Assembly: GCA_014378465.1 (NCBI GenBank)
Contig: JACMNQ010000057.1
Coordinates: 134,103-198,102, forward strand
Source of the DNA: Oligoflexia bacterium
GTDB lineage: Bacteria > Bdellovibrionota > UBA1018
Length of the DNA: 64,000 bases
Direction of reading: 5' to 3'
In this document: positions 1 through 64,000 of the stretch, in pieces
How positions within the stretch are numbered: the first letter of the stretch is position 1
How the letters are laid out: each line of letters opens with the position of its first letter
The notes under the pieces: generated by a model
Seen by the model: the letters and a program-made list of their open reading frames with translations, nothing else
Databases searched by the model: none
What the model was told of the DNA's origin: nothing
Program-made: the position numbers and the translations under genes

Positions 1-798
1 CCCTTCAGCTGGAGCATGCTGGCTCTCTGCGCCGGACTTTACTACCTGCGAATGTTCGGCATCACCGCTGGTTATCATCGCTATTTTTCTCACCGCGCTT
101 ACAAGACCCATCGCGTGTTTCAGTTCGTGATCGCCTGGATCGGAACGATGTCCGTTCAGAAAGGCGTGCTCTGGTGGGCCGCCAATCATCGCCACCATCA
201 CAAGTTTTCAGATCAACCCAACGACATTCATTCACCGATTCAGAGTGGCTTCTGGTGGTCTCATGTCGGATGGATTCTCAATGAGAAGAATGATCCCGTT
301 CGCTGGGATCAGATTCCTGACCTCGCGAAATTTCCAGAACTGATCTGGCTCAACAACCATTTTCTCATTCCACCGGTGCTGCTGGCGGCTACCCTCTTTG
401 CCGTGGGCGGATGGAGCGCATTCATCTGGGGATTCTGCGTGAGCACCGTGGCCCTGTGGCATGGGACCTTCACGATCAATTCACTCTCCCACGTCTTCGG
501 CTCTCGCCGCTACCAGACGACCGACACGAGCCGAAACAATTTCTGGCTCGCGCTCATCACTCTGGGAGAAGGCTGGCACAACAATCATCACACTTACATG
601 AGCAGCGCCAATCAGGGCTTCTTCTGGTGGGAAGTGGATGGAAGCTTTTACCTCCTGAAAACGCTTTCCTGGATCGGCGTCACTCATGACCTGAGAAAGC
701 CACCGTTGAAATTGCTCGAATCAAAACGAATTCAGCCTTCTCGATTTGCACGTCGCAGTCTTCTGAAAATGGAAAAACTCGTAAAGTCCGCGTCTTGA
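1..798 (+). CDS. Acyl-CoA (delta-9) fatty acid desaturase, 5' end probably truncated by the window edge
   Basis: Three histidine boxes (HRYFSH, HRHHH, HNNHH) and the conserved membrane desaturase core. The first in-frame M at 16 gives a product shorter than is typical for the family. Confidence 0.85.
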   Translation, partial: PFSWSMLALCAGLYYLRMFGITAGYHRYFSHRAYKTHRVFQFVIAWIGTMSVQKGVLWWAANHRHHHKFSDQPNDIHSPIQSGFWWSHVGWILNEKNDPVRWDQIPDLAKFPELIWLNNHFLIPPVLLAATLFAVGGWSAFIWGFCVSTVALWHGTFTINSLSHVFGSRRYQTTDTSRNNFWLALITLGEGWHNNHHTYMSSANQGFFWWEVDGSFYLLKTLSWIGVTHDLRKPPLKLLESKRIQPSRFARRSLLKMEKLVKSAS

Positions 799-844
799 AA
801 AAAGGATGAGGTCTCCTCCATGAGGAAACTTCATCACCCTCCCG

Positions 845-1117
845 TCAGGTCTTTGCAGGTGCAGCAGGTTGCGCAGCTGCTGCCGGTGCAGTTTCTTCCT
901 GGTGAGGGTGGTGTTTGCACTGTTTGCTTTTGCCACTTCCCTTCTTGCAACTCTCGGCATTGCATTCCTGACCCGTGCATTCCTTCTGAGAGCACTGTTT
1001 CACCTCACAGGCCTGAGCCGAAGAAGTTGCGTTTACACTTGCCAGGGTCAGGCTCAAAGTGGCCAGAGTGAACACAATGAACCGACTGCCGAAAACCGTT
1101 TTATTGACACTGCGCAT
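845..1117 (-). CDS. Small secreted cysteine-rich protein (90 aa), hypothetical
   Basis: N-terminal signal peptide (MRSVNKTVFGSRFIVFTLATLSLTLASVNA). The mature part carries repeated C-x-x-x-C spacing (CEVKQC, CSQKEC, CTGQEC, CNAESC) and an HHPH stretch. GGGAG lies 5 nt upstream of the ATG. Confidence 0.5.
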   Translation of the reverse strand: MRSVNKTVFGSRFIVFTLATLSLTLASVNATSSAQACEVKQCSQKECTGQECNAESCKKGSGKSKQCKHHPHQEETAPAAAAQPAAPAKT

Positions 1118-1322
1118 AAAATCTCCCGCGGATGTTTTGAAATTTCGGAGCCGAAATCCGCCACTCTGAGTGTAAATGAAACTGTGGATTATTCCACCGT
1201 GTCGAGCATGACCCCGCTTTTTCAGCCAATCTGAAGCCTTCCTGATGACCGGGCGTTATTCTTCATAATCTGTTTAAATATGAGTTGGCAAAGCCGTCCT
1301 TTAACGCTAGACCAACCGCACT

Positions 1323-1796
1323 ATGAAACGTGGACGTCCAAAGGGTCGCAGTCGCGACAGTCGGTCATTTGGTCCTTTAGGGGATCTCATTCGCAAATTT
1401 CGCCTCGACAAGGGCCTGGGTCTTTCAGACGTGGCCAAGGCATGCCAGTGTTCAGTTCAGTTCATTTCGAACATTGAACATGGCCGCGCTCCTCTCCCCT
1501 GGGAGAAGGTCGGACCGCTTTCGAACTATCTGAAGATTCCAGTCGAAGAACTTCAGGCCGCCAATCTCGCGATCCGCTCTGACTTCAAGAGCTTCGTGAA
1601 AACCACCAAAGGCAAGGGCGGACCCAAGTCCGTCAAGACTCCAGGAATTCTTCTTGGAATGACAGGCGCCGCCTCTGCAGGCGCGATGACCGCGAAAGAC
1701 GCCGCACTTCAGGAAATCCTTCAGAAGTACCAGGCCGCCACTCTCGCGAATCGCAAGAAATTCGTGAAAGAAGCCCTCAAGACTCTGGCTTCGTAA
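1323..1796 (+). CDS. Helix-turn-helix (XRE-like) DNA-binding protein
   Basis: HTH segment LSDVAKACQCSVQFISNIEHGR with a basic N-terminus. The 3' end overlaps the convergent folA by about 20 nt. Confidence 0.55.
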   Translation: MKRGRPKGRSRDSRSFGPLGDLIRKFRLDKGLGLSDVAKACQCSVQFISNIEHGRAPLPWEKVGPLSNYLKIPVEELQAANLAIRSDFKSFVKTTKGKGGPKSVKTPGILLGMTGAASAGAMTAKDAALQEILQKYQAATLANRKKFVKEALKTLAS

Positions 1797-2286
1797 GCTT
1801 TCTTTCCAAAACCACAAAACTGAAACGTGGAGCGCCGTCATGGGCTTCACGTTTTTTTTCGTCAAAACTCTGGGGATTCCACTTCGGGAAATACGCATCT
1901 CCCCCGCTCACGGTCGTTTCGACTTCCGTGATGTAAAGTCGATCCGCATGGGGCAATGCCATCTCATAGATTTCGGAACCCCCGATCACGAAAAGCTCTT
2001 CCGTTGTCGGAGCCTTCGCGAGGATCTCCTCGAGCGCCCCATTCCACGAACTGACGACGCACGCACCTTCCGGCGCGACGAAACTCTTCTGCCGGGTCAT
2101 GATCACATTGAGTCGATTCGGAAGAAGCCTGCCGATGGATTCAAAAGTCTTGCGTCCCATCAGGACCGGGCGCCCCGATGTGGTCTTTCGAAAGTACTTC
2201 AGATCTTCGGGCAGATGCCAGGGCAGACGATTTTCGACGCCGATCACCCGGTTCTGATCCATGGCCGCGATGAGACTGATGATCAT
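1777..2286 (-). CDS. folA: Dihydrofolate reductase
   Basis: MIISLIAAMDQNRVIGVENRLPWHLPEDLKYFRKTT..GRKTFESIG is a classic DHFR signature. Adjacent to thyA. Confidence 0.9.
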   Translation of the reverse strand: MIISLIAAMDQNRVIGVENRLPWHLPEDLKYFRKTTSGRPVLMGRKTFESIGRLLPNRLNVIMTRQKSFVAPEGACVVSSWNGALEEILAKAPTTEELFVIGGSEIYEMALPHADRLYITEVETTVSGGDAYFPKWNPQSFDEKKREAHDGAPRFSFVVLERKLTKPES

Positions 2287-2310
2287 AAAATCCTTTTCAG
2301 GCCAACGCCT

Positions 2311-3105
2311 TCAGATCGCTATGGGTGCCTTGATTCCCGGGTGGGGATCGTAGCCCACGAGTTCAAAATCCTCGAAATTGTAATCAAAAATCGAATTGTG
2401 GGGATTCTTGATCGTCATGCGTGGCAAAGGCCGCGGTTCCCGCGTCAGCTGCAGTTTGGCCTGCTCGATGTGATTCAGATACAGGTGAGCGTCTCCCAGC
2501 GTGTGCACGAAATCGCCCAGCTTCAGATCCGTTACCTGCGCGATCATCTGCATGAGAAGCGCGTAACTCGCGATATTGAAGGGCACTCCCAGAAAGATAT
2601 CGGCGCTGCGCTGGTAGAGCTGGCAGGACAACTTTCCTTCCGCCACATAGAATTGAAAGAAGGCATGACAGGGCGGCAACGCCATCTTGGAAATCTCAGC
2701 CACGTTCCAGGCGCTCACGATGAGGCGGCGAGAGTCCGGGTTCTTCTTGATCTGTTCAATGACCTGGGAAATCTGATCAATGGCCTGGCCGTCGGCTCCA
2801 CGCCAGGTGCGCCACTGGGATCCGTAGACCGGACCGAGATTGCCTTCGGCATCGGCCCACTCGTCCCAGATGCTCACGCCATTGTCCTTCAGATACTTGA
2901 TATTGGTCTCGCCCGAGAGAAACCAGAGCAACTCATGAATGATCGAGCGCAGATGCACTTTCTTGGTCGTGACGAGAGGAAATCCTTCCTCCAGGGGGTA
3001 GCGCATCTGGTAGCCAAACACGCTTTTGGTGCCGGTCCCGGTCCGGTCGCTTTTTTCAGTTCCGTTTTCGAGAACGTGGCGTAAAAGGTCTTGATAGGCT
3101 CGCAT
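2311..3105 (-). CDS. thyA: Thymidylate synthase
   Basis: ThyA motifs present ([25 protein letters not shown]). The ORF was trimmed to the internal ATG (MRAYQDLL) at 3105; the upstream extension looks non-native. Confidence 0.9.
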
Positions 3106-3163
3106 GACTTTTATTTTTACCCCATAACGCGATGCTTTTACCAAGTACAATTCCAGGAAACTC

Positions 3164-3835
3164 ATGCAATCCGAGCTCATTCCCACGATCCTTTTCGAAG
3201 ACCCGCACCTGGTCGTGCTGTCCAAGCCGGCTGGACTCCTGAGCCAAGGCGAAGTCACGGGCGATGATAACCTGGTGGACTGGCTGAGGGGGCATTTCGG
3301 CCGCAAATACGTGGGCCTCGTCCATCGGCTGGACCGAAACACTTCGGGAATCATGATTGTCGCCAAGCGAACGAAATCCGCTCAGCGTCTGACTGATTCG
3401 CTTCAGGAAGGCAAAATTCAAAGGAACTACCAGGCCTGGCTCGAAGGCCGCCTGGAAACCGCCGTTCGCTGGGAGCACCTGCTTCTCAAGGATGCGGACA
3501 AGAATGTCGTGAAAGTGGTTCGCAGCAACCCCAAAGCACAAAAGGCGATTCTGCACGCAGTCCCCCTTCAGCAGGCTCGCTATCAGGGGCTGCAACTCAC
3601 ACTTGCCGAAATCGAGCTCGAAACCGGACGCTCGCACCAGATCCGTGCACAGGCTGCGCACGAGGGCTACCCACTTCTGGGTGATGTGAAATACGGATCC
3701 AATTCAGCGAGTTCCAGGAAATTCGGAAGACCCGCGCTCCACTCTCATCGACTCAAGTTTCCGCATCCGATGACTGAAGCGGAGATGAGTTTCGAAGCGC
3801 CCTTGCCACCCGACATGCGCTCGCTGCTGTCCTGA
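3164..3835 (+). CDS. RluA-family pseudouridine synthase
   Basis: [15 protein letters not shown] catalytic Asp motif and a GRSHQIR motif. Confidence 0.8.
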
Positions 3836-3953
3836 GCCTTTAACTTCCTGAGCTGAACTTGAACGCTGAGTCACCTTGAGAAAAGGTGGAGAAAGATCAA
3901 AATTGAAACTGTGAGGAAGCTTGATCGAGCTCATTTGAATTCAGGCCCGGAAA

Positions 3954-4952
3954 TCATTCCAGCGCTTTGAGAACCCATCCCTTCAAGTACCGACTTTTCG
4001 GGTCTCCCAGCTTCGTCGGAAAGGTCACAGGCTGCTGAATCTCCCGCAGGACCTCGAAACTTCTCTTGCGGGAGCGCGCAGCCAGCCCGACGTCGCTCTC
4101 GAATTTGGACAGGGTTACGTTGGCAGAATTGATCGAAGTGATGAGCACGCCTTCAGGAGCCAGAACGTCCAGTGCGGCCTCGTGGAGCTTGACCAGATCC
4201 TTTGCCGTCGAAAAGCGTCCATTCTTGCTGGTCGAGGACGAGGGAGGATCGAGGATCACGCAGTCAAAGAGTTGCTTCTCGCGCTTGAGCCTTGGCAACC
4301 ATTCGAAGTAATCTCCATGAATGAAACGGGACTGATCGAGCTTCAGCCCGTTGAGTTCCCAGTTTTCCTGAGCCCAGTTCAGCGTGGGCTTCGAAAGATC
4401 CAGAGTCGTGACATGGGAGGCGCCGCCGAGTCCCGCCGCGACGGACAGACTCCCCGTGTAAGCGAATGTGTTCAGAACCTTCCAATCTCTCGCGTTCTCA
4501 AGCAGCCAGAGTCGCAAGGGTGAGTGATCCATGAAAAGGCCGGGGTGCCTCGTATTGAGAAATCGAATCCAGACTTTGCAGCGTCCTTCAGAAACTGCGA
4601 TTTTTTCAGGCGGCGTCCCAAAGAGCGCTTTCGCTTCCGCCGGAACTCCTCGCTCAGGGCGTTCAAGAATCACTGCGGATCTCGCGGCCTTTGATTTCAG
4701 GAATTCGATCAACTCTTTTTTGACCGCATCCCCCAGTGCCTTTTGAGGCCCATCGCCTTTTTCCCATTCAATGACCCAGTAGTGATCCTGAAATTTTTCG
4801 ATGGCGATCTGGGAGAGGACGCCGAGCGAATCCCCGGGCCCATGAAACACTCGCAGAGCTTCCGTGTGCGAGAAAAGCGCGTCGCGGAGCTTCCAGGCGG
4901 CTTCGAGTTCGTGACGGATCGAGTTCAGGCTAGAATTCGCGCCGGCATTCAT
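3954..4952 (-). CDS. SAM-dependent rRNA methyltransferase (RlmI/RlmK-like, class I MTase)
   Basis: VLDPPSSS (DPPxF-like) motif, VLNTFAYTGSLSVAAG SAM-binding fold, N-terminal PUA-like region. Confidence 0.7.
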   Translation of the reverse strand: MNAGANSSLNSIRHELEAAWKLRDALFSHTEALRVFHGPGDSLGVLSQIAIEKFQDHYWVIEWEKGDGPQKALGDAVKKELIEFLKSKAARSAVILERPERGVPAEAKALFGTPPEKIAVSEGRCKVWIRFLNTRHPGLFMDHSPLRLWLLENARDWKVLNTFAYTGSLSVAAGLGGASHVTTLDLSKPTLNWAQENWELNGLKLDQSRFIHGDYFEWLPRLKREKQLFDCVILDPPSSSTSKNGRFSTAKDLVKLHEAALDVLAPEGVLITSINSANVTLSKFESDVGLAARSRKRSFEVLREIQQPVTFPTKLGDPKSRYLKGWVLKALE

Positions 4953-5587
4953 GAGGTGGACTTCCGCAAAAGGCCCAGCCAGCTCTGAAAATCTTCAGGC
5001 AAGGGAGCTTCGAACTTTTCGCCGGAAGGAAGCTCGAGTGAGGAGGCATGCAGCGCGACTCGCGGGACCTTCAACTCCTGAAAACCTGGAGTGCCCGCAA
5101 AATCCTTCCGCCCCGAATACTTGACGTCTCCCAGGAGCGGATAACCCAGCGACGAAAGATGAATGCGGATCTGATGGCGGCGTCCAGTCTGGAGACGGAC
5201 CTGTCCCAGGAATACTTCACTCGCAGCTTCCTTGAAACGTTCCTTCACCTCAACCTGCGTGACTGACGGAGAATCATCAATCGGAGCGTTGATCTTGAAA
5301 ACCGGAAGCGCCGGATTGCCAGTCGCCAGACAATGGTACAGCTTCTTGGCCAGGTGTTTTTGAAACCACTGATTGGCCTGACGGTGGGCGTCTTCGGAAC
5401 GCGCGAAGAGAATGACCCCACTGGTCTCGACATCCAGCCGGTGCGTGACCCAGATGTCTCCACACTTCTCGCGAACATAATCGGTCAGGACCGGGGCCTG
5501 CGAGCGACCGGGGATGCTGAGCCAGCCCGCTGGCTTGTTCACCACAACCCACTGATCTGTTTTGTGCAGGATTTCCGGCTCGGGCAT
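4949..5587 (-). CDS. RluA-family pseudouridine synthase
   Basis: HRLDVETSGVILFAR and GRRHQIRIH motifs. 4-nt overlap with the upstream methyltransferase gene. Confidence 0.8.
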   Translation of the reverse strand: MPEPEILHKTDQWVVVNKPAGWLSIPGRSQAPVLTDYVREKCGDIWVTHRLDVETSGVILFARSEDAHRQANQWFQKHLAKKLYHCLATGNPALPVFKINAPIDDSPSVTQVEVKERFKEAASEVFLGQVRLQTGRRHQIRIHLSSLGYPLLGDVKYSGRKDFAGTPGFQELKVPRVALHASSLELPSGEKFEAPLPEDFQSWLGLLRKSTS

Positions 5588-5631
5588 ATCAGCACGCTAC
5601 CATTTCCTGCGAGCTGTGGTACCCCTTTTTT

Positions 5632-6324
5632 ATGATCCCATTCGTGAAACGCGCCCCCATCCTCAGTTCAATTCTGGGTCTGACTCTCCTCTTTCTTGCC
5701 TACTGCGGTTACCTGATTTCGAAGCCGGATTCAGACGTCACCTTCGTCAGAAATGTGCCCAGTACCCTCACCCCGCAAGCTCTCGGAAAGTCCGTCGCCC
5801 TCCTGCAGGACTGGCCCCTCTGGCACCACGAAATGACGTCGGCTGAACTTCTCGATGGTCGTGGGCAACCTTACTCGCGGCGCGATCAGATGCTGAACGC
5901 CAGTTCCCAGGGTGGACTCGTGCTGTTGAAGATCGAAAATCCGCAGAAGCAGTGGAAGCGTTTTGAACTCACCGCCAAGATCGTCGAATACAGGCCAGAT
6001 CAACTGATCCACCTCAAACTCCTCAGAGACTCGAAGAACAAGATCACGCAGCTCTTCGACACTCTCGAGTGGAAGATCGAGTTTCTACCCCTGGATCCTG
6101 CAGACGCATCACCGAGAAATAAGGGCAAGGACATCACCCTGGTGCGCGGAACCGTGATCGGCCACACGGACCACTGGAGAGGCCGACTTTTCTGCGGGCT
6201 CACTCCACGCATCATCATGAATCAGGTCCTGAATGCAGATCTCGTGAAGCTTGCGACAGTTGATCAGGAGCTGGCCTTGAAGGCGCAGGCCGAACCAAAA
6301 GCCGCTGAACAGACGCACAATTAG
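5632..6324 (+). CDS. Hypothetical membrane-anchored protein
   Basis: N-terminal TM helix (ILSSILGLTLLFLAYCGYLI). No recognised domain. Confidence 0.4.
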   Translation: MIPFVKRAPILSSILGLTLLFLAYCGYLISKPDSDVTFVRNVPSTLTPQALGKSVALLQDWPLWHHEMTSAELLDGRGQPYSRRDQMLNASSQGGLVLLKIENPQKQWKRFELTAKIVEYRPDQLIHLKLLRDSKNKITQLFDTLEWKIEFLPLDPADASPRNKGKDITLVRGTVIGHTDHWRGRLFCGLTPRIIMNQVLNADLVKLATVDQELALKAQAEPKAAEQTHN

Positions 6325-6356
6325 GAGTTCAACAGTGGAGTTGCGTCCCTCTCAAA

Positions 6357-6740
6357 TCAACTGAAAAGTGGAGTTGCGTCGACGTAAGAACGATAGTTCT
6401 CGATCAATGGGCGCTTGAGCTTCAGACTTTCCGCTGTAAACTCAAAAACACATGCAAACGGGAGTTCGATCTTCTTGCCGTCTTTTCGGCTGTAGATGAC
6501 CATTCCCTCCACAAACAAATGAGAATCTGAATTCAACCCCGTGTTGGTCACCTGATGGCCGATTGCCTCAAGTTGTTCAAAAACGCCTTGAGCGACCTGA
6601 GCGATCGCAGTGCGTCCTACCGCAGGAGGATGATTTGCGAACTTGAAGGACCCGCTTTCAGAAAACCGTTCCGCAAAGGAATGTGCGTTCATGGTGTCGA
6701 TCACGTCGTAAAACTCGCCCAAATAGGTATTCCAGTTCAT
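6357..6740 (-). CDS. NTF2/SnoaL-like fold protein (hypothetical)
   Basis: Size and pattern resemble the SnoaL/DUF4440-like fold. Weak assignment. Confidence 0.4.
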   Translation of the reverse strand: MNWNTYLGEFYDVIDTMNAHSFAERFSESGSFKFANHPPAVGRTAIAQVAQGVFEQLEAIGHQVTNTGLNSDSHLFVEGMVIYSRKDGKKIELPFACVFEFTAESLKLKRPLIENYRSYVDATPLFS

Positions 6741-6807
6741 GCGCGTAGTTTACTCATCACTAAACTACGCGGTCAAGGCAAATTGGACTGCTACTCCGGG
6801 AACAGCT

Positions 6808-7350
6808 TTACCGGGTCCGCTTCTTTCGCTCAGACTTCGCAGGCCGACCAATTTTTTTGGAAAGCACCATTTTGCGCAGTCCTTGTTTATATTTCAGCAG
6901 GAGATCGAGCACTTTTTCATCCGGCTTCTTTCCACCGGCGCCAATGATCTGCGCCGCCAAAATTCCGGCGTTGAAAGCGTTGCCAATGGCCACCGTGGCC
7001 ACCGGAACGCCTCGGGGCATCTGTACGATCGAGAGAAGCGCGTCTTGCCCCTGCAAGTGACCGATGGGAACCGGCACCCCTATGACTGGCAATTCGGTAT
7101 GAGCCGCCACCATACCGGGCAAGTGAGCAGCCCCACCCGCTCCCGCAATGATCACCTGGACTCCCCGTTTACGGGCAGATTCCGCGAACTTCGCCATTTC
7201 GACCGGAGTGCGGTGCGCGGAGATGATGTGCATTTCAAAACTGATTTCAAGTTCTTCCAGGGCTTCGGCCGCAGCTTTCATGACTGGGAGATCTGAATCA
7301 CTCCCCATGATGATGGAGACTCGGTGGATTTTCTTACTCTTTTTTTTCAT
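6808..7350 (-). CDS. purE: N5-carboxyaminoimidazole ribonucleotide mutase
   Basis: [25 protein letters not shown] signature. The ATG overlaps the purK stop (ATGA). Confidence 0.9.
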
Positions 7351-8576
7351 GATGTTCGGATCTCTTTCGCCCACGCCTGAAGCAGGGTCTCAATTTTTTG
7401 AAACGATTTCTGAAGTTCCGCGGGAGTGCGCGCAGTCAGATTGAAGTGCCCCATCTTGCGGCCGGAACGGATTTCATTTTTACCGTACCAGTGGAAGTGA
7501 CTCTCTGAGGTCGAAGTCGGCAATCGGACGGAAGCGGAGGGCACGGCCACGCCCCCGGGTCCCAGCAGATTGAGCATGCCAAAGCAGGGTTCGGACTGAG
7601 TGCTTCCCAAGGGGTGACCCAGAACCGCGCGCAGGTGATTCTCAAACTGGCTCGTCTGGGATGCGTCCTGCGTGTAGTGCCCGGTATTGTGCACTCGAGG
7701 CGCCAGTTCATTCACCAGAAGTTCGCCTTCGTGAGTTTCAAAAAACTCGATGCCGAAACAGCCGAAAAGCCGAGCCTCCCGGGCGACTTTGTGAGCGGCA
7801 GCCTTGGCCTGAGCCTGAAGTTCCGCGCTCACACCCCAGAGACTGGCCGGCCCCAGGACCTTGCGACAGATGCCTTTTTCCTGCTCCGAGATCACCAGCG
7901 GATACGCGGTGAATTCGTCAGACTTCGAGTAACAGCCGATCACGGCGAGTTCGCGCACGAAGGAAATTTTTTCTTCGACGAAGAGAGGGAGACCACGCTC
8001 GTGAGCCTGCTCGCAGAATGAGACGACTTCGCGTTCCAGGCCACTCTTCGAGCCAGGGGTGCCCGCCCCTGCCGGGACGATGAAAGTGCCCTTGCCGTCA
8101 TAGCCCTGCTCGGCCCATTTGAAGACAAGGCCCTGGTTAAACTCACCGAGCATTCGCAGTGCCCAGGCTTTCACCGATTCAATTTTTGGATCGTATTCCT
8201 GGTAAGCGGCTGAAGGGATTTCCAGCGACGAAAGCAGTTTCTTCTGTCTCAGTTTATTCTGGAGAAGTTTCAAAGTCTGGAGCGCTGGAATGAACTCCAC
8301 GTTCAATCCACGAGCGGCGACCTCGAGCAGATCACAGTCGACAAATTCATTTTCAAAAAGGCAGACCGCCACTTGCGATAAAAACCTGCGCAAGGAAACG
8401 AGATCTCGAGCCTGCCCATACACCGCATCGGGACTGAGCGAAGCGGCCGGGTCTTGAGACGAATCCGTATAGACGAGAGGATGCAGCCCCATCCGATAAG
8501 CCGGTTCGAGGAGCATTTTCGAGAGCTGCCCTCCCCCCAGAATGCCGATTTGAAATGCCGAAGTCCCAATCTTCAT
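7347..8576 (-). CDS. purK: N5-carboxyaminoimidazole ribonucleotide synthase (ATP-grasp)
   Basis: [11 protein letters not shown]-terminus and an ATP-grasp core. Coupled to purE. Confidence 0.9.
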
Positions 8577-8591
8577 GGTATTTTAACTTTC

Positions 8592-10040
8592 ATGACGTCA
8601 GCCATGAATCCCGTTTTCGTCCAGAACGCCCTCAAGACTGTCCTCGTGGCTCAGACGGCAGGTGCGACTCATCGCACCACAGAAACCCTTCCCTACTCAT
8701 CAATTACAACGGATTCGAGAAAAATCCAAAAGTGTTGTCTGTTCGTTGCCATTGCGGGCGATAAATTCGACGGGCATGATTTCATCGGCGCAGCCGTCGC
8801 CGGGGGTGCAAGCGCGGTGATCTGTCGCGAGGACTTTGCAGTACCCGCCGGAGCGCCGGAAACTGTCCAGTTTTTCAGGGTCGCGGACACGGTCGAAGCC
8901 TACCGTACCCTGGCAGGTGCGTGGAGACGGGAATTCACGATCCCCGTGATTCTGGTCGCCGGCAGTGTCGGCAAGACCACCACCAAGGAACTCCTCTCGG
9001 CCCTGCTGAAGGGAAAATTCACCGAAGTCCTCAAAACGGCAGGCTCCCAGAATGGCTACGTCGGGATCCCGATGACTCTGCTTGAACTCAGGCCCCATCA
9101 TCAGGTGGCCGTGATCGAAGTCGGGATTGACGAAATCGGAGCGATGGTTCAGCACACGAAACTCGTACAGGCCGATCATTCGATCCTCACGGCAATCGGT
9201 CCGGAGCATCTTGAAAAATTGATTGATGTTCCAACCGTGGCACGTGAAGAATCGTTGGCTCTCACCGAAGTTTCAGAACGCGGCGGCGCCGTCGTGCTGC
9301 GTCTGGATGATGAATGGATCGCCCCGCTTGCGACAAAGCTGAAGACACCGAAAAAGTCCGGCTTCACACTCTCCAGTTCCGGACTTTCTCAGGCCAACGC
9401 ACAGACGCTGGTCGGAGAACTCACCCACTCCGCCTCGCAGATGAAATTTTCGGGAATGGGCCTCGAGCCCGCTGAAATTGAACTGCCTCTGCTCGGAGTT
9501 CACAATGCCGTGAATCTTCTCGGCGCGATCGCGATGGCCCGTGCCGTTGGACTCACTCGCCAGGAAATTCTCGACGGTCTGAAGACATTCAAGGGGACCG
9601 ATGGGCGGTCTGAACTCAAGAAGCTCAAGCAGGGCAACCCCGTCGTCTGCGATTACTACAATGCGAATCCGACTTCGGTCGAAGCAGGCCTGGAACTTCT
9701 CACCCAGGTCGCGGGGCCGAAGACGCGGTGGGCCTGCCTCGGTGACATGCTGGAACTCGGCCCGAACGAAGAGACCTTTCACCGGGATCTCTCGAAAAAA
9801 ATCCGAAAGCTCAAGATCGAGAACGTGCTCCTCTACGGGCCCCGCATGAAATGGCTGCTCTCTGAGCTGCAAAATCAGGGATTTTCAGGCTATTTGAGTC
9901 ACTTTTCGACTCACCAGGAACTGGCTCAGAGCCTGTCGTCCCAGATCACGCCTCAAGATGCGATTCTGATCAAGGGCTCACGCGGAATGAAAATGGAAGA
10001 AGTCTGGAAGGCGCTTCAACTGTCGCCTCCCGCTTCGTGA
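8592..10040 (+). CDS. murF: UDP-N-acetylmuramoyl-tripeptide--D-alanyl-D-alanine ligase
   Basis: Mur ligase P-loop VAGSVGKTTTKELL and a C-terminal GDMLELGPNEETFH motif. Start moved to the ATG at 8592 because the longer ORF would overlap the purK 5' end. Confidence 0.8.
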   Translation: MTSAMNPVFVQNALKTVLVAQTAGATHRTTETLPYSSITTDSRKIQKCCLFVAIAGDKFDGHDFIGAAVAGGASAVICREDFAVPAGAPETVQFFRVADTVEAYRTLAGAWRREFTIPVILVAGSVGKTTTKELLSALLKGKFTEVLKTAGSQNGYVGIPMTLLELRPHHQVAVIEVGIDEIGAMVQHTKLVQADHSILTAIGPEHLEKLIDVPTVAREESLALTEVSERGGAVVLRLDDEWIAPLATKLKTPKKSGFTLSSSGLSQANAQTLVGELTHSASQMKFSGMGLEPAEIELPLLGVHNAVNLLGAIAMARAVGLTRQEILDGLKTFKGTDGRSELKKLKQGNPVVCDYYNANPTSVEAGLELLTQVAGPKTRWACLGDMLELGPNEETFHRDLSKKIRKLKIENVLLYGPRMKWLLSELQNQGFSGYLSHFSTHQELAQSLSSQITPQDAILIKGSRGMKMEEVWKALQLSPPAS

Positions 10041-10047
10041 GGCCTTC

Positions 10048-11169
10048 ATGAAAGCTGAGATTCTCGGTACGACTTCGAAAGCAATTGCAAAAGCCGCTGC
10101 ACTTCTCCAGGCTGGCGAAGTCGTGGGGATGCCGACCGAAACCGTGTATGGACTTGCGGGCTGCGCTTTCAATTCGTCCGCTCTCGCAAAGATCTTTGAA
10201 ACCAAGGAACGTCCCACTTTCGATCCGTTGATCTGTCATGTGGATGCGAGCGTTCAAAACCTCGCGGATCTCGAAGCCATCGGTCTTGTGAACCCGGCCG
10301 CACTCTCCCGAGTTGCACAAGCCCGAGTTGAATCGTTGATGTACCGATTCTGGCCTGGCCCTCTCACTCTGGTACTGCCACGACATGCTCGAGTGCCGGA
10401 TCTCGTCACCGGAGGACTGGACACGGTCGGAGTTCGCATGCCTCGGCATTCAGCCGCGCAAGCGCTCATCGCTGCGGCCGGATTTCCGCTCGCAGCGCCG
10501 AGTGCCAATCGCTTCGGGCGAATCAGTCCGACGACCGCGCAAGCGGTCTTTTCAGAACTCGGAGACCGGATCCCGATGATTCTGGATGGGGGTGCCTGTG
10601 AAGTAGGACTCGAATCCACCGTACTTCTGGTGAATGCGGAAGGTGAGCTCACTCTCCTGCGCCCAGGCGGAATCTCGGAAACCCAGATCGAAGAAGTCGC
10701 TCATGCTTCCGTCATACGCGCGACCTCCCCCGACGCAGCCTTGAAGAAATCGGCCGAGCTTGCTCCCGGAATGCTCGACAGCCACTACGCTCCTTCAAAA
10801 AAACTGTATCAACTTGAAGCTTCGGTCAGTGAATTGAACAAGCTTGAAGTTGTCGGTTTGGAAACCGCTGCACTCCCTGAATCGCTCGGCCTCCTGATGC
10901 TCTCTGGAAGCGCATTCGAAGGAACTTCGAAATTTGAAGCCCTGACTGGTCGGAAAGTGATTGCTTTCACACTCAGCGAATCCGGCAACTGGTCTGAAGC
11001 TGCCCAGAACCTGTTTTCCACTTTACGCCGACTCGATGAATCGCCCGCCCTGGTTCTCTTCTGCGAACCGTGCCTGGAGACAACCGGGATCGGCCATGCG
11101 ATCGCCGACCGACTGAAACGTGCTAGCCACGGCAGCAAGCAGGTCGCTGAAGTCGCTCACAACAGGTGA
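10048..11169 (+). CDS. tsaC: L-threonylcarbamoyladenylate synthase (Sua5/TsaC, YrdC domain plus Sua5 C-terminal domain)
   Basis: YrdC motifs (TETVYGLAG, RPTFDPLICHV) and a long C-terminal domain. Confidence 0.85.
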   Translation: MKAEILGTTSKAIAKAAALLQAGEVVGMPTETVYGLAGCAFNSSALAKIFETKERPTFDPLICHVDASVQNLADLEAIGLVNPAALSRVAQARVESLMYRFWPGPLTLVLPRHARVPDLVTGGLDTVGVRMPRHSAAQALIAAAGFPLAAPSANRFGRISPTTAQAVFSELGDRIPMILDGGACEVGLESTVLLVNAEGELTLLRPGGISETQIEEVAHASVIRATSPDAALKKSAELAPGMLDSHYAPSKKLYQLEASVSELNKLEVVGLETAALPESLGLLMLSGSAFEGTSKFEALTGRKVIAFTLSESGNWSEAAQNLFSTLRRLDESPALVLFCEPCLETTGIGHAIADRLKRASHGSKQVAEVAHNR

Positions 11170-11635
11170 TGGCTCTCGACTGGGCAATGACCTCCTCTTG
11201 AAAGGCTTTGTCGGGTTTCTTCCGACAAACGCCTCCGTCGCCAATACTCATTTTGTTCGATTTTCAGCCGATTCATGCCGCTCCAGGCGTACTTTGAGAT
11301 TCGACTGCCGGTTCGGGAATGGATGAAACACGGCTCTGCTCTGCTCAATTGAGTTTTGAGCACTCGTTCTCATTCCTCTCGAGATCGTGCTTGAGGCAGA
11401 CGAAGTCCCCTTTCCAGATCACTGAGGTGAGAACGCTGAATGCCGACAAGTTTGGCCAATTGAATTTGGGTCATTCTCAGTTCCAGTCGCTTCGAATTTC
11501 ATACCCTGATGCGCCGGTCGACGTACTCACGGGTCGAATTTGAGTGACCGGAACGCCCCTTCTGATCATGCGACCATTCCAAATCCAGCCGTCACGACGG
11601 TTTTCAGCTTTCATGATCCCATGCTGAACCCAAGA

Positions 11636-12979
11636 TCATGCGAAATCCGCAATCTCCACAACTGTCCGAGATTTCAAGAGATGACTCTTTTTCCACCAGA
11701 TGAAGACGAGGGTCAGGGCGACCAGGGTAAGCCCCGAGGACAATCCCACCCAGAGTCCTTTCACTCCCCAGTGCAGTGAAAAGCAGAGGTAGACTCCCAC
11801 CGGAAGTCCCAGAGCCCAGTGACCCACCAGATTCACGTACATCGGTGAATGGGTGTCAGCGATGCCACGAAGCGCGCCGGTGCCGACGACTTGTGCGCCG
11901 TCGGACAACTGAAACAGTGCCACGACGAGAAGCAGGCTCTTCCCGACTTCAAGCACTTGCGAGTCCGTGGTGTAAATGGAGAGAATGGCATCCGGGAAAA
12001 GCAAAAGCATCACGGCTGAAAAAGCCATGAAGCCCACTCCGAGTGCAAAACCTCGCCAGCCGGTGATGCGAGCACCGCGAAAGTCATTCTTGCCCATGTG
12101 CTGGCCGACGAGAACTGCGGTGGCCGAACTGATCCCCATCGGCACCATGAACGTCATCGATGCGGTGTTGAGCACGATCTGATGAGCCGCGAGTTCAGAC
12201 GCGGTCAGTTTCGCGGCCAGCGTGGTGGAAGTCGCGAAGACGCCCACTTCGAACAGCATCTGAAGCGCAGAGGGAGTTCCGAGCCTGAGCAGAGTTTTCA
12301 TGAGGTCGCGCTCATATTGGAAAACCACTTTTTTGAAGTACTGATGGTGCTTCGCATCCCAGCGCCAGACGTAGATGGCCATCACGATCATCATGAAGCC
12401 TCGGGAAACGAATGTCGCCCAGGCCGATCCCACGGTCCCCAGTGCAGGCATGCCCCACTTGCCGAAGATCAGGGCGTAGTTGGCCAGGGCATTGAGGACA
12501 TTGGCGACGACCAGAATGACGAGAGCAGGACGCGCGATCCCGATGGCCTGAAGGTATTGTCTGAGTGCCGAGAAGACGAAGGTGGGCAGGAGGCTCCAGG
12601 CGATCACTTCCAGATAACCCTGAGTTTCGCTCAAGATCTGAGGATTGAAGCCGAAGACGGCCAAGTGGTGATTCAGAAAAAGCAGCATCACCGTCAATGG
12701 CACTGACATGATCACCGAAACGATCAACCCCTGATTGAGGACACGGTGACCCTCCTCCGTCTTTCCGGCCCCAAACGCATGGGAGATCGGGTAATCCATC
12801 CCGGTCAACAGCCCGATGCCGAAGATCATGAACCAGATGAAGATGGACGTTCCGACGCCCACGGCCCCGATCGCGGTCGGGCTCACGCGCCCGACGAAGA
12901 GAAGATCGACGAACCCCATGAGCATCAATCCCAGATAGGTCAGGACCACGGGAGTTGCGAGTTTCAACATGTTCTTCAT
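11636..12979 (-). CDS. MATE family multidrug/sodium efflux transporter
   Basis: 12-TM profile with the NorM-like N-terminus LATPVVLTYLGLMLMGFVDLLFVGR. Confidence 0.85.
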   Translation of the reverse strand: MKNMLKLATPVVLTYLGLMLMGFVDLLFVGRVSPTAIGAVGVGTSIFIWFMIFGIGLLTGMDYPISHAFGAGKTEEGHRVLNQGLIVSVIMSVPLTVMLLFLNHHLAVFGFNPQILSETQGYLEVIAWSLLPTFVFSALRQYLQAIGIARPALVILVVANVLNALANYALIFGKWGMPALGTVGSAWATFVSRGFMMIVMAIYVWRWDAKHHQYFKKVVFQYERDLMKTLLRLGTPSALQMLFEVGVFATSTTLAAKLTASELAAHQIVLNTASMTFMVPMGISSATAVLVGQHMGKNDFRGARITGWRGFALGVGFMAFSAVMLLLFPDAILSIYTTDSQVLEVGKSLLLVVALFQLSDGAQVVGTGALRGIADTHSPMYVNLVGHWALGLPVGVYLCFSLHWGVKGLWVGLSSGLTLVALTLVFIWWKKSHLLKSRTVVEIADFA

Positions 12980-13015
12980 AGTGGGGTTCTCAAAGGAGTG
13001 GATCTCGGGTGTGGA

Positions 13016-15034
13016 CTAGAGCAGATGTGAAAGTTCTTCCCAACGACTGAGCTTCGAATGAAGGTTCTTCTCCAGCGCCTTCTGTTCTTCGAGCAGCGCA
13101 TTGAGTTTCGCCTGGTCATCATAAACGGAGTCATCCGCGAGCAGATCGTGGATCACGGACTGACGACTTTCAGCCTGAGAGATCTCTTTTTCAATTTTGT
13201 CGCGTTCCTGTTCCCAGGCGCGGCGCTGATTGTTTGAAACAGCCGTTTTTTCCGAAACGGAAGCACTTGCAGAGCTGAACTGGGAAGCTGGAGCCGAGTT
13301 CAACTTCGAACTCGAAACAGGAGGGGCGACTTCTGGCATTGCCGCCAGGGAAGCCTTGGCAGGAGCCTTTTGCGGTCCTTTTTGCGCGGTCTTCTCGCGA
13401 GTCTCGAGGACCTTCTTCTGAAGGTAATCTTCATAGCCACCGAGAAGCGGAATCACGCGCGATCCACCCGGCGTCGGCTGAATCTCCAGCACGGAGTCCA
13501 CGAGCGGGGAAATGAATTCACGGTCATGCGAGACCAGACAAAGTGTTCCTTCATAGCCTCGAAGGGCGTCCAGCAAAACCCCGCGCGATTCGACATCCAG
13601 ATGATTGGTCGGCTCATCGAGAAGCAGAAAATTGGAAGGTGCGAGAAGAAGCTTTGCAAGCGCCACTCGCGCTTTTTCACCACCGGAAAGAACGCCGCAC
13701 TTCTTTTCGACCGTATCTCCCGAAAAGAGAAATGCGCCGGCAATCGCCCGAACCTGCGCAATTCCCATCTCGGGTGCAGTCTGCTCAAGCTCTTGAATGA
13801 TGGTCTTCTGAGAATCCAGGGTCTCGGCCTGCATCTGGGCATAGTAGCCCAGTTTGACGTTGTGGCCTTCCTTCACTTCCCCAGCTGCAGCTTCAATCCG
13901 ATGCCCGAGCAACTTCAGAAGTGTCGTCTTGCCGGCCCCGTTGACCCCGACGATCGCGACGCGAGCACCGCGCGGAATCACCCAGCTCAGATCCTTGAAG
14001 ATCGTCTTCTCCCCGAACCGCACACTGGCGTTCTTCAGCGTGAGCACTTCTTTTCCGCTCTGAATGGCCGGCGGAAACCGGAAGCGAACGTTGGAGCGCT
14101 CTTCCGGAAGCTCAATGAGGTCCATCTTTTCAATCTGTTTCACGCGGCTCTGCGCCTGACGCGCTTTCGTCGCCTTGGCGCCGAAGCGGTCCACGAACGA
14201 CTGAAGTTCCGCGATCTTCGCCTGCTGCCCGGCATGCTGCGCACGCAGCACGGTGAGCCGTTCGGACTTCTGAACCGCATAGGAGTCGAGATTGCCGCGG
14301 TAACTGAAGACTTTCTTTTGATCAATCTCGAGCACTTCAGTCACCATGCGGTTCAGAAAAGCCGTATCATGGCTGACCAGGAGCATGGCGCCGCGGTAGG
14401 ATTTCAGAAACTCCTCGAGCCAGAGGATGGATTCAAGATCCAGGTGATTGGTCGGTTCATCGAGCAGCAGGAGATCCGGATCCATGAGCAGGACCCGTGA
14501 AAGCGCCACACGCATGAGCCAGCCCCCGCTGAATTCCTTCAATGAACGATCGAAATCCTTCGGGGCAAAGCCCATCCCGGTCAGAATTTCCTTGGCCTTG
14601 GCTTCCAGACGGTACTCATCCAGCTGCTCAAGCTCCTCGAGAACCCGGCCATAACGTTCCAGGTCCTGCTGTTGTTCCTTCTCGGCAGCGTCAGTGGTGG
14701 TCTCGGACATGTGAGACAGCTTTTCTTCGAGCTCAATGCGCGCCTTGAGAAGACCCTCGCGTCGGCCATCAAGTCGCATGACTTCTTCAAGGATGGTGCG
14801 TCCTTCAAAACGGGGTACTTCCTGAGCCAGATGTCCGATCACCAGATGCTTCACTCGGGTGACATTTCCGGAATCCGCACTCTCCTGTCCGAGAATGATC
14901 TTGATCAGGGTGCTCTTCCCGGCCCCGTTGGGACCGATGAGCGCTACCCGCGAGCGATGATTGAGGTGAGCTTCGGCATTTTCAAAGAGGGTCTTTGAAC
15001 CATATTGTTTGGAGATATTGATGAGGTGGAGCAC
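13016..15034 (-). CDS. ABC-F family ATPase (Uup/EttA-like, two ABC domains, no TM domain)
   Basis: Two Walker A motifs (GPNGAGKST, GVNGAGKTT), two LSGG signature motifs and a C-terminal coiled-coil/low-complexity tail. Confidence 0.85.
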   Translation of the reverse strand: MLHLINISKQYGSKTLFENAEAHLNHRSRVALIGPNGAGKSTLIKIILGQESADSGNVTRVKHLVIGHLAQEVPRFEGRTILEEVMRLDGRREGLLKARIELEEKLSHMSETTTDAAEKEQQQDLERYGRVLEELEQLDEYRLEAKAKEILTGMGFAPKDFDRSLKEFSGGWLMRVALSRVLLMDPDLLLLDEPTNHLDLESILWLEEFLKSYRGAMLLVSHDTAFLNRMVTEVLEIDQKKVFSYRGNLDSYAVQKSERLTVLRAQHAGQQAKIAELQSFVDRFGAKATKARQAQSRVKQIEKMDLIELPEERSNVRFRFPPAIQSGKEVLTLKNASVRFGEKTIFKDLSWVIPRGARVAIVGVNGAGKTTLLKLLGHRIEAAAGEVKEGHNVKLGYYAQMQAETLDSQKTIIQELEQTAPEMGIAQVRAIAGAFLFSGDTVEKKCGVLSGGEKARVALAKLLLAPSNFLLLDEPTNHLDVESRGVLLDALRGYEGTLCLVSHDREFISPLVDSVLEIQPTPGGSRVIPLLGGYEDYLQKKVLETREKTAQKGPQKAPAKASLAAMPEVAPPVSSSKLNSAPASQFSSASASVSEKTAVSNNQRRAWEQERDKIEKEISQAESRQSVIHDLLADDSVYDDQAKLNALLEEQKALEKNLHSKLSRWEELSHLL

Positions 15035-15088
15035 ACCCCCACTCTAGCCGGAGACTGACCAAATGGGAATTGAGAACTGGGCGGTGAG

Positions 15089-15526
15089 TCAGACCTCTTG
15101 AAGGTGACTGCGGCCCTGAACATAGGAGAGCCACCGGGTGGCCGACTGGCCCCGAGCCCGAGTGCGAAGAGTCAGGTTGCCCAGGTAGCTCAGAGAGGCC
15201 TGGGTATAGACCGCTCTGCCCCGAATGCGATTGAGGGACACTCGGAGCTCCCCATCTTCGAAGCGCAAGTGAGAAAGAAAATCGGCAGGAGTCCAACCAT
15301 CGATTTCGGCGTATTCATCCGAAAGAGTATCTTCACCAGGGCCGGCTTCAAGAAACGCCAGGCTGGTCAGGAGAAACAGAATCGGGATGATGCTGGTTTC
15401 AGAACAATCCGGCAGATAAGCCCGCACTTCATGGACTCCGTCTCCCCCACGGGATTCGAGTACCTGGACCGTCTTGCCCATGCCTTCTTTGAGTAGTTTG
15501 AGTGTCGAAGCTTTTTCTGCGTTCAT
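15089..15526 (-). CDS. Hypothetical protein
   Basis: ORF only. No recognisable motif. Confidence 0.3.
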   Translation of the reverse strand: MNAEKASTLKLLKEGMGKTVQVLESRGGDGVHEVRAYLPDCSETSIIPILFLLTSLAFLEAGPGEDTLSDEYAEIDGWTPADFLSHLRFEDGELRVSLNRIRGRAVYTQASLSYLGNLTLRTRARGQSATRWLSYVQGRSHLQEV

Positions 15527-15611
15527 ATTTTTCTACAACTTAAGAATAAACTAAAAAAAACTGAGCGAGGGAGCGATATTTTGCTAATGCGTCGCATTTT
15601 CTTAGAATATC

Positions 15612-16550
15612 TTAGACGCCCAGCTTCAAAATCTTGATCGCCTTTTCCAGCTTCTGCGGATCGAACTGCCTGAACATCACCTGGTCAATCGTGGTGAGGG
15701 CCTTTCGTTGCCGCTCGACGAGGGTTCCCTGTCCATCAGCGACCAGTCCATCAAACGCATTTGCGATCACGACAATCCGCGCGAGGTCGTAAATTCCGCC
15801 ACCTTTGAGTTTCTTCGGATAGCCGGTTCCATCATTGAATTCATGGTGCTGCGCGATGATCAGCTTCACTTCGTTGGGAACTTTTCCTTCGGAATCGAGC
15901 AGCGCGATGCCCAGATCCACATGGGCTTTCATCTTCTCTTCCATCTTCTCCTTGGAATCGCTGTCCTCGATCTGCACTCTTGGTTTGCCGATATCATGAA
16001 GAAGTGCACCCGAACCGATGTGTTGAAGAATCAACTGGTGAGTATAGCCCATCTGCTGAGCCAGATAGACCGACAAAATACTGACATTCACCGAATGATC
16101 GACGGTTCCTTTGGAGTAACCTTGAAGCAGCGAAAGCGGCTTCACGGCGAACGGATACTTCATCACTTCATCCACCAGGCGTTTGCTCGACTCGAGAGTC
16201 TGCGCCACGATCTTGTCCGGATGGGAGGAGAGAAAGATGTCCATGGTCTTGCGATGAACATCGTCGCGGACCGCTCTGAACTTTTCGTCCTTGGCAGACA
16301 ACTTCAAAGGAACTTCTTCGGCAGCCCGCTGTGCGGACCATTGGGCGAACTTGCCTTTGTCCTCTTCGGCGATGAACAGCGTCTTGACCTTCCGGAACTC
16401 CAACCGGTCGTAGGTCATGCGGTCAATCGTGTCTCCTTCCGTGCGAAAGGTGATGAACCTGAAATTGATGAAAACATAGACGCTCGTCGGAAGCGGGTCT
16501 CCGACGACGACTTGATTGAGAAGAATCGAGAGGAAATTTTTGTCGGCCAC
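15612..16550 (-). CDS. HD-GYP domain phosphodiesterase (likely c-di-GMP)
   Basis: HD motif (LLHDIGK) and the HHEFNDGTGYP GYP motif. Confidence 0.8.
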   Translation of the reverse strand: MADKNFLSILLNQVVVGDPLPTSVYVFINFRFITFRTEGDTIDRMTYDRLEFRKVKTLFIAEEDKGKFAQWSAQRAAEEVPLKLSAKDEKFRAVRDDVHRKTMDIFLSSHPDKIVAQTLESSKRLVDEVMKYPFAVKPLSLLQGYSKGTVDHSVNVSILSVYLAQQMGYTHQLILQHIGSGALLHDIGKPRVQIEDSDSKEKMEEKMKAHVDLGIALLDSEGKVPNEVKLIIAQHHEFNDGTGYPKKLKGGGIYDLARIVVIANAFDGLVADGQGTLVERQRKALTTIDQVMFRQFDPQKLEKAIKILKLGV

Positions 16551-17574
16551 CTACCCAGTGTAGGCAGCCTCACAAAAACTGTCTAGTTCAGAGGTCACTT
16601 TGTTTCATCGCTCAAACTGCAATGAAGCGACAGTGAAGTGTCAAATTATTGGAGCTTCCAGACTTCAGTTCCGGAAACGTTTGCGTCACCGCCCGTGAAT
16701 GGCTCCCCGCTTGTAGATGAAGTAGCTGCTGCCGGTGCTGGATCCACAGGAGATGCGAGTCCCTTCGCAGGTGATCGACTTCACATCCCACTGGAGAGGG
16801 GTGGCGACGATGGGTGGACCAGGCAAGGAATCCAGCGCCCAGTTTCCCGATCAAATGCGACTGCGTGAAACTCGTGGCTTTTCGGTACTGTATTTCAAAG
16901 AAATTGGAGTCGCCCCGAAACCGGTATCCTTCGCAGTCCAGATGATATTGGTACCAACTCCCCCCGGGACTGTCTGACCTCCCGTCAGTGAAGTCAGGGC
17001 GGCATAGCGAGTGGTGCCTCCGACATCCACGGCAATGCGAGTGCCTGCGGAAGCATTTGCCGGCAATTGCCTCTGGAGTTGAGATCGAACTTTGAAATGA
17101 AGAGTGAGCACTGGAAGCGAATTGGATCCGTCACGAAGGAAGCACTCGCGCTTTGCGGTGTGCTCATTCTCTGCGTGCCCTCACTCGCAATTTCCGGAAT
17201 CATCGGAGGTCACCGGCGGTATGTCGTGAGAATGCCGTCAAACCGCTCGGCAATATTCAAAAGGAGCGGATCATCGTGAAATTCATCCCACCCCGCCACC
17301 AGTCGCAGCACCTCCGCCGCCTTCCAGGATTCCGAAAAGCAATCACTCTTCTACAGCCGGCGTCAGCCTTTCCTCAATCGGTTATTCCCAGACGGGACTC
17401 ACCCCTTTCAAGGAGTTCGCACTCACGGGCAAGGTTGGCGTACGCTGGGATTTTGCGGGCGGCATCTTTTTCACCGCTCTTCCGTTCGCGACCAACAGTC
17501 CGGAAAAAGTGACGCTTTCGTTCTTCGGCTTCAACGCGAGAACGGGCTATCCACTGCCTTGACTCAAACGCCCG

Positions 17575-17847
17575 TTGAAATCCACTTTCATGACCGGGAT
17601 CTGCATCACTTCAGCGGATGTGCTGTTGACCCACTTCTCCCATGAGGCCTTTGAAAAATGCACGCTTCCCCCCGTATTTCTCGAACCTGGAATTCGACAG
17701 GACCAGATCATGAAGCTTTTTCAACGCAGGCAGGGGCATCTGGCCATTGTGAAGGATCCCAAAACCCAAACCAACCTCGATATCGTGACAATGGAGGACG
17801 TATTGGTCAGCTTAGTCGCCGATATCTTTGATGAACATGGCAATTGA
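17575..17847 (+). pseudogene. Remnant of a CorC/HlyC-family (CBS-pair) gene; only the distal CBS segment remains
   Basis: QGHLAIVKDP....NLDIVTMEDVLVSLVADIFDEHG matches the end of the CBS pair and the linker of CorC/TlyC proteins. It is followed by a stop, and the transporter-associated domain is absent. Confidence 0.5.
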
Positions 17848-17914
17848 CAAGCTGCCGGAGTGCCGAGTATGTTCGCACCTGTTCCTCAGACCGCAAGTTC
17901 AGAGGACGCCATAT

Positions 17915-17990
17915 TGGAGTGTAGCTCAGTGGCAGAGCACGCCCTTCACACGGGCGGGGTCGTAGGTTCAACCCCTATCACTCCAACCAT
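17915..17990 (+). tRNA. tRNA-Val (anticodon CAC)
   Basis: Hand-folded cloverleaf. The 7-bp acceptor stem TGGAGTG/CACTCCA is perfectly paired. U8-A9, D-arm GCTC-AGTGGCA-GAGC, anticodon stem CGCCC/GGGCG with loop TTCACAC (U33, A37), T-arm GTAGG-TTCAACC-CCTAT, discriminator A73, and an encoded CCA. Confidence 0.85.
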
Positions 17991-18038
17991 CAATGAAAAA
18001 GGTCAGCTAGCGAAAGCGAGCTGGCCTTTTTCGCGTTC

Positions 18039-18512
18039 TCACTGCTTGCTCGGCTCGGTCGAATTATCGTTCCGCAGCTTTTCGTCCATTTCTTTACCTG
18101 AAAAGTAATCAGAGTAGGCCTGATGGAGACTGCGATCGTGTACTTCGCGAACCACGATTTCCTTTGCCGTCATCGGCGAATGGATTTTTCGAGTAATTGC
18201 GGGTAGCCGATGAAATACGACTAGCAAAACAAGAGCTGGAGCTAAAGCCACAAGCCATCTATTGACTGAAAAGCTCGCGCGAAACCTATTCCAAAACATT
18301 GATGCCCCGATATAGACCATTCCAAAGAACAGAATCGCGTCGGCAAGCACAGCAACAAGGAGAGCCGGAGACAGGCCGTGAGGATAGAAGTAAACCCGCC
18401 CATCTTGCCATTCTAAAAATGGCAAAGACACGAGCTCACAGAAGCCAACGAAGAAGAAAAACACTTGGTCCATGCTCAAGCAGGCACGCTTACTTTTAGC
18501 TTTTTCTCTCAT
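18039..18512 (-). CDS. Hypothetical membrane protein
   Basis: Several hydrophobic helices. AT-richer than the surrounding sequence. No known domain. Confidence 0.35.
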   Translation of the reverse strand: MREKAKSKRACLSMDQVFFFFVGFCELVSLPFLEWQDGRVYFYPHGLSPALLVAVLADAILFFGMVYIGASMFWNRFRASFSVNRWLVALAPALVLLVVFHRLPAITRKIHSPMTAKEIVVREVHDRSLHQAYSDYFSGKEMDEKLRNDNSTEPSKQ

Positions 18513-18600
18513 GCCGCTAGCTTCAGCAAAACTTCATTGATCACGGTTTGGTAGCAATCCGGCGTCGCCGGAACTGGGATCACCTGCTCCCAACGTCGTC

Positions 18601-18891
18601 ATGCTCGGTTTTCTCATCTGGCTTCAGGTCATGTATGTGACGATGGTTTATGGACCGATCGCAGCGTTTCTCGTGGAGCTCTTTCAAACCAGTATTCGCC
18701 ACACTTCGATGTTCCTGCCCTACGACATCAGTAACGGCGTTTTCGGTGGGATCGCTCCTCTCCTCGGAATCTATCTGATCGCGATCGCCTTCATGACTTT
18801 CGTGATCGGGTGCATTTTCGTGCCGGAAACCCATCACAAAAAGCTGTCAGATACCCATGAGGACTTGCCCCTGCAGAAGTCGGGCAACTGA
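18601..18891 (+). pseudogene. C-terminal fragment of an MFS transporter (ProP/metabolite:H+ symporter-like)
   Basis: YGPIAAFLVELFQTSIRHTSMFLPYDISNGVFGGIAPLLG matches the last TM segments of MFS ProP-type symporters. Only about 96 aa remain, with no upstream partner. Confidence 0.5.
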
Positions 18892-18922
18892 CGCGTTTTC
18901 AACGAGCGTGATCATGTAGTCA

Positions 18923-19459
18923 TCAGCCCTGGGTCCCTTCGACAAGGTCTTTCATCAGGGCTGCGCGCAAGCGTTCTCGCAGTCCTTCGGGATCCTTCAC
19001 CGGAAGGAAGAGCCCGCCGAGTCCGTCGTAGATCTGGTGGACCTCTTCAGAAGTGAGCTTCCTGTAATTCAGTTCAGTCCCCCAGGCGTTGCCCCATTGC
19101 TGACGCTTGAACTTGTAAGGCCACAAACGCCCAGTCTTCACTCCCCAGTACATCAACTTGGCGATTTCACAGGCTCCCGCTTCGCAAACACAGCCTTCCA
19201 ACTTCAGATCGGCGCGCTTCCGAGCCTGCAGGGTACCTCCGGCCCAGAATGTCAGATCATGCTCCACACAGCAGTCACGCCAGAGGTCCGGAGCCTGAGG
19301 GGTTCCATTGAAGAACAGGCTGCAGTAATCGGTGCCAAACGGATTCGGGGGTTCAGCGGCCGCACTGCTCGTCATGCCGCCAGGAATGCCGCCAGGAATG
19401 CCGATGAGCATGCCACTGGCGAGAACCGTGAAAAGCGTTTTCCGGACTGGATTTTTCAT
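18923..19459 (-). CDS. Secreted cysteine-rich protein with a CCxxHD motif (possible prokaryotic phospholipase A2-like fold)
   Basis: Signal peptide. A DCCVEHDLTFWAGG His-Asp dyad within a Cys-rich core (CC, C-x-C). Confidence 0.4.
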   Translation of the reverse strand: MKNPVRKTLFTVLASGMLIGIPGGIPGGMTSSAAAEPPNPFGTDYCSLFFNGTPQAPDLWRDCCVEHDLTFWAGGTLQARKRADLKLEGCVCEAGACEIAKLMYWGVKTGRLWPYKFKRQQWGNAWGTELNYRKLTSEEVHQIYDGLGGLFLPVKDPEGLRERLRAALMKDLVEGTQG

Positions 19460-19461
19460 TT

Positions 19462-20523
19462 TCAGTTCTCGGGACTTTCACGGTCTGCCAGAAGTTCACT
19501 CCATGGCTGAAGTGCGGGTACGGCATTGAAGCAGATGCGAATCACGCCGAGTATCGGAACGCTGAGAAACATTCCCCAGACTCCCCACATCAGACCACCG
19601 GCGAACAATCCCACGAAACTGGAAAGAGCGTTGATGTTCAGCCGACTCCCGACCATTTTTGGAGTCAGGTAGTTTCCTTCGAGGAGATTGAAGACGACCA
19701 GGCAAGCCACCATGCCGAGGATTGACCCCAGAGAATGCCCAGTCGCGATGGCGACTGCAAGAGTGGGAATGAGCGCGATGATGAACCCCACGGCCGGAAC
19801 CAGAGTGAACACTCCGAGAAGTGCGCCGAGAAAAACGCTGTATTTCAGTCCAAAAATGGCCAGCGCCGCTGCACTCAGGCCCCCGATGATGCCCACAATC
19901 AGCATGCGCGCGGTGAGAAAATGCTGGATGAGCGACACCACGTCATCAAGAAGTCGAGTTTCCCTGAATGAAGCGCTTCGCGAAAGAATACGCTCTCCCG
20001 AACGTCTGAGCTGGACCCGGGAGGCCAGCATGAGAATCGAAAAAATCAGGATCAGCGCCCCCTGAGATCCGGCATTGAGCAGGGCCGCCAGGCCGCCGAC
20101 GACGAAAGCCAGTCCCTCTCCTGCGCCGCTGGAAACTTTTTGAAAAACATCCTGGACTTCGAACTTCTCCATTCCAAGACGCATTCCAAGCGAACCTCGC
20201 GTGAAAGCGGTCAGATGCTCCTGACCCGATTGCATCAGGTGCGGAAAATCCTGCACGAGTCCCTGTCCCTGTCTCACAAGCAGGTAACCCACGAGGAAAA
20301 GTGGACTCACCATCACAACCGCGCTGAGCGCAATGGAGAGGACCTCGGGGATTCGCAGATGTTTTCGAAGGAGCTGATGCAAGGGCGCCATGAGAAAGCC
20401 AAGCAGTCCAGCAAGGCACAGCGGAATGAAAAAACTTTTCGCTTCCGCCAACCCCCACAGAAGGACAATCAGATAAGCGGCGGTCTTCAGTCCATCTCCA
20501 TCCGAACTGCTCTTGATCTGCAT
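19462..20523 (-). CDS. AI-2E family transporter (PerM/UPF0118)
   Basis: LEGNYLTPKMVGSRLNINALSSFVGLFAGGLMWGVWGMFLSVP signature. Start set at the internal ATG (MQIKSS), giving about 353 aa. Confidence 0.8.
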   Translation of the reverse strand: MQIKSSSDGDGLKTAAYLIVLLWGLAEAKSFFIPLCLAGLLGFLMAPLHQLLRKHLRIPEVLSIALSAVVMVSPLFLVGYLLVRQGQGLVQDFPHLMQSGQEHLTAFTRGSLGMRLGMEKFEVQDVFQKVSSGAGEGLAFVVGGLAALLNAGSQGALILIFSILMLASRVQLRRSGERILSRSASFRETRLLDDVVSLIQHFLTARMLIVGIIGGLSAAALAIFGLKYSVFLGALLGVFTLVPAVGFIIALIPTLAVAIATGHSLGSILGMVACLVVFNLLEGNYLTPKMVGSRLNINALSSFVGLFAGGLMWGVWGMFLSVPILGVIRICFNAVPALQPWSELLADRESPEN

Positions 20524-20620
20524 GCCTGATCTCCCTGTGGTTTTGACATCAGCTAAACAGCACTTGTTCCAAAATGAAAACAATAAATGCGTTTGGAACG
20601 ACTTTGGCATATTGCGAAAC

Positions 20621-21451
20621 ATGCTCTTTCCAACCCTGATTTCATTTCGACGCTCCCCGTCCCTTCAGATCCTTCTCGTGAGCCTTTCTGTGCTTCTCCT
20701 GCCGGACCGTTCGTTCGCTCAGATGCAGACCTCAGTCTACCGGGTCTCGCCAGTCGTCGACGGAAGCATCATCGGCGTGACTGCACTCAGCATCCTCCTG
20801 CCTGAAATCAATGCGAATCACCTGATTCATCCGCGCACCATCCAGTCCAGTGAAGTGAACTCTCTGGATCGTTCAGCGATCGGAAACTCCAACACTTTTC
20901 TCGATACCACCAGCGATATCACCACGGGCGCCGCTGTGATCGCACCCGTGCTTCTTGACTGGATGGATCTGGGGACGAGTCAGGAATTTCTCGAAGACCT
21001 GACCGTCTATTCAGAAACCTTGAGCATCAACGGAGCTCTGGTCACGCTCGCGAAATACACAGTCCAGCGCCCCCTGCCGCGCACTTACGCCGGCGATCCG
21101 AAGCTGGTCAATTCTCCTGGAGGCTATCGCTCTTTCTACTCCGGGCACACCTCACTGACCATGGCTTCGCTCAGTGCCGCCTCGATGACTCTCAATCTCA
21201 GACACCACTCCGGCGCTCTGCCGTGGATCCTGACCGGTGCGATCACTCTGAGCGTTGCGGCGGAAAGAGTCGCGGCGGGGCGGCACTTCTACACGGACGT
21301 TGCCGTGGGCGCCGCTGCCGGAGCACTGGTGGGCATTCTCGTCCCGTTTTTTCACGAGCGCCGCAAGCGCGAAACTTCAACTTCGACTGTGAGTTTCAAT
21401 TTCGTTCCCACACCTGAAGGGGCTTTAGCTCAGTGGACGCGGCACTTCTGA
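20621..21451 (+). CDS. PAP2-superfamily phosphatase with signal peptide
   Basis: PAP2 motifs (KxxxxxRP-like, PSGH = YSGHTS, SRxxxxxHxxxD = AAERVAAGRHFYTDV). Start taken at the ATG that gives a canonical signal peptide. Confidence 0.75.
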   Translation: MLFPTLISFRRSPSLQILLVSLSVLLLPDRSFAQMQTSVYRVSPVVDGSIIGVTALSILLPEINANHLIHPRTIQSSEVNSLDRSAIGNSNTFLDTTSDITTGAAVIAPVLLDWMDLGTSQEFLEDLTVYSETLSINGALVTLAKYTVQRPLPRTYAGDPKLVNSPGGYRSFYSGHTSLTMASLSAASMTLNLRHHSGALPWILTGAITLSVAAERVAAGRHFYTDVAVGAAAGALVGILVPFFHERRKRETSTSTVSFNFVPTPEGALAQWTRHF

Positions 21452-21452
21452 A

Positions 21453-21968
21453 TCAGGTCTGAGGTTTTGGATGGGCCTGTGGTTCCACCAGATCCGTGTA
21501 GCGAATGATGCTCAACGTTCCGTCCGCTTCAAGCACCGCGGACTTGGCTTCATTGAAGTGATGAATTCCCTGCTTCCTGAAAAGAGTTCTCAGCTCTGAT
21601 TTGGAAAGAAGTTCCTTTTTCAGGTTCTTCTCGAGCAGCTTTCCATCGTGAACGAGCATCCGCGGAGTGCCTTCAAAGATGCTTTCAAAAAATCGACTCT
21701 TGTAAGTGAGGTAGGAAATCCCGAGACTCAGCAGGATGAGGACCACGGCCAGCAGCAGTCCACCACTGAGAGAATTGTCTCCACCATTCATGGAGTTCTG
21801 AACGGCATTGCTGATGAGGAGAATGGCGACGAACTCCGTCGCACCCATCTGTCCAACCTGCCTCTTGCCGGAAATTCTCAGGAGGATCAGCACGGCAAGA
21901 AAAACAACCGCCGCACGGATCACGAGATTCAACGGATGAACGTCAAAATGCATCAGGCTGTTCCACAT
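21453..21968 (-). CDS. DUF421/YetF-like membrane protein
   Basis: Two N-terminal TM helices followed by a soluble C-terminal domain, the YetF pattern. Confidence 0.5.
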   Translation of the reverse strand: MWNSLMHFDVHPLNLVIRAAVVFLAVLILLRISGKRQVGQMGATEFVAILLISNAVQNSMNGGDNSLSGGLLLAVVLILLSLGISYLTYKSRFFESIFEGTPRMLVHDGKLLEKNLKKELLSKSELRTLFRKQGIHHFNEAKSAVLEADGTLSIIRYTDLVEPQAHPKPQT

Positions 21969-22105
21969 TGGACTACACTAACCGTTGCAGCGGCCAAATC
22001 AAGAACTACTCACATTTGTCAACTCGAAAGCGCTTCCATGGTGCTTGACCAGAGAACAAATCGCGTGGCGCCGGGCCGCCTCATGCAGGAGACACCTCGA
22101 ATTTT

Positions 22106-22471
22106 TCAATTTTCCTGGTTCATCTCGGGCAGCTGATAAATGGCCGTGATCACATTCTTGAGCTCACTGCTGAATTCATCCATCACCTTGACCGGATCGA
22201 CATCAGAGCTGGACTTGCCGTAATCCTCCAAAGTCTGACAGAGCGCCGACAAAGCCAGCGCACCGATATTGCCTGAGCTTGATTTCAAAGAGTGAGCTTC
22301 AGCTTTGACCCCCTCGCGATCCCTTCTCACAACGGCAGTCTCCATGCGGGCCACGCGTTCACTTACGCTGCTCAAAAAGAGGTTCAGAATCTGGGCGACG
22401 AAGCCCGTGTCCGAGTCCGCTTCAAGTTCGCGGAGACCTTTGATGACTTCGAGATCCAAAGAAGTGCTCAT
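22106..22471 (-). CDS. Histidine phosphotransfer (HPt) domain protein
   Basis: AHSLKSSSGNIGA is the HPt signature (H-x-x-K-G-x-x-x-x-G). Confidence 0.6.
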   Translation of the reverse strand: MSTSLDLEVIKGLRELEADSDTGFVAQILNLFLSSVSERVARMETAVVRRDREGVKAEAHSLKSSSGNIGALALSALCQTLEDYGKSSSDVDPVKVMDEFSSELKNVITAIYQLPEMNQEN

Positions 22472-22593
22472 GGTTCCATTCTCGTCCAGATCGTGCGGTA
22501 GCGCCAACTGAAAACGTTCCTGACGCTTACCGCCAGATGCGACCCACAAACACTCGACGCGGATCAGTCGTGGACTCTCACTCTCAAGATTCC

Positions 22594-22953
22594 TTAAAAA
22601 AGCTCAGCATGCCAGGCGGCCCAGAGTATCAGTACTCCTTGAATCGGCAGTCTGACCCAGACCATCCATTCCGCAAGTCCGAAGGCTCGGCCTCCCTGCT
22701 GAGCCATGTAGATGTTTGCCGGAAAGACGGCCACCAGCAGCGCCATGAGTCCCATCGCGGCGTAGCGACTGACGGGTGAAACCAGTAAGCCCGCTCCCAG
22801 GGTCACTTCGGCGATTCCACTGAGCACCACCATCAGGTGATGCTCCGGAATCCAGGGCGGCATGATCTTCATGTAAACCTCAGGCTTGCGAAAGTGCATG
22901 ATCCCGGCGGCGATGTACACGATCGCCATGAGGACGAGACTGACTTTTTTCAT
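22594..22953 (-). CDS. DoxX-family membrane protein
   Basis: Small 4-TM protein with a DoxX-like pattern. Confidence 0.6.
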   Translation of the reverse strand: MKKVSLVLMAIVYIAAGIMHFRKPEVYMKIMPPWIPEHHLMVVLSGIAEVTLGAGLLVSPVSRYAAMGLMALLVAVFPANIYMAQQGGRAFGLAEWMVWVRLPIQGVLILWAAWHAELF

Positions 22954-24998
22954 GATCTCTCCACTTCTTTGGGCCAGAGAAAGGACAAGGGGGACGCTTT
23001 CCAGTACAGCTTCACTCGGCGAAACAGCACTCGCACCTGACGATGATCCACTTCTCTTGCACGAATGGCGACCAGAAGGGCCAGGCTGAAGCTGACGCCG
23101 AAGTTCAAAAGTCCGATGACAAGAATGGAAAGTGCGGTGCTCGCGATCATCCAGACGCTTTCATCCGTCCACGGCAAAGTCACGACTCCCAGAGCGGCGG
23201 AACCGGAAGACAGAGTCACGTGCCTCACTTCAAGCGGAATCCCGAAGAACTTGCCAAAGACAGGAACGAAAGCGAGCAGAAATCCCAGGCAGATCGAAGC
23301 ACTGGTCCCGGAGATGGCGCTTTTGTAGAATTTTGCCAGGCGTTGAGCTTTTTGAAGTCCAAAAAGTCTGCGAAGAATTCGGCTCTGAGCGACAGTTTCA
23401 GGAATGCGGTAGTACACGGAAGCATTCTCTACCCAGCCGGCCGCGATGCTCGCCAGCCACAGAAGAACTCCAGTCAGCGCGGCGTAGAAGAACGTCAGCG
23501 TATGAAAGAGATTGAGAGATCCAACGGCGTGGTGAGCTTCGTCCACGGTCAGGTAATGAGAGCCGGTCGCCCGCTTCCAGATCCAGTCAATGATGAGAAT
23601 GGTGGGAATGACTGCAAAGACATTCCCGAGCGCCGCCGCGAACTGAGAACGAGTGAGGCGAGCGACCATTTCCGGGAACTCAGTTTTCACCTGACTCTGA
23701 GTCTCGTGATCCTTGAGGCTTGACGGATCGAGTTTTCCGGCGAGCGCCGCTGCGGTCATCGACGGCTGCTTGGTGGCCAGCTTGAAATCAAAACACTGCA
23801 TGATGATGAAGCTGCCCGAATAATTCACCGCGGAAAACATTCCTTCAAAAAATGGCGGAAGCCCCAGGCCCATGATCACGAATTTCATCATGGCAGTTCC
23901 GGCCGTGAGCACTCCTCCGCCCGCCGCTTCGCGAACCATCTGAAAGTACTCCGCACGGGTTCGCGTGATGTAGTGTTCGCCCGTTTCACCGGATCGCTCA
24001 GAAATCTTGCGAGAGAGAAGCGCCATGCTCTTTCTGAACAGAACGAGGACACTCTGATCCTTGTAGGCTCCGCGAATCAGATCCGAGATGAGTCTGATCT
24101 CCAGCGCCCCGGGAGCCAGGGCCTTCTTCTTTCTCACGCAGACGCGAACGATCATTTCGAGTCGATTCAGGCTGGTTTCAATCTTCCCGACCTGAAAGAC
24201 CAGCTCCACACTGACGCCGAATTCTTCGAGATGACTCCTCACCCACGCAAGCACCTGACGAGCGGCTTCGATTTCGTGCAGATACTCCTCGAAGATCGCG
24301 CCGCGTTCGAGATCACTGGATCTAAGGAACTTGTGTTGCAGGAGCGGCAATCTGACGAAAGGAGACTGGGACATGACCACTGAGGGAGCACGCAATCGAA
24401 TGGATTCTCGAACTCCCATCCCGGAGATCTCCGCCGCGAGAATGGTGGACGCTTCCTTCAAGGACTCGTCCTGGCGCCACTTCAGGGTGTCCAGGTGCTC
24501 CAGTGCGCCACAGGAAATCCAGGCCATCAGCCCGTTGAAAACATCCTCCGGAAGCTCAAGCATCCACTCAGTATCCTGCTTCTTCAGGAAAAGTCGCGGC
24601 AGGAGTGCACTCAGGCTCTTCTCCTCACTGGATTCCGGCAGGATCTTGTGAATCAATCTTCTGGACGCCTCCTGGAGAAATCCCTGTTCGCTTGGAATGC
24701 CGGAACTCGCGAGCAAACTCACGCTGGTGGTCTCCTCCAGAACGCTGCGGATCAGTTCAGCGGTGGTCCGCTTGAGCTCAGGACTGCGCTCCAGAAATTG
24801 CAGCACGAACCGAAGACGCACGACCGGAGAGGACTCTCCTGCGGCACCGCGATAACAGATCCATCTCGACAACTGCTCGAGCCAGATCAGTCTATCCGAC
24901 AGCAGGCTTTCAGACTTCGCCTGCGCGAAGATGTAGCTCAGGTCGAGTTTCGGATCAGGGAGAAAGGCCTGCTGCACGCGCTTGATGGCTTTGAACAT
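22950..24998 (-). CDS. Large membrane protein, possibly Gcr-like 'site-specific recombinase' family (PF10136-like); function unknown
   Basis: 682 aa. A long soluble helical N-terminal region and a C-terminal multi-TM region. The family assignment is from memory of the architecture only. Confidence 0.4.
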   Translation of the reverse strand: MFKAIKRVQQAFLPDPKLDLSYIFAQAKSESLLSDRLIWLEQLSRWICYRGAAGESSPVVRLRFVLQFLERSPELKRTTAELIRSVLEETTSVSLLASSGIPSEQGFLQEASRRLIHKILPESSEEKSLSALLPRLFLKKQDTEWMLELPEDVFNGLMAWISCGALEHLDTLKWRQDESLKEASTILAAEISGMGVRESIRLRAPSVVMSQSPFVRLPLLQHKFLRSSDLERGAIFEEYLHEIEAARQVLAWVRSHLEEFGVSVELVFQVGKIETSLNRLEMIVRVCVRKKKALAPGALEIRLISDLIRGAYKDQSVLVLFRKSMALLSRKISERSGETGEHYITRTRAEYFQMVREAAGGGVLTAGTAMMKFVIMGLGLPPFFEGMFSAVNYSGSFIIMQCFDFKLATKQPSMTAAALAGKLDPSSLKDHETQSQVKTEFPEMVARLTRSQFAAALGNVFAVIPTILIIDWIWKRATGSHYLTVDEAHHAVGSLNLFHTLTFFYAALTGVLLWLASIAAGWVENASVYYRIPETVAQSRILRRLFGLQKAQRLAKFYKSAISGTSASICLGFLLAFVPVFGKFFGIPLEVRHVTLSSGSAALGVVTLPWTDESVWMIASTALSILVIGLLNFGVSFSLALLVAIRAREVDHRQVRVLFRRVKLYWKASPLSFLWPKEVERS

Positions 24999-25104
24999 GC
25001 GAGAATCGTAACACGATTTTGCGCACGTCCCAGCGCTTTAGCGATCGGCCCCCACGAAATGCCGACAGACAATGCGCGAAGGCGATGAGAACTCTTGAAT
25101 CAGC

Positions 25105-25770
25105 TCAACGCTGCATGTTTTTCCAGAAGGAGTCCACGGCGGCGCGAGCTTCCTGGCACTGGTCAGGGGTCAACTTGTTGGAATCGGGATAGATGATTGC
25201 CGACATCACGTCAGAATTGCTGTTCACGTGATCGAGGTTCAGATAGTGGCCAAGTTCATGGGCGACGATGTTTCCAAAGTCAGCGACCGTGCTCTCGAAA
25301 ACGGCACCATACGGGCCGGAACCCGGCATGGCGGTCCAGGCATTCTTGGCGGTTCCCCAATAACCGGTCTGAGCGATCAAAAGAGTGTTGCCATCATTGA
25401 ACGCTTTGCGGATCTGGTCGAGCTCATTCATGGAGTCGACTTTGGAAAGGCCGAACTTCGTCGGATCAACGGCCTGATAGTTGTCGATCTGAAATTGAAT
25501 TCCACAGGACTTCCAGATCTGATTGATCGTGGCGAGATTCCTGGTGGCGGCGGCCTGGTCCGTGACCGCGTCTCCTTTTGAATTCGTGTAAGTTACATAA
25601 TTCAGAGCCAGGCATTTCTGACTGGGATCGTCAGAATGACAGCCAGCGGCCAGAGGTGAATAGTTTGCGGCAGAACCCGCAGCCCCAGCAGATGATCCGT
25701 CGCAAGCAGTCATTCCAAACATCGCGGTCATCACAATCAGAAAAGGGCTGGTGATCGTTTTAAAATTCAT
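25105..25770 (-). CDS. Zinc metalloprotease lipoprotein (HExxH)
   Basis: HELGHYLNLDH zincin motif. Lipoprotein-type signal (FGMTAC). GGAGG lies 7-8 nt upstream of the ATG at 25770. Confidence 0.7.
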   Translation of the reverse strand: MNFKTITSPFLIVMTAMFGMTACDGSSAGAAGSAANYSPLAAGCHSDDPSQKCLALNYVTYTNSKGDAVTDQAAATRNLATINQIWKSCGIQFQIDNYQAVDPTKFGLSKVDSMNELDQIRKAFNDGNTLLIAQTGYWGTAKNAWTAMPGSGPYGAVFESTVADFGNIVAHELGHYLNLDHVNSNSDVMSAIIYPDSNKLTPDQCQEARAAVDSFWKNMQR

Positions 25771-26218
25771 TCCGTCTCCTCCGCAAAATTCTCCGAAGCT
25801 CAGCGCCACTGTCTGTCTTTCGAAGCAGCGAACGCCGATTGATCCATCAATCCAGCGCGCTTGAATCTTGTCTCTGTGGTTACCGAGCCTACTCAAAAAA
25901 GTGCAGCGACGTCGAGAATTTACTTCAATTTGCACTGTAAAAGTTGAGTAAGTGAACGGCCGAATCGGCAAGACGAATTTGAATAAGGGCAATTATTCCC
26001 CGTGAATTCTTTGATTCAATCATTTCTAAAGCATCACGCGCACAGCGGCATGAGCCGCTCAATAAAATCTTTGAAAACGCATGACAGCGACCGGCTCAAT
26101 ACACAACTTTTATTGAATCAGGGTTGAAACCGGGAGCGGAGCAGGAATCCAGGGAGCACGCTCATCTTCAATTGCAGGCTCATGTCGACACTCTGAAGCG
26201 ATCGACTCCGCCTGAGGG

Positions 26219-26440
26219 CTAGGGCTTGGCCGAGGACTGCACTTCTCTCAGGTCGCACGACTCAGTCTCTGGATCAAAAACCACGGTGACCTTGCCAGCC
26301 TCAATCTGCCTCATGACATGGGCGATCTTGGTCTCAAGTGAAGCTTCGCGTTCTCCATAATCAGTTCCATCACGCGTGACGAATTCTTCGATCAAGGCAT
26401 GCAGCACATCGGGCGGGAGACGATCGTGAGGAATATCCAT
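26219..26440 (-). CDS. YheU-family protein (UPF0270)
   Basis: LPPDVLHALIEEFVTRDGTDYGE matches the YheU consensus. Confidence 0.6.
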   Translation of the reverse strand: MDIPHDRLPPDVLHALIEEFVTRDGTDYGEREASLETKIAHVMRQIEAGKVTVVFDPETESCDLREVQSSAKP

Positions 26441-26454
26441 GGTCCGTTCTCCTG

Positions 26455-26916
26455 TCAGTCATCCTGGTAGAGAGGCGAATACTTTTTCAGGAGAATCCGC
26501 CCCTGCTGCTGCAACTCCCGGGCTTTTTCAATGATCCGAAAGCGGGCGCCCGTCTGCTGGCCCACCGTCACCTGCGCGAGCTCCGAAGCGGTGTCCCGGT
26601 AAGCGAAAGCCTGGGCGGATGCCATGTTCTTCACGAACTTCTGGACCAGTTCTTCATCGGAGCAATGATAGAGAGCGAGAGCGACGGCAGTCATTTCGTT
26701 CTTCATTTCGTGCATCAGCTCCGCCACCATCATGCCGTTCACGGACTTGAATTCTTCAAACATGAAAATCGCGGTTTCGACATGCGCAAGGAACTGCGGG
26801 TCGTCATTGCGAAGAATAGCCATCAGCTGCTCGCGTCGAGGGAGCGGAGTGGTTTCAAGTGAATTGACCAGATTTCTGAAGCCACCTGGCTTTTTATGTC
26901 GTGCAGCGATAGACAA
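26455..26916 (-). CDS. Hypothetical protein
   Basis: Helical. No confident family. Confidence 0.35.
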   Translation of the reverse strand: MSIAARHKKPGGFRNLVNSLETTPLPRREQLMAILRNDDPQFLAHVETAIFMFEEFKSVNGMMVAELMHEMKNEMTAVALALYHCSDEELVQKFVKNMASAQAFAYRDTASELAQVTVGQQTGARFRIIEKARELQQQGRILLKKYSPLYQDD

Positions 26917-26927
26917 GAGACACCTTT

Positions 26928-27470
26928 GTGATGAAATTGCTCAATCCGTATTTCAATTTATATCAGGCTTTGGCCCATTCCTCGAACACTTTTGAGCAAC
27001 TCCCGGCGGAGATTCGAAAAAATCTGATCTGGGCCTATTCGTGGTCCATTCCGACGACTGAAGCCATCCTGAAGCTCACAGAACATTCGCCGCTACTCGA
27101 GGCGGGAGCCGGGACGGGATACTGGGCTTGGCTTTGCGAACAGGCCGGCGGGCAGATTACCGCCTTTGACCGCAATGCGACCGCAGCTCCGCACTGGACC
27201 GCGGTGCACGCAGGTGACGCAAGCTGGATCGTGCGGCACCCCGACAAGACTCTGTTTCTCTGCTGGCCACCCCTCGACGACCGCTTCGCTGCTGACTGCC
27301 TGACTGCCTACGCGGGCCAGTGGCTCTTCTACGTTGGCGAATTTCGAGGGAGGACGGCCGACACTGCATTTCATGAGCACCTGGAGCGGGAGTTCACGCT
27401 CGATTCGACCGTACAGCTGCCCTGCTGGCCGGGCTTTTCCGATCGACTCCATCTCTTCCGGAGAAAATGA
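26928..27470 (+). CDS. Hypothetical protein with a possible SAM-methyltransferase-like glycine motif
   Basis: A LLEAGAGTGYWAWL G-x-G-x-G-like segment. Weak. Confidence 0.35.
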   Translation: MMKLLNPYFNLYQALAHSSNTFEQLPAEIRKNLIWAYSWSIPTTEAILKLTEHSPLLEAGAGTGYWAWLCEQAGGQITAFDRNATAAPHWTAVHAGDASWIVRHPDKTLFLCWPPLDDRFAADCLTAYAGQWLFYVGEFRGRTADTAFHEHLEREFTLDSTVQLPCWPGFSDRLHLFRRK

Positions 27471-27520
27471 CGAAGAAAGGCGGCTCTGGACGAAAGTGAA
27501 ATCTGCGCAGAGCCCCTGAA

Positions 27521-27552
27521 ACGAAAAAAGGCGCTCCTCGCGGAGCGCCTCA
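27521..27552 (-). terminator. Rho-independent terminator downstream of the HU gene (potentially bidirectional)
   Basis: 9-bp GC-rich stem AGGCGCTCC/GGAGCGCCT with a 4-nt loop. A U-run follows on the minus strand (A-run on plus). Confidence 0.65.
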
Positions 27553-27604
27553 AATCGATTTTCGCCAGGTGCGAATCAGAATTTTCCGGCCGAAGCCTTA
27601 AAAA

Positions 27605-27997
27605 TTACCAATTCTTCTTGTTTGCGAAAGTTTCTTTCAAGGTCTTGGGGAAAGACCAGCGTGGCTTCTGGCTTGCTGGACGTGCCTTGATCATCATTTC
27701 TTCGCCAGTGAAAGGATTGACGCCTTTTCCTGCTTTACGAGCCTTGACTTCTTTACGGCCGATGGCGCCGATGACAGGGAAACGAACGCGTTCACCCTTC
27801 GCTGCTGCTTTCACGCCGGACAAGAAAGTATCTTCGATAGCTTTCTTGAGGTCAGTGCGCTTCATGCGGATTTCGCCGTTTCTTGCGACAGTAGCCAATT
27901 TCAGAACGCTCTCATGAAGAGTGTTGATGAAAGAGAACTTGGTGTTCTTGTTGGTCTTGGTCGTTTTTCCTGCAGATTTCTTAGTAACTTTTGCCAT
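27605..27997 (-). CDS. HU/IHF-family DNA-binding protein with a lysine-rich N-terminal extension
   Basis: HU-fold arm GERVRFPVIGAIGRKEVKARKAGKGVNPFTGEEMMIKARP. The N-terminal tail is KKSAGKTTKTNKNTK. Confidence 0.8.
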   Translation of the reverse strand: MAKVTKKSAGKTTKTNKNTKFSFINTLHESVLKLATVARNGEIRMKRTDLKKAIEDTFLSGVKAAAKGERVRFPVIGAIGRKEVKARKAGKGVNPFTGEEMMIKARPASQKPRWSFPKTLKETFANKKNW

Positions 27998-28345
27998 TTG
28001 TAAATCCTCCGTTGTCTTAGTTGTAGGGCCTCATTTCAGTTCGAGCAAGAGCAAATCCTGAAAAAGCGTCGTTTATTTCACAAGAATGCGGATTCGATTT
28101 CCATCACTCACTGAAAGCCGCCCTTCGGATTTGTGTCCCATGCTCATTTTCATCTAAAAATAGGCGGAAACAAGCAAAAAATTGATCACTTCTAATTTCG
28201 TCGACCTGTCTAGTGGTTTTTTTTGTTATTTTGGAAATGTATGGCGACTCGAATCACAAACAGGCCTGTTTCACGCTTCTTCACCCTACTGGGATGCTCA
28301 CTCCATTCATCGCGGCGGCACACGTGACAAATGCGAGATCCGCGA

Positions 28346-30940
28346 TCAATGAAGATCAGACTGCAGGATTTCGATGGGCTTGCTGTGCAGAACCGCACGA
28401 GTCGCCACCCAGGTCGTGAAAGCGCTGATCGCGGTGATCGCAAAAACACTTGAAAGGGGCACTTTCCAGCTGAATATCCAGAGTCCGTCGAAGAGAAATC
28501 GCGAAAGCAGGAAACTCAGGGCCAGACTCAGCGTTGCTCCCAGAAGTGAAGCTGAAGCGGCGAGAACTGAGAACTCGAGGAGGTAGATACCTCGAATGTC
28601 TCCGAACTTCGCGCCCAGGATCTTGAGAAGATGAGTCTCCGTCCTGCGGCTCTGGGCCTGATGATTCGCGATCGAGAAGACCACGACGAACCCGGAGAAA
28701 AGGGAAAGCCAGGCCATCAGTTCGATGGCCCATCCCATCTGCACGAAAAGATTAAGCAGCTTCTGAATGACCTGAGTGATGTCGACGATCGAAATGTTCG
28801 GAAACTGCTTCACCAGGCGGTTCTGGAGCTGAGCTCGCTGATTCAGGTTCAGACGGGGCACGGAGGCAAGGAAAGTCTTCGGAGCGTCATCGAGCGCTCC
28901 TGGCTGAAACTGAATGAAGAAGTTCGGCTGAAAGCTGGTCCACTTGACCTTCCTGAAGTTGACGACCTTGCCGGAAATCGGCACTCCCTGGACATCAAAT
29001 GTCAGCAAGTCTCCCAGTCTGATCTTCAGCCGGTCCGCGAAATCCTTCTCTACCGAAAGCTCCGCGGGCACTTCAATTTCCTGCCCCGTCGTGCCCTCGG
29101 AACTTTTCGATTCGTAACGACCCGTGAAAGGCCTGCCTTTCACGATCGTTTCGGCTTCGGTCAGATTCAATCGATAGGTCAGATTGAATCCTCGATTTCG
29201 TGAACGTTCATCCCTTTCCTCTTCGCGAGTGTTCGCCTGCGTGGGATCGGTCCTTTTCTCAAACGGGAGACCATTGATTCTTTCAAGACGGGCGCGAATC
29301 AAGGGTGAAATACCAGTCAACCTGCTGCCCGACTCCGAAATAAAGCGGGTCAAGGGAGCAACCTGCTCTTCTTGAATGTCGAAAAAGAAGAGGCTCGGGA
29401 CTTCGGAAACTTCCGGCCGAACGATTTCAGTTTCGAGGTTCTTCTGGATCTGGGGGATCAGATTGATGAGCAGTGAACCAAGCCCGATGGCAAGAAAACA
29501 GGACAGTGAACTGACCCGGTGACGAGAAAGACTCCGAAGCGCCATCCTGAGGCGGAGTCCAAGGCCGCTTGCCCGACGTCCGATTGCCGCGAGCCCGACG
29601 TTGCCGAGGAGGGCCTGAATGATTCCAGCGATCAGAAACCCGCCCACGAAAAGGCTACCGACCTTCCACGAATTGGCCTGCCAGACCGCAAGTCCCCAGA
29701 AAATGGAGAGAGCCGGGAACCACGCGAAGAGTGACTTCAGCCGAAATTCTTCGGTTCCCTCAGTTTCCATGGATTCCTGAAAAAGGGCATTGGCACTCAG
29801 ATGCCGAATCTTCTCAAGGAGTGGCCAGCAGATGAGCACGCTGCCGGTGATGCCGAGGACCAATGCCAGAATCAGACTTCTCGGTGTCCAGAAGTACTGG
29901 ATCGGCAGATGAAAGTGACGATTCAGAAACGCGGTCAACTGCGGCAGCACTGCCGCACTCGCCAGGGAAGCGATGATCGCTGCAAATCCACCCAGAATGG
30001 CGAGTTGAAGGAGGTAGATCTTTCGTGCATTGGCCTGAGTGACCCCCAGACTCATGTAGACGGCGATCTCCTTCAGTCGCATCGCCAGAAAACTGCGAAA
30101 GAGATAACCCGCACCCACCGCCGCAAGAAAAAGAGCAACGAGCGATACGAGGCCGAGGTAGTCGTTCAGGTAATCCATGAATCTGCCGGTCTGAGCGCTC
30201 GAAGTTCGGTGATTGACCACCTGAAGTGAAGGGTCTTCGAGCGCAGCGTCGAGCCTGGAGAGGACGACTTCGGAGTCATCGTGCGGAAGCTTGAAAAACC
30301 AGCGATAAGTCACCGTACTTCCCTGCTGCACGAGTTCGGTCTTCTTCAGCGCTTCCTTGCCGAGGTACACCCTCGGCGCAAGGGACATTCCCTGCCAGCT
30401 GCTGGAGGTATCAGCCTGGATGAAGTCCGCGATCCTGAACGTCAGCGCGCCGATCTTGAGCGGCTCCCCCTGCCTCACGTTCATCTGCGCCTGAAACTCG
30501 GGAGACACCCAGACTTCGGGCAGCTGATTGATTTCCTTTGAATCCGATCCATGAATTCTGCGCCCTGAGCGCAGTAAAATTTCACCGTAAAGAGGATAGT
30601 GCTCATCAATCGCCACAAGCTCGACCAGCCGACTCATGGAGCCGGAGTTGTCCGTGCCCACCATGGAATAGAGCACGGTCGCCTGGCTTTGTTCAGCACC
30701 GGGGCCAACGCTCTGTTTAATCTTCAGAGATTCGGCCGGGGTCAAAGCTCTGCGCGCCGAAACTGCAACGTCCGCGGTCAACATGGCCTTGGACTGGGCA
30801 CTCAGACTTCTCTCAAAGGAAGTCTTGAAAGCGTCCAGACACAGAAAGCCGAACAGGCCCAGCGCCAGATTGAAGATGAAGAACAGACTGAAACGCCGGC
30901 TCTGCACAATCTCTCGCCAGGCGAACTTGAGCCACATCAT
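28346..30940 (-). CDS. ybbP: ABC transporter permease, YbbP-like (two FtsX domains)
   Basis: About 860 aa with two FtsX-type 4-TM modules. Overlaps the upstream ATPase gene (ATGA). Confidence 0.8.
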   Translation of the reverse strand: MMWLKFAWREIVQSRRFSLFFIFNLALGLFGFLCLDAFKTSFERSLSAQSKAMLTADVAVSARRALTPAESLKIKQSVGPGAEQSQATVLYSMVGTDNSGSMSRLVELVAIDEHYPLYGEILLRSGRRIHGSDSKEINQLPEVWVSPEFQAQMNVRQGEPLKIGALTFRIADFIQADTSSSWQGMSLAPRVYLGKEALKKTELVQQGSTVTYRWFFKLPHDDSEVVLSRLDAALEDPSLQVVNHRTSSAQTGRFMDYLNDYLGLVSLVALFLAAVGAGYLFRSFLAMRLKEIAVYMSLGVTQANARKIYLLQLAILGGFAAIIASLASAAVLPQLTAFLNRHFHLPIQYFWTPRSLILALVLGITGSVLICWPLLEKIRHLSANALFQESMETEGTEEFRLKSLFAWFPALSIFWGLAVWQANSWKVGSLFVGGFLIAGIIQALLGNVGLAAIGRRASGLGLRLRMALRSLSRHRVSSLSCFLAIGLGSLLINLIPQIQKNLETEIVRPEVSEVPSLFFFDIQEEQVAPLTRFISESGSRLTGISPLIRARLERINGLPFEKRTDPTQANTREEERDERSRNRGFNLTYRLNLTEAETIVKGRPFTGRYESKSSEGTTGQEIEVPAELSVEKDFADRLKIRLGDLLTFDVQGVPISGKVVNFRKVKWTSFQPNFFIQFQPGALDDAPKTFLASVPRLNLNQRAQLQNRLVKQFPNISIVDITQVIQKLLNLFVQMGWAIELMAWLSLFSGFVVVFSIANHQAQSRRTETHLLKILGAKFGDIRGIYLLEFSVLAASASLLGATLSLALSFLLSRFLFDGLWIFSWKVPLSSVFAITAISAFTTWVATRAVLHSKPIEILQSDLH

Positions 30941-31620
30941 TCGGTGACACTCAACCTGCCCTGCTCCAGAACCCATTGGCGATCGCACCGCCGAGCCAGT
31001 TCATCGCTGTGGGTCACCAGAATGAGCGTCATCATCTCACTCCTCGCGAGATCAAAAAGCAGGTCCATCACGTAACGACCCGTCTTCGTGTCGAGACTTC
31101 CGCTCGGTTCATCGGCCAGGAGCAGACTCGGCTGGACGACAAAGGCGCGGGCAATCGCCACTCTCTGCCTTTCGCCTCCACTCAGCTGCGAAGGCATGTG
31201 ATTTTCCCTATGGGAAAGTCCCACTTGCTGAAGAGCTTTCCTGGATCTGGTCTTGAATTCCGCATCGCGGCTGATCTCCAGCGGCAATGAAACATTTTCT
31301 AGCGCAGTGAGATTGGACATCAGATGAAACTGTTGAAAGATGATTCCCAGATTTCGGGAACGGAAGTCCGCGAGCGCCGCCTCCCCCAGCGTTGAAATTT
31401 CCTGGCCACCGATCTGGATCGTCCCGCGTGTCGGCTGATCGAGTCCTGCAAGAAGTGACAGGAGAGTCGACTTGCCGCTGCCGGATTGGCCGGTGATCGC
31501 GACCGTTTCACCTCGGCCCACTTCAAGATCAACCCCACTGAGCACTTCAATCGTCGAGTCCCCCTGTCGATAACTCTTGCAGACTCCGCGAACGTCAACT
31601 TGAAGGGAAGAGTCTTTCAC
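30937..31620 (-). CDS. ybbA: ABC transporter ATP-binding protein, YbbA/LolD-like
   Basis: Walker [26 protein letters not shown] signature and a Walker B motif. Confidence 0.85.
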
Positions 31621-32309
31621 AGGAGTGGCTCCAGGTAACGGTCGACGGTTCTGGAAATGATCTCGTGGCCTTTCGGATTGGGATGGATCCCATCCTCGAT
31701 GTTCAGGTCTGGATGGGCAGCCACTCCTTCGAGCAGAAAGGGGATCATGGGAATCTGATAGGAGTGGGATAGATCCTTGAAAAGAGCTTCGAACTCGCGA
31801 GTATAGGCTTTGCCGTAATTGGGCGGCATCTTCATGCCCGCAATCAGGACTTTCATCCGATTTTTCAAGGCGAGCTCGACGACGTCTGCGAGATTCTTCC
31901 GTGTCTGCTGCACGCTGACGCCGCGCAGGCCATCATTGGCTCCGAGAGCGAGAATCAGAATCGAAGGATGCGCTTTGAGATACCACTTGAACCGCGAGAG
32001 ACCACTGGCAGTTGTGGATCCGCTCACTCCCCCATTGATCACGGTAAACTTGTGCCGTTCAGCGCTTCGAGAGGAGTGGTTCAATCTTTTCTCGAGAAGA
32101 GCCGGAAAAGCCTGCTCTTTCGTGTTTCCGTAGCCTTCTGTCAATGAATCCCCGAGCACCAGGATGACCTGAGCGCCAGTGGCATCAGCGCCCTGAGAAG
32201 TGGAAGCGGCTTTTCTCGGAGCCGATATCTCCGCAGCAGAGAGCGGCTGCAGAGTGAGCAAAACAAGAAGCAGACTGGAGAGGAGGCCCGATCGGAATGA
32301 GTGAGGCAT
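31617..32309 (-). CDS. tesA: SGNH/GDSL arylesterase / acyl-CoA thioesterase I
   Basis: GDSLTEGYG block I with signal peptide, GANDG block. Coupled to ybbA (overlap), giving the conserved tesA-ybbA-ybbP arrangement. Confidence 0.8.
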   Translation of the reverse strand: MPHSFRSGLLSSLLLVLLTLQPLSAAEISAPRKAASTSQGADATGAQVILVLGDSLTEGYGNTKEQAFPALLEKRLNHSSRSAERHKFTVINGGVSGSTTASGLSRFKWYLKAHPSILILALGANDGLRGVSVQQTRKNLADVVELALKNRMKVLIAGMKMPPNYGKAYTREFEALFKDLSHSYQIPMIPFLLEGVAAHPDLNIEDGIHPNPKGHEIISRTVDRYLEPLL

Positions 32310-32343
32310 GCTGGATTCAGCTTAGATCAGAAAGCCGATAAGA

Positions 32344-32742
32344 TTAAGCGGATAAAGAGGAATCTGAATGAGAGGGCGCAGCGGGGACATTGACTCGCTG
32401 CTCACTTGGCTTGCTCGCTCGCGATTCAACTCTACTTTCAACTTCTCCTTCGACAGGTGCTTCAACTTTCCTGTGATGAATTACAATCCCCAGACCGACC
32501 AGGCTACTGATCAGGAGGAGCACGTTCGTGACGAGAAATACGTAATTGTGAAGCATGCCGCTGTAAATGATGAAGCCTGCGTTCGCGAGGATCTCGCCGA
32601 TGTAAAGCCACTTCGATACCCCACGACTTGTCTTTTCAGACCACTGCTTGTAAATCTGCTTGCCGATCGTCAGCAACAAGATGAACGAGCTCGCCCAGCC
32701 AATGATTTCCTGCATCTTAGCGCCGGAAATTGCAATCGTCAT
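32344..32742 (-). CDS. Small membrane protein, hypothetical
   Basis: Three predicted TM helices with an acidic/Ser-rich tail. Confidence 0.4.
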   Translation of the reverse strand: MTIAISGAKMQEIIGWASSFILLLTIGKQIYKQWSEKTSRGVSKWLYIGEILANAGFIIYSGMLHNYVFLVTNVLLLISSLVGLGIVIHHRKVEAPVEGEVESRVESRASKPSEQRVNVPAAPSHSDSSLSA

Positions 32743-32764
32743 ACCGAATCAGGATGGGAAGGGA

Positions 32765-33988
32765 TCAATGCAGAGGAGAAGGTTCGGCGGGGACCGCCCA
32801 TTCAGGCGGGGTCATGACCAGCTTGAGGTAGGAACGCTGGTTTCCAGGCAAATGCGGGGAATAAGTGGGGGTGCCCATTCCCAGAAATTCCGGCCAGATC
32901 GGAAATGGATCAGAAAGCTGTGACCAATCACACTTCATTTCGGCGTCGGTCAACAGGCAGGAGTCCAACTGGGAAATCCAGGCGGCCGCATCGATCAAAT
33001 CACCCACGAAGGCGATTTCGGTATAGCGTTCAGCCATTGGATCAGCAGGCTGATCCATGAGGTACCGCTCAGACCAGAAACCTTCAGGCGTGAAGTGAAG
33101 AGTTGAAGGTCCAACCTGACTCAAGTTAATTGCGACTTCTCTTCTTGAAGCCAGCCATACCTGCCCGTAGCTTCTCAGGATGTGATCCGGCCAGGCCTCA
33201 ATCAGGGAGGCGAGACGCTCGGGATGAAAAGGGCGATAGCGTTTGTAAACCAGGGAAGAAACGGGTTCTTCCGGCACTGTTCCGTCGCACCGAAGAACCG
33301 CCTGCTTCCAAGCAGCTCCTTCCAAGGTATACTGCTCATCATAAAGTCCTGTTTTCAAAACTTCTGAGCTGGCGAAGTCAAAATCCTGAGTGCACAGAAA
33401 CTTGGCCCTCGGCTGCAGTGTCTGAAGAATCGTCTCGATTTCATCCAGGCGATTTCCGCCTGATCGGCGACCGAACCGCTTGTAGCCTGAATTGAGAATG
33501 ATCACGTCGCAAAGCTCGACTTGTTCAACCATCAGCTCGACTGCGTCCAAACCATCCATTTTCTGGGGTTCGCGAACATAGTCTTCCCAAAACCGATGTG
33601 CGCCGACGACGCAGACCAGAGTGTCCAACTCGATTTTGCCTACCAAACCCGGCTCATCTTCTTCGAGGAGCGAAAAAGTATCGACGATCACCTGAGGATC
33701 GCAGTCCTCTGCGGCTTCGATGATCAGACAATCAATGGGATGGGTGTGAATGTACGATTTGATGGCGAGAAGAAGGTCTTGGCGGGTGCCACATTGCGTG
33801 CACCCACCTTCTTCACTTGTGAGCTTTGGATCGTCCAGAACTCCGACGCGAAGCTCTGGAGAAGTCGAGACGAGGGAGCGAATCAGCTCAGACTTGCCGA
33901 CGTTGGCAAGTCCCATGACTACGGTCACCGGAATCGGATGAGTTCCCTCAATCCGCTCAGGTCGCCGAAATGGGATAATCTGAGCCAC
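32765..33988 (-). CDS. COG0523-family GTPase (CobW/ZigA-like putative metallochaperone)
   Basis: P-loop GLANVGKSEL, a Cys-containing metal motif CTQCG, and a C-terminal CobW_C-like region. Starts 13 nt after the rpsN stop. Confidence 0.65.
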   Translation of the reverse strand: MAQIIPFRRPERIEGTHPIPVTVVMGLANVGKSELIRSLVSTSPELRVGVLDDPKLTSEEGGCTQCGTRQDLLLAIKSYIHTHPIDCLIIEAAEDCDPQVIVDTFSLLEEDEPGLVGKIELDTLVCVVGAHRFWEDYVREPQKMDGLDAVELMVEQVELCDVIILNSGYKRFGRRSGGNRLDEIETILQTLQPRAKFLCTQDFDFASSEVLKTGLYDEQYTLEGAAWKQAVLRCDGTVPEEPVSSLVYKRYRPFHPERLASLIEAWPDHILRSYGQVWLASRREVAINLSQVGPSTLHFTPEGFWSERYLMDQPADPMAERYTEIAFVGDLIDAAAWISQLDSCLLTDAEMKCDWSQLSDPFPIWPEFLGMGTPTYSPHLPGNQRSYLKLVMTPPEWAVPAEPSPLH

Positions 33989-34000
33989 TCAAACTCCAGC

Positions 34001-34306
34001 TTACCAGCTGGACTTGGTCACACCAGGAATCTGTCCAGTGTTTGCAAGTTCACGGAATTTGATTCGGCAAACATTGAACTTACGCAAGAAACCGCGAGGG
34101 CGTCCGGTGAGTTCACAACGATTGCGAACACGGATTTCCAGAGAGGACTTCGGCAAAGAGCCGAGCTTCTTGCGGGCAGCAACACGCTCATCTTCAGTCA
34201 ACTTCATGTTCTTCGACTTGGCGCGGAGCTCAATGCGGAGGCCCTTGTGAAGCTCAACCATTTTCTTACGCTTATTGTTCGTTTCTACTTTGCCTTTTTT
34301 TGCCAT
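34001..34306 (-). CDS. rpsN: Ribosomal protein S14 (long, 101-aa type without CxxC pairs)
   Basis: [18 protein letters not shown]...[41 protein letters not shown]. Confidence 0.9.
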
Positions 34307-34320
34307 GAACTTTCCTTCTC

Positions 34321-34563
34321 TTACTTCCTGTAACGGCGATTGAACTTTTCGATGCGGCCAGCGGTATCCATGATACGCTCTTGTCCCGTGAAAAATGGGT
34401 GAGAAGCTGAAGAAATTTCCACCTTGATCAGTGGATACTCTTTGCCATCTTCCCATTTAATGGTGTCTTTCGCGCCTTGGCAGGAACGAGTCAAAAATTT
34501 AAAATCAGATGAGAGGTCTTGGAAAACGACTTCTCTGTACTCAGGATGAATTCCCTGTTTCAT
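34321..34563 (-). CDS. rpmE: Ribosomal protein L31, type B (zinc-independent, YkgM-like)
   Basis: [14 protein letters not shown]...[11 protein letters not shown]. Only one Cys and no CxxC pairs. Confidence 0.9.
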
Positions 34564-34579
34564 AGATACTCCAGTTAAT

Positions 34580-34864
34580 TTAGGCTTTGCGAGCCCGAAT
34601 GAGTGAACATTTTATTGAAGCCAAACGCTCAGAGAGGTTTTCGGCTTTGGCATGCATGATCGCGTTTGAGATGCCGCCTTGCTTGTCAATCGTGCGGATT
34701 GCGCGAGTCGAGAGCTTGAGGCTCACAACCTGGCCGAGCTCAGGAATGGTAAACTTCTTATTTTTGACATTCGGCAACCAGCGGGTGCGGGTTTTAGTGT
34801 TCGAGTGACTGACCAGATTTCCAGTCACAGGGCGCAGGCCGGTTAATTCACAAACTCTCGACAT
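34580..34864 (-). CDS. rpmB: Ribosomal protein L28 (Cys-poor form) with a C-terminal extension
   Basis: [33 protein letters not shown] matches the L28 N-terminus. Two Cys, no CxxC pairs. Confidence 0.85.
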
Positions 34865-34895
34865 GAGATCTCCTTAAACTTGAACGTAAACTTTG

Positions 34896-35228
34896 TTAAG
34901 CCAGTACCTGGCCGCTAGATTTCGCGAGGCGAACGAACTTGCCATTCACTTCTTTTTTACCAATGCGGGTCGGCTTGCCATTCTTCGGGTCAACCAACAT
35001 TACATTGGAGTAATGAATCGGAAGGGTCTTCTGGATCGTTCCGCCCTGTGGACTCTGCTGACTTGGCTTGGTGTGACGAGTGACGAGGTTGACACCTTCG
35101 ACCATCACACGGTCATCTTTGGCAACAATTTCAATAATTTTGCCCTGTTTGCCTTTGTCTTTACCAGCAATCACGGTGACCAGGTCACCCTTTTTCAGCT
35201 TAAATTTTTTCTTTTCTACTGCAGCCAT
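34896..35228 (-). CDS. rplX: Ribosomal protein L24 (KOW domain), likely a paralogous copy
   Basis: [31 protein letters not shown]...VEGVNLV..H.KP is the KOW/L24 signature. ATG start chosen; the track ORF begins at an upstream TTG. Confidence 0.8.
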
Positions 35229-35345
35229 AATCCTAAAGCTCCTTGTCAAACCCGCGCCGTCTCACATCACACCGCTGATGCAGGGGTGAATTTTCTCAGT
35301 CATAAAGCTATTTTGAATCAGTTTCCAGAGTCTTCTGCTCGAAAT

Positions 35346-35412
35346 GCGTCAAAAAAAGCGATTCATCAGCTTTTTTTGGCAAAAAAAGCGACTTTTCTGA
35401 TTGATGAGCGGT
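35346..35412 (-). promoter_or_regulatory. Leader element of the rplX-rpmB-rpmE-rpsN operon: 9-3-9 AT-rich palindrome overlapping a second 9-9-9 inverted repeat
   Basis: Minus-strand sequence GCTTTTTTT-GCC-AAAAAAAGC-TGATGAATC-GCTTTTTTT. The middle arm can pair with either flanking arm. A direct repeat CAAAAAAAGCGA occurs twice. Confidence 0.4.
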
Positions 35413-35650
35413 ATCCATACCTCAAAATTAAAAAAACTCACTCTTAAATTTTAAGATGTGCTGCGTTATTTTTGAATCATTTCGGGTGACTCAGGCTGCT
35501 GCGGCGAGCTCTCACTGCACGAAGGCGACCCGAACCCTCATTTTCAACGCCTCCCCGACTCCAGTCGACCTGGCCGCGCACCCTTTAAATGGAAGAGGGG
35601 GCGCTGCTCACCGAAGCGCGCCCCCTCCCCCCCCCTCTATTGATTCCGAG

Positions 35651-36199
35651 CTAAACCGATTTGCGCCTTTTGTGGCCCGAATGGGGATTCTGAGCCACTC
35701 CTGGCTGCGCAATAGGGTACTTAAGCTTCGAAAGCAGTTCATCTCGATGGATCTGCATCCAGGTTCCCAGATCTGCAAAGAAGTCTTCTCTGGCCCGAGC
35801 CAGGAGTGCGATTTCAGCCTGCTCCTCTCGCAGATGAAGTTCAAAGTTCTGGATCATCCCATCGAAAATCCGGTTGAACTCCGGGTCTTCCTGATTGATT
35901 TTTTTCAGCTCTGGAATTCGCTTCATGCCTTCATTCATGGACTTCAGACTTTCAAAAGCAACTTTCCTTCCGAAATACTTCTCGAGCAGAGGGTAGAGCA
36001 CTGAATCTTCTATCGCAGCATGAATTTCCAGTTGCATGAAAATTTCATTCACCATGGCCCGTTTCAACTCCGGGGCACGCAGATCCACGGTTTCAAATAG
36101 GCGAAAAAACTGCGTGATTCGTCTTCGGTTCCGATCGAGAAAATCACCCGCGCTGATTTTTTGGTGAGCCATTTCCGCAGAATTTCCAGACTGATTCAT
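35651..36199 (-). CDS. Hemerythrin-like (HHE cation-binding) domain protein
   Basis: His/Glu spacing typical of hemerythrin-like helices (H..E...H, EE..LYP). Confidence 0.65.
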   Translation of the reverse strand: MNQSGNSAEMAHQKISAGDFLDRNRRRITQFFRLFETVDLRAPELKRAMVNEIFMQLEIHAAIEDSVLYPLLEKYFGRKVAFESLKSMNEGMKRIPELKKINQEDPEFNRIFDGMIQNFELHLREEQAEIALLARAREDFFADLGTWMQIHRDELLSKLKYPIAQPGVAQNPHSGHKRRKSV

Positions 36200-36405
36200 T
36201 GATGATCTCCCTCAAGTTGGAATCGCGGACACTGAAAGTTTTTTTTTAATGAGTGAAGACGCAAGAGGTCCGCCAGCCGATCTCCCTCCGAGCGGTGCGT
36301 TGAGTCGGGCTGGTATCCCAGTTGCATCACTCGCAGCTCAACAGCTGTTCGAATCCATTCGAGTGGCCCGCTTCAATATCAACTCGCTCACCAAGGAGAT
36401 CTCAC

Positions 36406-36615
36406 ATGATCAGACTCACATTGTTTGCAGTCGCCGGTTTTTTTGCCTGGAGAAACCGTTTCGAAATTCAGCGTTTCCTCGGCTCTTACGGCATCAAGAC
36501 TCCACTTCTGGACAGCACCCTTTCTGACACCGTACGTTCCGGTGCAGCAAAGATCACGGGCTCCGTTGAACACGAAGCGCGCAAAATGGATAACGAAAGC
36601 CGCCGCGCGATCTGA
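36406..36615 (+). CDS. Small membrane-anchored protein, hypothetical
   Basis: AAGGAG lies 6 nt upstream of the ATG. N-terminal TM helix MIRLTLFAVAGFFAW. Confidence 0.4.
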   Translation: MIRLTLFAVAGFFAWRNRFEIQRFLGSYGIKTPLLDSTLSDTVRSGAAKITGSVEHEARKMDNESRRAI

Positions 36616-36655
36616 TCGTGGGCCCATTCGTTCTCAGGCTCTCGTCATGAAAGTT

Positions 36656-36694
36656 TGAAAAAAAAGGCAGCTTCCTCATGAAGCTGCCTTTTTT
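36656..36694. terminator. Bidirectional rho-independent terminator
   Basis: AAAAAAAA-GGCAGCTTC-CTCAT-GAAGCTGCC-TTTTTT between convergent genes. Confidence 0.75.
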
Positions 36695-36720
36695 CGACCA
36701 AACGAGTTCAGAAAGCGGCC

Positions 36721-37122
36721 TCAGCCGGTCCCTGAAGCGGCCAGCTTGCCGCGGAGACAGTTGAAATTCTGATCGTCCATGCCCTGCACCTGTTTCAATT
36801 CGTCCACCGACTTGAAACCATTGTGATCCCTGCGGTAGTTGACGATGTCCCTGGAGAGATCGGGTGAAAGCCCGAGCGCCTGAAAGCGCTTTTCTTCCAT
36901 TCGTTTCAGGTCCCCCTTGATTTCCACGGTTCTGACCGTGGGAACCTCACTCTTTTCCGTGATGACCACCTGCCTTTGAGTCTGGATATCCACGTTTCCT
37001 TCACTGGACTGCACCTGACCCAGCGGCGATTGCGGCGCCGCGGAAGCGGGTTGATCCGGTTTCACTTCTCTGCCTCCACAAGCACTGAGGGCAAGGCAGA
37101 GCAGAGTCGCGGACAGGCTCAT
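36721..37122 (-). CDS. ComEA-like helix-hairpin-helix lipoprotein
   Basis: Lipobox LSAC. The C-terminal HhH motif GLSPDLSRDIVNYRRDHNGFKSVDELKQVQGM is typical of ComEA. Confidence 0.6.
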   Translation of the reverse strand: MSLSATLLCLALSACGGREVKPDQPASAAPQSPLGQVQSSEGNVDIQTQRQVVITEKSEVPTVRTVEIKGDLKRMEEKRFQALGLSPDLSRDIVNYRRDHNGFKSVDELKQVQGMDDQNFNCLRGKLAASGTG

Positions 37123-37136
37123 TGCAAAGTCGGCAG

Positions 37137-37598
37137 TCAGGCTGCGGCCAGATTTTCGCTTCGCGCCGCTTCGAGCTCCACTCCGACCTGTTCCAGCTCT
37201 TCCGCGTCCAGAAGCTCTCGGACTTTTGGGAAAAGCTCGTCCTCTTCCTCTTCGACATGGTGCTGGACGAGCTCCATGAGCTCGTCCAGCTTGTCTTCAA
37301 CCTGTTCGGCGTATTGCTCCTGGTCACTCACCACGAAGAGAACGGTCTGAATTTCATTGAGAAGATCCCGCACTTCCTGGTGATCATCGTAGCTTCCTTC
37401 AATGAGTTCACTCAACTCATCTCGATGGGCGAAGAGCGGGTAGAACGCGGCTTCCTCGATGTTCGAGTGAACTTCGAGTTCCTGCCGGATCAAGGCGAAG
37501 ATCCGTCGCTTTTCGGCGAAGTGATCAGCATTCTGAATCTGTTCGAACAGACTTCGCACCTTCTGATGATCTGCTTCCAAGAGTTCCGTGGCGTCCAT
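37137..37598 (-). CDS. Hemerythrin-like domain protein (second copy)
   Basis: ADHQKVRSLF, H..EE...YP and HH.EEE motifs. Confidence 0.65.
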   Translation of the reverse strand: MDATELLEADHQKVRSLFEQIQNADHFAEKRRIFALIRQELEVHSNIEEAAFYPLFAHRDELSELIEGSYDDHQEVRDLLNEIQTVLFVVSDQEQYAEQVEDKLDELMELVQHHVEEEEDELFPKVRELLDAEELEQVGVELEAARSENLAAA

Positions 37599-37861
37599 TT
37601 GCTCGCTCCCTGATTGGCCGTGATGGGTTCAATGGACTGGGAGCAATTTACATGCTGACCGGACGCCGCGACGACCCATTGCCAAAACAGCCAAGAGGCA
37701 GGGTGAATTGAATGGCTCATTTCGCGCTGAGCGCGGGTGCGTTCTTGCAAACTCACACGACGGAGCGCTTCCGGGAACTTGGACCAGCTTATGCTAGCAT
37801 TCCTCCCTGTTGGAAGAAGAACACGCGAAGTGCAACCACCGACAACCAGGAGCATCTGATC

Positions 37862-39262
37862 ATGAATCCTCCATCCACCTCTCCCTCTCAAAATTTCACA
37901 TCCAATGCCGAGAAGTCGCAAGGCTTCGTTGAACAGCGGAGTGATGAATTAAGGCAGCGGTGGCAGTCTGACCCGAGGTGGACTGGCATCAAGAGAACCT
38001 ATTCACCGCACGATGTCTTCAAACTCCGCCCCTCCCTTCTGATTGAACACACGCTGGCGCAGGCCGGCGCCAGACGACTCTGGAATCTTCTCAGAGACGA
38101 ACCGTTTCTGCCCACTTTCGGAGCGCTGAGCGGAACTCAGGCCGTGCAGATGGTCAAGGCTGGACTCAAGGCCATCTACATGAGTGGCTGGCAGGTCGCC
38201 GCCGACGCAAATCTTTCGAGTCACACTTATCCTGACCAGAGCCTCTATCCTTCCAACAGCGTCCCGACTCTGGTGAAGCGTGTGAACAACGCACTGATGC
38301 GGGCGGATCAGATTGATGCCGTCGAAGGCAACCGGGATACCTATTGGTATGCCCCCATCATTGCGGATGCCGAAGCGGGCTTTGGAGGAGCCTTGCATGC
38401 TTTTGAGCTCATGAAATCCATGATCGAGGCGGGAGCTGCCGCCGTTCACTTCGAGGATCAGCTCGCCGCTGAAAAAAAATGCGGCCACCTCGGTGGGAAG
38501 GTTCTGGTCCCCACTTCGCAGTTCATCCGCACGCTCACTTCGGCCCGACTCGCCGCCGACGTGCTCGATGTGCCCACCTTAATCATCGCGCGAACGGACG
38601 CTCTCGGAGCGTCGCTCCTGACATCTGACATCGATCCAATCGACCGGGAGTTTCTGACGGGCGAAAGAACTCCGGAAGGCTATTACCGGATCAGGGCCGG
38701 AATGGAAATCACGATCGCGCGCGCCCTCGCCTATGCCCCGCATGCAGACTTGCTCTGGTTTGAGACTTCTTCTCCCGATCTGGAAGAAGCACGACGATTC
38801 GCAAAGGCGATCCATGCAAAATTTCCAGGCAAAATGCTGGCTTACAATTGCTCACCTTCCTTCAACTGGAAGAAACACCTCGACGAAGAGACCATCGCTC
38901 ACTTTCAGACGGAACTGGCCGAGCTCGGCTTCAAGTTTCAGTTCGTCACGCTCGCGGGCTGGCATCTGCTCAACCTGCACTCCTTCAATCTCGCGGATGC
39001 ATTCCGCGAAGAAGGCATGACCGCGTACGTGAGGCTGCAGGAAGAAGAATTTTCATTGGAGAAGCGAGGTTATACGGCGACTCGACATCAGCGCGAAGTG
39101 GGCACCGGATACTTTGACCAGGTTCTCATGACCATCACTGAAGGCACGGCTTCGACCTGTGCACTGCAAGGGTCAACGGAACAGGATCAGTTCAAGGGAC
39201 TCGTTCAGGACAGAAAGCCTGCTGAAAAATCCAGAGCGACGGTCCGCGACCAGAGCGCATGA
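37862..39262 (+). CDS. aceA: Isocitrate lyase
   Basis: [13 protein letters not shown] active-site signature and a [16 protein letters not shown]-terminal region. AGGAG RBS before the ATG at 37862. C-terminal extension present. Confidence 0.9.
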
Positions 39263-39728
39263 GGCCTTCGAAAAAGAAAACTCTCGCGCCCGGATGGGAT
39301 TTCGACTGTGCCGTGATAGGCGGGGGCCCGGGCGGTCTCGTATCGGCACTCTCCCTGAAGCGATTTCGCAGAAAAGTGATTCTCCTCAATTCGGGCAAAC
39401 CCAGGGCGGCGTGGATTCCAAAAGCCCACAATCTCATGGGCTTTCCGGGTGGAATTTCCGGAAAATTCGAGGTCTGCGCAGATCTATGGATGGGTTCATC
39501 ATCACTTCCTCGGAGAAGCGCACTTCGGTAAATGGGCTGTTCGCAGTAGGCGGTTGCGTCAATAAGATCGGTCAGATCGCGATTGCCGCGGGACAGGCAG
39601 CCCTGGCGGCAATCACCCTGAGTCCATTCGGCAAAAGCGATTTCGACCACGATCGTCGCTCTTCACCCAGTGAACCCCTTTTCCCTCGAGCGGAACGCCG
39701 CCGTCAAAGGGGTTCGCTATCTGCTTGA
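39259..39728 (+). pseudogene. Decayed thioredoxin-reductase-like FAD/NAD(P) oxidoreductase (internal deletion plus frameshift)
   Basis: N-terminal FAD motif DCAVIGGGPGGLVSAL in one frame (ATGA-coupled to aceA). C-terminal NGLFAVGGCVNKIGQIAIAAGQAALAA lies in another frame. About 170 internal residues are missing, including the CxxC site. Confidence 0.55.
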
Positions 39729-40321
39729 TTCGAACCAGTCTCGTGCGCATCATTGCAAGAGTGTGCACTTCAAAGCCGGTTCCCACTTTCCCGCAGTGGA
39801 TGAATTTTCCCTTTTCGTGATAGCCCAGTAGAACGGCGCCAATTCCGGAACGCGATCCCTGAGGGTCAGTGAATCCCCCGATCACGAATTCCTGGCGAAG
39901 CAGGCACTTGAGTTTGATCCAGCTGCCAGAGCGACCCGGAAGGCAGGAGTTGGAGCTCTTCTTGGCGACGACCCCCCTCACCCTCCAGAATGGCAGGGTA
40001 CTTGAGCGACTTCTTCAGAGCTCGCAAGATTTCAGGAGATTGAGGGTGCTGAGGTTTGTTGTTGCGACTGAGCAACGTCACTTTTTCGCCGTCATAAATG
40101 CACACGACCCGTAGGCCGTCCAGTTTCTATTCGAAAATCCAGTTCTCGTCGTCGAACGGAGTATCGCTCAAAGTGCAGAGCATGAGCTCCAGTCTTGGAT
40201 CGAATTTTTTGGGAAACGGCTTCAGACTCAATCGTTCGTCGAGGATGTCCTGAGCTGAAAGGCCCTGAGGTCCGGCACGGCCGCTCGGAGGACGATTTCG
40301 ACGCGAAGCAACTGGCATCAC
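39613..40321 (-). pseudogene. Decayed ATP-dependent DNA ligase (LigD ligase-domain-like), split over at least 3 frames
   Basis: Three fragments in order along the gene. N-terminal LELMLCTLSDTPFDDENWIFE. Then IYDGEKVTLLSRNNKPQ...ILEGE (DGE motif III region). Then an OB-fold WIKLKCLLRQEFVIGGFTDPQGSRSGIGAVLLGYHEKGKFIHCGKVGTGF. Different frames; adenylation motifs partly missing. Confidence 0.6.
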
Positions 40322-40396
40322 CGTGAAGATGCACGCGCTTTGCCAAACGACCTGATGGAAAATGGGATATAAGCCAATATAACGCTAAGAGTTAAA

Positions 40397-42331
40397 ATGG
40401 CTCTTGTAGGTCTTGTGGAAAACAGATACACACGCCAAGTGCAAAACTTCAATGAACTCGATTTAAGCCCCGCCCTTTCCAAAGCAATTTCGGAACTGGG
40501 TTACGAAAAACCTACGCCGATTCAGGCTCAAGCCCTTCCCCTCCTCCTCGGGGATCCCACTGATTTCATGGGACTTGCGGCCACCGGAACCGGCAAGACC
40601 GCTGCCTTCGCCATCCCGCTTCTGGAGCGGATCGATACCGCCAACAAATGCATTCAAGCCATCGTCCTCTGCCCGACGCGCGAACTCGCGCTTCAGGTCT
40701 CCGGCCAGATCAGCCAGCTTGGCAAACACAAGGGTATCAAAGCCCTCCCGATCTACGGCGGCGATAAATTCATGGACCAGGTTCATGACCTGAAACGCGG
40801 CACTTACGTGATCGTTGCGACTCCAGGCCGCCTCCTCGATCATCTGACCCGCAAAAACATTGACCTCGCCGGCGTTCAGACCGTCGTGCTCGATGAAGCC
40901 GACGAAATGATCTCGATGGGTTTCAAGGATGATCTCGAAGCGATTCTTGAGCATACCGATGAAGAACTCCGCAACATCTGGTTGTTCTCGGCCACGATGA
41001 GCAGCGATATCCGCAAGGTCGCCGACTCCTACATGAAGGATTACAAAACTGCCCAGGTCAATCGCACGGAAATGCTTTCCGGCACGATCGAGCAGATCTA
41101 CTACAAGACCCACGAGGGCAACAAACCTGAAGTCCTCTGCAAGCTCATGGATGCGGCTGAAGACTTCTACGGTCTGATCTTCTGTCAGACGAAATCACTG
41201 GTGTCTGACCTGACTGATCTCCTCAAGGAACGCGGTTACATGGTCGACAGTCTTCACGGTGACAAGGATCAGAATCAGCGTGAACGCACGATGAAATCCT
41301 TTCGCGAGAAGAAAGTCACCGTTCTCGTCTGTACCGACGTGGCAGCACGCGGAATCGACGTGAAGGAACTCACTCACGTGATCAACTACTCCCTTCCCCG
41401 CGAACTCGACTCCTACGTTCACCGTATCGGTCGTACCGGCCGCAGCGGATCCAAAGGTCTCGCCCTCAGTCTTGTGACTCCAAGTCACTTCGCTCTGGTC
41501 GGACGCATCGAGAAACTCACCAAGAGTCGCATGACCCTGGGTGTGATCCCGACCCGCAAGGAAATCGCGATCAAACGTGCCAATCAGTATCTCACGAAAT
41601 TCACGGGTACCGAAACCCACAAACGCGCTTCCGAGCTCTTCAGCCCTGAATGGACCGCAGCACTCGAAGGCATGTCTGGCGAAGAAGTCGCTCTGCGCTT
41701 CATCACCCTGCAGTTTGACGACATTCTCACCGACCGTGAGCCAGCCGAAGAAAAAGGCATGGCGGATTCCCGCGGCGGAGATTCGCGGGGCGCCGGCGGC
41801 GGACGTGACTCTCGTTACTCCGGTGGCAGCGGATACCAGGGCGGCGGCGGCTATCAAGGTCGCGGCGCACGAAACGTTGATCGCGGCGAAGGCGGCGGTT
41901 ACCAGGGTGGACGAAGCTCGGGCGGATACGGCGGCGGCGGTGGTTACCAGGGTGGCGGTTATCAGGGCGGCGCAGGCGGCGGAGAGCGAAAGAGTTTTCG
42001 CGATCACAAGCGTGCCGAAGGCTTCGGTGCGAAACCGTCCGGATTCGCCAAGCCCCGCACTTCGGATGATGCTCCTGCCTTTGGGGTGATTCAGGCTTCT
42101 GGTAACGGCGGCTCTTCATATACTTCACATGCGAAACCAGCGGGCGGCGGCGCCTTTGGTGGCGGACATGCTTCGAAACCAGGCGGCAAAGCCGGCGGTT
42201 TCAGTGGCAAAAAAGGCAGCGAAAAGACTTTCGGCCCGAAGAGTGCGGGGACCACGGGTTCAGCCGGTCCTTCAGGCTTCAGCAAGAAGTCTGACAAGCC
42301 TTATGTCAGCAAGCACGGCTCAAAAAGATAA
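40397..42331 (+). CDS. deaD: DEAD-box ATP-dependent RNA helicase with a Gly-rich (GGYQGG/RGG-like) C-terminal tail
   Basis: Q-motif, Walker A AATGTGKTAAF, DEAD (VLDEADEM), SAT and HRIGRTGR motifs. About 200-aa glycine-rich repeat tail. Confidence 0.85.
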   Translation: MALVGLVENRYTRQVQNFNELDLSPALSKAISELGYEKPTPIQAQALPLLLGDPTDFMGLAATGTGKTAAFAIPLLERIDTANKCIQAIVLCPTRELALQVSGQISQLGKHKGIKALPIYGGDKFMDQVHDLKRGTYVIVATPGRLLDHLTRKNIDLAGVQTVVLDEADEMISMGFKDDLEAILEHTDEELRNIWLFSATMSSDIRKVADSYMKDYKTAQVNRTEMLSGTIEQIYYKTHEGNKPEVLCKLMDAAEDFYGLIFCQTKSLVSDLTDLLKERGYMVDSLHGDKDQNQRERTMKSFREKKVTVLVCTDVAARGIDVKELTHVINYSLPRELDSYVHRIGRTGRSGSKGLALSLVTPSHFALVGRIEKLTKSRMTLGVIPTRKEIAIKRANQYLTKFTGTETHKRASELFSPEWTAALEGMSGEEVALRFITLQFDDILTDREPAEEKGMADSRGGDSRGAGGGRDSRYSGGSGYQGGGGYQGRGARNVDRGEGGGYQGGRSSGGYGGGGGYQGGGYQGGAGGGERKSFRDHKRAEGFGAKPSGFAKPRTSDDAPAFGVIQASGNGGSSYTSHAKPAGGGAFGGGHASKPGGKAGGFSGKKGSEKTFGPKSAGTTGSAGPSGFSKKSDKPYVSKHGSKR

Positions 42332-42340
42332 TCTGGTCTT

Positions 42341-43558
42341 GTGACTGATCCAGTGAGTGATTCCCAATCGTTTGACGTGATCATCCTCGGCGCCGGTGGC
42401 GCCGGGATGATGTGCGCCATCGAAGCGGCAAAACGCGGACGCAGAGTCGCGGTCCTGGATCACTCGACGAAGATCGGTCGCAAGATCCTCATCTCGGGCG
42501 GAGGGCGCTGCAATTTCACCAACGTGAATGCGAACCCCACCGCTTATTATTCCAACAATCCCCATTTCTGCAAATCGGCCCTCTCGCGCTTCACACCCGA
42601 CAGATTCATCGCGATGGTCGAAGGCTTTCAGATCCCCTTTCACGAAAAGAAGCTCGGCCAGCTTTTCTGCGACGGGTCCGCACAGAACATCGTTGATCTG
42701 CTGGTAAGCGGCTGCACTGAAGCCGGTGTCGAATTCGTTCTCGATACGCAGATTCATTCCGTCAGGAAACCTGAAGGTTCCGTGACTTTCGCGGTCGACA
42801 CTTCACGCGGAGTCTACGCAGCGGACTCGGTCGTCATCGCGACCGGTGGACTTTCCATTCCAAAGGTCGGGGCCACCGGATTCGGTTACGAACTCGCGCG
42901 TCGCTTCGGCATCGCGCTCGTACCCACGGTTCCAGCGCTGGACGGCTTCGTGTTCGCTGAAAAGGAAGCCGCGGACCTCAAGGAAATGGCGGGAGTCTCG
43001 GCCGACACGATCGTCACATGCAATGACGTTTCCTTCCGGGAAAATATCCTCTTCACGCACGCCGGTCTGAGTGGCCCGGCCATTCTCCAGGCTTCGCTCT
43101 ACTGGAATCCCGGCAACACGGTCACGATCAACCTCCTGCCCGAAACGCCGCTCCTGCCCTGGCTTCTAGAAAAGAAGAAGCAGGCTGCACGCACTGAGCT
43201 GAAAAATCTGATCAGTGAGCTCCTCCCACGAAGAATCACGGAACGATTCATCGAACTTCATCTAGACTCCGCTCTGCTGCAAATCCCGCTTACGCAAATG
43301 CCTGAAAAGCCGCTTGAAGAATTTTGCGCAAAAATTCACGCGTGGACTTTCGTGCCAAAAAGTACTGTTGGTTATTCAAAAGCCGAAGTCACTCGCGGTG
43401 GAGTCAATACGGATGAACTTTCCAGCAAGACCATGGAATCCAAAAAAGTTCCGGGGCTCTATTTCATCGGTGAAGTGGTAGACGTGACCGGCCGCCTGGG
43501 CGGGTACAATTATCAGTGGGCCTGGGCTTCAGGATGGGCATCCGGGCAGTACGTCTAG
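42341..43558 (+). CDS. HI0933/BaiN-family FAD-dependent oxidoreductase (YhiN-like)
   Basis: N-terminal FAD motif DVIILGAGGAGMMCAIEAA, GGGRCN motif, C-terminal GEVVDVTGRLGGYN. Confidence 0.75.
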   Translation: MTDPVSDSQSFDVIILGAGGAGMMCAIEAAKRGRRVAVLDHSTKIGRKILISGGGRCNFTNVNANPTAYYSNNPHFCKSALSRFTPDRFIAMVEGFQIPFHEKKLGQLFCDGSAQNIVDLLVSGCTEAGVEFVLDTQIHSVRKPEGSVTFAVDTSRGVYAADSVVIATGGLSIPKVGATGFGYELARRFGIALVPTVPALDGFVFAEKEAADLKEMAGVSADTIVTCNDVSFRENILFTHAGLSGPAILQASLYWNPGNTVTINLLPETPLLPWLLEKKKQAARTELKNLISELLPRRITERFIELHLDSALLQIPLTQMPEKPLEEFCAKIHAWTFVPKSTVGYSKAEVTRGGVNTDELSSKTMESKKVPGLYFIGEVVDVTGRLGGYNYQWAWASGWASGQYV

Positions 43559-44006
43559 GGTCCCTGCCACCCCAATCATGTGGAGGACTTGGCAAATCAG
43601 ATTCGCTTCACTCCTGCAGTCATGAGGCTGGACGCCAAATGAGCAGCAGTGAGGCGCAGCGCTGTTTTAAAAAACCGAGGATTTGCGTCGGGGAACGAAC
43701 GGGATACATTGCCAGAAGGATACGGGCGTCATTGATGAAATTCTTCCAGCTTTCAAGGACATCCGACAGTTCATGGCGAATCAGAGCGATCTGGTTGAAA
43801 CGGTGGCTGGACTGAAAGAGCTGATCCGCGTCAAAGGCAGACGTTTGCCTCGTGAAAAAGAGCTTTGCGCTCTTGACTGTTCTTACATAAATCGACAATA
43901 ATAAAGAGGTTCTCGACCCTATATGGGTTTGAAAGGAGGTGGTGAGATGACAAATGCTTATTGTAGTCTCACGGCGGAGGGCTTGATTTCTTAAGACCCT
44001 GCCGCC

Positions 44007-45104
44007 GTGGTCTGTTTTCGGGGGAGAAGGAGAAATCCTTCTCCCCTTTTTCGTTTTCACGAACTGAAACCTGAGGCACTCATTTCAACTTTCCTGTTCC
44101 TGAATCCTTGTGTGAGAGATCTCTACTGGGCCCTGAAAGGACCCGGCCTTCTTTCTTCAACTCACTCGCCCTTTGTGAATCGAGTGGTTGCTGATCTGGA
44201 GATCGAAGCACAGCTTGCGCTCCAACTGGGCAGCCTCACGCAACTCGACGTGGCTCCGGGTCCACTCGAAACGCATCTGCTCGAGCAGACCGCGACGACT
44301 CAGCGCCTCGGTCGCTATTTCGAAGCCCTGCTCAGCTACTGGATCCAGAAAGTTCTGAAACCGCATGTTTTTTCATCTAATCTGATCATTTCCGGAATTC
44401 CAGGCGAGGGCATGCGCAAAACCACGCTGGGTGAGCTGGACGTCGTGAGCCAGCGCGAACCCGGAATGACCGGAGAGCACTGGGAAGCTGCAGTCAAATT
44501 CTACCTCTTTGCCGGCAGCACGCCTGCTGAAGCGCTTGCTCCGGAATTCTACGTCGGCACGATGGTTCGGGATCGGCTTGACCTCAAGATCGACAAGCTC
44601 TTCAATCATCAGCTTCGGATCACGGACCGACCGGAGACGCAAGATACCCTGCGGAAGCTCGGAATCAACTTGGTTCGCAGTCGAGCGCTCGTCAAGGGAA
44701 TACTCTTCTATCCGCTCGGTGAAAATTGGCAGATACATCCCACGCCTGTTGAAGTGTCTCCCCGACATCAACGCGGCTGGTGGTTGCCCAGTGATCAGAC
44801 ACAGGAACTTGAAGTGCACTGCCGAGCGGACAGCCGTTACCTGATTCTGCGCAAAGTTCGCTGGCTTTCACCAGGAAGAGCCCCGATACCCGCTCAAAAT
44901 CCTGACTCCGGCCCCATGACTCTCCCGGAACTGCGTCAGTTTCTTGACCGCCATTTTGGAGAGAGCGGCCATCCCCTGATGATTTCCGAACTGAATCTCC
45001 GACTTTCCGGTGAGCAGGAAATCTCCCGAGGCCTGTTTGTGGACCCGGGCTGGCTCGGTCGCGCTCAGACGGTCCTCCATGGACTCCGTCAAGATTCTTG
45101 CTGA
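44007..45104 (+). CDS. Hypothetical protein (possibly DUF1853-like); the real start lies downstream of the terminator at about 44060-44412
   Basis: Long ORF with protein-like composition. The N-terminal roughly 18 codons translate the terminator hairpin. First ATG at about 44412; GTG/TTG candidates lie earlier. Confidence 0.4.
   Translation: MVCFRGRRRNPSPLFRFHELKPEALISTFLFLNPCVRDLYWALKGPGLLSSTHSPFVNRVVADLEIEAQLALQLGSLTQLDVAPGPLETHLLEQTATTQRLGRYFEALLSYWIQKVLKPHVFSSNLIISGIPGEGMRKTTLGELDVVSQREPGMTGEHWEAAVKFYLFAGSTPAEALAPEFYVGTMVRDRLDLKIDKLFNHQLRITDRPETQDTLRKLGINLVRSRALVKGILFYPLGENWQIHPTPVEVSPRHQRGWWLPSDQTQELEVHCRADSRYLILRKVRWLSPGRAPIPAQNPDSGPMTLPELRQFLDRHFGESGHPLMISELNLRLSGEQEISRGLFVDPGWLGRAQTVLHGLRQDSC
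44018..44058 (+). terminator. Strong rho-independent terminator
   Basis: 11-bp stem GGGGAGAAGGA/TCCTTCTCCCC with loop GAAA, followed by TTTTTCGTTTTC. It lies inside the 5' end of the long ORF 44007-45104, so that ORF's real start must be downstream. Confidence 0.7.
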
Positions 45105-45156
45105 GTCCCCCACAAACCCGGTTCATTTTTAAACAGGAACTCTATACAATTTTTGA

Positions 45157-45633
45157 ATGAACGTGAATCTTCCCCAAGCCCTGTTTCATTACATCCGTGA
45201 ATTTGAATCCGCCCAGTGTCAGGTCACTCGTCGAGGCAATGAGATCACCATTCGCCCGCCCTGCTGGGATATGGCTTTCTTTCCGATGGGACAGATGGGG
45301 ATGAGCGAGCAGCTTCACACGCTTTTTGGGGACGACATCACGATCGCCTTTGATGAAAATGACAAAGTCAGCGTCCGCTTTCAGTACTGGAAGCCTTTCC
45401 GGATCTTCCTGCACGTGGCGGCGACTCTCCTGTTCGGAATGGGACTGTTTCTCGGCCAGGGCGAACAAGGCATCACTCCTTCGATTCTGGGAATCCTCGC
45501 CGCGAACCTGAGCGTCGCACTCATCACGGGCCTTTCCCTTTATCCATGTCTTAAAGCCTTCTCCAGCGCGCAGAAGAAAGCGGGAGCCAAGGAAATCGTC
45601 CGGAAGAACTGGTTTGAAAAATCAGGAACCTGA
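45157..45633 (+). CDS. Hypothetical membrane protein
   Basis: Two or three hydrophobic helices in the C-terminal half. Confidence 0.35.
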   Translation: MNVNLPQALFHYIREFESAQCQVTRRGNEITIRPPCWDMAFFPMGQMGMSEQLHTLFGDDITIAFDENDKVSVRFQYWKPFRIFLHVAATLLFGMGLFLGQGEQGITPSILGILAANLSVALITGLSLYPCLKAFSSAQKKAGAKEIVRKNWFEKSGT

Positions 45634-45936
45634 GACCTTGTACCCTTTCACGATCGTCCCGTTGGTCAGAGTCACGTAGAATTCCTCGATCAGCTTTCGC
45701 TTGACCGCGAGCTTGATGATGTCCGAGTCAAAGCCGTGCTCGGCCAGATCCTTGAGCGTGGGAAGTTCCCCATTCTGCCCGCGGAAAGTCGAAACGAATT
45801 TCTCCAGGCGGCGCTGGGTGAAGAGATCCAGCTGCCTGCTCATGGGCGCCTGCCTGTCGCTCTTCGAATTGCCGGAATTGTCGTCTGCCATGAGATGAGC
45901 GTACAACATTCTGCAGTCGTTTGCAGGAACATCCAT
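45622..45936 (-). CDS. Hypothetical protein
   Basis: ORF only. Confidence 0.25.
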   Translation of the reverse strand: MDVPANDCRMLYAHLMADDNSGNSKSDRQAPMSRQLDLFTQRRLEKFVSTFRGQNGELPTLKDLAEHGFDSDIIKLAVKRKLIEEFYVTLTNGTIVKGYKVSGS

Positions 45937-45986
45937 TGCAGGCTGTATGGAAACTCAACTTTTCATCCATTTCAATCGAGGTACTT

Positions 45987-47090
45987 ATGCGCATTCAACT
46001 CAAGAAAATCAAGGATCAGGTCATCGTCATCACGGGAGCCTCAAGCGGCATCGGCCTGTGCACGGCGCAAAGAGCCGCAGCAAAGGGAGCCTGTGTCGTC
46101 CTTGCCTCCAGAAACGAGGCGGACCTGAAACGCATCACCCAGCAGATCAAGGAGACCGGCGGGCGAGCAACTTACGTCGTGGCCGATGTGGCTGTGCTCG
46201 AAGATGTTGAAAGAATCGGAGACGCGGCGATCGACGAGTTCGGACGCATCGACACCTGGGTCAACAATGCGGGAGTCTCCATCTACGGCAGACTGACGGA
46301 AGTCAAAATGTCCGACAAACGTCGACTCTTCGATGTGAACTTCTGGGGCACCGTCAACGGCTGCAAAGTCGCGGTTCCTCATCTGAAAGCGACCGGCGGA
46401 GCCATCATCAACATCGGCAGTGTCCTCTCTGAGAGAGTGATTCCGCTTCAGGGCATTTACTGCGCATCCAAACACGCCGTGAAAGCCTACACTGACGGCC
46501 TTCGCATGGAACTGGAGGCGGCAGGTTTTCCGATCGCAGTCACTCTCGTCAAACCTGCCGCAATCGACACGCCGTATCCCGAGCATGCGAAAAACTACAT
46601 GGAAGGTCAGCCCACGCACACTCCTCCCGTTTACCATCCTGAGGTCGTCGCTCGAGCGATCCTGAACAGTGCGGTACATCGCCAGCGCAGTATCTTCGCA
46701 GGAGGAAGTGGCGTGCTCTTTTCTTTCATGGAAAAGTTCATGCCCCGCACCACTGACTTGATGATGGAACGAAACATGATGGAAAGCGGCCAGTCCAGGG
46801 ACAGCATGGCCTATGGTGAAGACATTCTCGTCAACCCTGGAAAGAATGAAGGAAAAATTCGAGGCAGGTATGAAGGTCATGTCATGAGATCGAGCCTTTA
46901 CACCAAGGTGGCGTCCGATCCGAAGAACTTCGCGGTCCTTTTGGGAGCCGTCGCAGTCGTCGGCACACTCTGGCTGACACGCAGATCCTGGATGGATGGA
47001 GTCATCGAAGGCTACAACGACTTGAGGCAGAACCGACTCGAAAACGTGATTGATTTTGATCGAAACCGCAAAACTCAGGAAGTCGCCTGA
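45987..47090 (+). CDS. SDR-family oxidoreductase with a C-terminal membrane-anchoring extension
   Basis: TGASSGIG cofactor motif, NNAG, catalytic YxxxK (YCASKHAVK). C-terminal hydrophobic helix. Start set at MRIQLKK. Confidence 0.8.
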   Translation: MRIQLKKIKDQVIVITGASSGIGLCTAQRAAAKGACVVLASRNEADLKRITQQIKETGGRATYVVADVAVLEDVERIGDAAIDEFGRIDTWVNNAGVSIYGRLTEVKMSDKRRLFDVNFWGTVNGCKVAVPHLKATGGAIINIGSVLSERVIPLQGIYCASKHAVKAYTDGLRMELEAAGFPIAVTLVKPAAIDTPYPEHAKNYMEGQPTHTPPVYHPEVVARAILNSAVHRQRSIFAGGSGVLFSFMEKFMPRTTDLMMERNMMESGQSRDSMAYGEDILVNPGKNEGKIRGRYEGHVMRSSLYTKVASDPKNFAVLLGAVAVVGTLWLTRRSWMDGVIEGYNDLRQNRLENVIDFDRNRKTQEVA

Positions 47091-47205
47091 TCGTATCTTC
47101 GCATTTCCAACAGTGGAAACTGCGTCTTGCCCTGGCACACACGCGAAAAAGCCCGACTCATCCTTGAGTTCGGGCTTTTTCCTTTTCAAACTCAGCTTCA
47201 ATGCT

Positions 47206-48018
47206 TCAGAAAGATTTCATGGGCTGCTGCTGAATTGCGGACTGAATCATGTTGAAGGCGATGTCATGATCGAGCCCATCCGAATCCGAAAGACCCAGTT
47301 TGCCTCTCCAGCTCTCAGGCGCCTCGGGATGAGGAGCGGAGAGAATCATGAGACCGTTGCCGGCCCAGGCCTGAGCGATCGCCGGCTGTCCGGTGTCTCC
47401 GTAGCGCGCGATGACGCCGCCTGGAAACTCGGGCAGGGTGGGTCCACCCCACCACACCAGATTGCGCTTCGTACCGTCGGAGAGATTCACGGATACCATG
47501 GCAGTGTCCGTCCCTTCATCCTCAAGATGGTAGTAAGGCAAAGTCGGTTGAGCGATGAGAGAGAAGCCCCATTTCGTGTCCGGACTGATCGCAATGAAAG
47601 CGCCGGCACAGAAGCCCACGAAGCCGACTCCGCGTTCCTTGACGGCTGCCTGGATGTTCCGGCGCGTCGAAGCCTTGAGACTGTCACTCATCTGCCCCGC
47701 GTATCCGCCGGGCCAGACGATCGCGCCAAAAGTGGCGAGTTCCTCCACGGTCATCTGATCCATTTGGGACGAATTCCTGATGACGCTGGACAGGCCATGG
47801 GCATCCGCGATCGTCTGCAGCGATTCAGCGTCACCATAGGCAGTAGCAGAGCCCTGAAAGATCAGAATGTCCGTCTTGAAAGCGGTATGCGACACCTGCG
47901 GGCGGCTCGTCTGAACACTGCTTGAAATCTCACCTGCGTCGGCGCTGGAAGCGGATGAGCCACATCCGGTGAGTACGAAAACGGAAGCCACGATTGCGGG
48001 CAACAGGAATTTGACCAC
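47206..48018 (-). CDS. Lipoprotein with a class-I glutamine-amidotransferase-like (BPL_N/DJ-1-like) fold, hypothetical
   Basis: Lipobox LTGC. IVWPGGYA ... GFVGFCAGAF resembles the GATase1 nucleophile-elbow region. Confidence 0.45.
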   Translation of the reverse strand: MVKFLLPAIVASVFVLTGCGSSASSADAGEISSSVQTSRPQVSHTAFKTDILIFQGSATAYGDAESLQTIADAHGLSSVIRNSSQMDQMTVEELATFGAIVWPGGYAGQMSDSLKASTRRNIQAAVKERGVGFVGFCAGAFIAISPDTKWGFSLIAQPTLPYYHLEDEGTDTAMVSVNLSDGTKRNLVWWGGPTLPEFPGGVIARYGDTGQPAIAQAWAGNGLMILSAPHPEAPESWRGKLGLSDSDGLDHDIAFNMIQSAIQQQPMKSF

Positions 48019-48192
48019 TCAGTCTCCTTTGACAACGATTTGTGAAGCCAGAAGCGTAGTGAACTTTGCAATGAACCGTCAAACTCTTTTCAGCGGACAA
48101 CCCTGCATTTCTGAGGTCGTCCGCTTCGATGCGGGTTTAAATGGATCTTATAGAAAATTGACTGAACCCGGTCGCTCCCTTAGAATCGGGGC

Positions 48193-49125
48193 ATGACTCA
48201 ACTTTACTGCTCTCGACTCTGGACCACGGGACTTCTGACCATTCTCAGCATAGTTGGCTGCAGCACTGCACCTGCTCCGGTTCCGGTTCAGGAAGGTCTG
48301 CCTTTGCATGTGTGGGCCGAAGTGACGACCCCCAGATCCGGACCTGCCAATTCCATTGGATCCCCTTCGGCGGGATGTCTGGCCGGAGGAGTCACGCTTC
48401 CACCCGATGGGCCAGGTTTTGAAATGATGCGACTCACTCGGAGACGGTTTTATGGGCATCCGTCGTTGATCTCCTTTTTGCAGAACTACGGCTCGAAACT
48501 GAAGAAGCAGCAACTCGGCCCCGTCCTCGTGGGAGACCTCGGCCAACCTCGGGGTGGCCCGATGCCTTCGGGACACCAGAGCCATCAGAGCGGACTCGAC
48601 GTCGACCTCTGGTACTGGCATCCGGCGGATCTCAAGAACCGGAATCTGACTCTCGACGAACGTGAACAGCTCGCCGCACTTTCAGTGCTGACCCCGTCTC
48701 CGTATCCGGCGTCGCCGTCGCTTGCAACCGCGAACACTCCTGCGGTCTCTTCGGAACTGTTCACTGCCGAGCAGATCCAGTTTCTGAAAACCGCCGCGGC
48801 CTTTCCGGATGTGGACCGGATCTTCGTCAACCCGAACATCAAAAAGTACCTCTGTGAGCGCGAAAAGAATCCTGCAGACCGTGAGTGGCTCCACAAGCTC
48901 AGACCCTGGTGGGGGCATGACGATCATTTTCATGTTCGCTTGAACTGCCCACTGGACAGCACGGACTGCATCCCGACCGCAAAGATCGAAGAAGGTTCAG
49001 GCTGCGGCACCACGCTGGATTGGTGGTTCACTGCCGAGGCTGCGCAACCTCCCGCCTTGCTGGAACCGGAAAAACCTAGGGAGCTGGTTCTTCCGCTGGC
49101 TTGCCAGGTGATCGGAGAATCGTGA
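48193..49125 (+). CDS. mepA: Penicillin-insensitive murein endopeptidase (peptidase M74)
   Basis: HQSGLDVDLW and GHDDHFHVRL zinc-ligand motifs. Signal/lipoprotein N-terminus. Confidence 0.8.
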   Translation: MTQLYCSRLWTTGLLTILSIVGCSTAPAPVPVQEGLPLHVWAEVTTPRSGPANSIGSPSAGCLAGGVTLPPDGPGFEMMRLTRRRFYGHPSLISFLQNYGSKLKKQQLGPVLVGDLGQPRGGPMPSGHQSHQSGLDVDLWYWHPADLKNRNLTLDEREQLAALSVLTPSPYPASPSLATANTPAVSSELFTAEQIQFLKTAAAFPDVDRIFVNPNIKKYLCEREKNPADREWLHKLRPWWGHDDHFHVRLNCPLDSTDCIPTAKIEEGSGCGTTLDWWFTAEAAQPPALLEPEKPRELVLPLACQVIGES

Positions 49126-49504
49126 GAAGTTTCTCAAAATCATAAGGACGAGTCAGAAACCTTGAATTTTCGCTCAAGGCTTTCGAAGCCAGGGCGTCGG
49201 GCGTGAGGTCTGTGATGAGCACGCGTGGAATGGAGGATAATTCCGGGTCAGCGCTCAGAATGCCTTCCGCTTCAAATTCATCCATGTCTTCAAAAACCAG
49301 ATCAATGAGAATGACTTCTGGCCGCTGCTCGCCCGCGCTCTCCCGGGCCATCTGCAAGCCGTAGCTTCCAAAAGGTGCACACTGGACTTCATAGAGCGGA
49401 CTCAATCGAGTTTCGTAGACTTCGAGTTTTTCCCAATCATCGACAATGGCCAGAAGCTTTTTTTTCACGTTTTCAGCATCCCTCGGCGACCCAACCCATG
49501 TCAA
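49076..49504 (-). CDS. Receiver-like (REC) domain protein, possibly degenerate
   Basis: KKLLAIVDD with acidic-pocket-like residues and a VLITD motif. Confidence 0.4.
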   Translation of the reverse strand: MTWVGSPRDAENVKKKLLAIVDDWEKLEVYETRLSPLYEVQCAPFGSYGLQMARESAGEQRPEVILIDLVFEDMDEFEAEGILSADPELSSIPRVLITDLTPDALASKALSENSRFLTRPYDFEKLLTILRSPGKPAEEPAP

Positions 49505-49540
49505 AGTTTACAAGCCGCGAAAAAGAGGTAAAGTCAGGCT

Positions 49541-50275
49541 ATGAAACTCACTTCCCGCTTTTACCTGAGCATTCTCTTCAGTTTCGCCTTCAGTGCCTTC
49601 TCCTCTTTTCCAGGCGACTTCGCTCAAGCTTCTGATCGACTGATCACCGTGACGGGTACCTGTCACCGCATGATCACCCCGGATCGGGCTTCCGTCATTC
49701 TCACGGCTGAGGATCAGAACAAGGATCTCAAGATCGCGTCACAGAAGGCTTCTGAAACCTATGCAAGGGTCAGAACCGCGGTACAGAAACTCGGCCTCGA
49801 AGCCGTCGAACTGAAAACGGTGGAGTACTCCTTGAACGCGGTTCGAGAGTGGGTCAAGGACCGAGAAGTCATGAAGGGCTACAAAGCCCGGATCGGCCTC
49901 AGTGTCTCCACTTCGCAAACTCAACGCCTGGGCGAAGTTCTGGCGATCGCGGCGCGTGAGGAAATCAGGGACATTGGAAAACTCAGCGCTTACCTTTCAG
50001 ACGACAGACTGCAGTCTGAGCAATTTGCCTGCCTGAAAAGCGCGGCCGAAAATGCTCGCGCAAAAGCCGACCGACTCGCGGCTTCACTGAACGTCCACGT
50101 CGGAGAAACGGTGAGCGTCAACGAAGGCGTTCCTCCCCCTCCCAATCCTCCCACGCCGATGATGAGTGAGACCATGAACTTCAAATCTTCCATGCGAGAA
50201 ATGGCGCCACCGTCGATCGAAGCGGGACAGCAGCCCCTGTCCCTGACCGTCCTGGTCACTTTCAGCCTCAGATGA
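49541..50275 (+). CDS. SIMPL-domain (DUF541) periplasmic protein
   Basis: Signal peptide followed by the SIMPL-like pattern (ITVTG...AR..A...A..L). Confidence 0.6.
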   Translation: MKLTSRFYLSILFSFAFSAFSSFPGDFAQASDRLITVTGTCHRMITPDRASVILTAEDQNKDLKIASQKASETYARVRTAVQKLGLEAVELKTVEYSLNAVREWVKDREVMKGYKARIGLSVSTSQTQRLGEVLAIAAREEIRDIGKLSAYLSDDRLQSEQFACLKSAAENARAKADRLAASLNVHVGETVSVNEGVPPPPNPPTPMMSETMNFKSSMREMAPPSIEAGQQPLSLTVLVTFSLR

Positions 50276-51135
50276 TCGAACTCGTTCTCGCTTCTTTCAT
50301 CTGGGCGTTTTCCTTTGGACTGATCAAGACCCAGTTGCACGGTCTCAACTCCTTTGCCGTGGCTGGCGTGCGTCTGGCACTGTCTTTTCTCGTCTTTCTT
50401 CCATTTGCAAAGTGGCCTCGCGGCGGCAGTGGCTCTGCGTCTCAGCAGATTTCAAAATGGATGGCAATCGGGACGATCCAGTTCGGTCTGATGTACACGC
50501 TCTACATGAAAAGTTTTGAGTACCTGCAGGCACACGAAGTCGCGGTCCTCACGATCACGACCCCATTGATGGTCGTCTTGATCAATGCCGCCCTGGAGAA
50601 GAAGTTGAGACTCACTCATCTTCTCTCGGCATCACTGGCCATTGCAGCGGGCCTCATCCTCATGATGAAGCAGGCGTTTTCAGGCACTCTTTTGCTCGGA
50701 GTGCTGCTGGTGCAGGGATCCAATCTGTTTTTTGCGGCAGGCCAATTGCTTTACCGCCGCGCCGTCCCTGCGGGCTCACCCGATCTACCACACTTTGCCT
50801 GGATCTATCTCGGCGCCGCGGTGATTCCGCTCCTGGTGCTGCGAATTCAGACGGGAGTGGACCTGCACTCGTTTGAGTTTGATCAAAGGCAGTGGCTGAC
50901 GCTCCTCTATCTGGGAATATTCCCCACTGGACTCGGTTTCTATTTGTGGAACCGAGGAGCAAAAAAGGTGGAACCTGGCGTTCTGGCCGTGATGAACAAT
51001 CTGAAAATACCGCTGGGAGCCGGCGTTGCCTGGCTGGTCTTTCAGGAATCGGTCGATGCTCCGAGGATGTGCCTGAGCTTTGCGCTCTTCGTGCTGGCCC
51101 TGCACGTCTCCAATCTCGGTCCAGCGCGGAGCTGA
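50272..51135 (+). CDS. EamA/DMT-family transporter
   Basis: 10-TM profile with two EamA-like repeats. 4-nt overlap with the upstream gene. Confidence 0.75.
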   Translation: MIELVLASFIWAFSFGLIKTQLHGLNSFAVAGVRLALSFLVFLPFAKWPRGGSGSASQQISKWMAIGTIQFGLMYTLYMKSFEYLQAHEVAVLTITTPLMVVLINAALEKKLRLTHLLSASLAIAAGLILMMKQAFSGTLLLGVLLVQGSNLFFAAGQLLYRRAVPAGSPDLPHFAWIYLGAAVIPLLVLRIQTGVDLHSFEFDQRQWLTLLYLGIFPTGLGFYLWNRGAKKVEPGVLAVMNNLKIPLGAGVAWLVFQESVDAPRMCLSFALFVLALHVSNLGPARS

Positions 51136-51142
51136 TCTCAGA

Positions 51143-51514
51143 TCACTTCAGAAACGAAGTGATGATCTTGAGAAGCTGATCGAGCTCAAACGGTTTGTAG
51201 ATGAGCTCGGAGGCTCCTTTGGAAATGGCGTTTTCACGACTCAGATCCGAAAACCCCGTCATGAAGACGACGGGAGGAGTCACTGCGTCCTGGGCCCGGA
51301 TGTTGGCGAGCAGTTCAATTCCGTCGCCATTGGGCATGCGGATGTCCGATAACACGAGATCCACTGCCTGCGACTGAAGCAGCTCAAAAGCGCGATGTCC
51401 GCTTTCCGCTTCCAGCACTTCATGACCTTCGAACTGCAACGCGAACCGAAGAATCTCACGGATCAGGGGCTCATCATCGACGATGAGGATTTTGCGGGGC
51501 TGAGTTGTGACCAT
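51143..51514 (-). CDS. Single-domain response regulator (CheY-like)
   Basis: ILIVDDE, phospho-acceptor D in LVLSDIRMP, and conserved T/K positions. Confidence 0.8.
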   Translation of the reverse strand: MVTTQPRKILIVDDEPLIREILRFALQFEGHEVLEAESGHRAFELLQSQAVDLVLSDIRMPNGDGIELLANIRAQDAVTPPVVFMTGFSDLSRENAISKGASELIYKPFELDQLLKIITSFLK

Positions 51515-51554
51515 TTTTTCTACAAAAGCCTAAAACGCGTTCAGAGTCCATAAA

Positions 51555-51956
51555 ATGCTCACGACTCCAGGCGTCGAATGTTATGAAGATTTCATGAAAG
51601 TCGCCTTGATCGCTCATGACCGCAAGAAACTGGACATGATTGATTTCTGCCTCAAGCACCTCTCCGTCCTCCAGGCCCATCAACTCTGCGCGACGGGCAC
51701 CACGGGACTCAAAGTCGCTGAAGCCACGGGTCTGACTGTGGAAAGATTTCTCTCCGGACCTTTGGGCGGCGATCAGCAGATCGGAAGTGCCATCGCAACC
51801 GGTCACATTGATCTTCTGATCTTTCTCAGAGATCCGCTCACTTCTCACCCGCATGAGCCAGACGTTTCGGCCCTCCTCAGGCTCTGTGACGTGATCGGGA
51901 TTCCAGTGGCCACCAATGTCCGGACAGCAGAAGCGCTTGTTGCCCTCATGGCTTAA
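51555..51956 (+). CDS. mgsA: Methylglyoxal synthase
   Basis: ALIAHD...ATGTTG...[11 protein letters not shown]...PHEPDV...IPVATN motifs. An alternative start at 51594 (MKVALIAHD) is possible. Confidence 0.8.
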
Positions 51957-52295
51957 AATAGCCTGAACGGATCAGTCCGCGTGGTGAGCAGTGGACGAGT
52001 GCTCATGAAACTTAAGATCGGTCGCAGGCTCAGGGAGATTTTTGGCCTGACCTGAAGCTTTTTCAGCGTCACGACTCCGAAGTGAAAGGGAGAGTGACCT
52101 GAACACTCGACTCATTTGATAGAACTGAAAACGACAAGGTAAGCCGTCAGTTTCAACCACCACCGAAACAAGAACAGTTTAGAGAATCAATTTTAACCCA
52201 TGAGTTTCGACAACTTAACAATACCCGTAAAAAATGGTCGACTTTACACTTTACTCGTTATATACACTGCGTCATAGATAGTAAATTGCCCTCTT

Positions 52296-55200
52296 TTGGG
52301 CTATTCGCTGATTCGGAGTTTTTCTCATATGAAGTCGATTTTTCTCCATGGCACTGCAAACGGCTCACACTCCCAAGGTTCCCACGGCTACCGGCCTGAT
52401 CTCGGCTATATCGGCAAGAAGCGAGTCAGCACGAGCAATTACCTCTTCAGCATCACTCGCCACGAATACCGAAGTCACATCCACGCCAAGGATCTCCTGA
52501 GCTCCTTCATGAAACGCTCTCCTGAAGAGCATTACATGACCAGCCAGCTCCTCACCGGCTTCGTCAAGAAGCGCGGTCTCACCTTCAGCAAGAAAACAAA
52601 GAATGGCTACCGGATCTTCACGGTCCCGGTGAGCAACACGATCGTGCCTCTGGCAAAATCCACTTTTGATACGCTCGAAAGGAATGCTCAGTCTCTGGTG
52701 CTGGCCCTGCGCTGGGTCCTTCAGAGCATCTATGGAGCGGAGAAGATCGAAGATTCCGACTTCGTCCAGTCTCTCCCCGAGTCCGTGCAGGCTCTTTTCC
52801 TGCACGCCATCCGGACCTCCCCCCAGTATTTTTCACAACTCCATCATCCGGTGATGAAGGACTACCCCTTCTTCGAAGTCGTGGGTCTCGACCTGGTTCT
52901 CGTCGGCGAATACCTGTCCCAGAACGATGCACTGTTCAAAGCCACCCCGATTCACGAACTGCCTTTCAAACTCCTTGAACTCAATGCGGGTTCGCCGTCT
53001 GGGGCTTCCAACAACATGAATGTGCTGGAAGGCCTCATGACTGTGGATCCCACGATGAAGAATCTTCAGGAACGCGTGATGCCCAACGATCACTTCAAGG
53101 TTCTTCGGGAGACTTTTGATTCCATTGGCAGGGAGTGGACTGGACGACAGGACGGCATCTCCATCATTCTGCCTCCTGGCGGAGGAAACGGTGCAGCTCC
53201 AGAGATTCATCAGCTTGCGGCTTACAGCGGCATGTCCTACGTGGATCCCTCGCAACTCTACACTGCCCGTGACGGAATGCTGCGCCTGCGAACTCTGACC
53301 GGCAATGATCCCTGCGTGACCTCGATCTATTCCCGCATCAATGCGGATGCGGCCCTCTACGATCCGGAACGCGATCTCTTCATGCGCGATGCCGACAGCG
53401 GTGAAAAACTCTACCAGGAAGATTACCTGCTTCGCGACAAGGACGGCAAATGTCCTCAGGTTCTGGATCAGAACGGACAGCCCCTGCCGCTTGACTCAGT
53501 CTACGCCATCCCGAAAGCCATTGACCTGATCCACTCAAAGAAAATCTATCTCGGCGGCCTCAATCGAGTTCTTGACAACAAGCTCATCCTGTCGACGCTC
53601 ACGCACTACGCTCCCCGGTTCTACCGCCTGCGCCTGGCGATGATGGGACTCAATTCAGACAGCTTCAATCTTGTGCCACCGGAGACTCTCGCGCCCGAGC
53701 GCGCCTCGGTTGAAATCATCAAGAAGAACCCAGACGACTGGGTCGTCAAGGCCCCGAATCTTTCGGGAGGCAACGGCGTTCACATCCTGCTGACACTGCC
53801 CGAGTCACGCAAGAAGAAGATCATCCAGGAAATCGAAGCGCGTCCGTGCGACTACGCCTATCAGAGGCTCGTCAAGATCGCGCGTATCCCGGTGGCCGTG
53901 AAGGAAAAGGGCCGCGTCCGCTTCGCCAATCTTGCGGCGGATCTGCGCATGTGGGCATTCTTCGGCGCAGGCCCGAGCTTCCCGAAACCGAAACTCACGC
54001 ACAATGGACTGGTCCGGTTCGCACCCTGCGAAAAAGGTCCTCTCAGCAGCATCGTGAATACTTCAAAAGGGGGCGGTTACGCTCCCCTGCTGATCATTGA
54101 TGACGTCGGGAGCCCTGACGCCTGTTCCATTCAGGACCTGGCAAGCAAGCCTCAGACCGCCTCAAGTCCCGTGCCCGCTTTTGCCGGCGCGCAGATCGTC
54201 CAGATCGCTCGCATCGTCAAAAAGCTCGTCCAGGATCTCGACATGCCTGAGTTCACGGCATACGCGGCCCGAGAGCTCGTGCTCAGTCTCAACGCTCAGT
54301 GCGCGGAAGTGCTGTCCTTCCTCAGCCCTCGCAATATCGAACCGGTTTCCGAAATGGCCACGACACTTGAAAAGAAGATCAGTCGTGCTCATATGGCGGT
54401 TGCCTTCAGGAAGCACAAGCTGGCGCAGCTGAGACTTCTGGAAACACTCACTGAAATTGAAGCTGAACTCAGCTCAAGAAAAGCGGTCGGCTTCTTTGAT
54501 CAGATCGCGCGCCTTCACTGCCTGGGCGATGAGTACGTACTGCATCCAAAGGCGGGAGCGCTTGCCCGTGAGGATCTCGCACAGATCTCGCTGCTTCAGC
54601 AGGCGATTCTCACAGACCGCACTTTGAACCGAAACGGCGATTCAAAATCGAAACTCATGGCTCGCGCCCTTCGTCTCCTCAAGGAATTGGCCCGCGCTCA
54701 CGTCAGCTCGAAACCCCTCTCGACCAAGGCTCGTCGCGATCTCAAGATCCAGCTGGAACGCTTCTCATCGATGGCCAGAGCGGCCATGATCGGAAATGGA
54801 GAAGTCGAATTGCCCACCCTCTTCACGGAGATCAACCTGCACCGAAAGCCTCTGGCTTCGGACGTGAGCTCGGACTACAGCCCACTCTTCCCAGAAGATC
54901 AGTCCCACAAGGAAGCCTGCGTCGCGACCCTCTGGGAAATCGAAAACGGTCGAAGCCTCATGGATTCCGAATTCATTTACGGTGAACTTCAGACCGCTAG
55001 ACAAGCCTGGATGAAAGTGCGCGCGGAACTGAACCTCAGCAAATCGGCAGCACTCAGAAAAATCCAGCTTGAAAAGAGGAGACTGGAGCATTTTGAGAAT
55101 TTCCCGGTCCTTAAATCCTACCAGGCTCTGATTGACAAGCGTGAAGCCGCCACCGCGGAAGACATGATCTCGCTCCTTCCGGTGCTGCCTTACGCCCGTT

Positions 55201-56081
55201 ACAACATCCAGCAGTACCTGGCGCAGAAGAAACTGAGCATGAGTGAGCTCTTCACGACCGAACTCACTCACGAGCGCGTCGCCTTCATGAGCGCTCAGCA
55301 GCTCCGGACTTCCGGACTCAACGGCGCCCATGCGGGAGAGTGTTTAGCCAGGAAACGTGAAAGCCACGGACTTTTCTCTGAAAGTGAAATGCTCGTCTGG
55401 CTCTCGTCCGAGGCTTCACCTCTGGTCCAGGCCTACACGCTCGGCCATGAGTTGATTCATTTTCATCAGATTCAGAGTCTGATGAAGCGCGAAAGGAAAT
55501 CCATCGCGGATGGACACCTCGCTTTCGCCAACTTCCTGAATTTTTACGGCAGTCACCTGGGAACTTCCGTGAGTCCGGTCGAAAAGTTCAGCGCCAACAC
55601 GACTGAACATCGTACGGTTTTTTACGGGCTGGCTGACATCGCGGGTCTGAAACGCTTCGCAATCGTCAAGAAGCTCCTGAACAGCTACAAAGAAGGCGAA
55701 ATCAGCTTCGTTCGCACCATGCGTGCGCACGGGAGCCTTTTCGGGATGGTCCTGCCCTCCGCTTCCGCGACTCAGGTCAAGGCCGTGAGAGAAATCATTC
55801 CCTGCCTGGAGAACGCGAAGAACATCCGCTTCGCCAAGGACCTGGGACTTCGGATTGAAATCGACGAAATCCGCTCCGCGCTGCCCGCTGCGAACGCAGC
55901 ACAGCTGAAGCGTTACCGGGCCATCATCGAATCCGGCCTTCATGCTCCTGCAGCGACTCCAGAAGTGCTGCAGATCATCGGAAACCACCAGCTCTATGGT
56001 GTGAGTGCGAGCCTTGAAATTCCACAAAACCACTATCCGATCTATCTGGGCGACAGCTACAACAGTGCGCAACAACAATGA
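52296..56081 (+). CDS. Giant (1261-aa) multidomain protein: predicted circularly permuted ATP-grasp amidoligase N-terminal half, long helical region, C-terminal HExxH motif
   Basis: ELNAGSP (E-x-N metal motif, normally C-terminal in ATP-grasp enzymes) at about aa 225. It precedes IYSRINADAALYDPE and DDWVVKAPNLSGGNGVHILL (Lys strand plus Gly loop, about aa 480), which implies circular permutation. GHELIHFHQ lies at about aa 1020. TTG start in the track; the first ATG is at 52329. Confidence 0.5.
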   Translation: MGYSLIRSFSHMKSIFLHGTANGSHSQGSHGYRPDLGYIGKKRVSTSNYLFSITRHEYRSHIHAKDLLSSFMKRSPEEHYMTSQLLTGFVKKRGLTFSKKTKNGYRIFTVPVSNTIVPLAKSTFDTLERNAQSLVLALRWVLQSIYGAEKIEDSDFVQSLPESVQALFLHAIRTSPQYFSQLHHPVMKDYPFFEVVGLDLVLVGEYLSQNDALFKATPIHELPFKLLELNAGSPSGASNNMNVLEGLMTVDPTMKNLQERVMPNDHFKVLRETFDSIGREWTGRQDGISIILPPGGGNGAAPEIHQLAAYSGMSYVDPSQLYTARDGMLRLRTLTGNDPCVTSIYSRINADAALYDPERDLFMRDADSGEKLYQEDYLLRDKDGKCPQVLDQNGQPLPLDSVYAIPKAIDLIHSKKIYLGGLNRVLDNKLILSTLTHYAPRFYRLRLAMMGLNSDSFNLVPPETLAPERASVEIIKKNPDDWVVKAPNLSGGNGVHILLTLPESRKKKIIQEIEARPCDYAYQRLVKIARIPVAVKEKGRVRFANLAADLRMWAFFGAGPSFPKPKLTHNGLVRFAPCEKGPLSSIVNTSKGGGYAPLLIIDDVGSPDACSIQDLASKPQTASSPVPAFAGAQIVQIARIVKKLVQDLDMPEFTAYAARELVLSLNAQCAEVLSFLSPRNIEPVSEMATTLEKKISRAHMAVAFRKHKLAQLRLLETLTEIEAELSSRKAVGFFDQIARLHCLGDEYVLHPKAGALAREDLAQISLLQQAILTDRTLNRNGDSKSKLMARALRLLKELARAHVSSKPLSTKARRDLKIQLERFSSMARAAMIGNGEVELPTLFTEINLHRKPLASDVSSDYSPLFPEDQSHKEACVATLWEIENGRSLMDSEFIYGELQTARQAWMKVRAELNLSKSAALRKIQLEKRRLEHFENFPVLKSYQALIDKREAATAEDMISLLPVLPYARYNIQQYLAQKKLSMSELFTTELTHERVAFMSAQQLRTSGLNGAHAGECLARKRESHGLFSESEMLVWLSSEASPLVQAYTLGHELIHFHQIQSLMKRERKSIADGHLAFANFLNFYGSHLGTSVSPVEKFSANTTEHRTVFYGLADIAGLKRFAIVKKLLNSYKEGEISFVRTMRAHGSLFGMVLPSASATQVKAVREIIPCLENAKNIRFAKDLGLRIEIDEIRSALPAANAAQLKRYRAIIESGLHAPAATPEVLQIIGNHQLYGVSASLEIPQNHYPIYLGDSYNSAQQQ

Positions 56082-58456
56082 GTTCACCGTGGAAAGGAGA
56101 AGCCGTGTCTAAAAACGAAATGAATCAGATCGGTTCCGCACACGATGAGGTCCTCAAAACCGCTGTCAGTTCAGGCGCGACTTCAGTCCGGTGGGCCGGA
56201 CTGAGAACAGAGCTCGGCACTGGACCTTTGGAAAAGTCTTCTGGGGAAGTTCTCACTCACCACGAAGACAGTCTCGCGGGTATTTCCAGAAAATGGCGTG
56301 ACGCTCTGTTTTCGCCTCCTGTGGATCTGAAAACCGATCTTGAAAAAATTCTGTTCCTGACCACGGAAGCGGACACGACGATTGAATATCGAAGTGAGGC
56401 TCTCAGCGGCTATAACCTGAAAGCGCACTCGGGTGATGAGCTCACCGATGCCGCTCAGATTCGCTTCACTCCGCTCTTCAACGGTGGATTTCTCATTCAG
56501 AAGTCATTTCAGCTCGCGCAGCCGTCCTTCATGATCTTCGAACATTACGATTTCAGCGGGGCCTATCAGGGTCGCATACAGGCGCCGCCGCCCACTCCGC
56601 TCTATGTGCCGCTGACGGAGATGGAACCCGCCTGCCCGATCGCTTCGCACCTCTACAACACGCTGGCGTTCGAATATGAGCAGGCCGAAACCGGCACCGC
56701 GAACTCCAGGAGAATTCTCGGTGTCGAGACGCTGTTGCGGACACTTGCAACACTTCCGGCCCTGCCGTTTTCCTTCCGTCGCGGATTTCGCGATCTGGCG
56801 CTTGTACAGCTGCAGAAAAAGCTCCTTCAGAACGAGCTCGATCCCGCCCTGACTTTTCAGGAGAAGGAAGTGGTCAGGCTCAAGATCAAATCGGACCGCG
56901 CTCTGATCCTCAAGACCAAGGCGCGCATTCATCGACAGTCCGCGCTGAAGTTGAAATCGGCACTTTTCGTGATGGATCTTTCCACAAGGTTTCAGGGAAT
57001 TTTCGGACGCCCCCAGGAAAAAGTTCGCGGCGGTCTCTACAAGTACACGATCGGTGCCTTTCTCTGGTTCTTCGGGGTCGTCAAGGGCAACATCGGTTAC
57101 TCGATCGCTCTGGCGATCTACGGTCCGTTCACTTTCTATTTCATCACCCAGCCGATGAATCCCTACGCAATGTGGGCAGTCGGCAAGGTTCGCCAGGGTT
57201 ACATCAACACGATCAATGATGTGAAAACCCTTCAGGACAGCTCATCTCGGGTACTTCAGCACGTGACCGGCCTGGGTGCTTCCGGGGGCACGGCTGCGGC
57301 ACTCCTTCCTGAGCCGCTTCACACTCAGAACGCGGATCCTGCCCATTCGTCCGTGGCTCCGAGCCCCGTCCAGAACGCGACGCCTGCGCTGCCTCTGGTC
57401 ACCCTCAACCGATACTCGAGCTTCAAGCCTCGCTTCGAAAATCTGCTTCTGGCGACTGACGTGCCTGATGTGGACAAACAGAAGTGGCCAGACCGCATGA
57501 GCAACTTCAAAGCGATGCAGATCGCTTACGAAGAGAACATGCAGTTCTCGACTCGCATGGGTCGACTTGAGCAGATGGAAACGCAGCTCAACTTTCCTCT
57601 GATCGCGGAGTCCTCCTTCAGGCAGATGGAACGGTATCAAGACCTCCTGATGAAGATGCGCTCCAAGCTGGCTCGTCACCCCCAGGCGGCCGAACTGAAG
57701 ACTTACTTTGACCGCGAAGAACAGCGCACTCGGCAGTTCAAGCTTTATGTCTGGGACAAACTGATCCGGTACATGCTGGACCATCCCTATGTCGTCATGA
57801 ACGAAGGCAAGGACCAGAACTACGTCGACTACTATGTCGGACGCTCCTTCATCTTTCTCGAAGAAGTGACTGCAAGTCTGACGAAGGAATACCAGGGCCT
57901 CAGAAAACCGAAAGGCTATGCCGCTGTCGAAAAACTGGCTGGCACCTACAGGGACAGGCACGTGGATGCACCCAGCATCGAAGAACGCCTGGCCAAGAAC
58001 TCGCTCCTTGCCACTCAGAAGGATTTTTACGGATCCAATGAACTCCGCTCTTACCTGAAACGACAGTGGGAGCTTCTGTTTCTGTCTCAGAACCGCGCTC
58101 AGGAAGCCTCCAATTTCGGTCTGCAAACCTATACCTGGTCGGTACGAAATGCGATCTGGGCACTGGATGCTCTCCATTCTTCAAAAATTCACGAACTGCG
58201 CATGATCGGCGATGCCGTTGATCAGCATCAGAAGCTCGATGCTGCGATCAACGAAGAGAAGAAAAACGTGGAAAGCCTCTACGAGTCCCTCTTTCACATC
58301 ATGTCTCTCGAATATGTCAGCATCCGTCAGGAGTTGTCGGAACGCCTGGATGATGACATCGAATTCATCCAGAGGCAGACCGTGATTGAGAGCCTGAAAC
58401 AGAGTTTCACTGAACGCACGCAGTTCCTCAAGAGTCTTGCAAAGGGGACTTCTTGA
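56078..58456 (+). CDS. Large (792-aa) hypothetical protein with a central transmembrane hairpin; translationally coupled to the upstream gene
   Basis: 4-nt overlap with the upstream stop. Central hydrophobic segment YKYTIGAFLWFFGVVKGNIGYSIALAIYGPFTFYFI. Otherwise helical, no known motif. Confidence 0.55.
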   Translation: MSSPWKGEAVSKNEMNQIGSAHDEVLKTAVSSGATSVRWAGLRTELGTGPLEKSSGEVLTHHEDSLAGISRKWRDALFSPPVDLKTDLEKILFLTTEADTTIEYRSEALSGYNLKAHSGDELTDAAQIRFTPLFNGGFLIQKSFQLAQPSFMIFEHYDFSGAYQGRIQAPPPTPLYVPLTEMEPACPIASHLYNTLAFEYEQAETGTANSRRILGVETLLRTLATLPALPFSFRRGFRDLALVQLQKKLLQNELDPALTFQEKEVVRLKIKSDRALILKTKARIHRQSALKLKSALFVMDLSTRFQGIFGRPQEKVRGGLYKYTIGAFLWFFGVVKGNIGYSIALAIYGPFTFYFITQPMNPYAMWAVGKVRQGYINTINDVKTLQDSSSRVLQHVTGLGASGGTAAALLPEPLHTQNADPAHSSVAPSPVQNATPALPLVTLNRYSSFKPRFENLLLATDVPDVDKQKWPDRMSNFKAMQIAYEENMQFSTRMGRLEQMETQLNFPLIAESSFRQMERYQDLLMKMRSKLARHPQAAELKTYFDREEQRTRQFKLYVWDKLIRYMLDHPYVVMNEGKDQNYVDYYVGRSFIFLEEVTASLTKEYQGLRKPKGYAAVEKLAGTYRDRHVDAPSIEERLAKNSLLATQKDFYGSNELRSYLKRQWELLFLSQNRAQEASNFGLQTYTWSVRNAIWALDALHSSKIHELRMIGDAVDQHQKLDAAINEEKKNVESLYESLFHIMSLEYVSIRQELSERLDDDIEFIQRQTVIESLKQSFTERTQFLKSLAKGTS

Positions 58457-59391
58457 AAGCCCGAACTTCTCTTGCATTCTGCTCACTGACTCTCGCCGGC
58501 CTCGCAGCCGGAGCACTGCCGGCGACCCCCGCTCATGCGCAGTCCCAGCCAACTTCTGGTGTCCAACCCGCCGCCAACGCCGAGTCACAGGCTCATGCGT
58601 CTGGCTGGAGCGATTTCGGAAAAAAGCTTCAGCTCAAGTACTACACGGAATTTGACGGGCCCACACTGGACTATTCGAGCTCCAAACAGAGCTTCAATGT
58701 TCTGTCCGACTACCGGACTCCGGTGAATCTTTACCAGAGCCTGGAACTGAGTTACCTGATCACTCCCGATCTGAAATTCGGCGCCCAGCAGGGTTTCTTT
58801 CAGAACATGGCCCGAGAAGTGAAAACGAGTTATGGCTGGAATCACTCGACCAACCTCGTGACTTTCAATCCTCAGATTTTTCTCGTGCAGTACAATCTGA
58901 TCGACACACGGATCGTCAATCTGCAGCAGTCCACGACCATCGATGTCCCTCTCACGGAAAATGCGCGCATGACGCACTTTCACACCGCAATTCGCTCGAC
59001 CCAGGCCTGGCGTGTGGGCGCACTCAAGACCACCCGCTGGAATGTCGGAATCGACACGGACATGATCGAACGCTTTTACGCCAATACCATGGGTTGGAAC
59101 ACCTTCTACTTCTCGACGGGCCACCACGTTTCGTATCAGTTCAATCGGCATCTGCAGCTGGAGACCTGGAGCATTTTCGACATCGGCCACAAAGGCGGGC
59201 AGAAGAATCCGTCCGGTCAGGACCGAAAATGGTGGGAAATGAACGACGGCTTCGTGGACTTCATGAGAATTTCACTCAATTACAGCCCGTTCATCAATTC
59301 CTGGCAGATCACGCCATTCGTGCAGTCTCCGATCTACCACCGAAGCATCGACCGCATGATCGGCGGTTTTGAGATGACCGTCTGGATGTGA
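58453..59391 (+). CDS. Secreted protein, possibly outer-membrane beta-barrel; third gene of the operon
   Basis: 4-nt overlap with the upstream gene. Sec signal peptide (cleavage near AHA-QS). Alternating aromatic/hydrophilic beta-strand-like pattern, Asn/Tyr/Trp-rich. Confidence 0.5.
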   Translation: MKARTSLAFCSLTLAGLAAGALPATPAHAQSQPTSGVQPAANAESQAHASGWSDFGKKLQLKYYTEFDGPTLDYSSSKQSFNVLSDYRTPVNLYQSLELSYLITPDLKFGAQQGFFQNMAREVKTSYGWNHSTNLVTFNPQIFLVQYNLIDTRIVNLQQSTTIDVPLTENARMTHFHTAIRSTQAWRVGALKTTRWNVGIDTDMIERFYANTMGWNTFYFSTGHHVSYQFNRHLQLETWSIFDIGHKGGQKNPSGQDRKWWEMNDGFVDFMRISLNYSPFINSWQITPFVQSPIYHRSIDRMIGGFEMTVWM

Positions 59392-59477
59392 AGTCGCGGC
59401 AGAAATGAAAAACGCCGTGGCCTGAGCCAACGGCGCTTCTTCAGAGAACTGACACAGGTCAGATCAATCGGGAACGC

Positions 59478-59780
59478 TCAGGCGGCGCTCTTCTTGTCCG
59501 TGGAGTCGGAGCCGCCTTCAAGCTTGACGAGCTTGTTGTAGATGCCCAGCAGCATGAACGCAGGGGCCCAGAGGCCGACGAAATTGGCGTATTCTTTTCT
59601 TTCAGCGAAGATCACGAGCCCTGCCGATAAAACCATGGAACCCACTGCGAGACCCAGGTAGCCAATGGAGGGCACCTTCGCAGTCTGGGATTCGACGCGC
59701 TTCGTGAAAGCGCCTTCCTTGTGTTCCTTATTTTCAGAGACGTCTTTCACAACATTTTTCAAAGCACTGGTATTCGTCAT
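59478..59780 (-). CDS. Small membrane protein, hypothetical
   Basis: GGAGG lies 7 nt upstream of the internal ATG (MTNTSALKN). Two TM helices. Confidence 0.4.
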   Translation of the reverse strand: MTNTSALKNVVKDVSENKEHKEGAFTKRVESQTAKVPSIGYLGLAVGSMVLSAGLVIFAERKEYANFVGLWAPAFMLLGIYNKLVKLEGGSDSTDKKSAA

Positions 59781-59908
59781 TTTGATTCCTCCTGAGGATG
59801 AGTGGGTGATGGCGACAGTCATCGCAAGGTCAATGCCGGTTGCAGCAGGCAGCTTTGGAAAAACTGAACTTGTTTCGTCAGCTCAGGTTCCGTGGTAGAA
59901 CAGAAGTG

Positions 59909-60325
59909 ATGCAAAAGAATTTCTGGAAAGACGGAGTTCGCTTCGAATGTCAGGGTACGGGGCGCTGCTGTGTTTCTCGAGGCACACACGGGTATGTCTA
60001 CCTCACACTGAAGGACCGGAAGAGATTCGCAAAACACCTCGGCGTGTCGACGCAGGTCTTCTCAAAAGCCCACTGCGTGAAATCTGACGGATGGTACCAT
60101 CTCAAAGGGCCTGAGGGGGCCTGTCAATTTCTAAAAGAGAAGTCGTGCACGGTTTACGAAGCACGTCCTGCGCAGTGTCGTACCTGGCCCTTCTGGCCTG
60201 AAAACATGAACGCGAAGACCTGGAACGAAGAAGTGACCACTTTCTGTCCGGGCATTGGCAAGGGTCGTCTCTATTCCGCGGAAGAAATTGAGGACCTCCT
60301 GAAGCAGGATCCCCTCAATCAGTGA
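59909..60325 (+). CDS. YkgJ-family cysteine-cluster protein (UPF0153)
   Basis: CQGTGRCC ... C..C ... CPGIG Cys pattern typical of the YkgJ/zinc-iron-chelating domain. Confidence 0.6.
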   Translation: MQKNFWKDGVRFECQGTGRCCVSRGTHGYVYLTLKDRKRFAKHLGVSTQVFSKAHCVKSDGWYHLKGPEGACQFLKEKSCTVYEARPAQCRTWPFWPENMNAKTWNEEVTTFCPGIGKGRLYSAEEIEDLLKQDPLNQ

Positions 60326-60780
60326 GTGGCGGGAGCGGCTGACTTCGGAGCTTCATCCTGAACGGGCTGAGCAGGCTGTGCTCCCGGGACCTGGCCGTTT
60401 TGATGAGCTGCGGATCCACATTCGTAGAGTCGAATCAGGCGCGCACCATGATAAGTGCCTCCTTTGTCGAGTTCCCACGGCGGATACGGGAAAAATTTCG
60501 CTTCGGCACATTGGCCGGAAGTGGCTACGGCCCACTGACGGTCTTCGCTGCTGGCCGTGTGAATCTCTCCGCGTTCGTCTTTGATCGCCACACCGAAAGA
60601 GTAAAGTTGCGCCTGGGTCACTCCACTTCCCACAATCGTGGTATTGGGATTCACCTTTTCAACATTCACGATCTGGCCGCGAATGGTCTTGGCAAAAACG
60701 TAACTGTAATACTTGACGCAGACAAACCCTGCGCTCAGCGCCAGAAGGACCAGAATGACGATGGAAAGAATCTTTTTCAC
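60319..60780 (-). CDS. Hypothetical membrane-anchored/secreted protein
   Basis: N-terminal signal-anchor MKKILSIVILVLLALSAGFV. Confidence 0.4.
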   Translation of the reverse strand: MKKILSIVILVLLALSAGFVCVKYYSYVFAKTIRGQIVNVEKVNPNTTIVGSGVTQAQLYSFGVAIKDERGEIHTASSEDRQWAVATSGQCAEAKFFPYPPWELDKGGTYHGARLIRLYECGSAAHQNGQVPGAQPAQPVQDEAPKSAAPATH

Positions 60781-60823
60781 AACTCGAACTTAAGCAGGAC
60801 CCGGCCCGGCATTCAAGCTGATT

Positions 60824-61143
60824 TTAACTTCTTGCCAGGAACTTGAGCCCCAGAGTTCCGGAGAGAATCAGCCCCAGGCAGAGGAGGCGCATGAAATCGC
60901 GCGGCTCGGCAAAGAAGAGAATTCCACAAAGTGCGGTGCCAGCCGCACCTATCCCGGTCCAGACCGCATACGAAGTTCCGAGGGGCAACGTTTTCATCGC
61001 CTGGGCGAGAAAGACGAAACTGAGAACCATGGCGAGGAGCCTGGACCTGCGCCTTGCAGAGAAGTCGCCTGCGAGAAGAACTTCAGTCCCAGAGCCCAGA
61101 CGATTTCAAGCAGTCCGGCGACGGTGAGGTAAAACCAGGCCAT
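60824..61143 (-). pseudogene. SMR-family (SugE/Gdx-like) small multidrug/guanidinium exporter gene with a frameshift
   Basis: N-terminal frame MAWFYLTVAGLLEIVWALGLKFFS runs into a stop after about 50 codons. The C-terminal frame (60824-61030) encodes AQAMKTLPLGTSYAVWTGIGAAGTALCGILFF...LGLKFLARS. Both match SugE, in different frames. Confidence 0.5.
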
Positions 61144-61164
61144 ATCAGTTCAAAACTCCAGGGC

Positions 61165-61608
61165 TCAATAATAGAAACGGCACTTCAGATTGCTGAAAGC
61201 CACTCCCGAGTTCCGATCGCGCGAGCGGAGAGAAGAGTCGTAGTCCTTGAAGACCTGCGGACGGACGTCCGGAAAAAGTCGGATATCCAGATTGAATCCT
61301 GCGGCCGTGAAATTGATCTGATTCATCACCCGGTCCAATCGAGCAAAGACGTTTCGATAGTCGAAGCGCTGAGCATCGGCCTGCTCCGGATTGATCGTCA
61401 GTGAAGCGTCTGAAAAGTAAGCGCTGGGAACAGACGAATTCTGCCAGATTTCGACCCGGACCTGAGCTTCGCCCGGACGTCTGAAGGTGTTCTCACACTC
61501 GACTGCATTCTGCGCATGAGCCTCGGCCCGGACCCATCCACTGGTCAGAAGTCCGCTGCTGAAGAAAGCCGAAAGCGTCATGAAGCGCAGAAGTGGAGTG
61601 GTTATCAT
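61165..61608 (-). CDS. Secreted hypothetical protein
   Basis: Signal peptide. No known domain. Confidence 0.35.
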   Translation of the reverse strand: MITTPLLRFMTLSAFFSSGLLTSGWVRAEAHAQNAVECENTFRRPGEAQVRVEIWQNSSVPSAYFSDASLTINPEQADAQRFDYRNVFARLDRVMNQINFTAAGFNLDIRLFPDVRPQVFKDYDSSLRSRDRNSGVAFSNLKCRFYY

Positions 61609-61689
61609 GAGGCCCCTGATACCTCATTCAGCGCCTCAGAACGAGTTATTTGGCAAGCAAATCCCTGAAGCGAACTTGGCCCGGATGCG

Positions 61690-62283
61690 TCAAACCGTCT
61701 GTAAAGCAGGCTCAATCTCATGAAAAGCCAGATTGAGCACTGGATAGTCGCGCCAGCCCTTGAAGTTGAAGTGCCACCACTCGAACTTGATGCCTTCGTA
61801 GCCTTGAGCTTCCATGGAGGACCTCAGAAGATCACGCGCCTGACGCGATTCTGAAGTGCCTCCCGGGTAGTTTGCGTAGGACCGTTCCGTCATTTCATCA
61901 AAGGCACTGGGCATCTCGACTTCGAGTCCGGTCTCGAGATCATGGAGTCCAAGGTCGATGGCGCAACCCCGGTTGTGGATGGAGCCGGACTCAGGATTGG
62001 CGACGAAGATTCTCTTCTCTTCAGGAGTTTCATCCCAGAAGATTTTTGTGACCGACCAGGGGCGATAGCCGTCGAAGATCAACAGACCGTAACCGTGCGG
62101 GAGGAGCGAGCGATGAACACGCAGCAGCGCCTCGGCAGCGGGCTTCTGAAGAAATGCGCGCGCTTCAGTATAAACGGCTCTTCCGATGAAATTGTCCGAA
62201 GTCGCATAGCGGACGTCCAGTCGAAAGGTAGGATCGACTTCGGGAAGCTCAACCAGTTCATGGCGCGTTTCAAAACTTTTCAT
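61690..62283 (-). CDS. ddpX: D-alanyl-D-alanine dipeptidase (VanX/DdpX, peptidase M15D)
   Basis: SIHNRGCAIDL zinc-ligand region and an EWWHF motif. Confidence 0.8.
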   Translation of the reverse strand: MKSFETRHELVELPEVDPTFRLDVRYATSDNFIGRAVYTEARAFLQKPAAEALLRVHRSLLPHGYGLLIFDGYRPWSVTKIFWDETPEEKRIFVANPESGSIHNRGCAIDLGLHDLETGLEVEMPSAFDEMTERSYANYPGGTSESRQARDLLRSSMEAQGYEGIKFEWWHFNFKGWRDYPVLNLAFHEIEPALQTV

Positions 62284-62372
62284 ACGATCTTGAAAGCCTA
62301 CCAGAGCATTTGAAATTGGCAAATTGATCTACGAACAGAATGAAAATGATGCGCCGGCAGTCATGAACGAAG

Positions 62373-63428
62373 TCATGGGCCGCTCCCTTCCCCGGCGAAT
62401 TCGGTGGACCACCATTTCTGAAACTGATCCGCCGCATCCTTCTGACCCAGGAGCCAGGAAGCTTTCACAAAAGCGCACTCAGGTGTCATCTCTCCGGCCC
62501 AGTAACAGCCTTCCTGGAGGAGTTCGCGCCCGGCGGCGTAGGCCTTGGGATCGATCTTCAGGCCTGAGGCTCGGCTCATGCCTTCAGTGGCGATGATGAC
62601 GGGCAGGTTCTTCTTCCGGGCCAAGCTGATCAGATTCATGAAAGCCGGATCATGGGTCGGCGCCGTTCCGGAAGGAAATGCCAGAAGCAGAAGCGCCGAG
62701 ACGGAATCCAGAAGTGAGTCCGCGATGACCTTCGATGGAAATCCGGGAGTCACATGAAGAAGCGCGATCTTCTCATTGAAGACGGGCTGCAGCTTTGGAA
62801 CACGCTTCAGCGGTCTTGTGGCCGAGCTCTGGGCATACTGGATCGTCGTCCCCACCATCGCCAGAGGTGCGGTGCGAGGACTTTCAAACGCCCTGAAGTC
62901 GGACGCGCTCTCCTTGCGAGCACGATTGCCCTGAAGCAGACGATCATCAAAGAAAATCATCACCTGATTCATCTGCGGGCGGGGTCCGTGAGCCGCGATC
63001 TCGACCGCAGAAATCAGATTGCGCCTGGCGTCCGTTCGAAGTGCCGCGAGGGGCTTTTGCGCGCCGGTCAGGATGACCGGCTTTTTGCAGGGGGCCAGTA
63101 AAAAAGAGAGAGCACTCGCGGTGTAAGAGAGCGTATCCGTACCATGAAGGACCACTACGCCGTCATACTTGTCCCAGCGTTTCCGAATGCGCTCGGCAAG
63201 CATCGCCCAGTCAGCCGGCCCGACATGGGCACTGTCCCGGTTCATCAGGACATCCACATCACAACGCGCGAGCTGTCTGAGTTCGGGAATGTGATCATGA
63301 AAACGCTTTCGCAGACTGGCCGGATTGAGCTTCGGAATCTTGAGCTGAGTCGAAGTGGACGAAGCCACCATGCCGAAGGTGCCGCCAGTGTAGACGATGA
63401 GGACGCGAGGCAATTGAGTCATGTTCAT
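62373..63428 (-). CDS. ansA: L-asparaginase, type I
   Basis: VLIVYTGGTFGM threonine signature and an HGTDTL motif. Confidence 0.85.
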   Translation of the reverse strand: MNMTQLPRVLIVYTGGTFGMVASSTSTQLKIPKLNPASLRKRFHDHIPELRQLARCDVDVLMNRDSAHVGPADWAMLAERIRKRWDKYDGVVVLHGTDTLSYTASALSFLLAPCKKPVILTGAQKPLAALRTDARRNLISAVEIAAHGPRPQMNQVMIFFDDRLLQGNRARKESASDFRAFESPRTAPLAMVGTTIQYAQSSATRPLKRVPKLQPVFNEKIALLHVTPGFPSKVIADSLLDSVSALLLLAFPSGTAPTHDPAFMNLISLARKKNLPVIIATEGMSRASGLKIDPKAYAAGRELLQEGCYWAGEMTPECAFVKASWLLGQKDAADQFQKWWSTEFAGEGSGP

Positions 63429-63497
63429 TTCTTACCTCAGCTTCGGAGCTTTTGACAGTTGCCCGTGAGTGTGTTGAGTTTTACCCGTGAGTTCACC

Positions 63498-64000
63498 ATG
63501 GATTTAATCTACTGGGTCCGGCATCTTGGCGCACGGCTCAGACTGCGACGCCAGGTGGGCCTCTGGTATCACCCGGACTATCCCGTCAAGGTGCTGGGGC
63601 TTTCAGCCCGGTCGCTGGGCATTCATGTCGATCGCGCCGAAGTTGCGATGAGCAGCCTCATCCAGAAACACATTTTGAAAGCTTCGGATCTCCACTCCTC
63701 ACCCCTGGTCTCCATTCAGGACCTGGAGCGGGTTCACTCTCAGGATTACCTGGAATCGACTTCTCGTCCTGAAGTTCTGAGTCGCATCTTCGGCCTTGAA
63801 CCTTCCATCTCCTTTGACGTGGATCAACTTCTGAAGGCCCAGCGCAGAGCCGTGGGAGGAACGCTCGCCTGCGCGCAAGCCGTGGTTGCCGGGAAGTACC
63901 GGATCGCGGTCAACCTAGGAGGCGGCTTTCACCACGCCGAGCCTGAGCGTGGGGCCGGGTTCTGCGTGTACAATGATGTGGCCGTCGCGATCGCCGTCCT
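63498..64000 (+). CDS. Histone-deacetylase-family protein (AcuC/HDAC-like), 3' end truncated by the window edge
   Basis: GGGFHHA and GFCVYND motifs. The ORF runs off the window. Confidence 0.75.
   Translation, partial: MDLIYWVRHLGARLRLRRQVGLWYHPDYPVKVLGLSARSLGIHVDRAEVAMSSLIQKHILKASDLHSSPLVSIQDLERVHSQDYLESTSRPEVLSRIFGLEPSISFDVDQLLKAQRRAVGGTLACAQAVVAGKYRIAVNLGGGFHHAEPERGAGFCVYNDVAVAIAV

Follow-up and report, generated by a model that had tools for sequence, protein, structure and literature searches.

An L24 gene as a conserved extra member of predicted zinc-sparing ribosomal operons in Bdellovibrionota

The window that we analyzed, a 64-kb stretch of DNA from an Oligoflexia bacterium that is related to Bdellovibrio and uncultured, encodes a variant of a known zinc-sparing ribosomal protein system; what is new is that L24 (uL24) is a conserved extra member of it. 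Related bacteria have L24-led operons as well, so L24 has probably gone undescribed as a member of the zinc-sparing spare set. We consider it fairly probable that the window contains a zinc-sparing alternative ribosomal operon, with a uL24 paralog as its first gene and, in the window's lineage, a degenerate COG0523 protein encoded by its last gene.

The operon and its genes

Five genes on the minus strand are arranged in the order L24, L28, type-B L31, a long cysteine-poor S14, and a COG0523-like gene. They are listed here from first to last, followed by a neighboring open reading frame:

34896-35228, minus strand: uL24 gene, the first gene of the operon (110 amino acids, no cysteine, not flanked by L14 or L5)
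34580-34864, minus strand: bL28 gene (94 amino acids, C- form with CELTG; TIGR00009 at 77.7 bits, cut-off 48.3)
34321-34563, minus strand: type-B bL31 gene (80 amino acids, one cysteine; NF002462 at 137.8 bits, cut-off 86)
34001-34306, minus strand: uS14 gene, long C- form (101 amino acids; NF006477 at 123 bits, cut-off 77)
32765-33988, minus strand: degenerate COG0523-like gene (407 amino acids, GTG start; Pfam cobW and CobW_C)
32344-32742, minus strand: open reading frame for a small membrane protein (132 amino acids; starts 22 nt past the stop codon of the COG0523-like gene)

The protein models and the sequence place all five genes where a preliminary description of this DNA had put them. 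That description gave spacers of 13-31 nt. The successive spacers are 31, 16, 14, and 12 nt, so the genes are indeed tightly packed, but the 13 nt given for the spacer before the GTPase was off by one. An independent assembly (Logan SRR9661224) has the same five genes in its public gene call, and the order L24-L28-...-S14 is found again in other lineages, so the arrangement is not due to chance. The membrane protein gene is a possible sixth member of the operon. Its only Pfam match is a sub-threshold one to MtN3/PQ-loop, and at its place the public gene call picked an open reading frame on the opposite strand.

The L24 protein matches TIGR01079 over its full length (116.4 bits, cut-off 53.7), contains the Pfam domains KOW (PF00467) and ribosomal_L24 (PF17136), and is identical to NCBI MBC7692585.1. 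The other three ribosomal proteins have the cysteine contents that had been reported for them. The L31 passes the type-B model, and its single cysteine leaves it without a CxxC pair. L28 has only Cys5 and Cys86 and lacks the paired CxxC, and S14 has two isolated cysteines (C..TG and C..KF) at the sites of the CxxC...CxxC of the zinc forms. By sequence, then, the operon looks like a zinc-sparing C- operon, with members of zinc-ribbon families that lack their CxxC pairs. Not every member comes from a zinc-site family, as uL24 has no cysteine and no known zinc form.

Similar gene sets are known from other bacteria. Zur regulons include alternative forms of L31, L36, S14, and L33 along with a COG0523 GTPase (B. 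subtilis ZagA/YciC, A. baumannii ZigA, E. coli ykgMO; PMC6103462). As in these regulons, the C- forms of L31B, S14, and L28 in the window adjoin a gene of the COG0523 family. The mycobacterial c- operon (of the type rpmB2-rpmG2-rpsN2-rpsR2-mrf-rpmE2) is controlled by Zur and also encodes Mrf, the Mpy-recruitment factor (PMC7431043). It shares with the window's operon the combination of cysteine-poor paralogs of zinc-ribbon proteins with a COG0523-family gene. In contrast, no described c- operon contains uL24, and the window belongs to another phylum. Also, Zur control and a hibernation factor are features of the mycobacterial system.

L24 in related clusters

Ten other loci, from Bdellovibrionota-like metagenomes, have an L24 gene that adjoins cysteine-poor L28, S18, L31, S14, L32, or L33. 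Most of these clusters lack the COG0523-like gene. Their arrangements include:

L002/L003: L33 divergent, then L24-L28-L31-S14
L004/L005, L087, L089: L24-L28-S18-L31-S14(-L32)
L170 and L176 (844-kb contig): L33 divergent, then L24-L28-S18-L31-S14-L32
L015: L31B-L33-L24-L28-S18
L129: S18-L33-L24
L009: L24-S18
L178: L24-L28-S18-COG0523-like

The L28, L31, L32, L33, S14, and S18 proteins of the ten loci, as well as the L28, L31B, and S14 of the window, have 0-2 cysteines each and no CxxC pairs. Except for L24, every ribosomal gene in these clusters (the window's and the ten others) comes from a family with known C+ and C- forms, and every one is the C- form. Furthermore, in all of these clusters, the L24 gene never adjoins L14 or L5, and neither of these two genes is present elsewhere in the window or in the ten loci. 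All of the remaining L24 loci that we fetched (160 of 160) have the order L14-L24-L5. Canonical L14-L24-L5 operons exist in this phylum as well: spc operons of Bdellovibrionota include an L24, which like the cluster type is free of cysteine, and in one lineage the spc operon also holds a zinc-ribbon, type-Z S14 (CPLCG...CRLCF).

The window's L24 belongs to the same family (TIGR01079) as the canonical rplX of the spc operon (rplN-rplX-rplE-rpsN...) and has the same domain make-up. It differs from it in its C- partners, in having neither L14 nor L5 as a neighbor, and in its position in a distance tree, where it falls in a clade that consists solely of L24s from C- clusters, apart from the canonical ones. 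Between loci, the L24s are 56-77% identical, as compared to 58-84% for L28, L31, and S14, so L24 tracks its neighbors. Its dN/dS (0.06-0.08, or about 0.07 over the whole length) is similar to that of the other genes in the operon. Thus, the cluster L24 is under purifying selection and diverges in step with its neighbors. Taken together, these comparisons indicate that L24 is a conserved, co-evolving, and selected extra member of C- clusters across a clade.

Could the first gene have a function outside of the ribosome? KOW domains are also found in regulators of the NusG/Spt5 type. The window's L24 has weak matches to such regulators, and throughout the main clade the L24 gene is at or near the 5' end, as might be expected for an operon regulator with a KOW domain, or for a "starter" open reading frame that derives from a duplicated spc fragment and provides translational coupling. 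We view this as very improbable. The protein matches the L24 equivalog at full length and at twice the cut-off, it retains all of the conserved L24 motifs, the low dN/dS extends along the entire gene, and in L015 and L129 the gene is internal to the operon.

The preliminary description had offered two readings, that the zinc-sparing set has expanded or that ribosomal genes were relocated. Under relocation, the zinc-ribbon forms would have been lost, and the cluster would be a constitutive primary operon with the sole L24, L28, L31, and S14. Consistent with this, neither our scans of genome contigs nor those of metagenomes with the window's L24 gave a second copy in any carrier genome among the matches listed, which do not include the window's own genome. 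A profile of canonical Bdellovibrionota L24s gave no match named for the window's metagenome-assembled genome, and the canonical L24s P0121, P0232, and P0145 provide context from assemblies other than those of the cluster carriers. Also, the alternative L24 appears to be fully functional and experiences strong purifying selection, and some Bdellovibrionota (Bacteriovoracaceae) rely on a C- S14 alone. However, a primary C- S14 remains in the spc operon (L066 and L080), and the order L14-L24-L5 is kept in all of the other loci that we fetched. Moreover, the clusters gather exactly those families that have C+/C- pairs (L28, L31, L32, L33, S14, and S18) along with L24, and random relocation would not pick precisely these. 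We therefore consider relocation to be unlikely. Expansion is favored because the partners are all C- forms, a COG0523 gene shares the operon, L24 is stably maintained under selection, and the searchable literature gave no prior description of such an L24; the zinc regulation that was part of this proposal is not supported so far. On the expansion reading, the cluster L24 would be a second copy (a paralog) of uL24 in the same genome.

The statement that L24 is not a described member of zinc-sparing clusters agrees with our search: we found no description of it in the searchable literature, and it is not mentioned among the ribosomal proteins in the review of Zur regulons cited above. In an alignment, only three N-terminal positions (signature KLKKGDLV) distinguish the alternative L24s from the canonical ones, and we found no other functional signature that sets them apart. 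Because of this, the sequence itself gives no hint as to why a second L24 would be required. The bS21 paralogs of Francisella (PMC13374519) are another case of a ribosomal paralog without a zinc site that points to ribosome heterogeneity, but they involve a different protein and have no link to a zinc-type cluster.

The COG0523-like protein

The preliminary description had called the product of the last gene a CobW/ZigA-like GTPase. The gene is indeed co-operonic and of the COG0523 family (Pfam PF02492 and PF07683, with an intact CobW_C domain), but it encodes a degenerate member that is not ZigA-like, and the name GTPase claims more than its motifs bear out. Walker A is the only G-motif left: the switch-I segment (about 27 residues) is deleted, switch II is EAAED instead of ESTGISEP, and LNSG replaces LNKxD. 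Also, CTQC replaces CICC, so that the protein has a CxxC (C63xxC66) in place of GCxCC. A comparison to solved structures by sequence (phmmer) gave no match; only a fold search succeeded. The AF2 model (pLDDT of 82) has YjiA (1nij and 4ixm, E = 1e-13) as its best fold matches in the PDB, so we predict a two-domain G3E and CobW_C fold.

Among 1.84 billion representatives, the nearest relatives of this protein are just 34-38% identical. The protein belongs to a subfamily of 9 clusters with common degenerate motifs, and C63 and C66 are invariant in the alignment. In 3 of 4 contexts, the subfamily adjoins C- ribosomal genes. The sequence evidence indicates that the window's protein is a member of this small degenerate subfamily of COG0523. 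We rejected its identification as a ZigA-type metallochaperone GTPase: it scores 163 bits against the NCBIfam model for ZigA (cut-off 600), its relatives score 76-172, and ZigA and ZagA retain GCxCC and all of the G-motifs. The curated model for Mrf (NF047431) does not identify it either (67.8 bits, cut-off 375).

Nevertheless, mycobacterial Mrf is its closest analog. Members of the Mrf family attach to the 30S subunit and recruit a hibernation factor, and Clp degrades them in their zinc-bound state. Mrf is encoded in the Zur-regulated c- operon and binds zinc via C64xxC67 (PMC7431043). The window's protein is likewise encoded in a C- operon, 12 nt after rpsN, and has C63xxC66 at the corresponding position; unlike Mrf, it has lost the switch-I segment. 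Because it retains a CxxC at the position of Mrf's zinc site and has lost most of the GTPase motifs, we propose that it might associate with ribosomes and sense zinc instead of serving as a GTP-driven chaperone.

Control and significance of the operon

The region upstream of the L24 gene was surveyed for motifs, and the genes beyond it were identified with Pfam:

35229-35590, minus strand: leader and promoter of the L24 operon
35308-35418, minus strand: upstream open reading frame of 36 codons
35351-35389, minus strand: three A7/T7 segments that could form alternative hairpins
35410-35421, minus strand: conserved leader element GGTATGGATACC
35442-35456, minus strand: 7-1-7 palindrome TCTTAAAATTTAAGA, overlapping a -10-like hexamer
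35448-35476, minus strand: sigma-70-like site in the promoter region
35591-35645, minus strand: G-rich tract plus GC-rich hairpin downstream of the hemerythrin gene
35651-36199, minus strand: hemerythrin gene
36721-37122, minus strand: gene for an HHH_3 protein
37137-37598, minus strand: hemerythrin gene

The hairpin at 35591-35645 was read from the sequence and is absent from the output of the terminator scan; it is likely a terminator that separates the hemerythrin gene from the L24 operon.

It had been suggested that the leader be scanned for Zur/Fur boxes and that a zur gene be sought. A survey for palindromes and for shared 12-mers across 10 upstream regions found nothing above shuffled sequences. 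No Zur or Fur box could be defined. A Pfam search of 40 further open reading frames of the 64-kb window found no zur, znuABC, Fur family member, ZIP, TonB receptor, or other zinc gene.

An alternative-ribosome operon that responds to some other signal would also fit the missing Zur box. Candidates for such a signal are stationary phase, oxygen, iron, and redox state, sensed via the neighboring hemerythrins, or else autoregulation via the leader element and the upstream open reading frame. Two hemerythrin genes lie directly upstream, and the hemerythrin/HHH_3 block (35651-37598) is syntenic with the L002 cluster (GCA_002291495.1), but this synteny is missing in L004, L170, and L176. PA2171, a hemerythrin-like protein, binds ribosomes and represses translation (PMC13041383). 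However, the upstream hemerythrin is far under the cut-off for the PA2171 family (NF053874, 29.9 bits vs. 190), so we set aside its identification as a ribosome binder of this family and treat it as a lead only. The leader element, in the form GTATG(A/G)ATACC, and short upstream open reading frames precede L24 in several lineages. A structured leader RNA was considered and rejected: the RNAalifold consensus of five leaders has an energy of -4.7 kcal/mol and hardly any covariation, and the window's leader does not fold better than shuffled sequences (z = 0.26). An Rfam search of six loci in E-value mode found only tRNAs and noise and no known family of leader RNAs. In contrast to a non-zinc signal, a C- set with a COG0523-family protein that has an Mrf-like CxxC is a hallmark of zinc regulons (PMC6103462, PMC7431043). 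Overall, we think that a non-zinc signal is rather unlikely.

If the operon is zinc-sparing, as we prefer, then it would supply cysteine-poor bL28, bL31B, and uS14 to replace the zinc-ribbon forms when zinc is scarce. A metal-responsive repressor would presumably hold the operon off, and low zinc would switch it on. The C- proteins would then be produced along with their own uL24. Since uL24 is an early assembly protein that nucleates assembly of the 50S subunit, a dedicated copy could allow new zinc-free large subunits to begin while the main ribosomal operons shut down. More speculatively, a conditional second uL24 could be a core part of a full zinc-free kit (L24, L28, L31, L32, L33, S14, and S18) in this clade of Bdellovibrionota, forming a separate assembly line, and a pseudo-GTPase offshoot of COG0523 with an Mrf-like CxxC could couple zinc status to ribosomes outside of the Actinobacteria. 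We offer this wider scenario only tentatively.

TIGR01079 is among the single-copy markers for scoring genome quality and for the GTDB bac120 tree. If the second L24 is real, then estimates of contamination may be inflated in these lineages, or the wrong ortholog may be chosen. The strongly diverged paralogs of ribosomal proteins that have been counted so far all belong to families with zinc motifs (Yutin 2012, PMC3353972). If our explanation is correct, the uL24 paralog in C- operons would be the first universal ribosomal protein of a non-zinc family in the zinc-sparing set, which raises the question of whether a spare ribosome needs its own assembly initiator. Similarly, the degenerate COG0523 subfamily would carry the idea behind Mrf, a zinc-sensing and ribosome-associated factor that is encoded with C- proteins, beyond the mycobacteria.

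The five-gene operon

At 32765-35228 on the minus strand, five genes are tightly packed:

34896-35228 (-), uL24, 31 nt before bL28
34580-34864 (-), bL28, 16 nt before bL31
34321-34563 (-), bL31, 14 nt before uS14
34001-34306 (-), uS14, 12 nt before the COG0523-family gene
32765-33988 (-), COG0523-family gene (Pfam cobW and CobW_C)

Curated models identify L24 (116 bits, cut-off 53.7), L28 (77.7 bits, cut-off 48.3), a type B L31 (137.8 bits, cut-off 86), and a long-form S14 (123 bits, cut-off 77). L24 contains no cysteine, L31 contains one, L28 has Cys5 and Cys86, and S14 has two isolated cysteines at the positions of CxxC...CxxC in the zinc forms. The preliminary description had proposed a zinc-sparing cluster of these genes, and its gene set, gene order, Cys-poor status, and spacing were borne out by these models and the sequence, the spacing to within one base. 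NCBI/nr has identical proteins on a contig of 285,539 bp; the same proteins, with the same gene calls, are encoded on a 28-kb Logan contig (SRR9661224).

GenBank labels the source MAG as Methylotenera sp. (protein MBC7692585.1), nr names the same proteins as Oligoflexia bacterium, and the close relatives are all Bdellovibrionota-like; probably, the contig was mis-binned or the MAG was mislabelled. A 132-aa membrane-protein ORF (32344-32742, minus strand) begins 22 nt past the stop codon of the COG0523-like gene and may be part of the operon. The public gene call on the same DNA picked an overlapping 149-aa ORF instead (32368-32817, plus strand), which looks non-coding. At 52296-59391 on the plus strand, the window has three large ORFs in a row: the first, of 1261 aa, has circularly permuted ATP-grasp domains, and the other two (792 aa and 312 aa) have no Pfam match.

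L24 among zinc-independent ribosomal genes

Among the matches listed from the public collection, the nearest relatives of the window L24 sit in the same type of cluster. (L and three digits denote a locus in another assembly or metagenome.) The presence of L24 in the cluster is not an accident of the window genome.

Clusters with L24 in relatives
L002/L003, GCA_002291495.1: divergent L33, then L24-L28-L31-S14; upstream hemerythrin/HHH_3/hemerythrin block as in the window
L004/L005, 116-kb Logan contig: L24-L28-S18-L31-S14-L32
L170, GCA_027485695.1: divergent L33, then L24-L28-S18-L31-S14-L32
L176, 844-kb JGI contig: divergent L33, then L24-L28-S18-L31-S14-L32
L007, collection scan: L24-L28, then contig end
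L087 and L089, collection scan: L24-L28-S18-L31(-S14)
L015, marine Oligoflexia MAG: L31B-L33-L24-L28-S18
L129, collection scan: S18-L33-L24
L009, collection scan: L24-S18

Six ribosomal protein families are known in both zinc (C+) and zinc-free (C-) forms. In all of these loci, the partners of L24 come only from those six families and are Cys-poor (0-2 cysteines and no CxxC pairs). Neither L14 nor L5 lies beside the cluster L24 gene in any of them; the order L14-L24-L5 was found in 160 of 160 other L24 loci among the matches listed in the same scans.

The Cys-free S18 proteins of L004 (6673-7053), L009 (6354-6704), L178 (474-794), L170, and L176 have N-terminal extensions of 30-60 residues with a high content of Arg, Gly, Asp, and Glu (such as GGDRGGDRGGRGGDR); the S18 of L015 has none. 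In L009, from a groundwater MAG, the L24-S18 pair adjoins clpP and clpX in divergent orientation (3567-6704). In mycobacteria, the stability of the COG0523-family factor Mrf is under Clp control; the arrangement in L009 may be a coincidence.

A distance tree separates the cluster L24s from the canonical ones of Bdellovibrionales-like and Bacteriovoracaceae genomes. Among the cluster L24s, the main clade comprises about 40 clusters at 90% identity, the L129 type forms a smaller clade, and the L015 type stands alone. Across five clusters, pairwise identity is 56-77% for L24, 58-83% for L28, 66-84% for L31, and 56-82% for S14, and this parallel implies that L24 was inherited together with its neighbours. 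The dN/dS of L24 (0.06-0.08, with dS saturated) equals that of its neighbours. The window L24 retains all conserved L24 positions, and the cluster type differs from canonical L24 at only three N-terminal positions (KLKKGDLV).

These clusters might hold second copies or, as the preliminary description also considered, sole copies that have moved out of the spc operon. A profile search for canonical L24 gave no matches from any carrier assembly or contig, and look-ups by genomic context (three) and by accession (two) all led to other assemblies. Canonical L14-L24-L5 operons are present in the phylum (L066, L067, L074, L080, L167, L171, and L172), and the Bdellovibrionales-like ones include a type-Z S14 (CPLCG...CRLCF), which is the setting where a spare C- S14 is expected. 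Against relocation, the Bacteriovoracaceae have a C- S14 as their only copy and still keep the gene in the spc operon. Furthermore, the clusters collect precisely the C+/C- families, which the relocation of sole copies would not yield. On this indirect evidence, relocation is unlikely and the cluster L24 is very probably a paralogue.

Probable promoter and leader

Directly upstream of the operon (35651-37598, minus strand) are genes for a hemerythrin, an HHH_3 (ComEA-like) protein, a small ORF, and a second hemerythrin; this block also precedes the related cluster in GCA_002291495.1 (L002 3493-5294). The proximal hemerythrin has a weak full-length match to the PA2171 family (29.9 bits, cut-off 190). 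The hemerythrin-like PA2171 is a translational repressor that associates with ribosomes (PMC13041383).

At the end of the upstream hemerythrin gene, a G-rich, GC-rich hairpin can be read from the sequence, so a separate promoter probably drives the L24 operon. The sole sigma-70-like site upstream of L24 is at 35448-35476 (minus strand), and its -10-like hexamer is overlapped by a perfect 7-1-7 AT-rich palindrome, TCTTAAAATTTAAGA (35442-35456, minus strand), a candidate operator. Neither this palindrome nor any other operator, including the Zur/Fur type anticipated in the preliminary description, was found in other loci above the level of shuffled sequences, and zur and znu are absent from the 64-kb window. 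What suggests zinc control is composition and analogy.

The leader also contains a conserved element, GGTATGGATACC (35410-35421, minus strand), with a single occurrence in the window. In L004 (~5884), L007 (~5648), L087 (~2752), and L089 (~49), the region upstream of L24 contains GTATG(A/G)ATACC, in most cases with (T/C)(T/C)TGTGT after it; L170 (~5877) and L176 (~7831) have diverged versions. Outside this element, the leaders do not align across lineages. By our own arithmetic, the chance expectation of the 11-mer in a 420-nt leader is about 2e-4. In most loci the element includes the ATG of a short uORF whose product starts with M-(D/N)-T (36 codons in the window, 35308-35418, minus strand); the element of L176 has no ATG. 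The conserved element matched no known family in Rfam, and neither an RNA structure nor a palindromic operator was supported for it. Within the uORF (35351-35389, minus strand), the segments GCTTTTTTT / AAAAAAAGC / GCTTTTTTT, with TCGCTTTTTTTG present twice, could form two mutually exclusive, attenuator-like A-U hairpins. The overall fold of the window leader is no better than that of shuffled sequences.

The COG0523-like protein and known zinc-sparing operons

By sequence, the COG0523-like protein is distant from known zinc chaperones: it falls far short of the cut-offs for ZigA (163 bits against 600) and Mrf (68 bits against 375), and phmmer found no matches among solved structures. Among 1.84 billion representatives, its closest relatives share 34-38% identity with it. 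In a profile search, nine clusters score above 400 bits and the next match 291, which delimits a small subfamily. Compared with ordinary COG0523 proteins, the subfamily has a switch I shortened by about 27 residues, CxxC replaces GCxCC, switch II lacks the glycine of ESxGxxEP, and NKxD is gone. Of the nine members shown, three (proteins P0256, P0401, and P0402) lack Walker A, which the window protein keeps (GLANVGKS). Conservation is high in the CobW_C domain. The best match of an AlphaFold model (pLDDT 82) is E. coli YjiA, so the COG0523 fold is kept.

The subfamily lies beside C- ribosomal genes in 3 of 4 readable contexts: the window; L178, with L24-L28-S18 and then a COG0523-like gene (27-31% identical to the window protein); and L180-L183, from another lineage (contigs up to 457 kb), where a Cys-free L32 gene is divergent from the COG0523-like gene across 173 nt (L180 9618-11380). 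The exception is L179, with the COG0523-like gene alone.

In mycobacteria, a Zur-controlled C- operon encodes Mrf, which binds zinc via C64xxC67, attaches to the 30S subunit, and brings in the hibernation factor Mpy (PMC7431043). The window protein shares the C- operon context and has C63xxC66, which is invariant in the alignment, but it is not a member of Mrf by the curated model. By context and motif, it may work like Mrf.

In a census that covered 995 genomes, every strongly diverged ribosomal paralogue was a zinc-motif protein, and the only extra paralogue in B. bacteriovorus HD100 was S4 (PMC3353972). Our literature searches found no zinc-linked L24 paralogue, in agreement with the earlier claim that L24 is not a described member of such clusters. 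In most respects the window system resembles the zinc-sparing C- operons of mycobacteria, Streptomyces, and Bacillus (PMC6103462, PMC7431043); it differs from them in its conserved uL24, its degenerate Mrf-like offshoot of COG0523, and its phylum.

Follow-up and report, generated by a model that had tools for sequence, protein, structure and literature searches.

The closest described relatives of the locus reported here are the canonical COG2308/COG2307/COG1305 operons of Proteobacteria, such as those of Rhizobium leguminosarum pSK03 and Caballeronia p1, which are likewise uncharacterised in function (PMC3235984). In these operons, a stand-alone circularly permuted ATP-grasp ligase (COG2308) of 469-490 aa is followed by the gene of a 313-aa Alpha-E protein (COG2307), and the set includes a transglutaminase (COG1305). 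The canonical COG2308 systems are sometimes linked to the proteasome homologue Anbu. In the case of the Caballeronia cluster, a separate Zn metallopeptidase gene lies beside the transglutaminase genes, so that the pairing of a ligase with a peptidase appears as a recurring theme.

The combination of ligase and hydrolase is also found on single polypeptides: E. coli Gss, a bifunctional glutathionylspermidine synthetase/amidase, carries an ATP-dependent amide ligase together with a hydrolase of the same bond. Protein C-termini serve as ligase substrates in several systems. RimK modifies the C-terminus of ribosomal protein S6, tubulin-tyrosine ligase modifies that of tubulin, PEARL enzymes act on scaffold peptides, and the C-terminal Gln of Pup is deamidated by Dop and then ligated by PafA.

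We analysed a stretch of 64 kb of DNA (the window) containing three consecutive genes, all on the + strand, to which all coordinates given below refer. The first gene shares ligase family and permuted motif order with the canonical operons, but its ligase is fused to a private 655-aa module with an HExxH motif and a poly-Gln end. An Alpha-E gene is absent from the trio, and its fixed partners are, unlike in the canonical operons, two orphan proteins predicted to belong to the envelope. We tentatively propose, at somewhat less than even confidence, that the trio is a lineage-specific variant of the circularly permuted (CP) ATP-grasp amidoligase systems, in which a cytoplasmic ligase/hydrolase would be coupled to envelope proteins.

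Gene layout

Gene 1 (52329..56081) encodes the fusion protein, gene 2 (56078..58456) an orphan protein of 792 aa from its ATG, and gene 3 (58453..59391) an outer-membrane beta-barrel-like protein of 312 aa from a TTG. The three ORFs are conserved at 33-57% identity in more than 100 other genomes, which together with their length lies far above chance. The longest ORF of gene 1 begins at a TTG (52296..56081, 1261 aa), but ATG 52329 is the more likely start: a GGAG is found 11 nt upstream of it, and the resulting protein of 1250 aa is 100% identical to the public annotation P0001.

The longest ORFs share 4 nt at each junction, as the preliminary description had pointed out. In the case of genes 1 and 2, however, this overlap hinges on the start of gene 2. 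An alternative GTG at 56105, behind AAGGAG, gives the 783 aa of the public annotation P0121 and leaves the two genes 23 nt apart without overlap, in agreement with the gaps of 3-26 nt in relatives. The TTGA overlap of genes 2 and 3 is usual among relatives (-4 in 28/55 loci).

Upstream of gene 1, the region 51957..52328 is non-coding and has a GC content of 44% compared to 55% in the genes, which agrees with the AT-rich leader described initially. It would hold the promoter and a short 5' UTR. A single sigma-70-like site was detected in this gap (52207-52235), a number not above chance expectation, and no Rfam match was obtained there at E<=1. The median gap upstream of gene 1 is 261 bp in 76 related loci.

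The ligase domain of gene 1

The assignment of gene 1 to the circularly permuted ATP-grasp proteins was borne out by Pfam profiles covering 52653..54095 (approximately aa 120-600 of the 1261-aa ORF). CP_ATPgrasp_2 matched with 61.9 bits (cut-off 32, E 6.6e-17) and CP_ATPgrasp_1 with 35.3 bits (cut-off 23.1, E 8.5e-9), and all 29 gene 1 homologues compared matched both above threshold. The motifs could be read from the sequence at the residues first reported. ELNAGSPSG, the E-x-N Mg/ATP motif (52977..53003, aa 228-236), lies N-terminal of DDWVVKAPNLSGGNGVHILL, the Lys strand and Gly-rich loop (53733..53792, aa 480-499), and GHELIHFHQ follows at aa 1050-1058. The IYSRINADAALYDPE motif occupies aa 344-358. 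Thus ELNAGSPSG at aa 228 precedes VVKAPNLSGGNG at approximately aa 483, which is the permuted order.

Among solved structures, a match was obtained with PDB 3n6x alone, whose deposited name is 'putative glutathionylspermidine synthase'. The gene 1 family profile aligns to it in two blocks and in the same permuted order (E 2.9e-6), and both ligase halves are covered, including the E-x-N, Lys/Gly-loop and GGG sites. Its LEDNLRTPSG corresponds to ELNAGSPSG and its vvKevqgSGGyGm to the Lys/Gly loop. While 3n6x is a single domain of 474 aa, gene 1 adds about 100 aa between the aligned blocks and a further 655 residues. The canonical Agrobacterium/Rhizobium ligase genes show 25% identity to gene 1 (tblastn).

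Comparison of 29 sequences showed that E, N, A, G, P, S and G of ELNAGSPSG and W, V, K, P, G, G and G of the DDWVVKAPNLSGGNGVHILL block are invariant. In P0001 numbering, the invariant positions include E217, N219, K474, G480/481/483, D538, R540, N577 and G581-583. This conservation of the ATP/Mg residues implies, as far as sequence can tell, an active ATP-grasp enzyme. With ATP and Mg, the domain would convert a carboxylate into the activated acyl-phosphate and join it to an amine, giving an amide bond of the peptide or isopeptide type. More than 120 full-length homologues of gene 1 were found at 43-57% identity, and the 120 listed are all fusions like the 1250-aa protein. No signal peptide, export signal, transmembrane or hydrophobic segment was found in gene 1, and we consider its product a probably cytoplasmic, bifunctional enzyme.

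The C-terminal half of gene 1

Behind the ligase domain, an all-helical region of about 385 aa (54114..55265) leads to the HExxH module (55266..56054). Together with the Pfam match, the motif conservation and the secondary structure of the AF2 model, this supports the fusion of an ATP-grasp domain to a long helical region and a zincin-like module, as proposed earlier. The middle region was also considered as a possible Alpha-E domain, which was ruled out (hhalign probability of 0.05% against an 8-sequence Alpha-E alignment). Gene 2 gave a probability of 0.15% against the same alignment, and Pfam detected no Alpha-E in gene 1, in its sub-regions or in gene 2.

The C-terminal 655 aa are private to this family. 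An exhaustive search of 1.84 billion protein representatives returned matches confined to the fusion: all 66 matches to the profile of the C-terminal half were fusions or shorter sequences covering part of the profile. In the AF2 model (model numbering), strands 389-392, 408-414 and 424-431 are followed by the motif-bearing helix 436-466 and further helices. The H, E and H of HELIH (55446..55460, aa 1051-1055) are invariant both in 29 and in 15 sequences, as are Q+3 and E+11 after the second His.

No curated peptidase family reached threshold for this module, and its fold did not match that of any peptidase significantly. DUF6782, a 'putative metallopeptidase', matched at 17.1-19.2 bits, below its cut-off of 27 bits, and appeared sub-threshold in 17/29 family members. 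Peptidase_M78 gave a very weak match (E 0.14) in one of the four C-terminal halves scanned, and no other family recurred among the sub-threshold matches. The likeness to DUF6782 and Peptidase_M78 is local and extends over some 55 residues on either side of the HExxH in its helix; the scores of 14-19 bits stay under the 27-bit cut-off, and one quarter of the DUF6782 profile is covered.

These results could be taken to mean that the C-terminal half is a non-catalytic scaffold, with a structural or metal-binding HExxH, and that gene 1 is a ligase extended by a region to which gene 2 docks. The lack of a peptidase family at threshold or of a peptidase fold match would fit, as would the hhalign probability of 0.19% for Peptidase_Mx of a canonical cluster. 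However, H, E and H and several further acidic and polar residues are absolutely conserved in a region with 33-46% identity, and the HExxH is placed as it is in zincins, on a helix that immediately follows a small sheet. We give this reading a slim chance.

In the mechanism that we prefer, the HExxH module, carried on the helical scaffold found only in the fusion, would most likely cleave the amide bond that the ligase forms, or one next to it, and thereby trim, proofread or recycle. It is by inference only that the trio may be called a peptide/amide ligation system with a processing protease, as suggested in the preliminary description. In the case of Gss, the parallel of ligase and hydrolase in one chain is a functional analogy. 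Unlike gene 1, Gss uses a CHAP cysteine amidase and no HExxH, and has neither membrane or outer-membrane partners nor a Gln tail; homology of the hydrolases is not expected.

The poly-Gln C-terminus of gene 1

The earlier reading of gene 1 was right in its structural parts but overlooked the C-terminus. The protein ends in SYNSAQQQ-COOH (56055..56078), with a family consensus of [GS]YNQ[TS][QE]QQ(Q)n, and a terminal run of at least two Gln, reaching at least 10, is present in 119/120 homologues listed. The ...YNQTQQ(Q)n-COOH tail is retained in 13/13 loci without gene 2 downstream, and its mix of CAA and CAG is that of the remaining gene, so that codon use is unbiased. Judging from these comparisons, the tail is conserved and selected at the protein level. 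In our preferred mechanism, the ...YNQTQQ-COOH end would probably take part as a substrate, a primer or an autoregulatory pseudo-substrate.

This opens the question of whether the chemistry takes place on the tail itself. The ATP-grasp domain would then add residues or an amine to the carboxylate of its own Gln run, the HExxH module would remove the addition and restore the tail, and the product or modified protein would pass to genes 2 and 3. The near-universal terminus, its retention without gene 2, its unbiased codons and the presence of ligase and hydrolase on one chain speak for this. A precedent can also be named, as ligation on the C-terminus of a scaffold peptide is a documented paradigm (10.1101/2024.03.12.584671). 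On the other hand, the Gln run varies in length from 2 to 10 or more residues, more than one would expect of a substrate under precise recognition, the AF2 pLDDT is <50 over the last 4 residues, and the tail could alternatively be a degradation or interaction tag. Overall, we regard this possibility as unlikely.

A more specific version, which we hold to be distinctly unlikely, is that gene 1 is self-priming. Here the Gln-Gln end would be a built-in scaffold that the ATP-grasp domain extends or conjugates and the HExxH module trims, with the state or product being read at the envelope via genes 2 and 3, as a trait particular to the predatory way of life of Bacteriovoracia. RimK/S6, tubulin tyrosine ligase/carboxypeptidase, Pup and PEARL likewise combine a conserved C-terminus (here -QQ) with a carboxylate-amine ligase and a peptidase. 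Unlike in these systems, the tail of gene 1 sits on the enzyme itself, and the likeness may serve as a lead. If true, self-priming would amount to a one-protein cycle of ligation and deligation, with the logic of RimK/TTL/PEARL in a single chain, and would offer a first way to approach what circularly permuted ATP-grasp enzymes act on.

The partner proteins

Gene 2 remains an orphan: Pfam domains were found in 0/120 homologues listed (163 found in all), and Foldseek against the PDB gave no match at E<0.1. In the AF2 model (pLDDT 77.8), a beta domain and helices can be distinguished, along with a pair of long hydrophobic helices and, at the C-terminus, a helical domain. The central segment (LYKYTIG...NIGYSIALAIYGPFTFYFITQPMNPYAMWAVGKVR; 57035..57193, aa 320-372) is aromatic and moderately hydrophobic. 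Invariant residues are denser here than elsewhere in gene 2, making it the most conserved stretch of the protein. Thus the segment described initially as a central transmembrane hairpin exists and is conserved, but it is weakly hydrophobic: the 19-residue Kyte-Doolittle mean is <1.5 in the window copy and approximately 1.5-1.7 in some homologues. The pLDDT over this segment is low.

Aa 320-372 may form a membrane hairpin. Both large domains of gene 2 would then lie on the same, probably cytoplasmic, side, leaving no obvious periplasmic bridge to gene 3. With the hairpin between its two large domains, gene 2 would probably tether the enzyme, or what the enzyme makes, to the inner membrane.

In the case of gene 3, a signal peptide was read from the sequence (MKARTSLAFCSLTLAGLAAGALPATPAHA followed by QSQ; 58453..58539), with a hydrophobic peak at aa 6-25. 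A gene 3 homologue lies directly 3' of gene 2 in 60 loci (iterated HMM). A hydrophobic N-terminal segment is present in 51/55 homologues and a C-terminal Phe in 48/55, and at least 90% of the 55 show the pattern of an outer-membrane beta-signal, with hydrophobic residues at -1, -3, -5 and -9. The window copy departs from this signal, ending in ...FEMTVWM. Pfam gave sub-threshold matches only, with the outer-membrane barrel families DUF2490, Phenol_MetA_deg, Wzi, Omp_AT and OMP_b-brl among unrelated one-offs, and no PDB sequence match was found. Altogether, the N-terminal segment, the terminal Phe and the weak barrel matches are in line with the signal-peptide, outer-membrane-like protein described at the outset. 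Gene 3, translationally coupled to gene 2, would be an outer-membrane barrel and the outer-membrane component of the system, whose output would be either a modification directed at the envelope or a product that is exported.

Linkage and genomic neighbourhood

The three genes are adjacent in every related locus with enough sequence to show adjacency, so that the expected synteny of the trio was found. The loci bearing it belong nearly all to Bacteriovoracia/Bdellovibrionota, and on the available sequences the trio is restricted to predatory Bacteriovoracia and related Bdellovibrionota, a point missed in the preliminary description. In approximately 14 relatives, however, the trio is not a single operon: gene 1 forms one transcription unit and genes 2 and 3 together another, divergent from it.

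This linkage bears on a reading in which gene 1 is a Gss-like small-molecule amide synthetase/amidase that sets the level of a cytoplasmic metabolite conjugate, with genes 2 and 3 co-expressed rather than mechanistically coupled. The deposited name of 3n6x, the sole solved relative, the parallel between Gss and a synthetase fused to a hydrolase, and the missing export signal could be cited in its favour. But gene 1 adjoins genes 2 and 3 wherever the locus has room, across deep divergence and in two gene arrangements, the hydrolase of Gss, a CHAP amidase, has no relation to the HExxH module, and the conserved protein tail is left unaccounted for. We consider such a small-molecule role improbable.

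The neighbours, also overlooked earlier, were surveyed in 81 related loci (L001-L081). A TGase_elicitor gene is found near the trio in 35/81 and Gln_deamidase_2 in 19/81, and protein-glutaminase-like genes adjoin gene 1 in 19 relatives. Further neighbours include a DUF2126 'putative amidoligase', a pyroglutamyl peptidase and a two-component system. In some genomes, the canonical clusters and the relatives of the trio alike are linked to genes of the transglutaminase and DUF2126 types. The transglutaminase-like neighbours, however, belong to other families than the canonical COG1305 (TGase_elicitor, Gln_deamidase_2) and are secreted, carrying signal peptides, and no Transglut_core gene was found in the related loci examined. 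Since the glutaminases beside gene 1 carry signal peptides, they probably act in another compartment than gene 1. Within the 64-kb window, no transglutaminase-like or other secreted glutamine-enzyme neighbour of this kind is present, and the trio there also lacks the adjoining DUF2126 and two-component genes.

One could also think of a peptide product, RiPP-like or a poly-amino-acid polymer, which the ligase would build or cyclise, the HExxH module would free of a leader or trim, and genes 2 and 3 would export. An ATP-grasp ligase with a peptidase, a membrane protein and an outer-membrane barrel recalls such clusters, and the secreted protein-glutaminase-like, transglutaminase-like and pyroglutamyl peptidase enzymes of relatives could target an exported Gln/Glu-rich product. 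However, a limited k-mer check of 78 upstream regions brought up neither a conserved small ORF as a candidate precursor nor a coding motif in common. Neither an ABC nor an MFS gene is fixed beside the trio in the loci surveyed, no other transporter was recognised, and gene 2 is unlike known exporters. Moreover, the trio is spread clade-wide, unlike a patchy biosynthetic cluster, and in many genomes its chromosomal surroundings are stable, with tilS-ftsH-folP and a two-component pair as neighbours. A peptide product appears very unlikely to us.

Regarding the amidoligase mechanism that we prefer, the amidoligase-system parts beside the trio in relatives (DUF2126, TGase_elicitor, Gln_deamidase_2) were counted in its favour, and the weakly hydrophobic segment of gene 2, the absence of the relatives' secreted neighbours from the window and the divergent gene 1 loci were counted against it. 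None of the three proteins matched the PADLOC models of anti-phage defence. We found no characterised homologue and no paper on the trio, in agreement with the initial impression, and none of the outcomes that the preliminary description had listed as refuting it was obtained. The three genes, with their giant fusion of a ligase to a probable zinc peptidase, apparently lack a prior description. The domain names are already in public annotation, where relatives of gene 1 are called 'circularly permuted type 2 ATP-grasp protein', in one case with the addition '/predicted Zn-dependent protease'.

Organization of the three-gene locus

Three long open reading frames were found on the + strand of the window: gene 1, encoding a fusion of a circularly permuted (CP) ATP-grasp ligase with an HExxH module (52296..56081), gene 2, encoding an orphan protein (56078..58456), and gene 3, encoding an outer-membrane barrel-like protein (58453..59391), the coordinates of the first two being those of the longest frame. 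All motifs that the preliminary description had quoted were found in the translations where it had placed them, and its AT-rich non-coding leader was located at 51957-52328, with 44% GC vs 55% in the genes. Gene 1 most likely starts at ATG 52329, which has a GGAG 11 nt upstream and agrees with the public 1250-aa protein (P0001). In the case of gene 2, an alternative GTG start at 56105, located 6 nt after a strong AAGGAG, is the one used for the public 783-aa protein (P0121), and leaves a 23-nt gap after gene 1 without any 4-nt overlap. Therefore, of the 4-nt overlaps claimed for both junctions, the one between genes 2 and 3 (TTGA) holds and is also the commonest arrangement in relatives (28/55 loci), whereas the one between genes 1 and 2 exists only if the longest gene 2 frame is taken. 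A riboswitch or structured leader was rejected, as a search of the gene 1 leader for a riboswitch or known RNA element gave no Rfam match and the fold of the 5' UTR had a z of -1.1.

The ligase domain of gene 1

Gene 1 had been described as a circularly permuted ATP-grasp enzyme, and this assignment was borne out at several levels. Firstly, the protein scored above the Pfam cut-offs for both CP_ATPgrasp_2 (61.9 bits, cut-off 32) and CP_ATPgrasp_1 (35.3 bits, cut-off 23.1), and both families were matched by 29/29 aligned homologues. Secondly, the family profile matched one solved structure, 3n6x, a 474-aa CP ATP-grasp protein, in two blocks, with the E-x-N motif in the first and the Lys/Gly-loop and GGG in the second. 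The residues of these three motifs are invariant in homologues that are 43-57% identical to the window protein. By these lines of evidence the ligase domain is real and permuted, and it is probably active.

The C-terminal half of gene 1

The C-terminal half of gene 1 (655 aa) was modelled with confidence by AlphaFold (pLDDT 85, pTM 0.86); in this model, about 380 residues of helices are followed by three short strands, a long helix carrying HExxH and further helices. The motif itself (HELIH, aa 1051-1055) is invariant, and the helices after it contain invariant acidic and polar residues. In profile scans of the HExxH region the only recurring family was DUF6782, a putative metallopeptidase, with sub-threshold matches in 17/29 members; a match to Peptidase_M78 was very weak (E 0.14). 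Motif, topological context and sub-threshold matches thus lend limited support to a putative peptidase. A Foldseek search of the model found no match. A rival reading takes this half as a non-catalytic scaffold.

Two relations to known CP-ATP-grasp partners were rejected by hhalign. The middle helical region is not an Alpha-E domain (probability 0.05%, against Alpha-E sequences aligned from eight canonical operons on plasmids), and the HExxH half showed no relation to the Peptidase_Mx of a canonical cluster. An exhaustive HMMER search with the C-terminal half against 1.84 billion representatives matched only 66 proteins, each of them either a fusion of about 1250 aa or a shorter sequence covering only part of the profile, and no weak tail of remote relatives was present among these representatives. 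The module hence appears to be private to this fusion. A few of the database proteins, P0250 (660 aa) and P0242 (622 aa), correspond to nothing but the C-terminal half and begin near its first residue; these may be genes that have been split, or truncated pieces owing to a contig end or a frameshift.

A conserved glutamine tail

A feature that went unremarked in the preliminary description is the C-terminus of gene 1, which in the window reads SYNSAQQQ-COOH. Among the 120 homologues listed, 119 end in [GS]YNQ[TS][QE]QQ plus up to eight or more extra glutamines. We considered that the tail might matter at the level of the nucleotides, as a (CAA)n element enhancing the translation of gene 2, an explanation rejected on two observations: the tail is retained in 13/13 loci without gene 2 downstream, and its CAA:CAG ratio is the same as in the body of gene 1. 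Selection therefore acts on the protein. The invariant Gln-Gln C-terminus is an obvious candidate substrate, and it is also central to a rival explanation in which gene 1 would run a self-priming scaffold-tail cycle.

Genes 2 and 3

Gene 2 homologues showed no Pfam domain in the 120 listed (163 found). In its model (pLDDT 77.8), a beta domain with helices at the N-terminus is followed by a pair of long hydrophobic helices, then by a disordered linker and, at the C-terminus, by a helical domain; Foldseek against the PDB gave no match at E<0.1. Regarding the central transmembrane hairpin that had been attributed to gene 2, the segment NIGYSIALAIYGPFTFYFITQPMNP indeed shows the highest conservation in the protein, but its hydrophobicity is merely moderate, so that the hairpin is plausible and not established. 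The possibility that gene 2 is an Alpha-E protein was rejected, as hhalign found no relation.

In the case of gene 3, the earlier view of a secreted, outer-membrane-like protein was strengthened. Its N-terminus is signal-peptide-like, and its homologues end in phenylalanine (48/55), with hydrophobic residues at -1, -3, -5 and -9, the pattern of a classical outer-membrane beta-signal. Weak Pfam matches were to outer-membrane barrel families and to unrelated one-off families. Taken together, gene 2, gene 3 and the C-terminal region of gene 1 appear to constitute families without detectable relatives or fold match.

Distribution and linkage

A scan of 185,579 species genomes detected 109 loci, and 80 of these were retained. 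The taxon label is Bacteriovoracaceae, Halobacteriovoraceae, Bacteriovoracia, Bdellovibrionales/-ota or Oligoflexia in nearly all of them. Represented are, among others, Peredibacter sp. HCB2-198, with a complete genome, and the isolate FG-1; a few unexpected taxon labels look like mis-binning. Outside a clade of obligately predatory bacteria that has cultured strains such as Peredibacter sp. HCB2-198, the trio thus seems nearly absent, and a knockout could consequently link it to predation or envelope biology.

Gene 2 adjoins gene 1 in every locus with room, and gene 3 directly follows gene 2 in 60 loci (iterated HMM), so that the synteny expected for the trio was recovered. Two arrangements were seen, g1>g2>g3 and, in about 14 loci with divergent gene 1, g3<g2< (Gln_deamidase<) g1>. 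Linkage thus outlasts rearrangement. The three-gene operon of the preliminary description accordingly stands as a conserved linkage, but the trio is not always a single operon. Domain identity, conservation, linkage and taxonomy were in this way all directly observed.

The public label of the window, 'MAG: Methylotenera sp.' (a betaproteobacterium), was rejected from the relatives of an ABC-F housekeeping gene (13016-15034, -). Among named relatives, the closest (61-66% identity) are MAGs of Bdellovibrionota, Oligoflexia and Bdellovibrionia, the best match overall being at 71%, and the NR label of gene 2 is Oligoflexia. The label is probably wrong, via mis-binning or mis-assignment.

Genomic neighbourhood

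In relatives, 32-49 loci have genes for an OmpR-type response regulator and a histidine kinase immediately upstream. Beside or after the trio, five further families recur: TGase_elicitor (35 loci, often duplicated), Gln_deamidase_2 (described as 'Glutaminase', 19 loci), a small HExxHxxGxxH protein (17 loci), the L,D-transpeptidase-like YkuD_2 (12 loci) and the pyroglutamyl peptidase Peptidase_C15 (11 loci). Of these five families, 11-14 members each were sampled, and every one had a signal-peptide-like N-terminus. In several loci (L002, L005, L011, L017, L023, L038 and others) a secreted cluster downstream of gene 3 combines three enzyme types acting on Gln/Glu chemistry, namely protein-glutaminase-like, transglutaminase-elicitor-like and pyroglutamyl peptidase C15, accompanied by YkuD_2 and the small HExxHxxGxxH protein. 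A glutamine theme is thus shared by these secreted neighbours and the poly-Gln end of gene 1. DUF2126 ('putative amidoligase') lies beside the trio in the five relatives whose trio is closest to that of the window, and a TGase_elicitor gene is also nearby in at least four of them.

The 64 kb of the window contain none of the neighbours sought (TGase_elicitor, Gln_deamidase_2, histidine kinase, YkuD_2, DUF2126), only a stand-alone CheY-like receiver gene (51143-51514, -; Response_reg 1.8e-29) about 0.8 kb upstream of gene 1. Halobacteriovoraceae-type loci have a response-regulator gene at a similar position.

Roughly 100 nt before gene 1 begins, the palindrome TGTAGTTTTTACA (TGTA-N5-TACA) was found in about 30 related loci, counted regardless of kinship (including L009, L010, L012, L015, L018, L019, L021, L027, L029, L035, L042, L049, L057, L071, L076 and L080), exactly 53 nt upstream of a TA[CA]ACT -10-like hexamer. 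Most of these loci also have the OmpR-type regulator and kinase directly upstream, and the palindrome is a candidate activator site. In the window, TACACTGCGTCA occurs from about 52263, and the corresponding position holds no palindrome.

Comparison with canonical systems and possible function

CP ATP-grasp enzymes are widespread and were noticed beside Anbu and transglutaminase genes, with no function assigned since (PMC3235984). The canonical operon on Rhizobium leguminosarum pSK03 carries, in this order, genes for a CP type 2 ATP-grasp protein (469 aa), an Alpha-E protein (313 aa) and a transglutaminase (274 aa). On Caballeronia sp. Lep1P3 plasmid p1 (727000-736000), the CP-ATP-grasp/Alpha-E pair lies beside a 1142-aa transglutaminase-family protein and Peptidase_Mx, a zinc metallopeptidase with an N-terminal zinc ribbon; a separate metallopeptidase can therefore accompany the canonical system. 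In common with it, the trio has a ligase of this family and, broadly, a combination of ligase, peptidase and glutamine-directed enzymes. It differs in lacking Alpha-E, in the private HExxH module fused to the ligase, in the Gln tail and in its two orphan envelope partners. We found no paper tying CP ATP-grasp to a metallopeptidase fusion or to Bdellovibrio/Bacteriovorax, nor one describing the fusion or the trio, in line with the earlier statement that no characterised homologue was recognised; public databases already name the gene 1 domains.

The earlier interpretation, an envelope-associated ligation system with a possible processing protease, was right in its architecture, its function being unproven. 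From the evidence described here we infer activity, topology, complex formation and substrate as follows. Gene 1 would be a cytoplasmic ATP-dependent carboxylate-amine ligase, whose joined zinc hydrolase would act on the amide bond that the ligase forms, or on a related one. The Gln tail would participate as substrate, primer or regulator, and the enzyme would be coupled to the envelope through genes 2 and 3. We hold this reading tentatively, at somewhat below an even chance. A ligase fused to a putative hydrolase is likewise what a Gss-like small-molecule synthetase/amidase would present, and the envelope partners and secreted neighbours have also to be considered under a further rival, a peptide product with export. 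The trio offers more clues at a single locus than the canonical operon: a putative hydrolase fused to the ligase, an invariant Gln-Gln C-terminus and two fixed envelope partners, to which relatives add secreted glutamine-modifying enzymes and a two-component system.

Other features of the window

PADLOC anti-phage defence models gave no match for the trio. On either side of the region lies a gene for an enzyme active on peptidoglycan, one for a Peptidase_M74 murein endopeptidase (48193-49125, +; 9e-84) and one for a Peptidase_M15 D-Ala-D-Ala dipeptidase (61690-62322, -; 2e-37); neither is a conserved neighbour of the trio in other genomes. Between the gene 3 stop and the end of a convergent ORF (59478-59822), an imperfect GC-rich hairpin at about 59412-59436 (GCCGTGG...CCAACGGC) is followed by GCTTCTTC. 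The hairpin was not flagged by a consensus scan and may be a bidirectional terminator. Further away, the window encodes a 682-aa site-specific recombinase (22950-24998, -; PF10136, 2.6e-185) and its only tRNA gene, tRNA-Val (CAC), at 17915-17989 (+).
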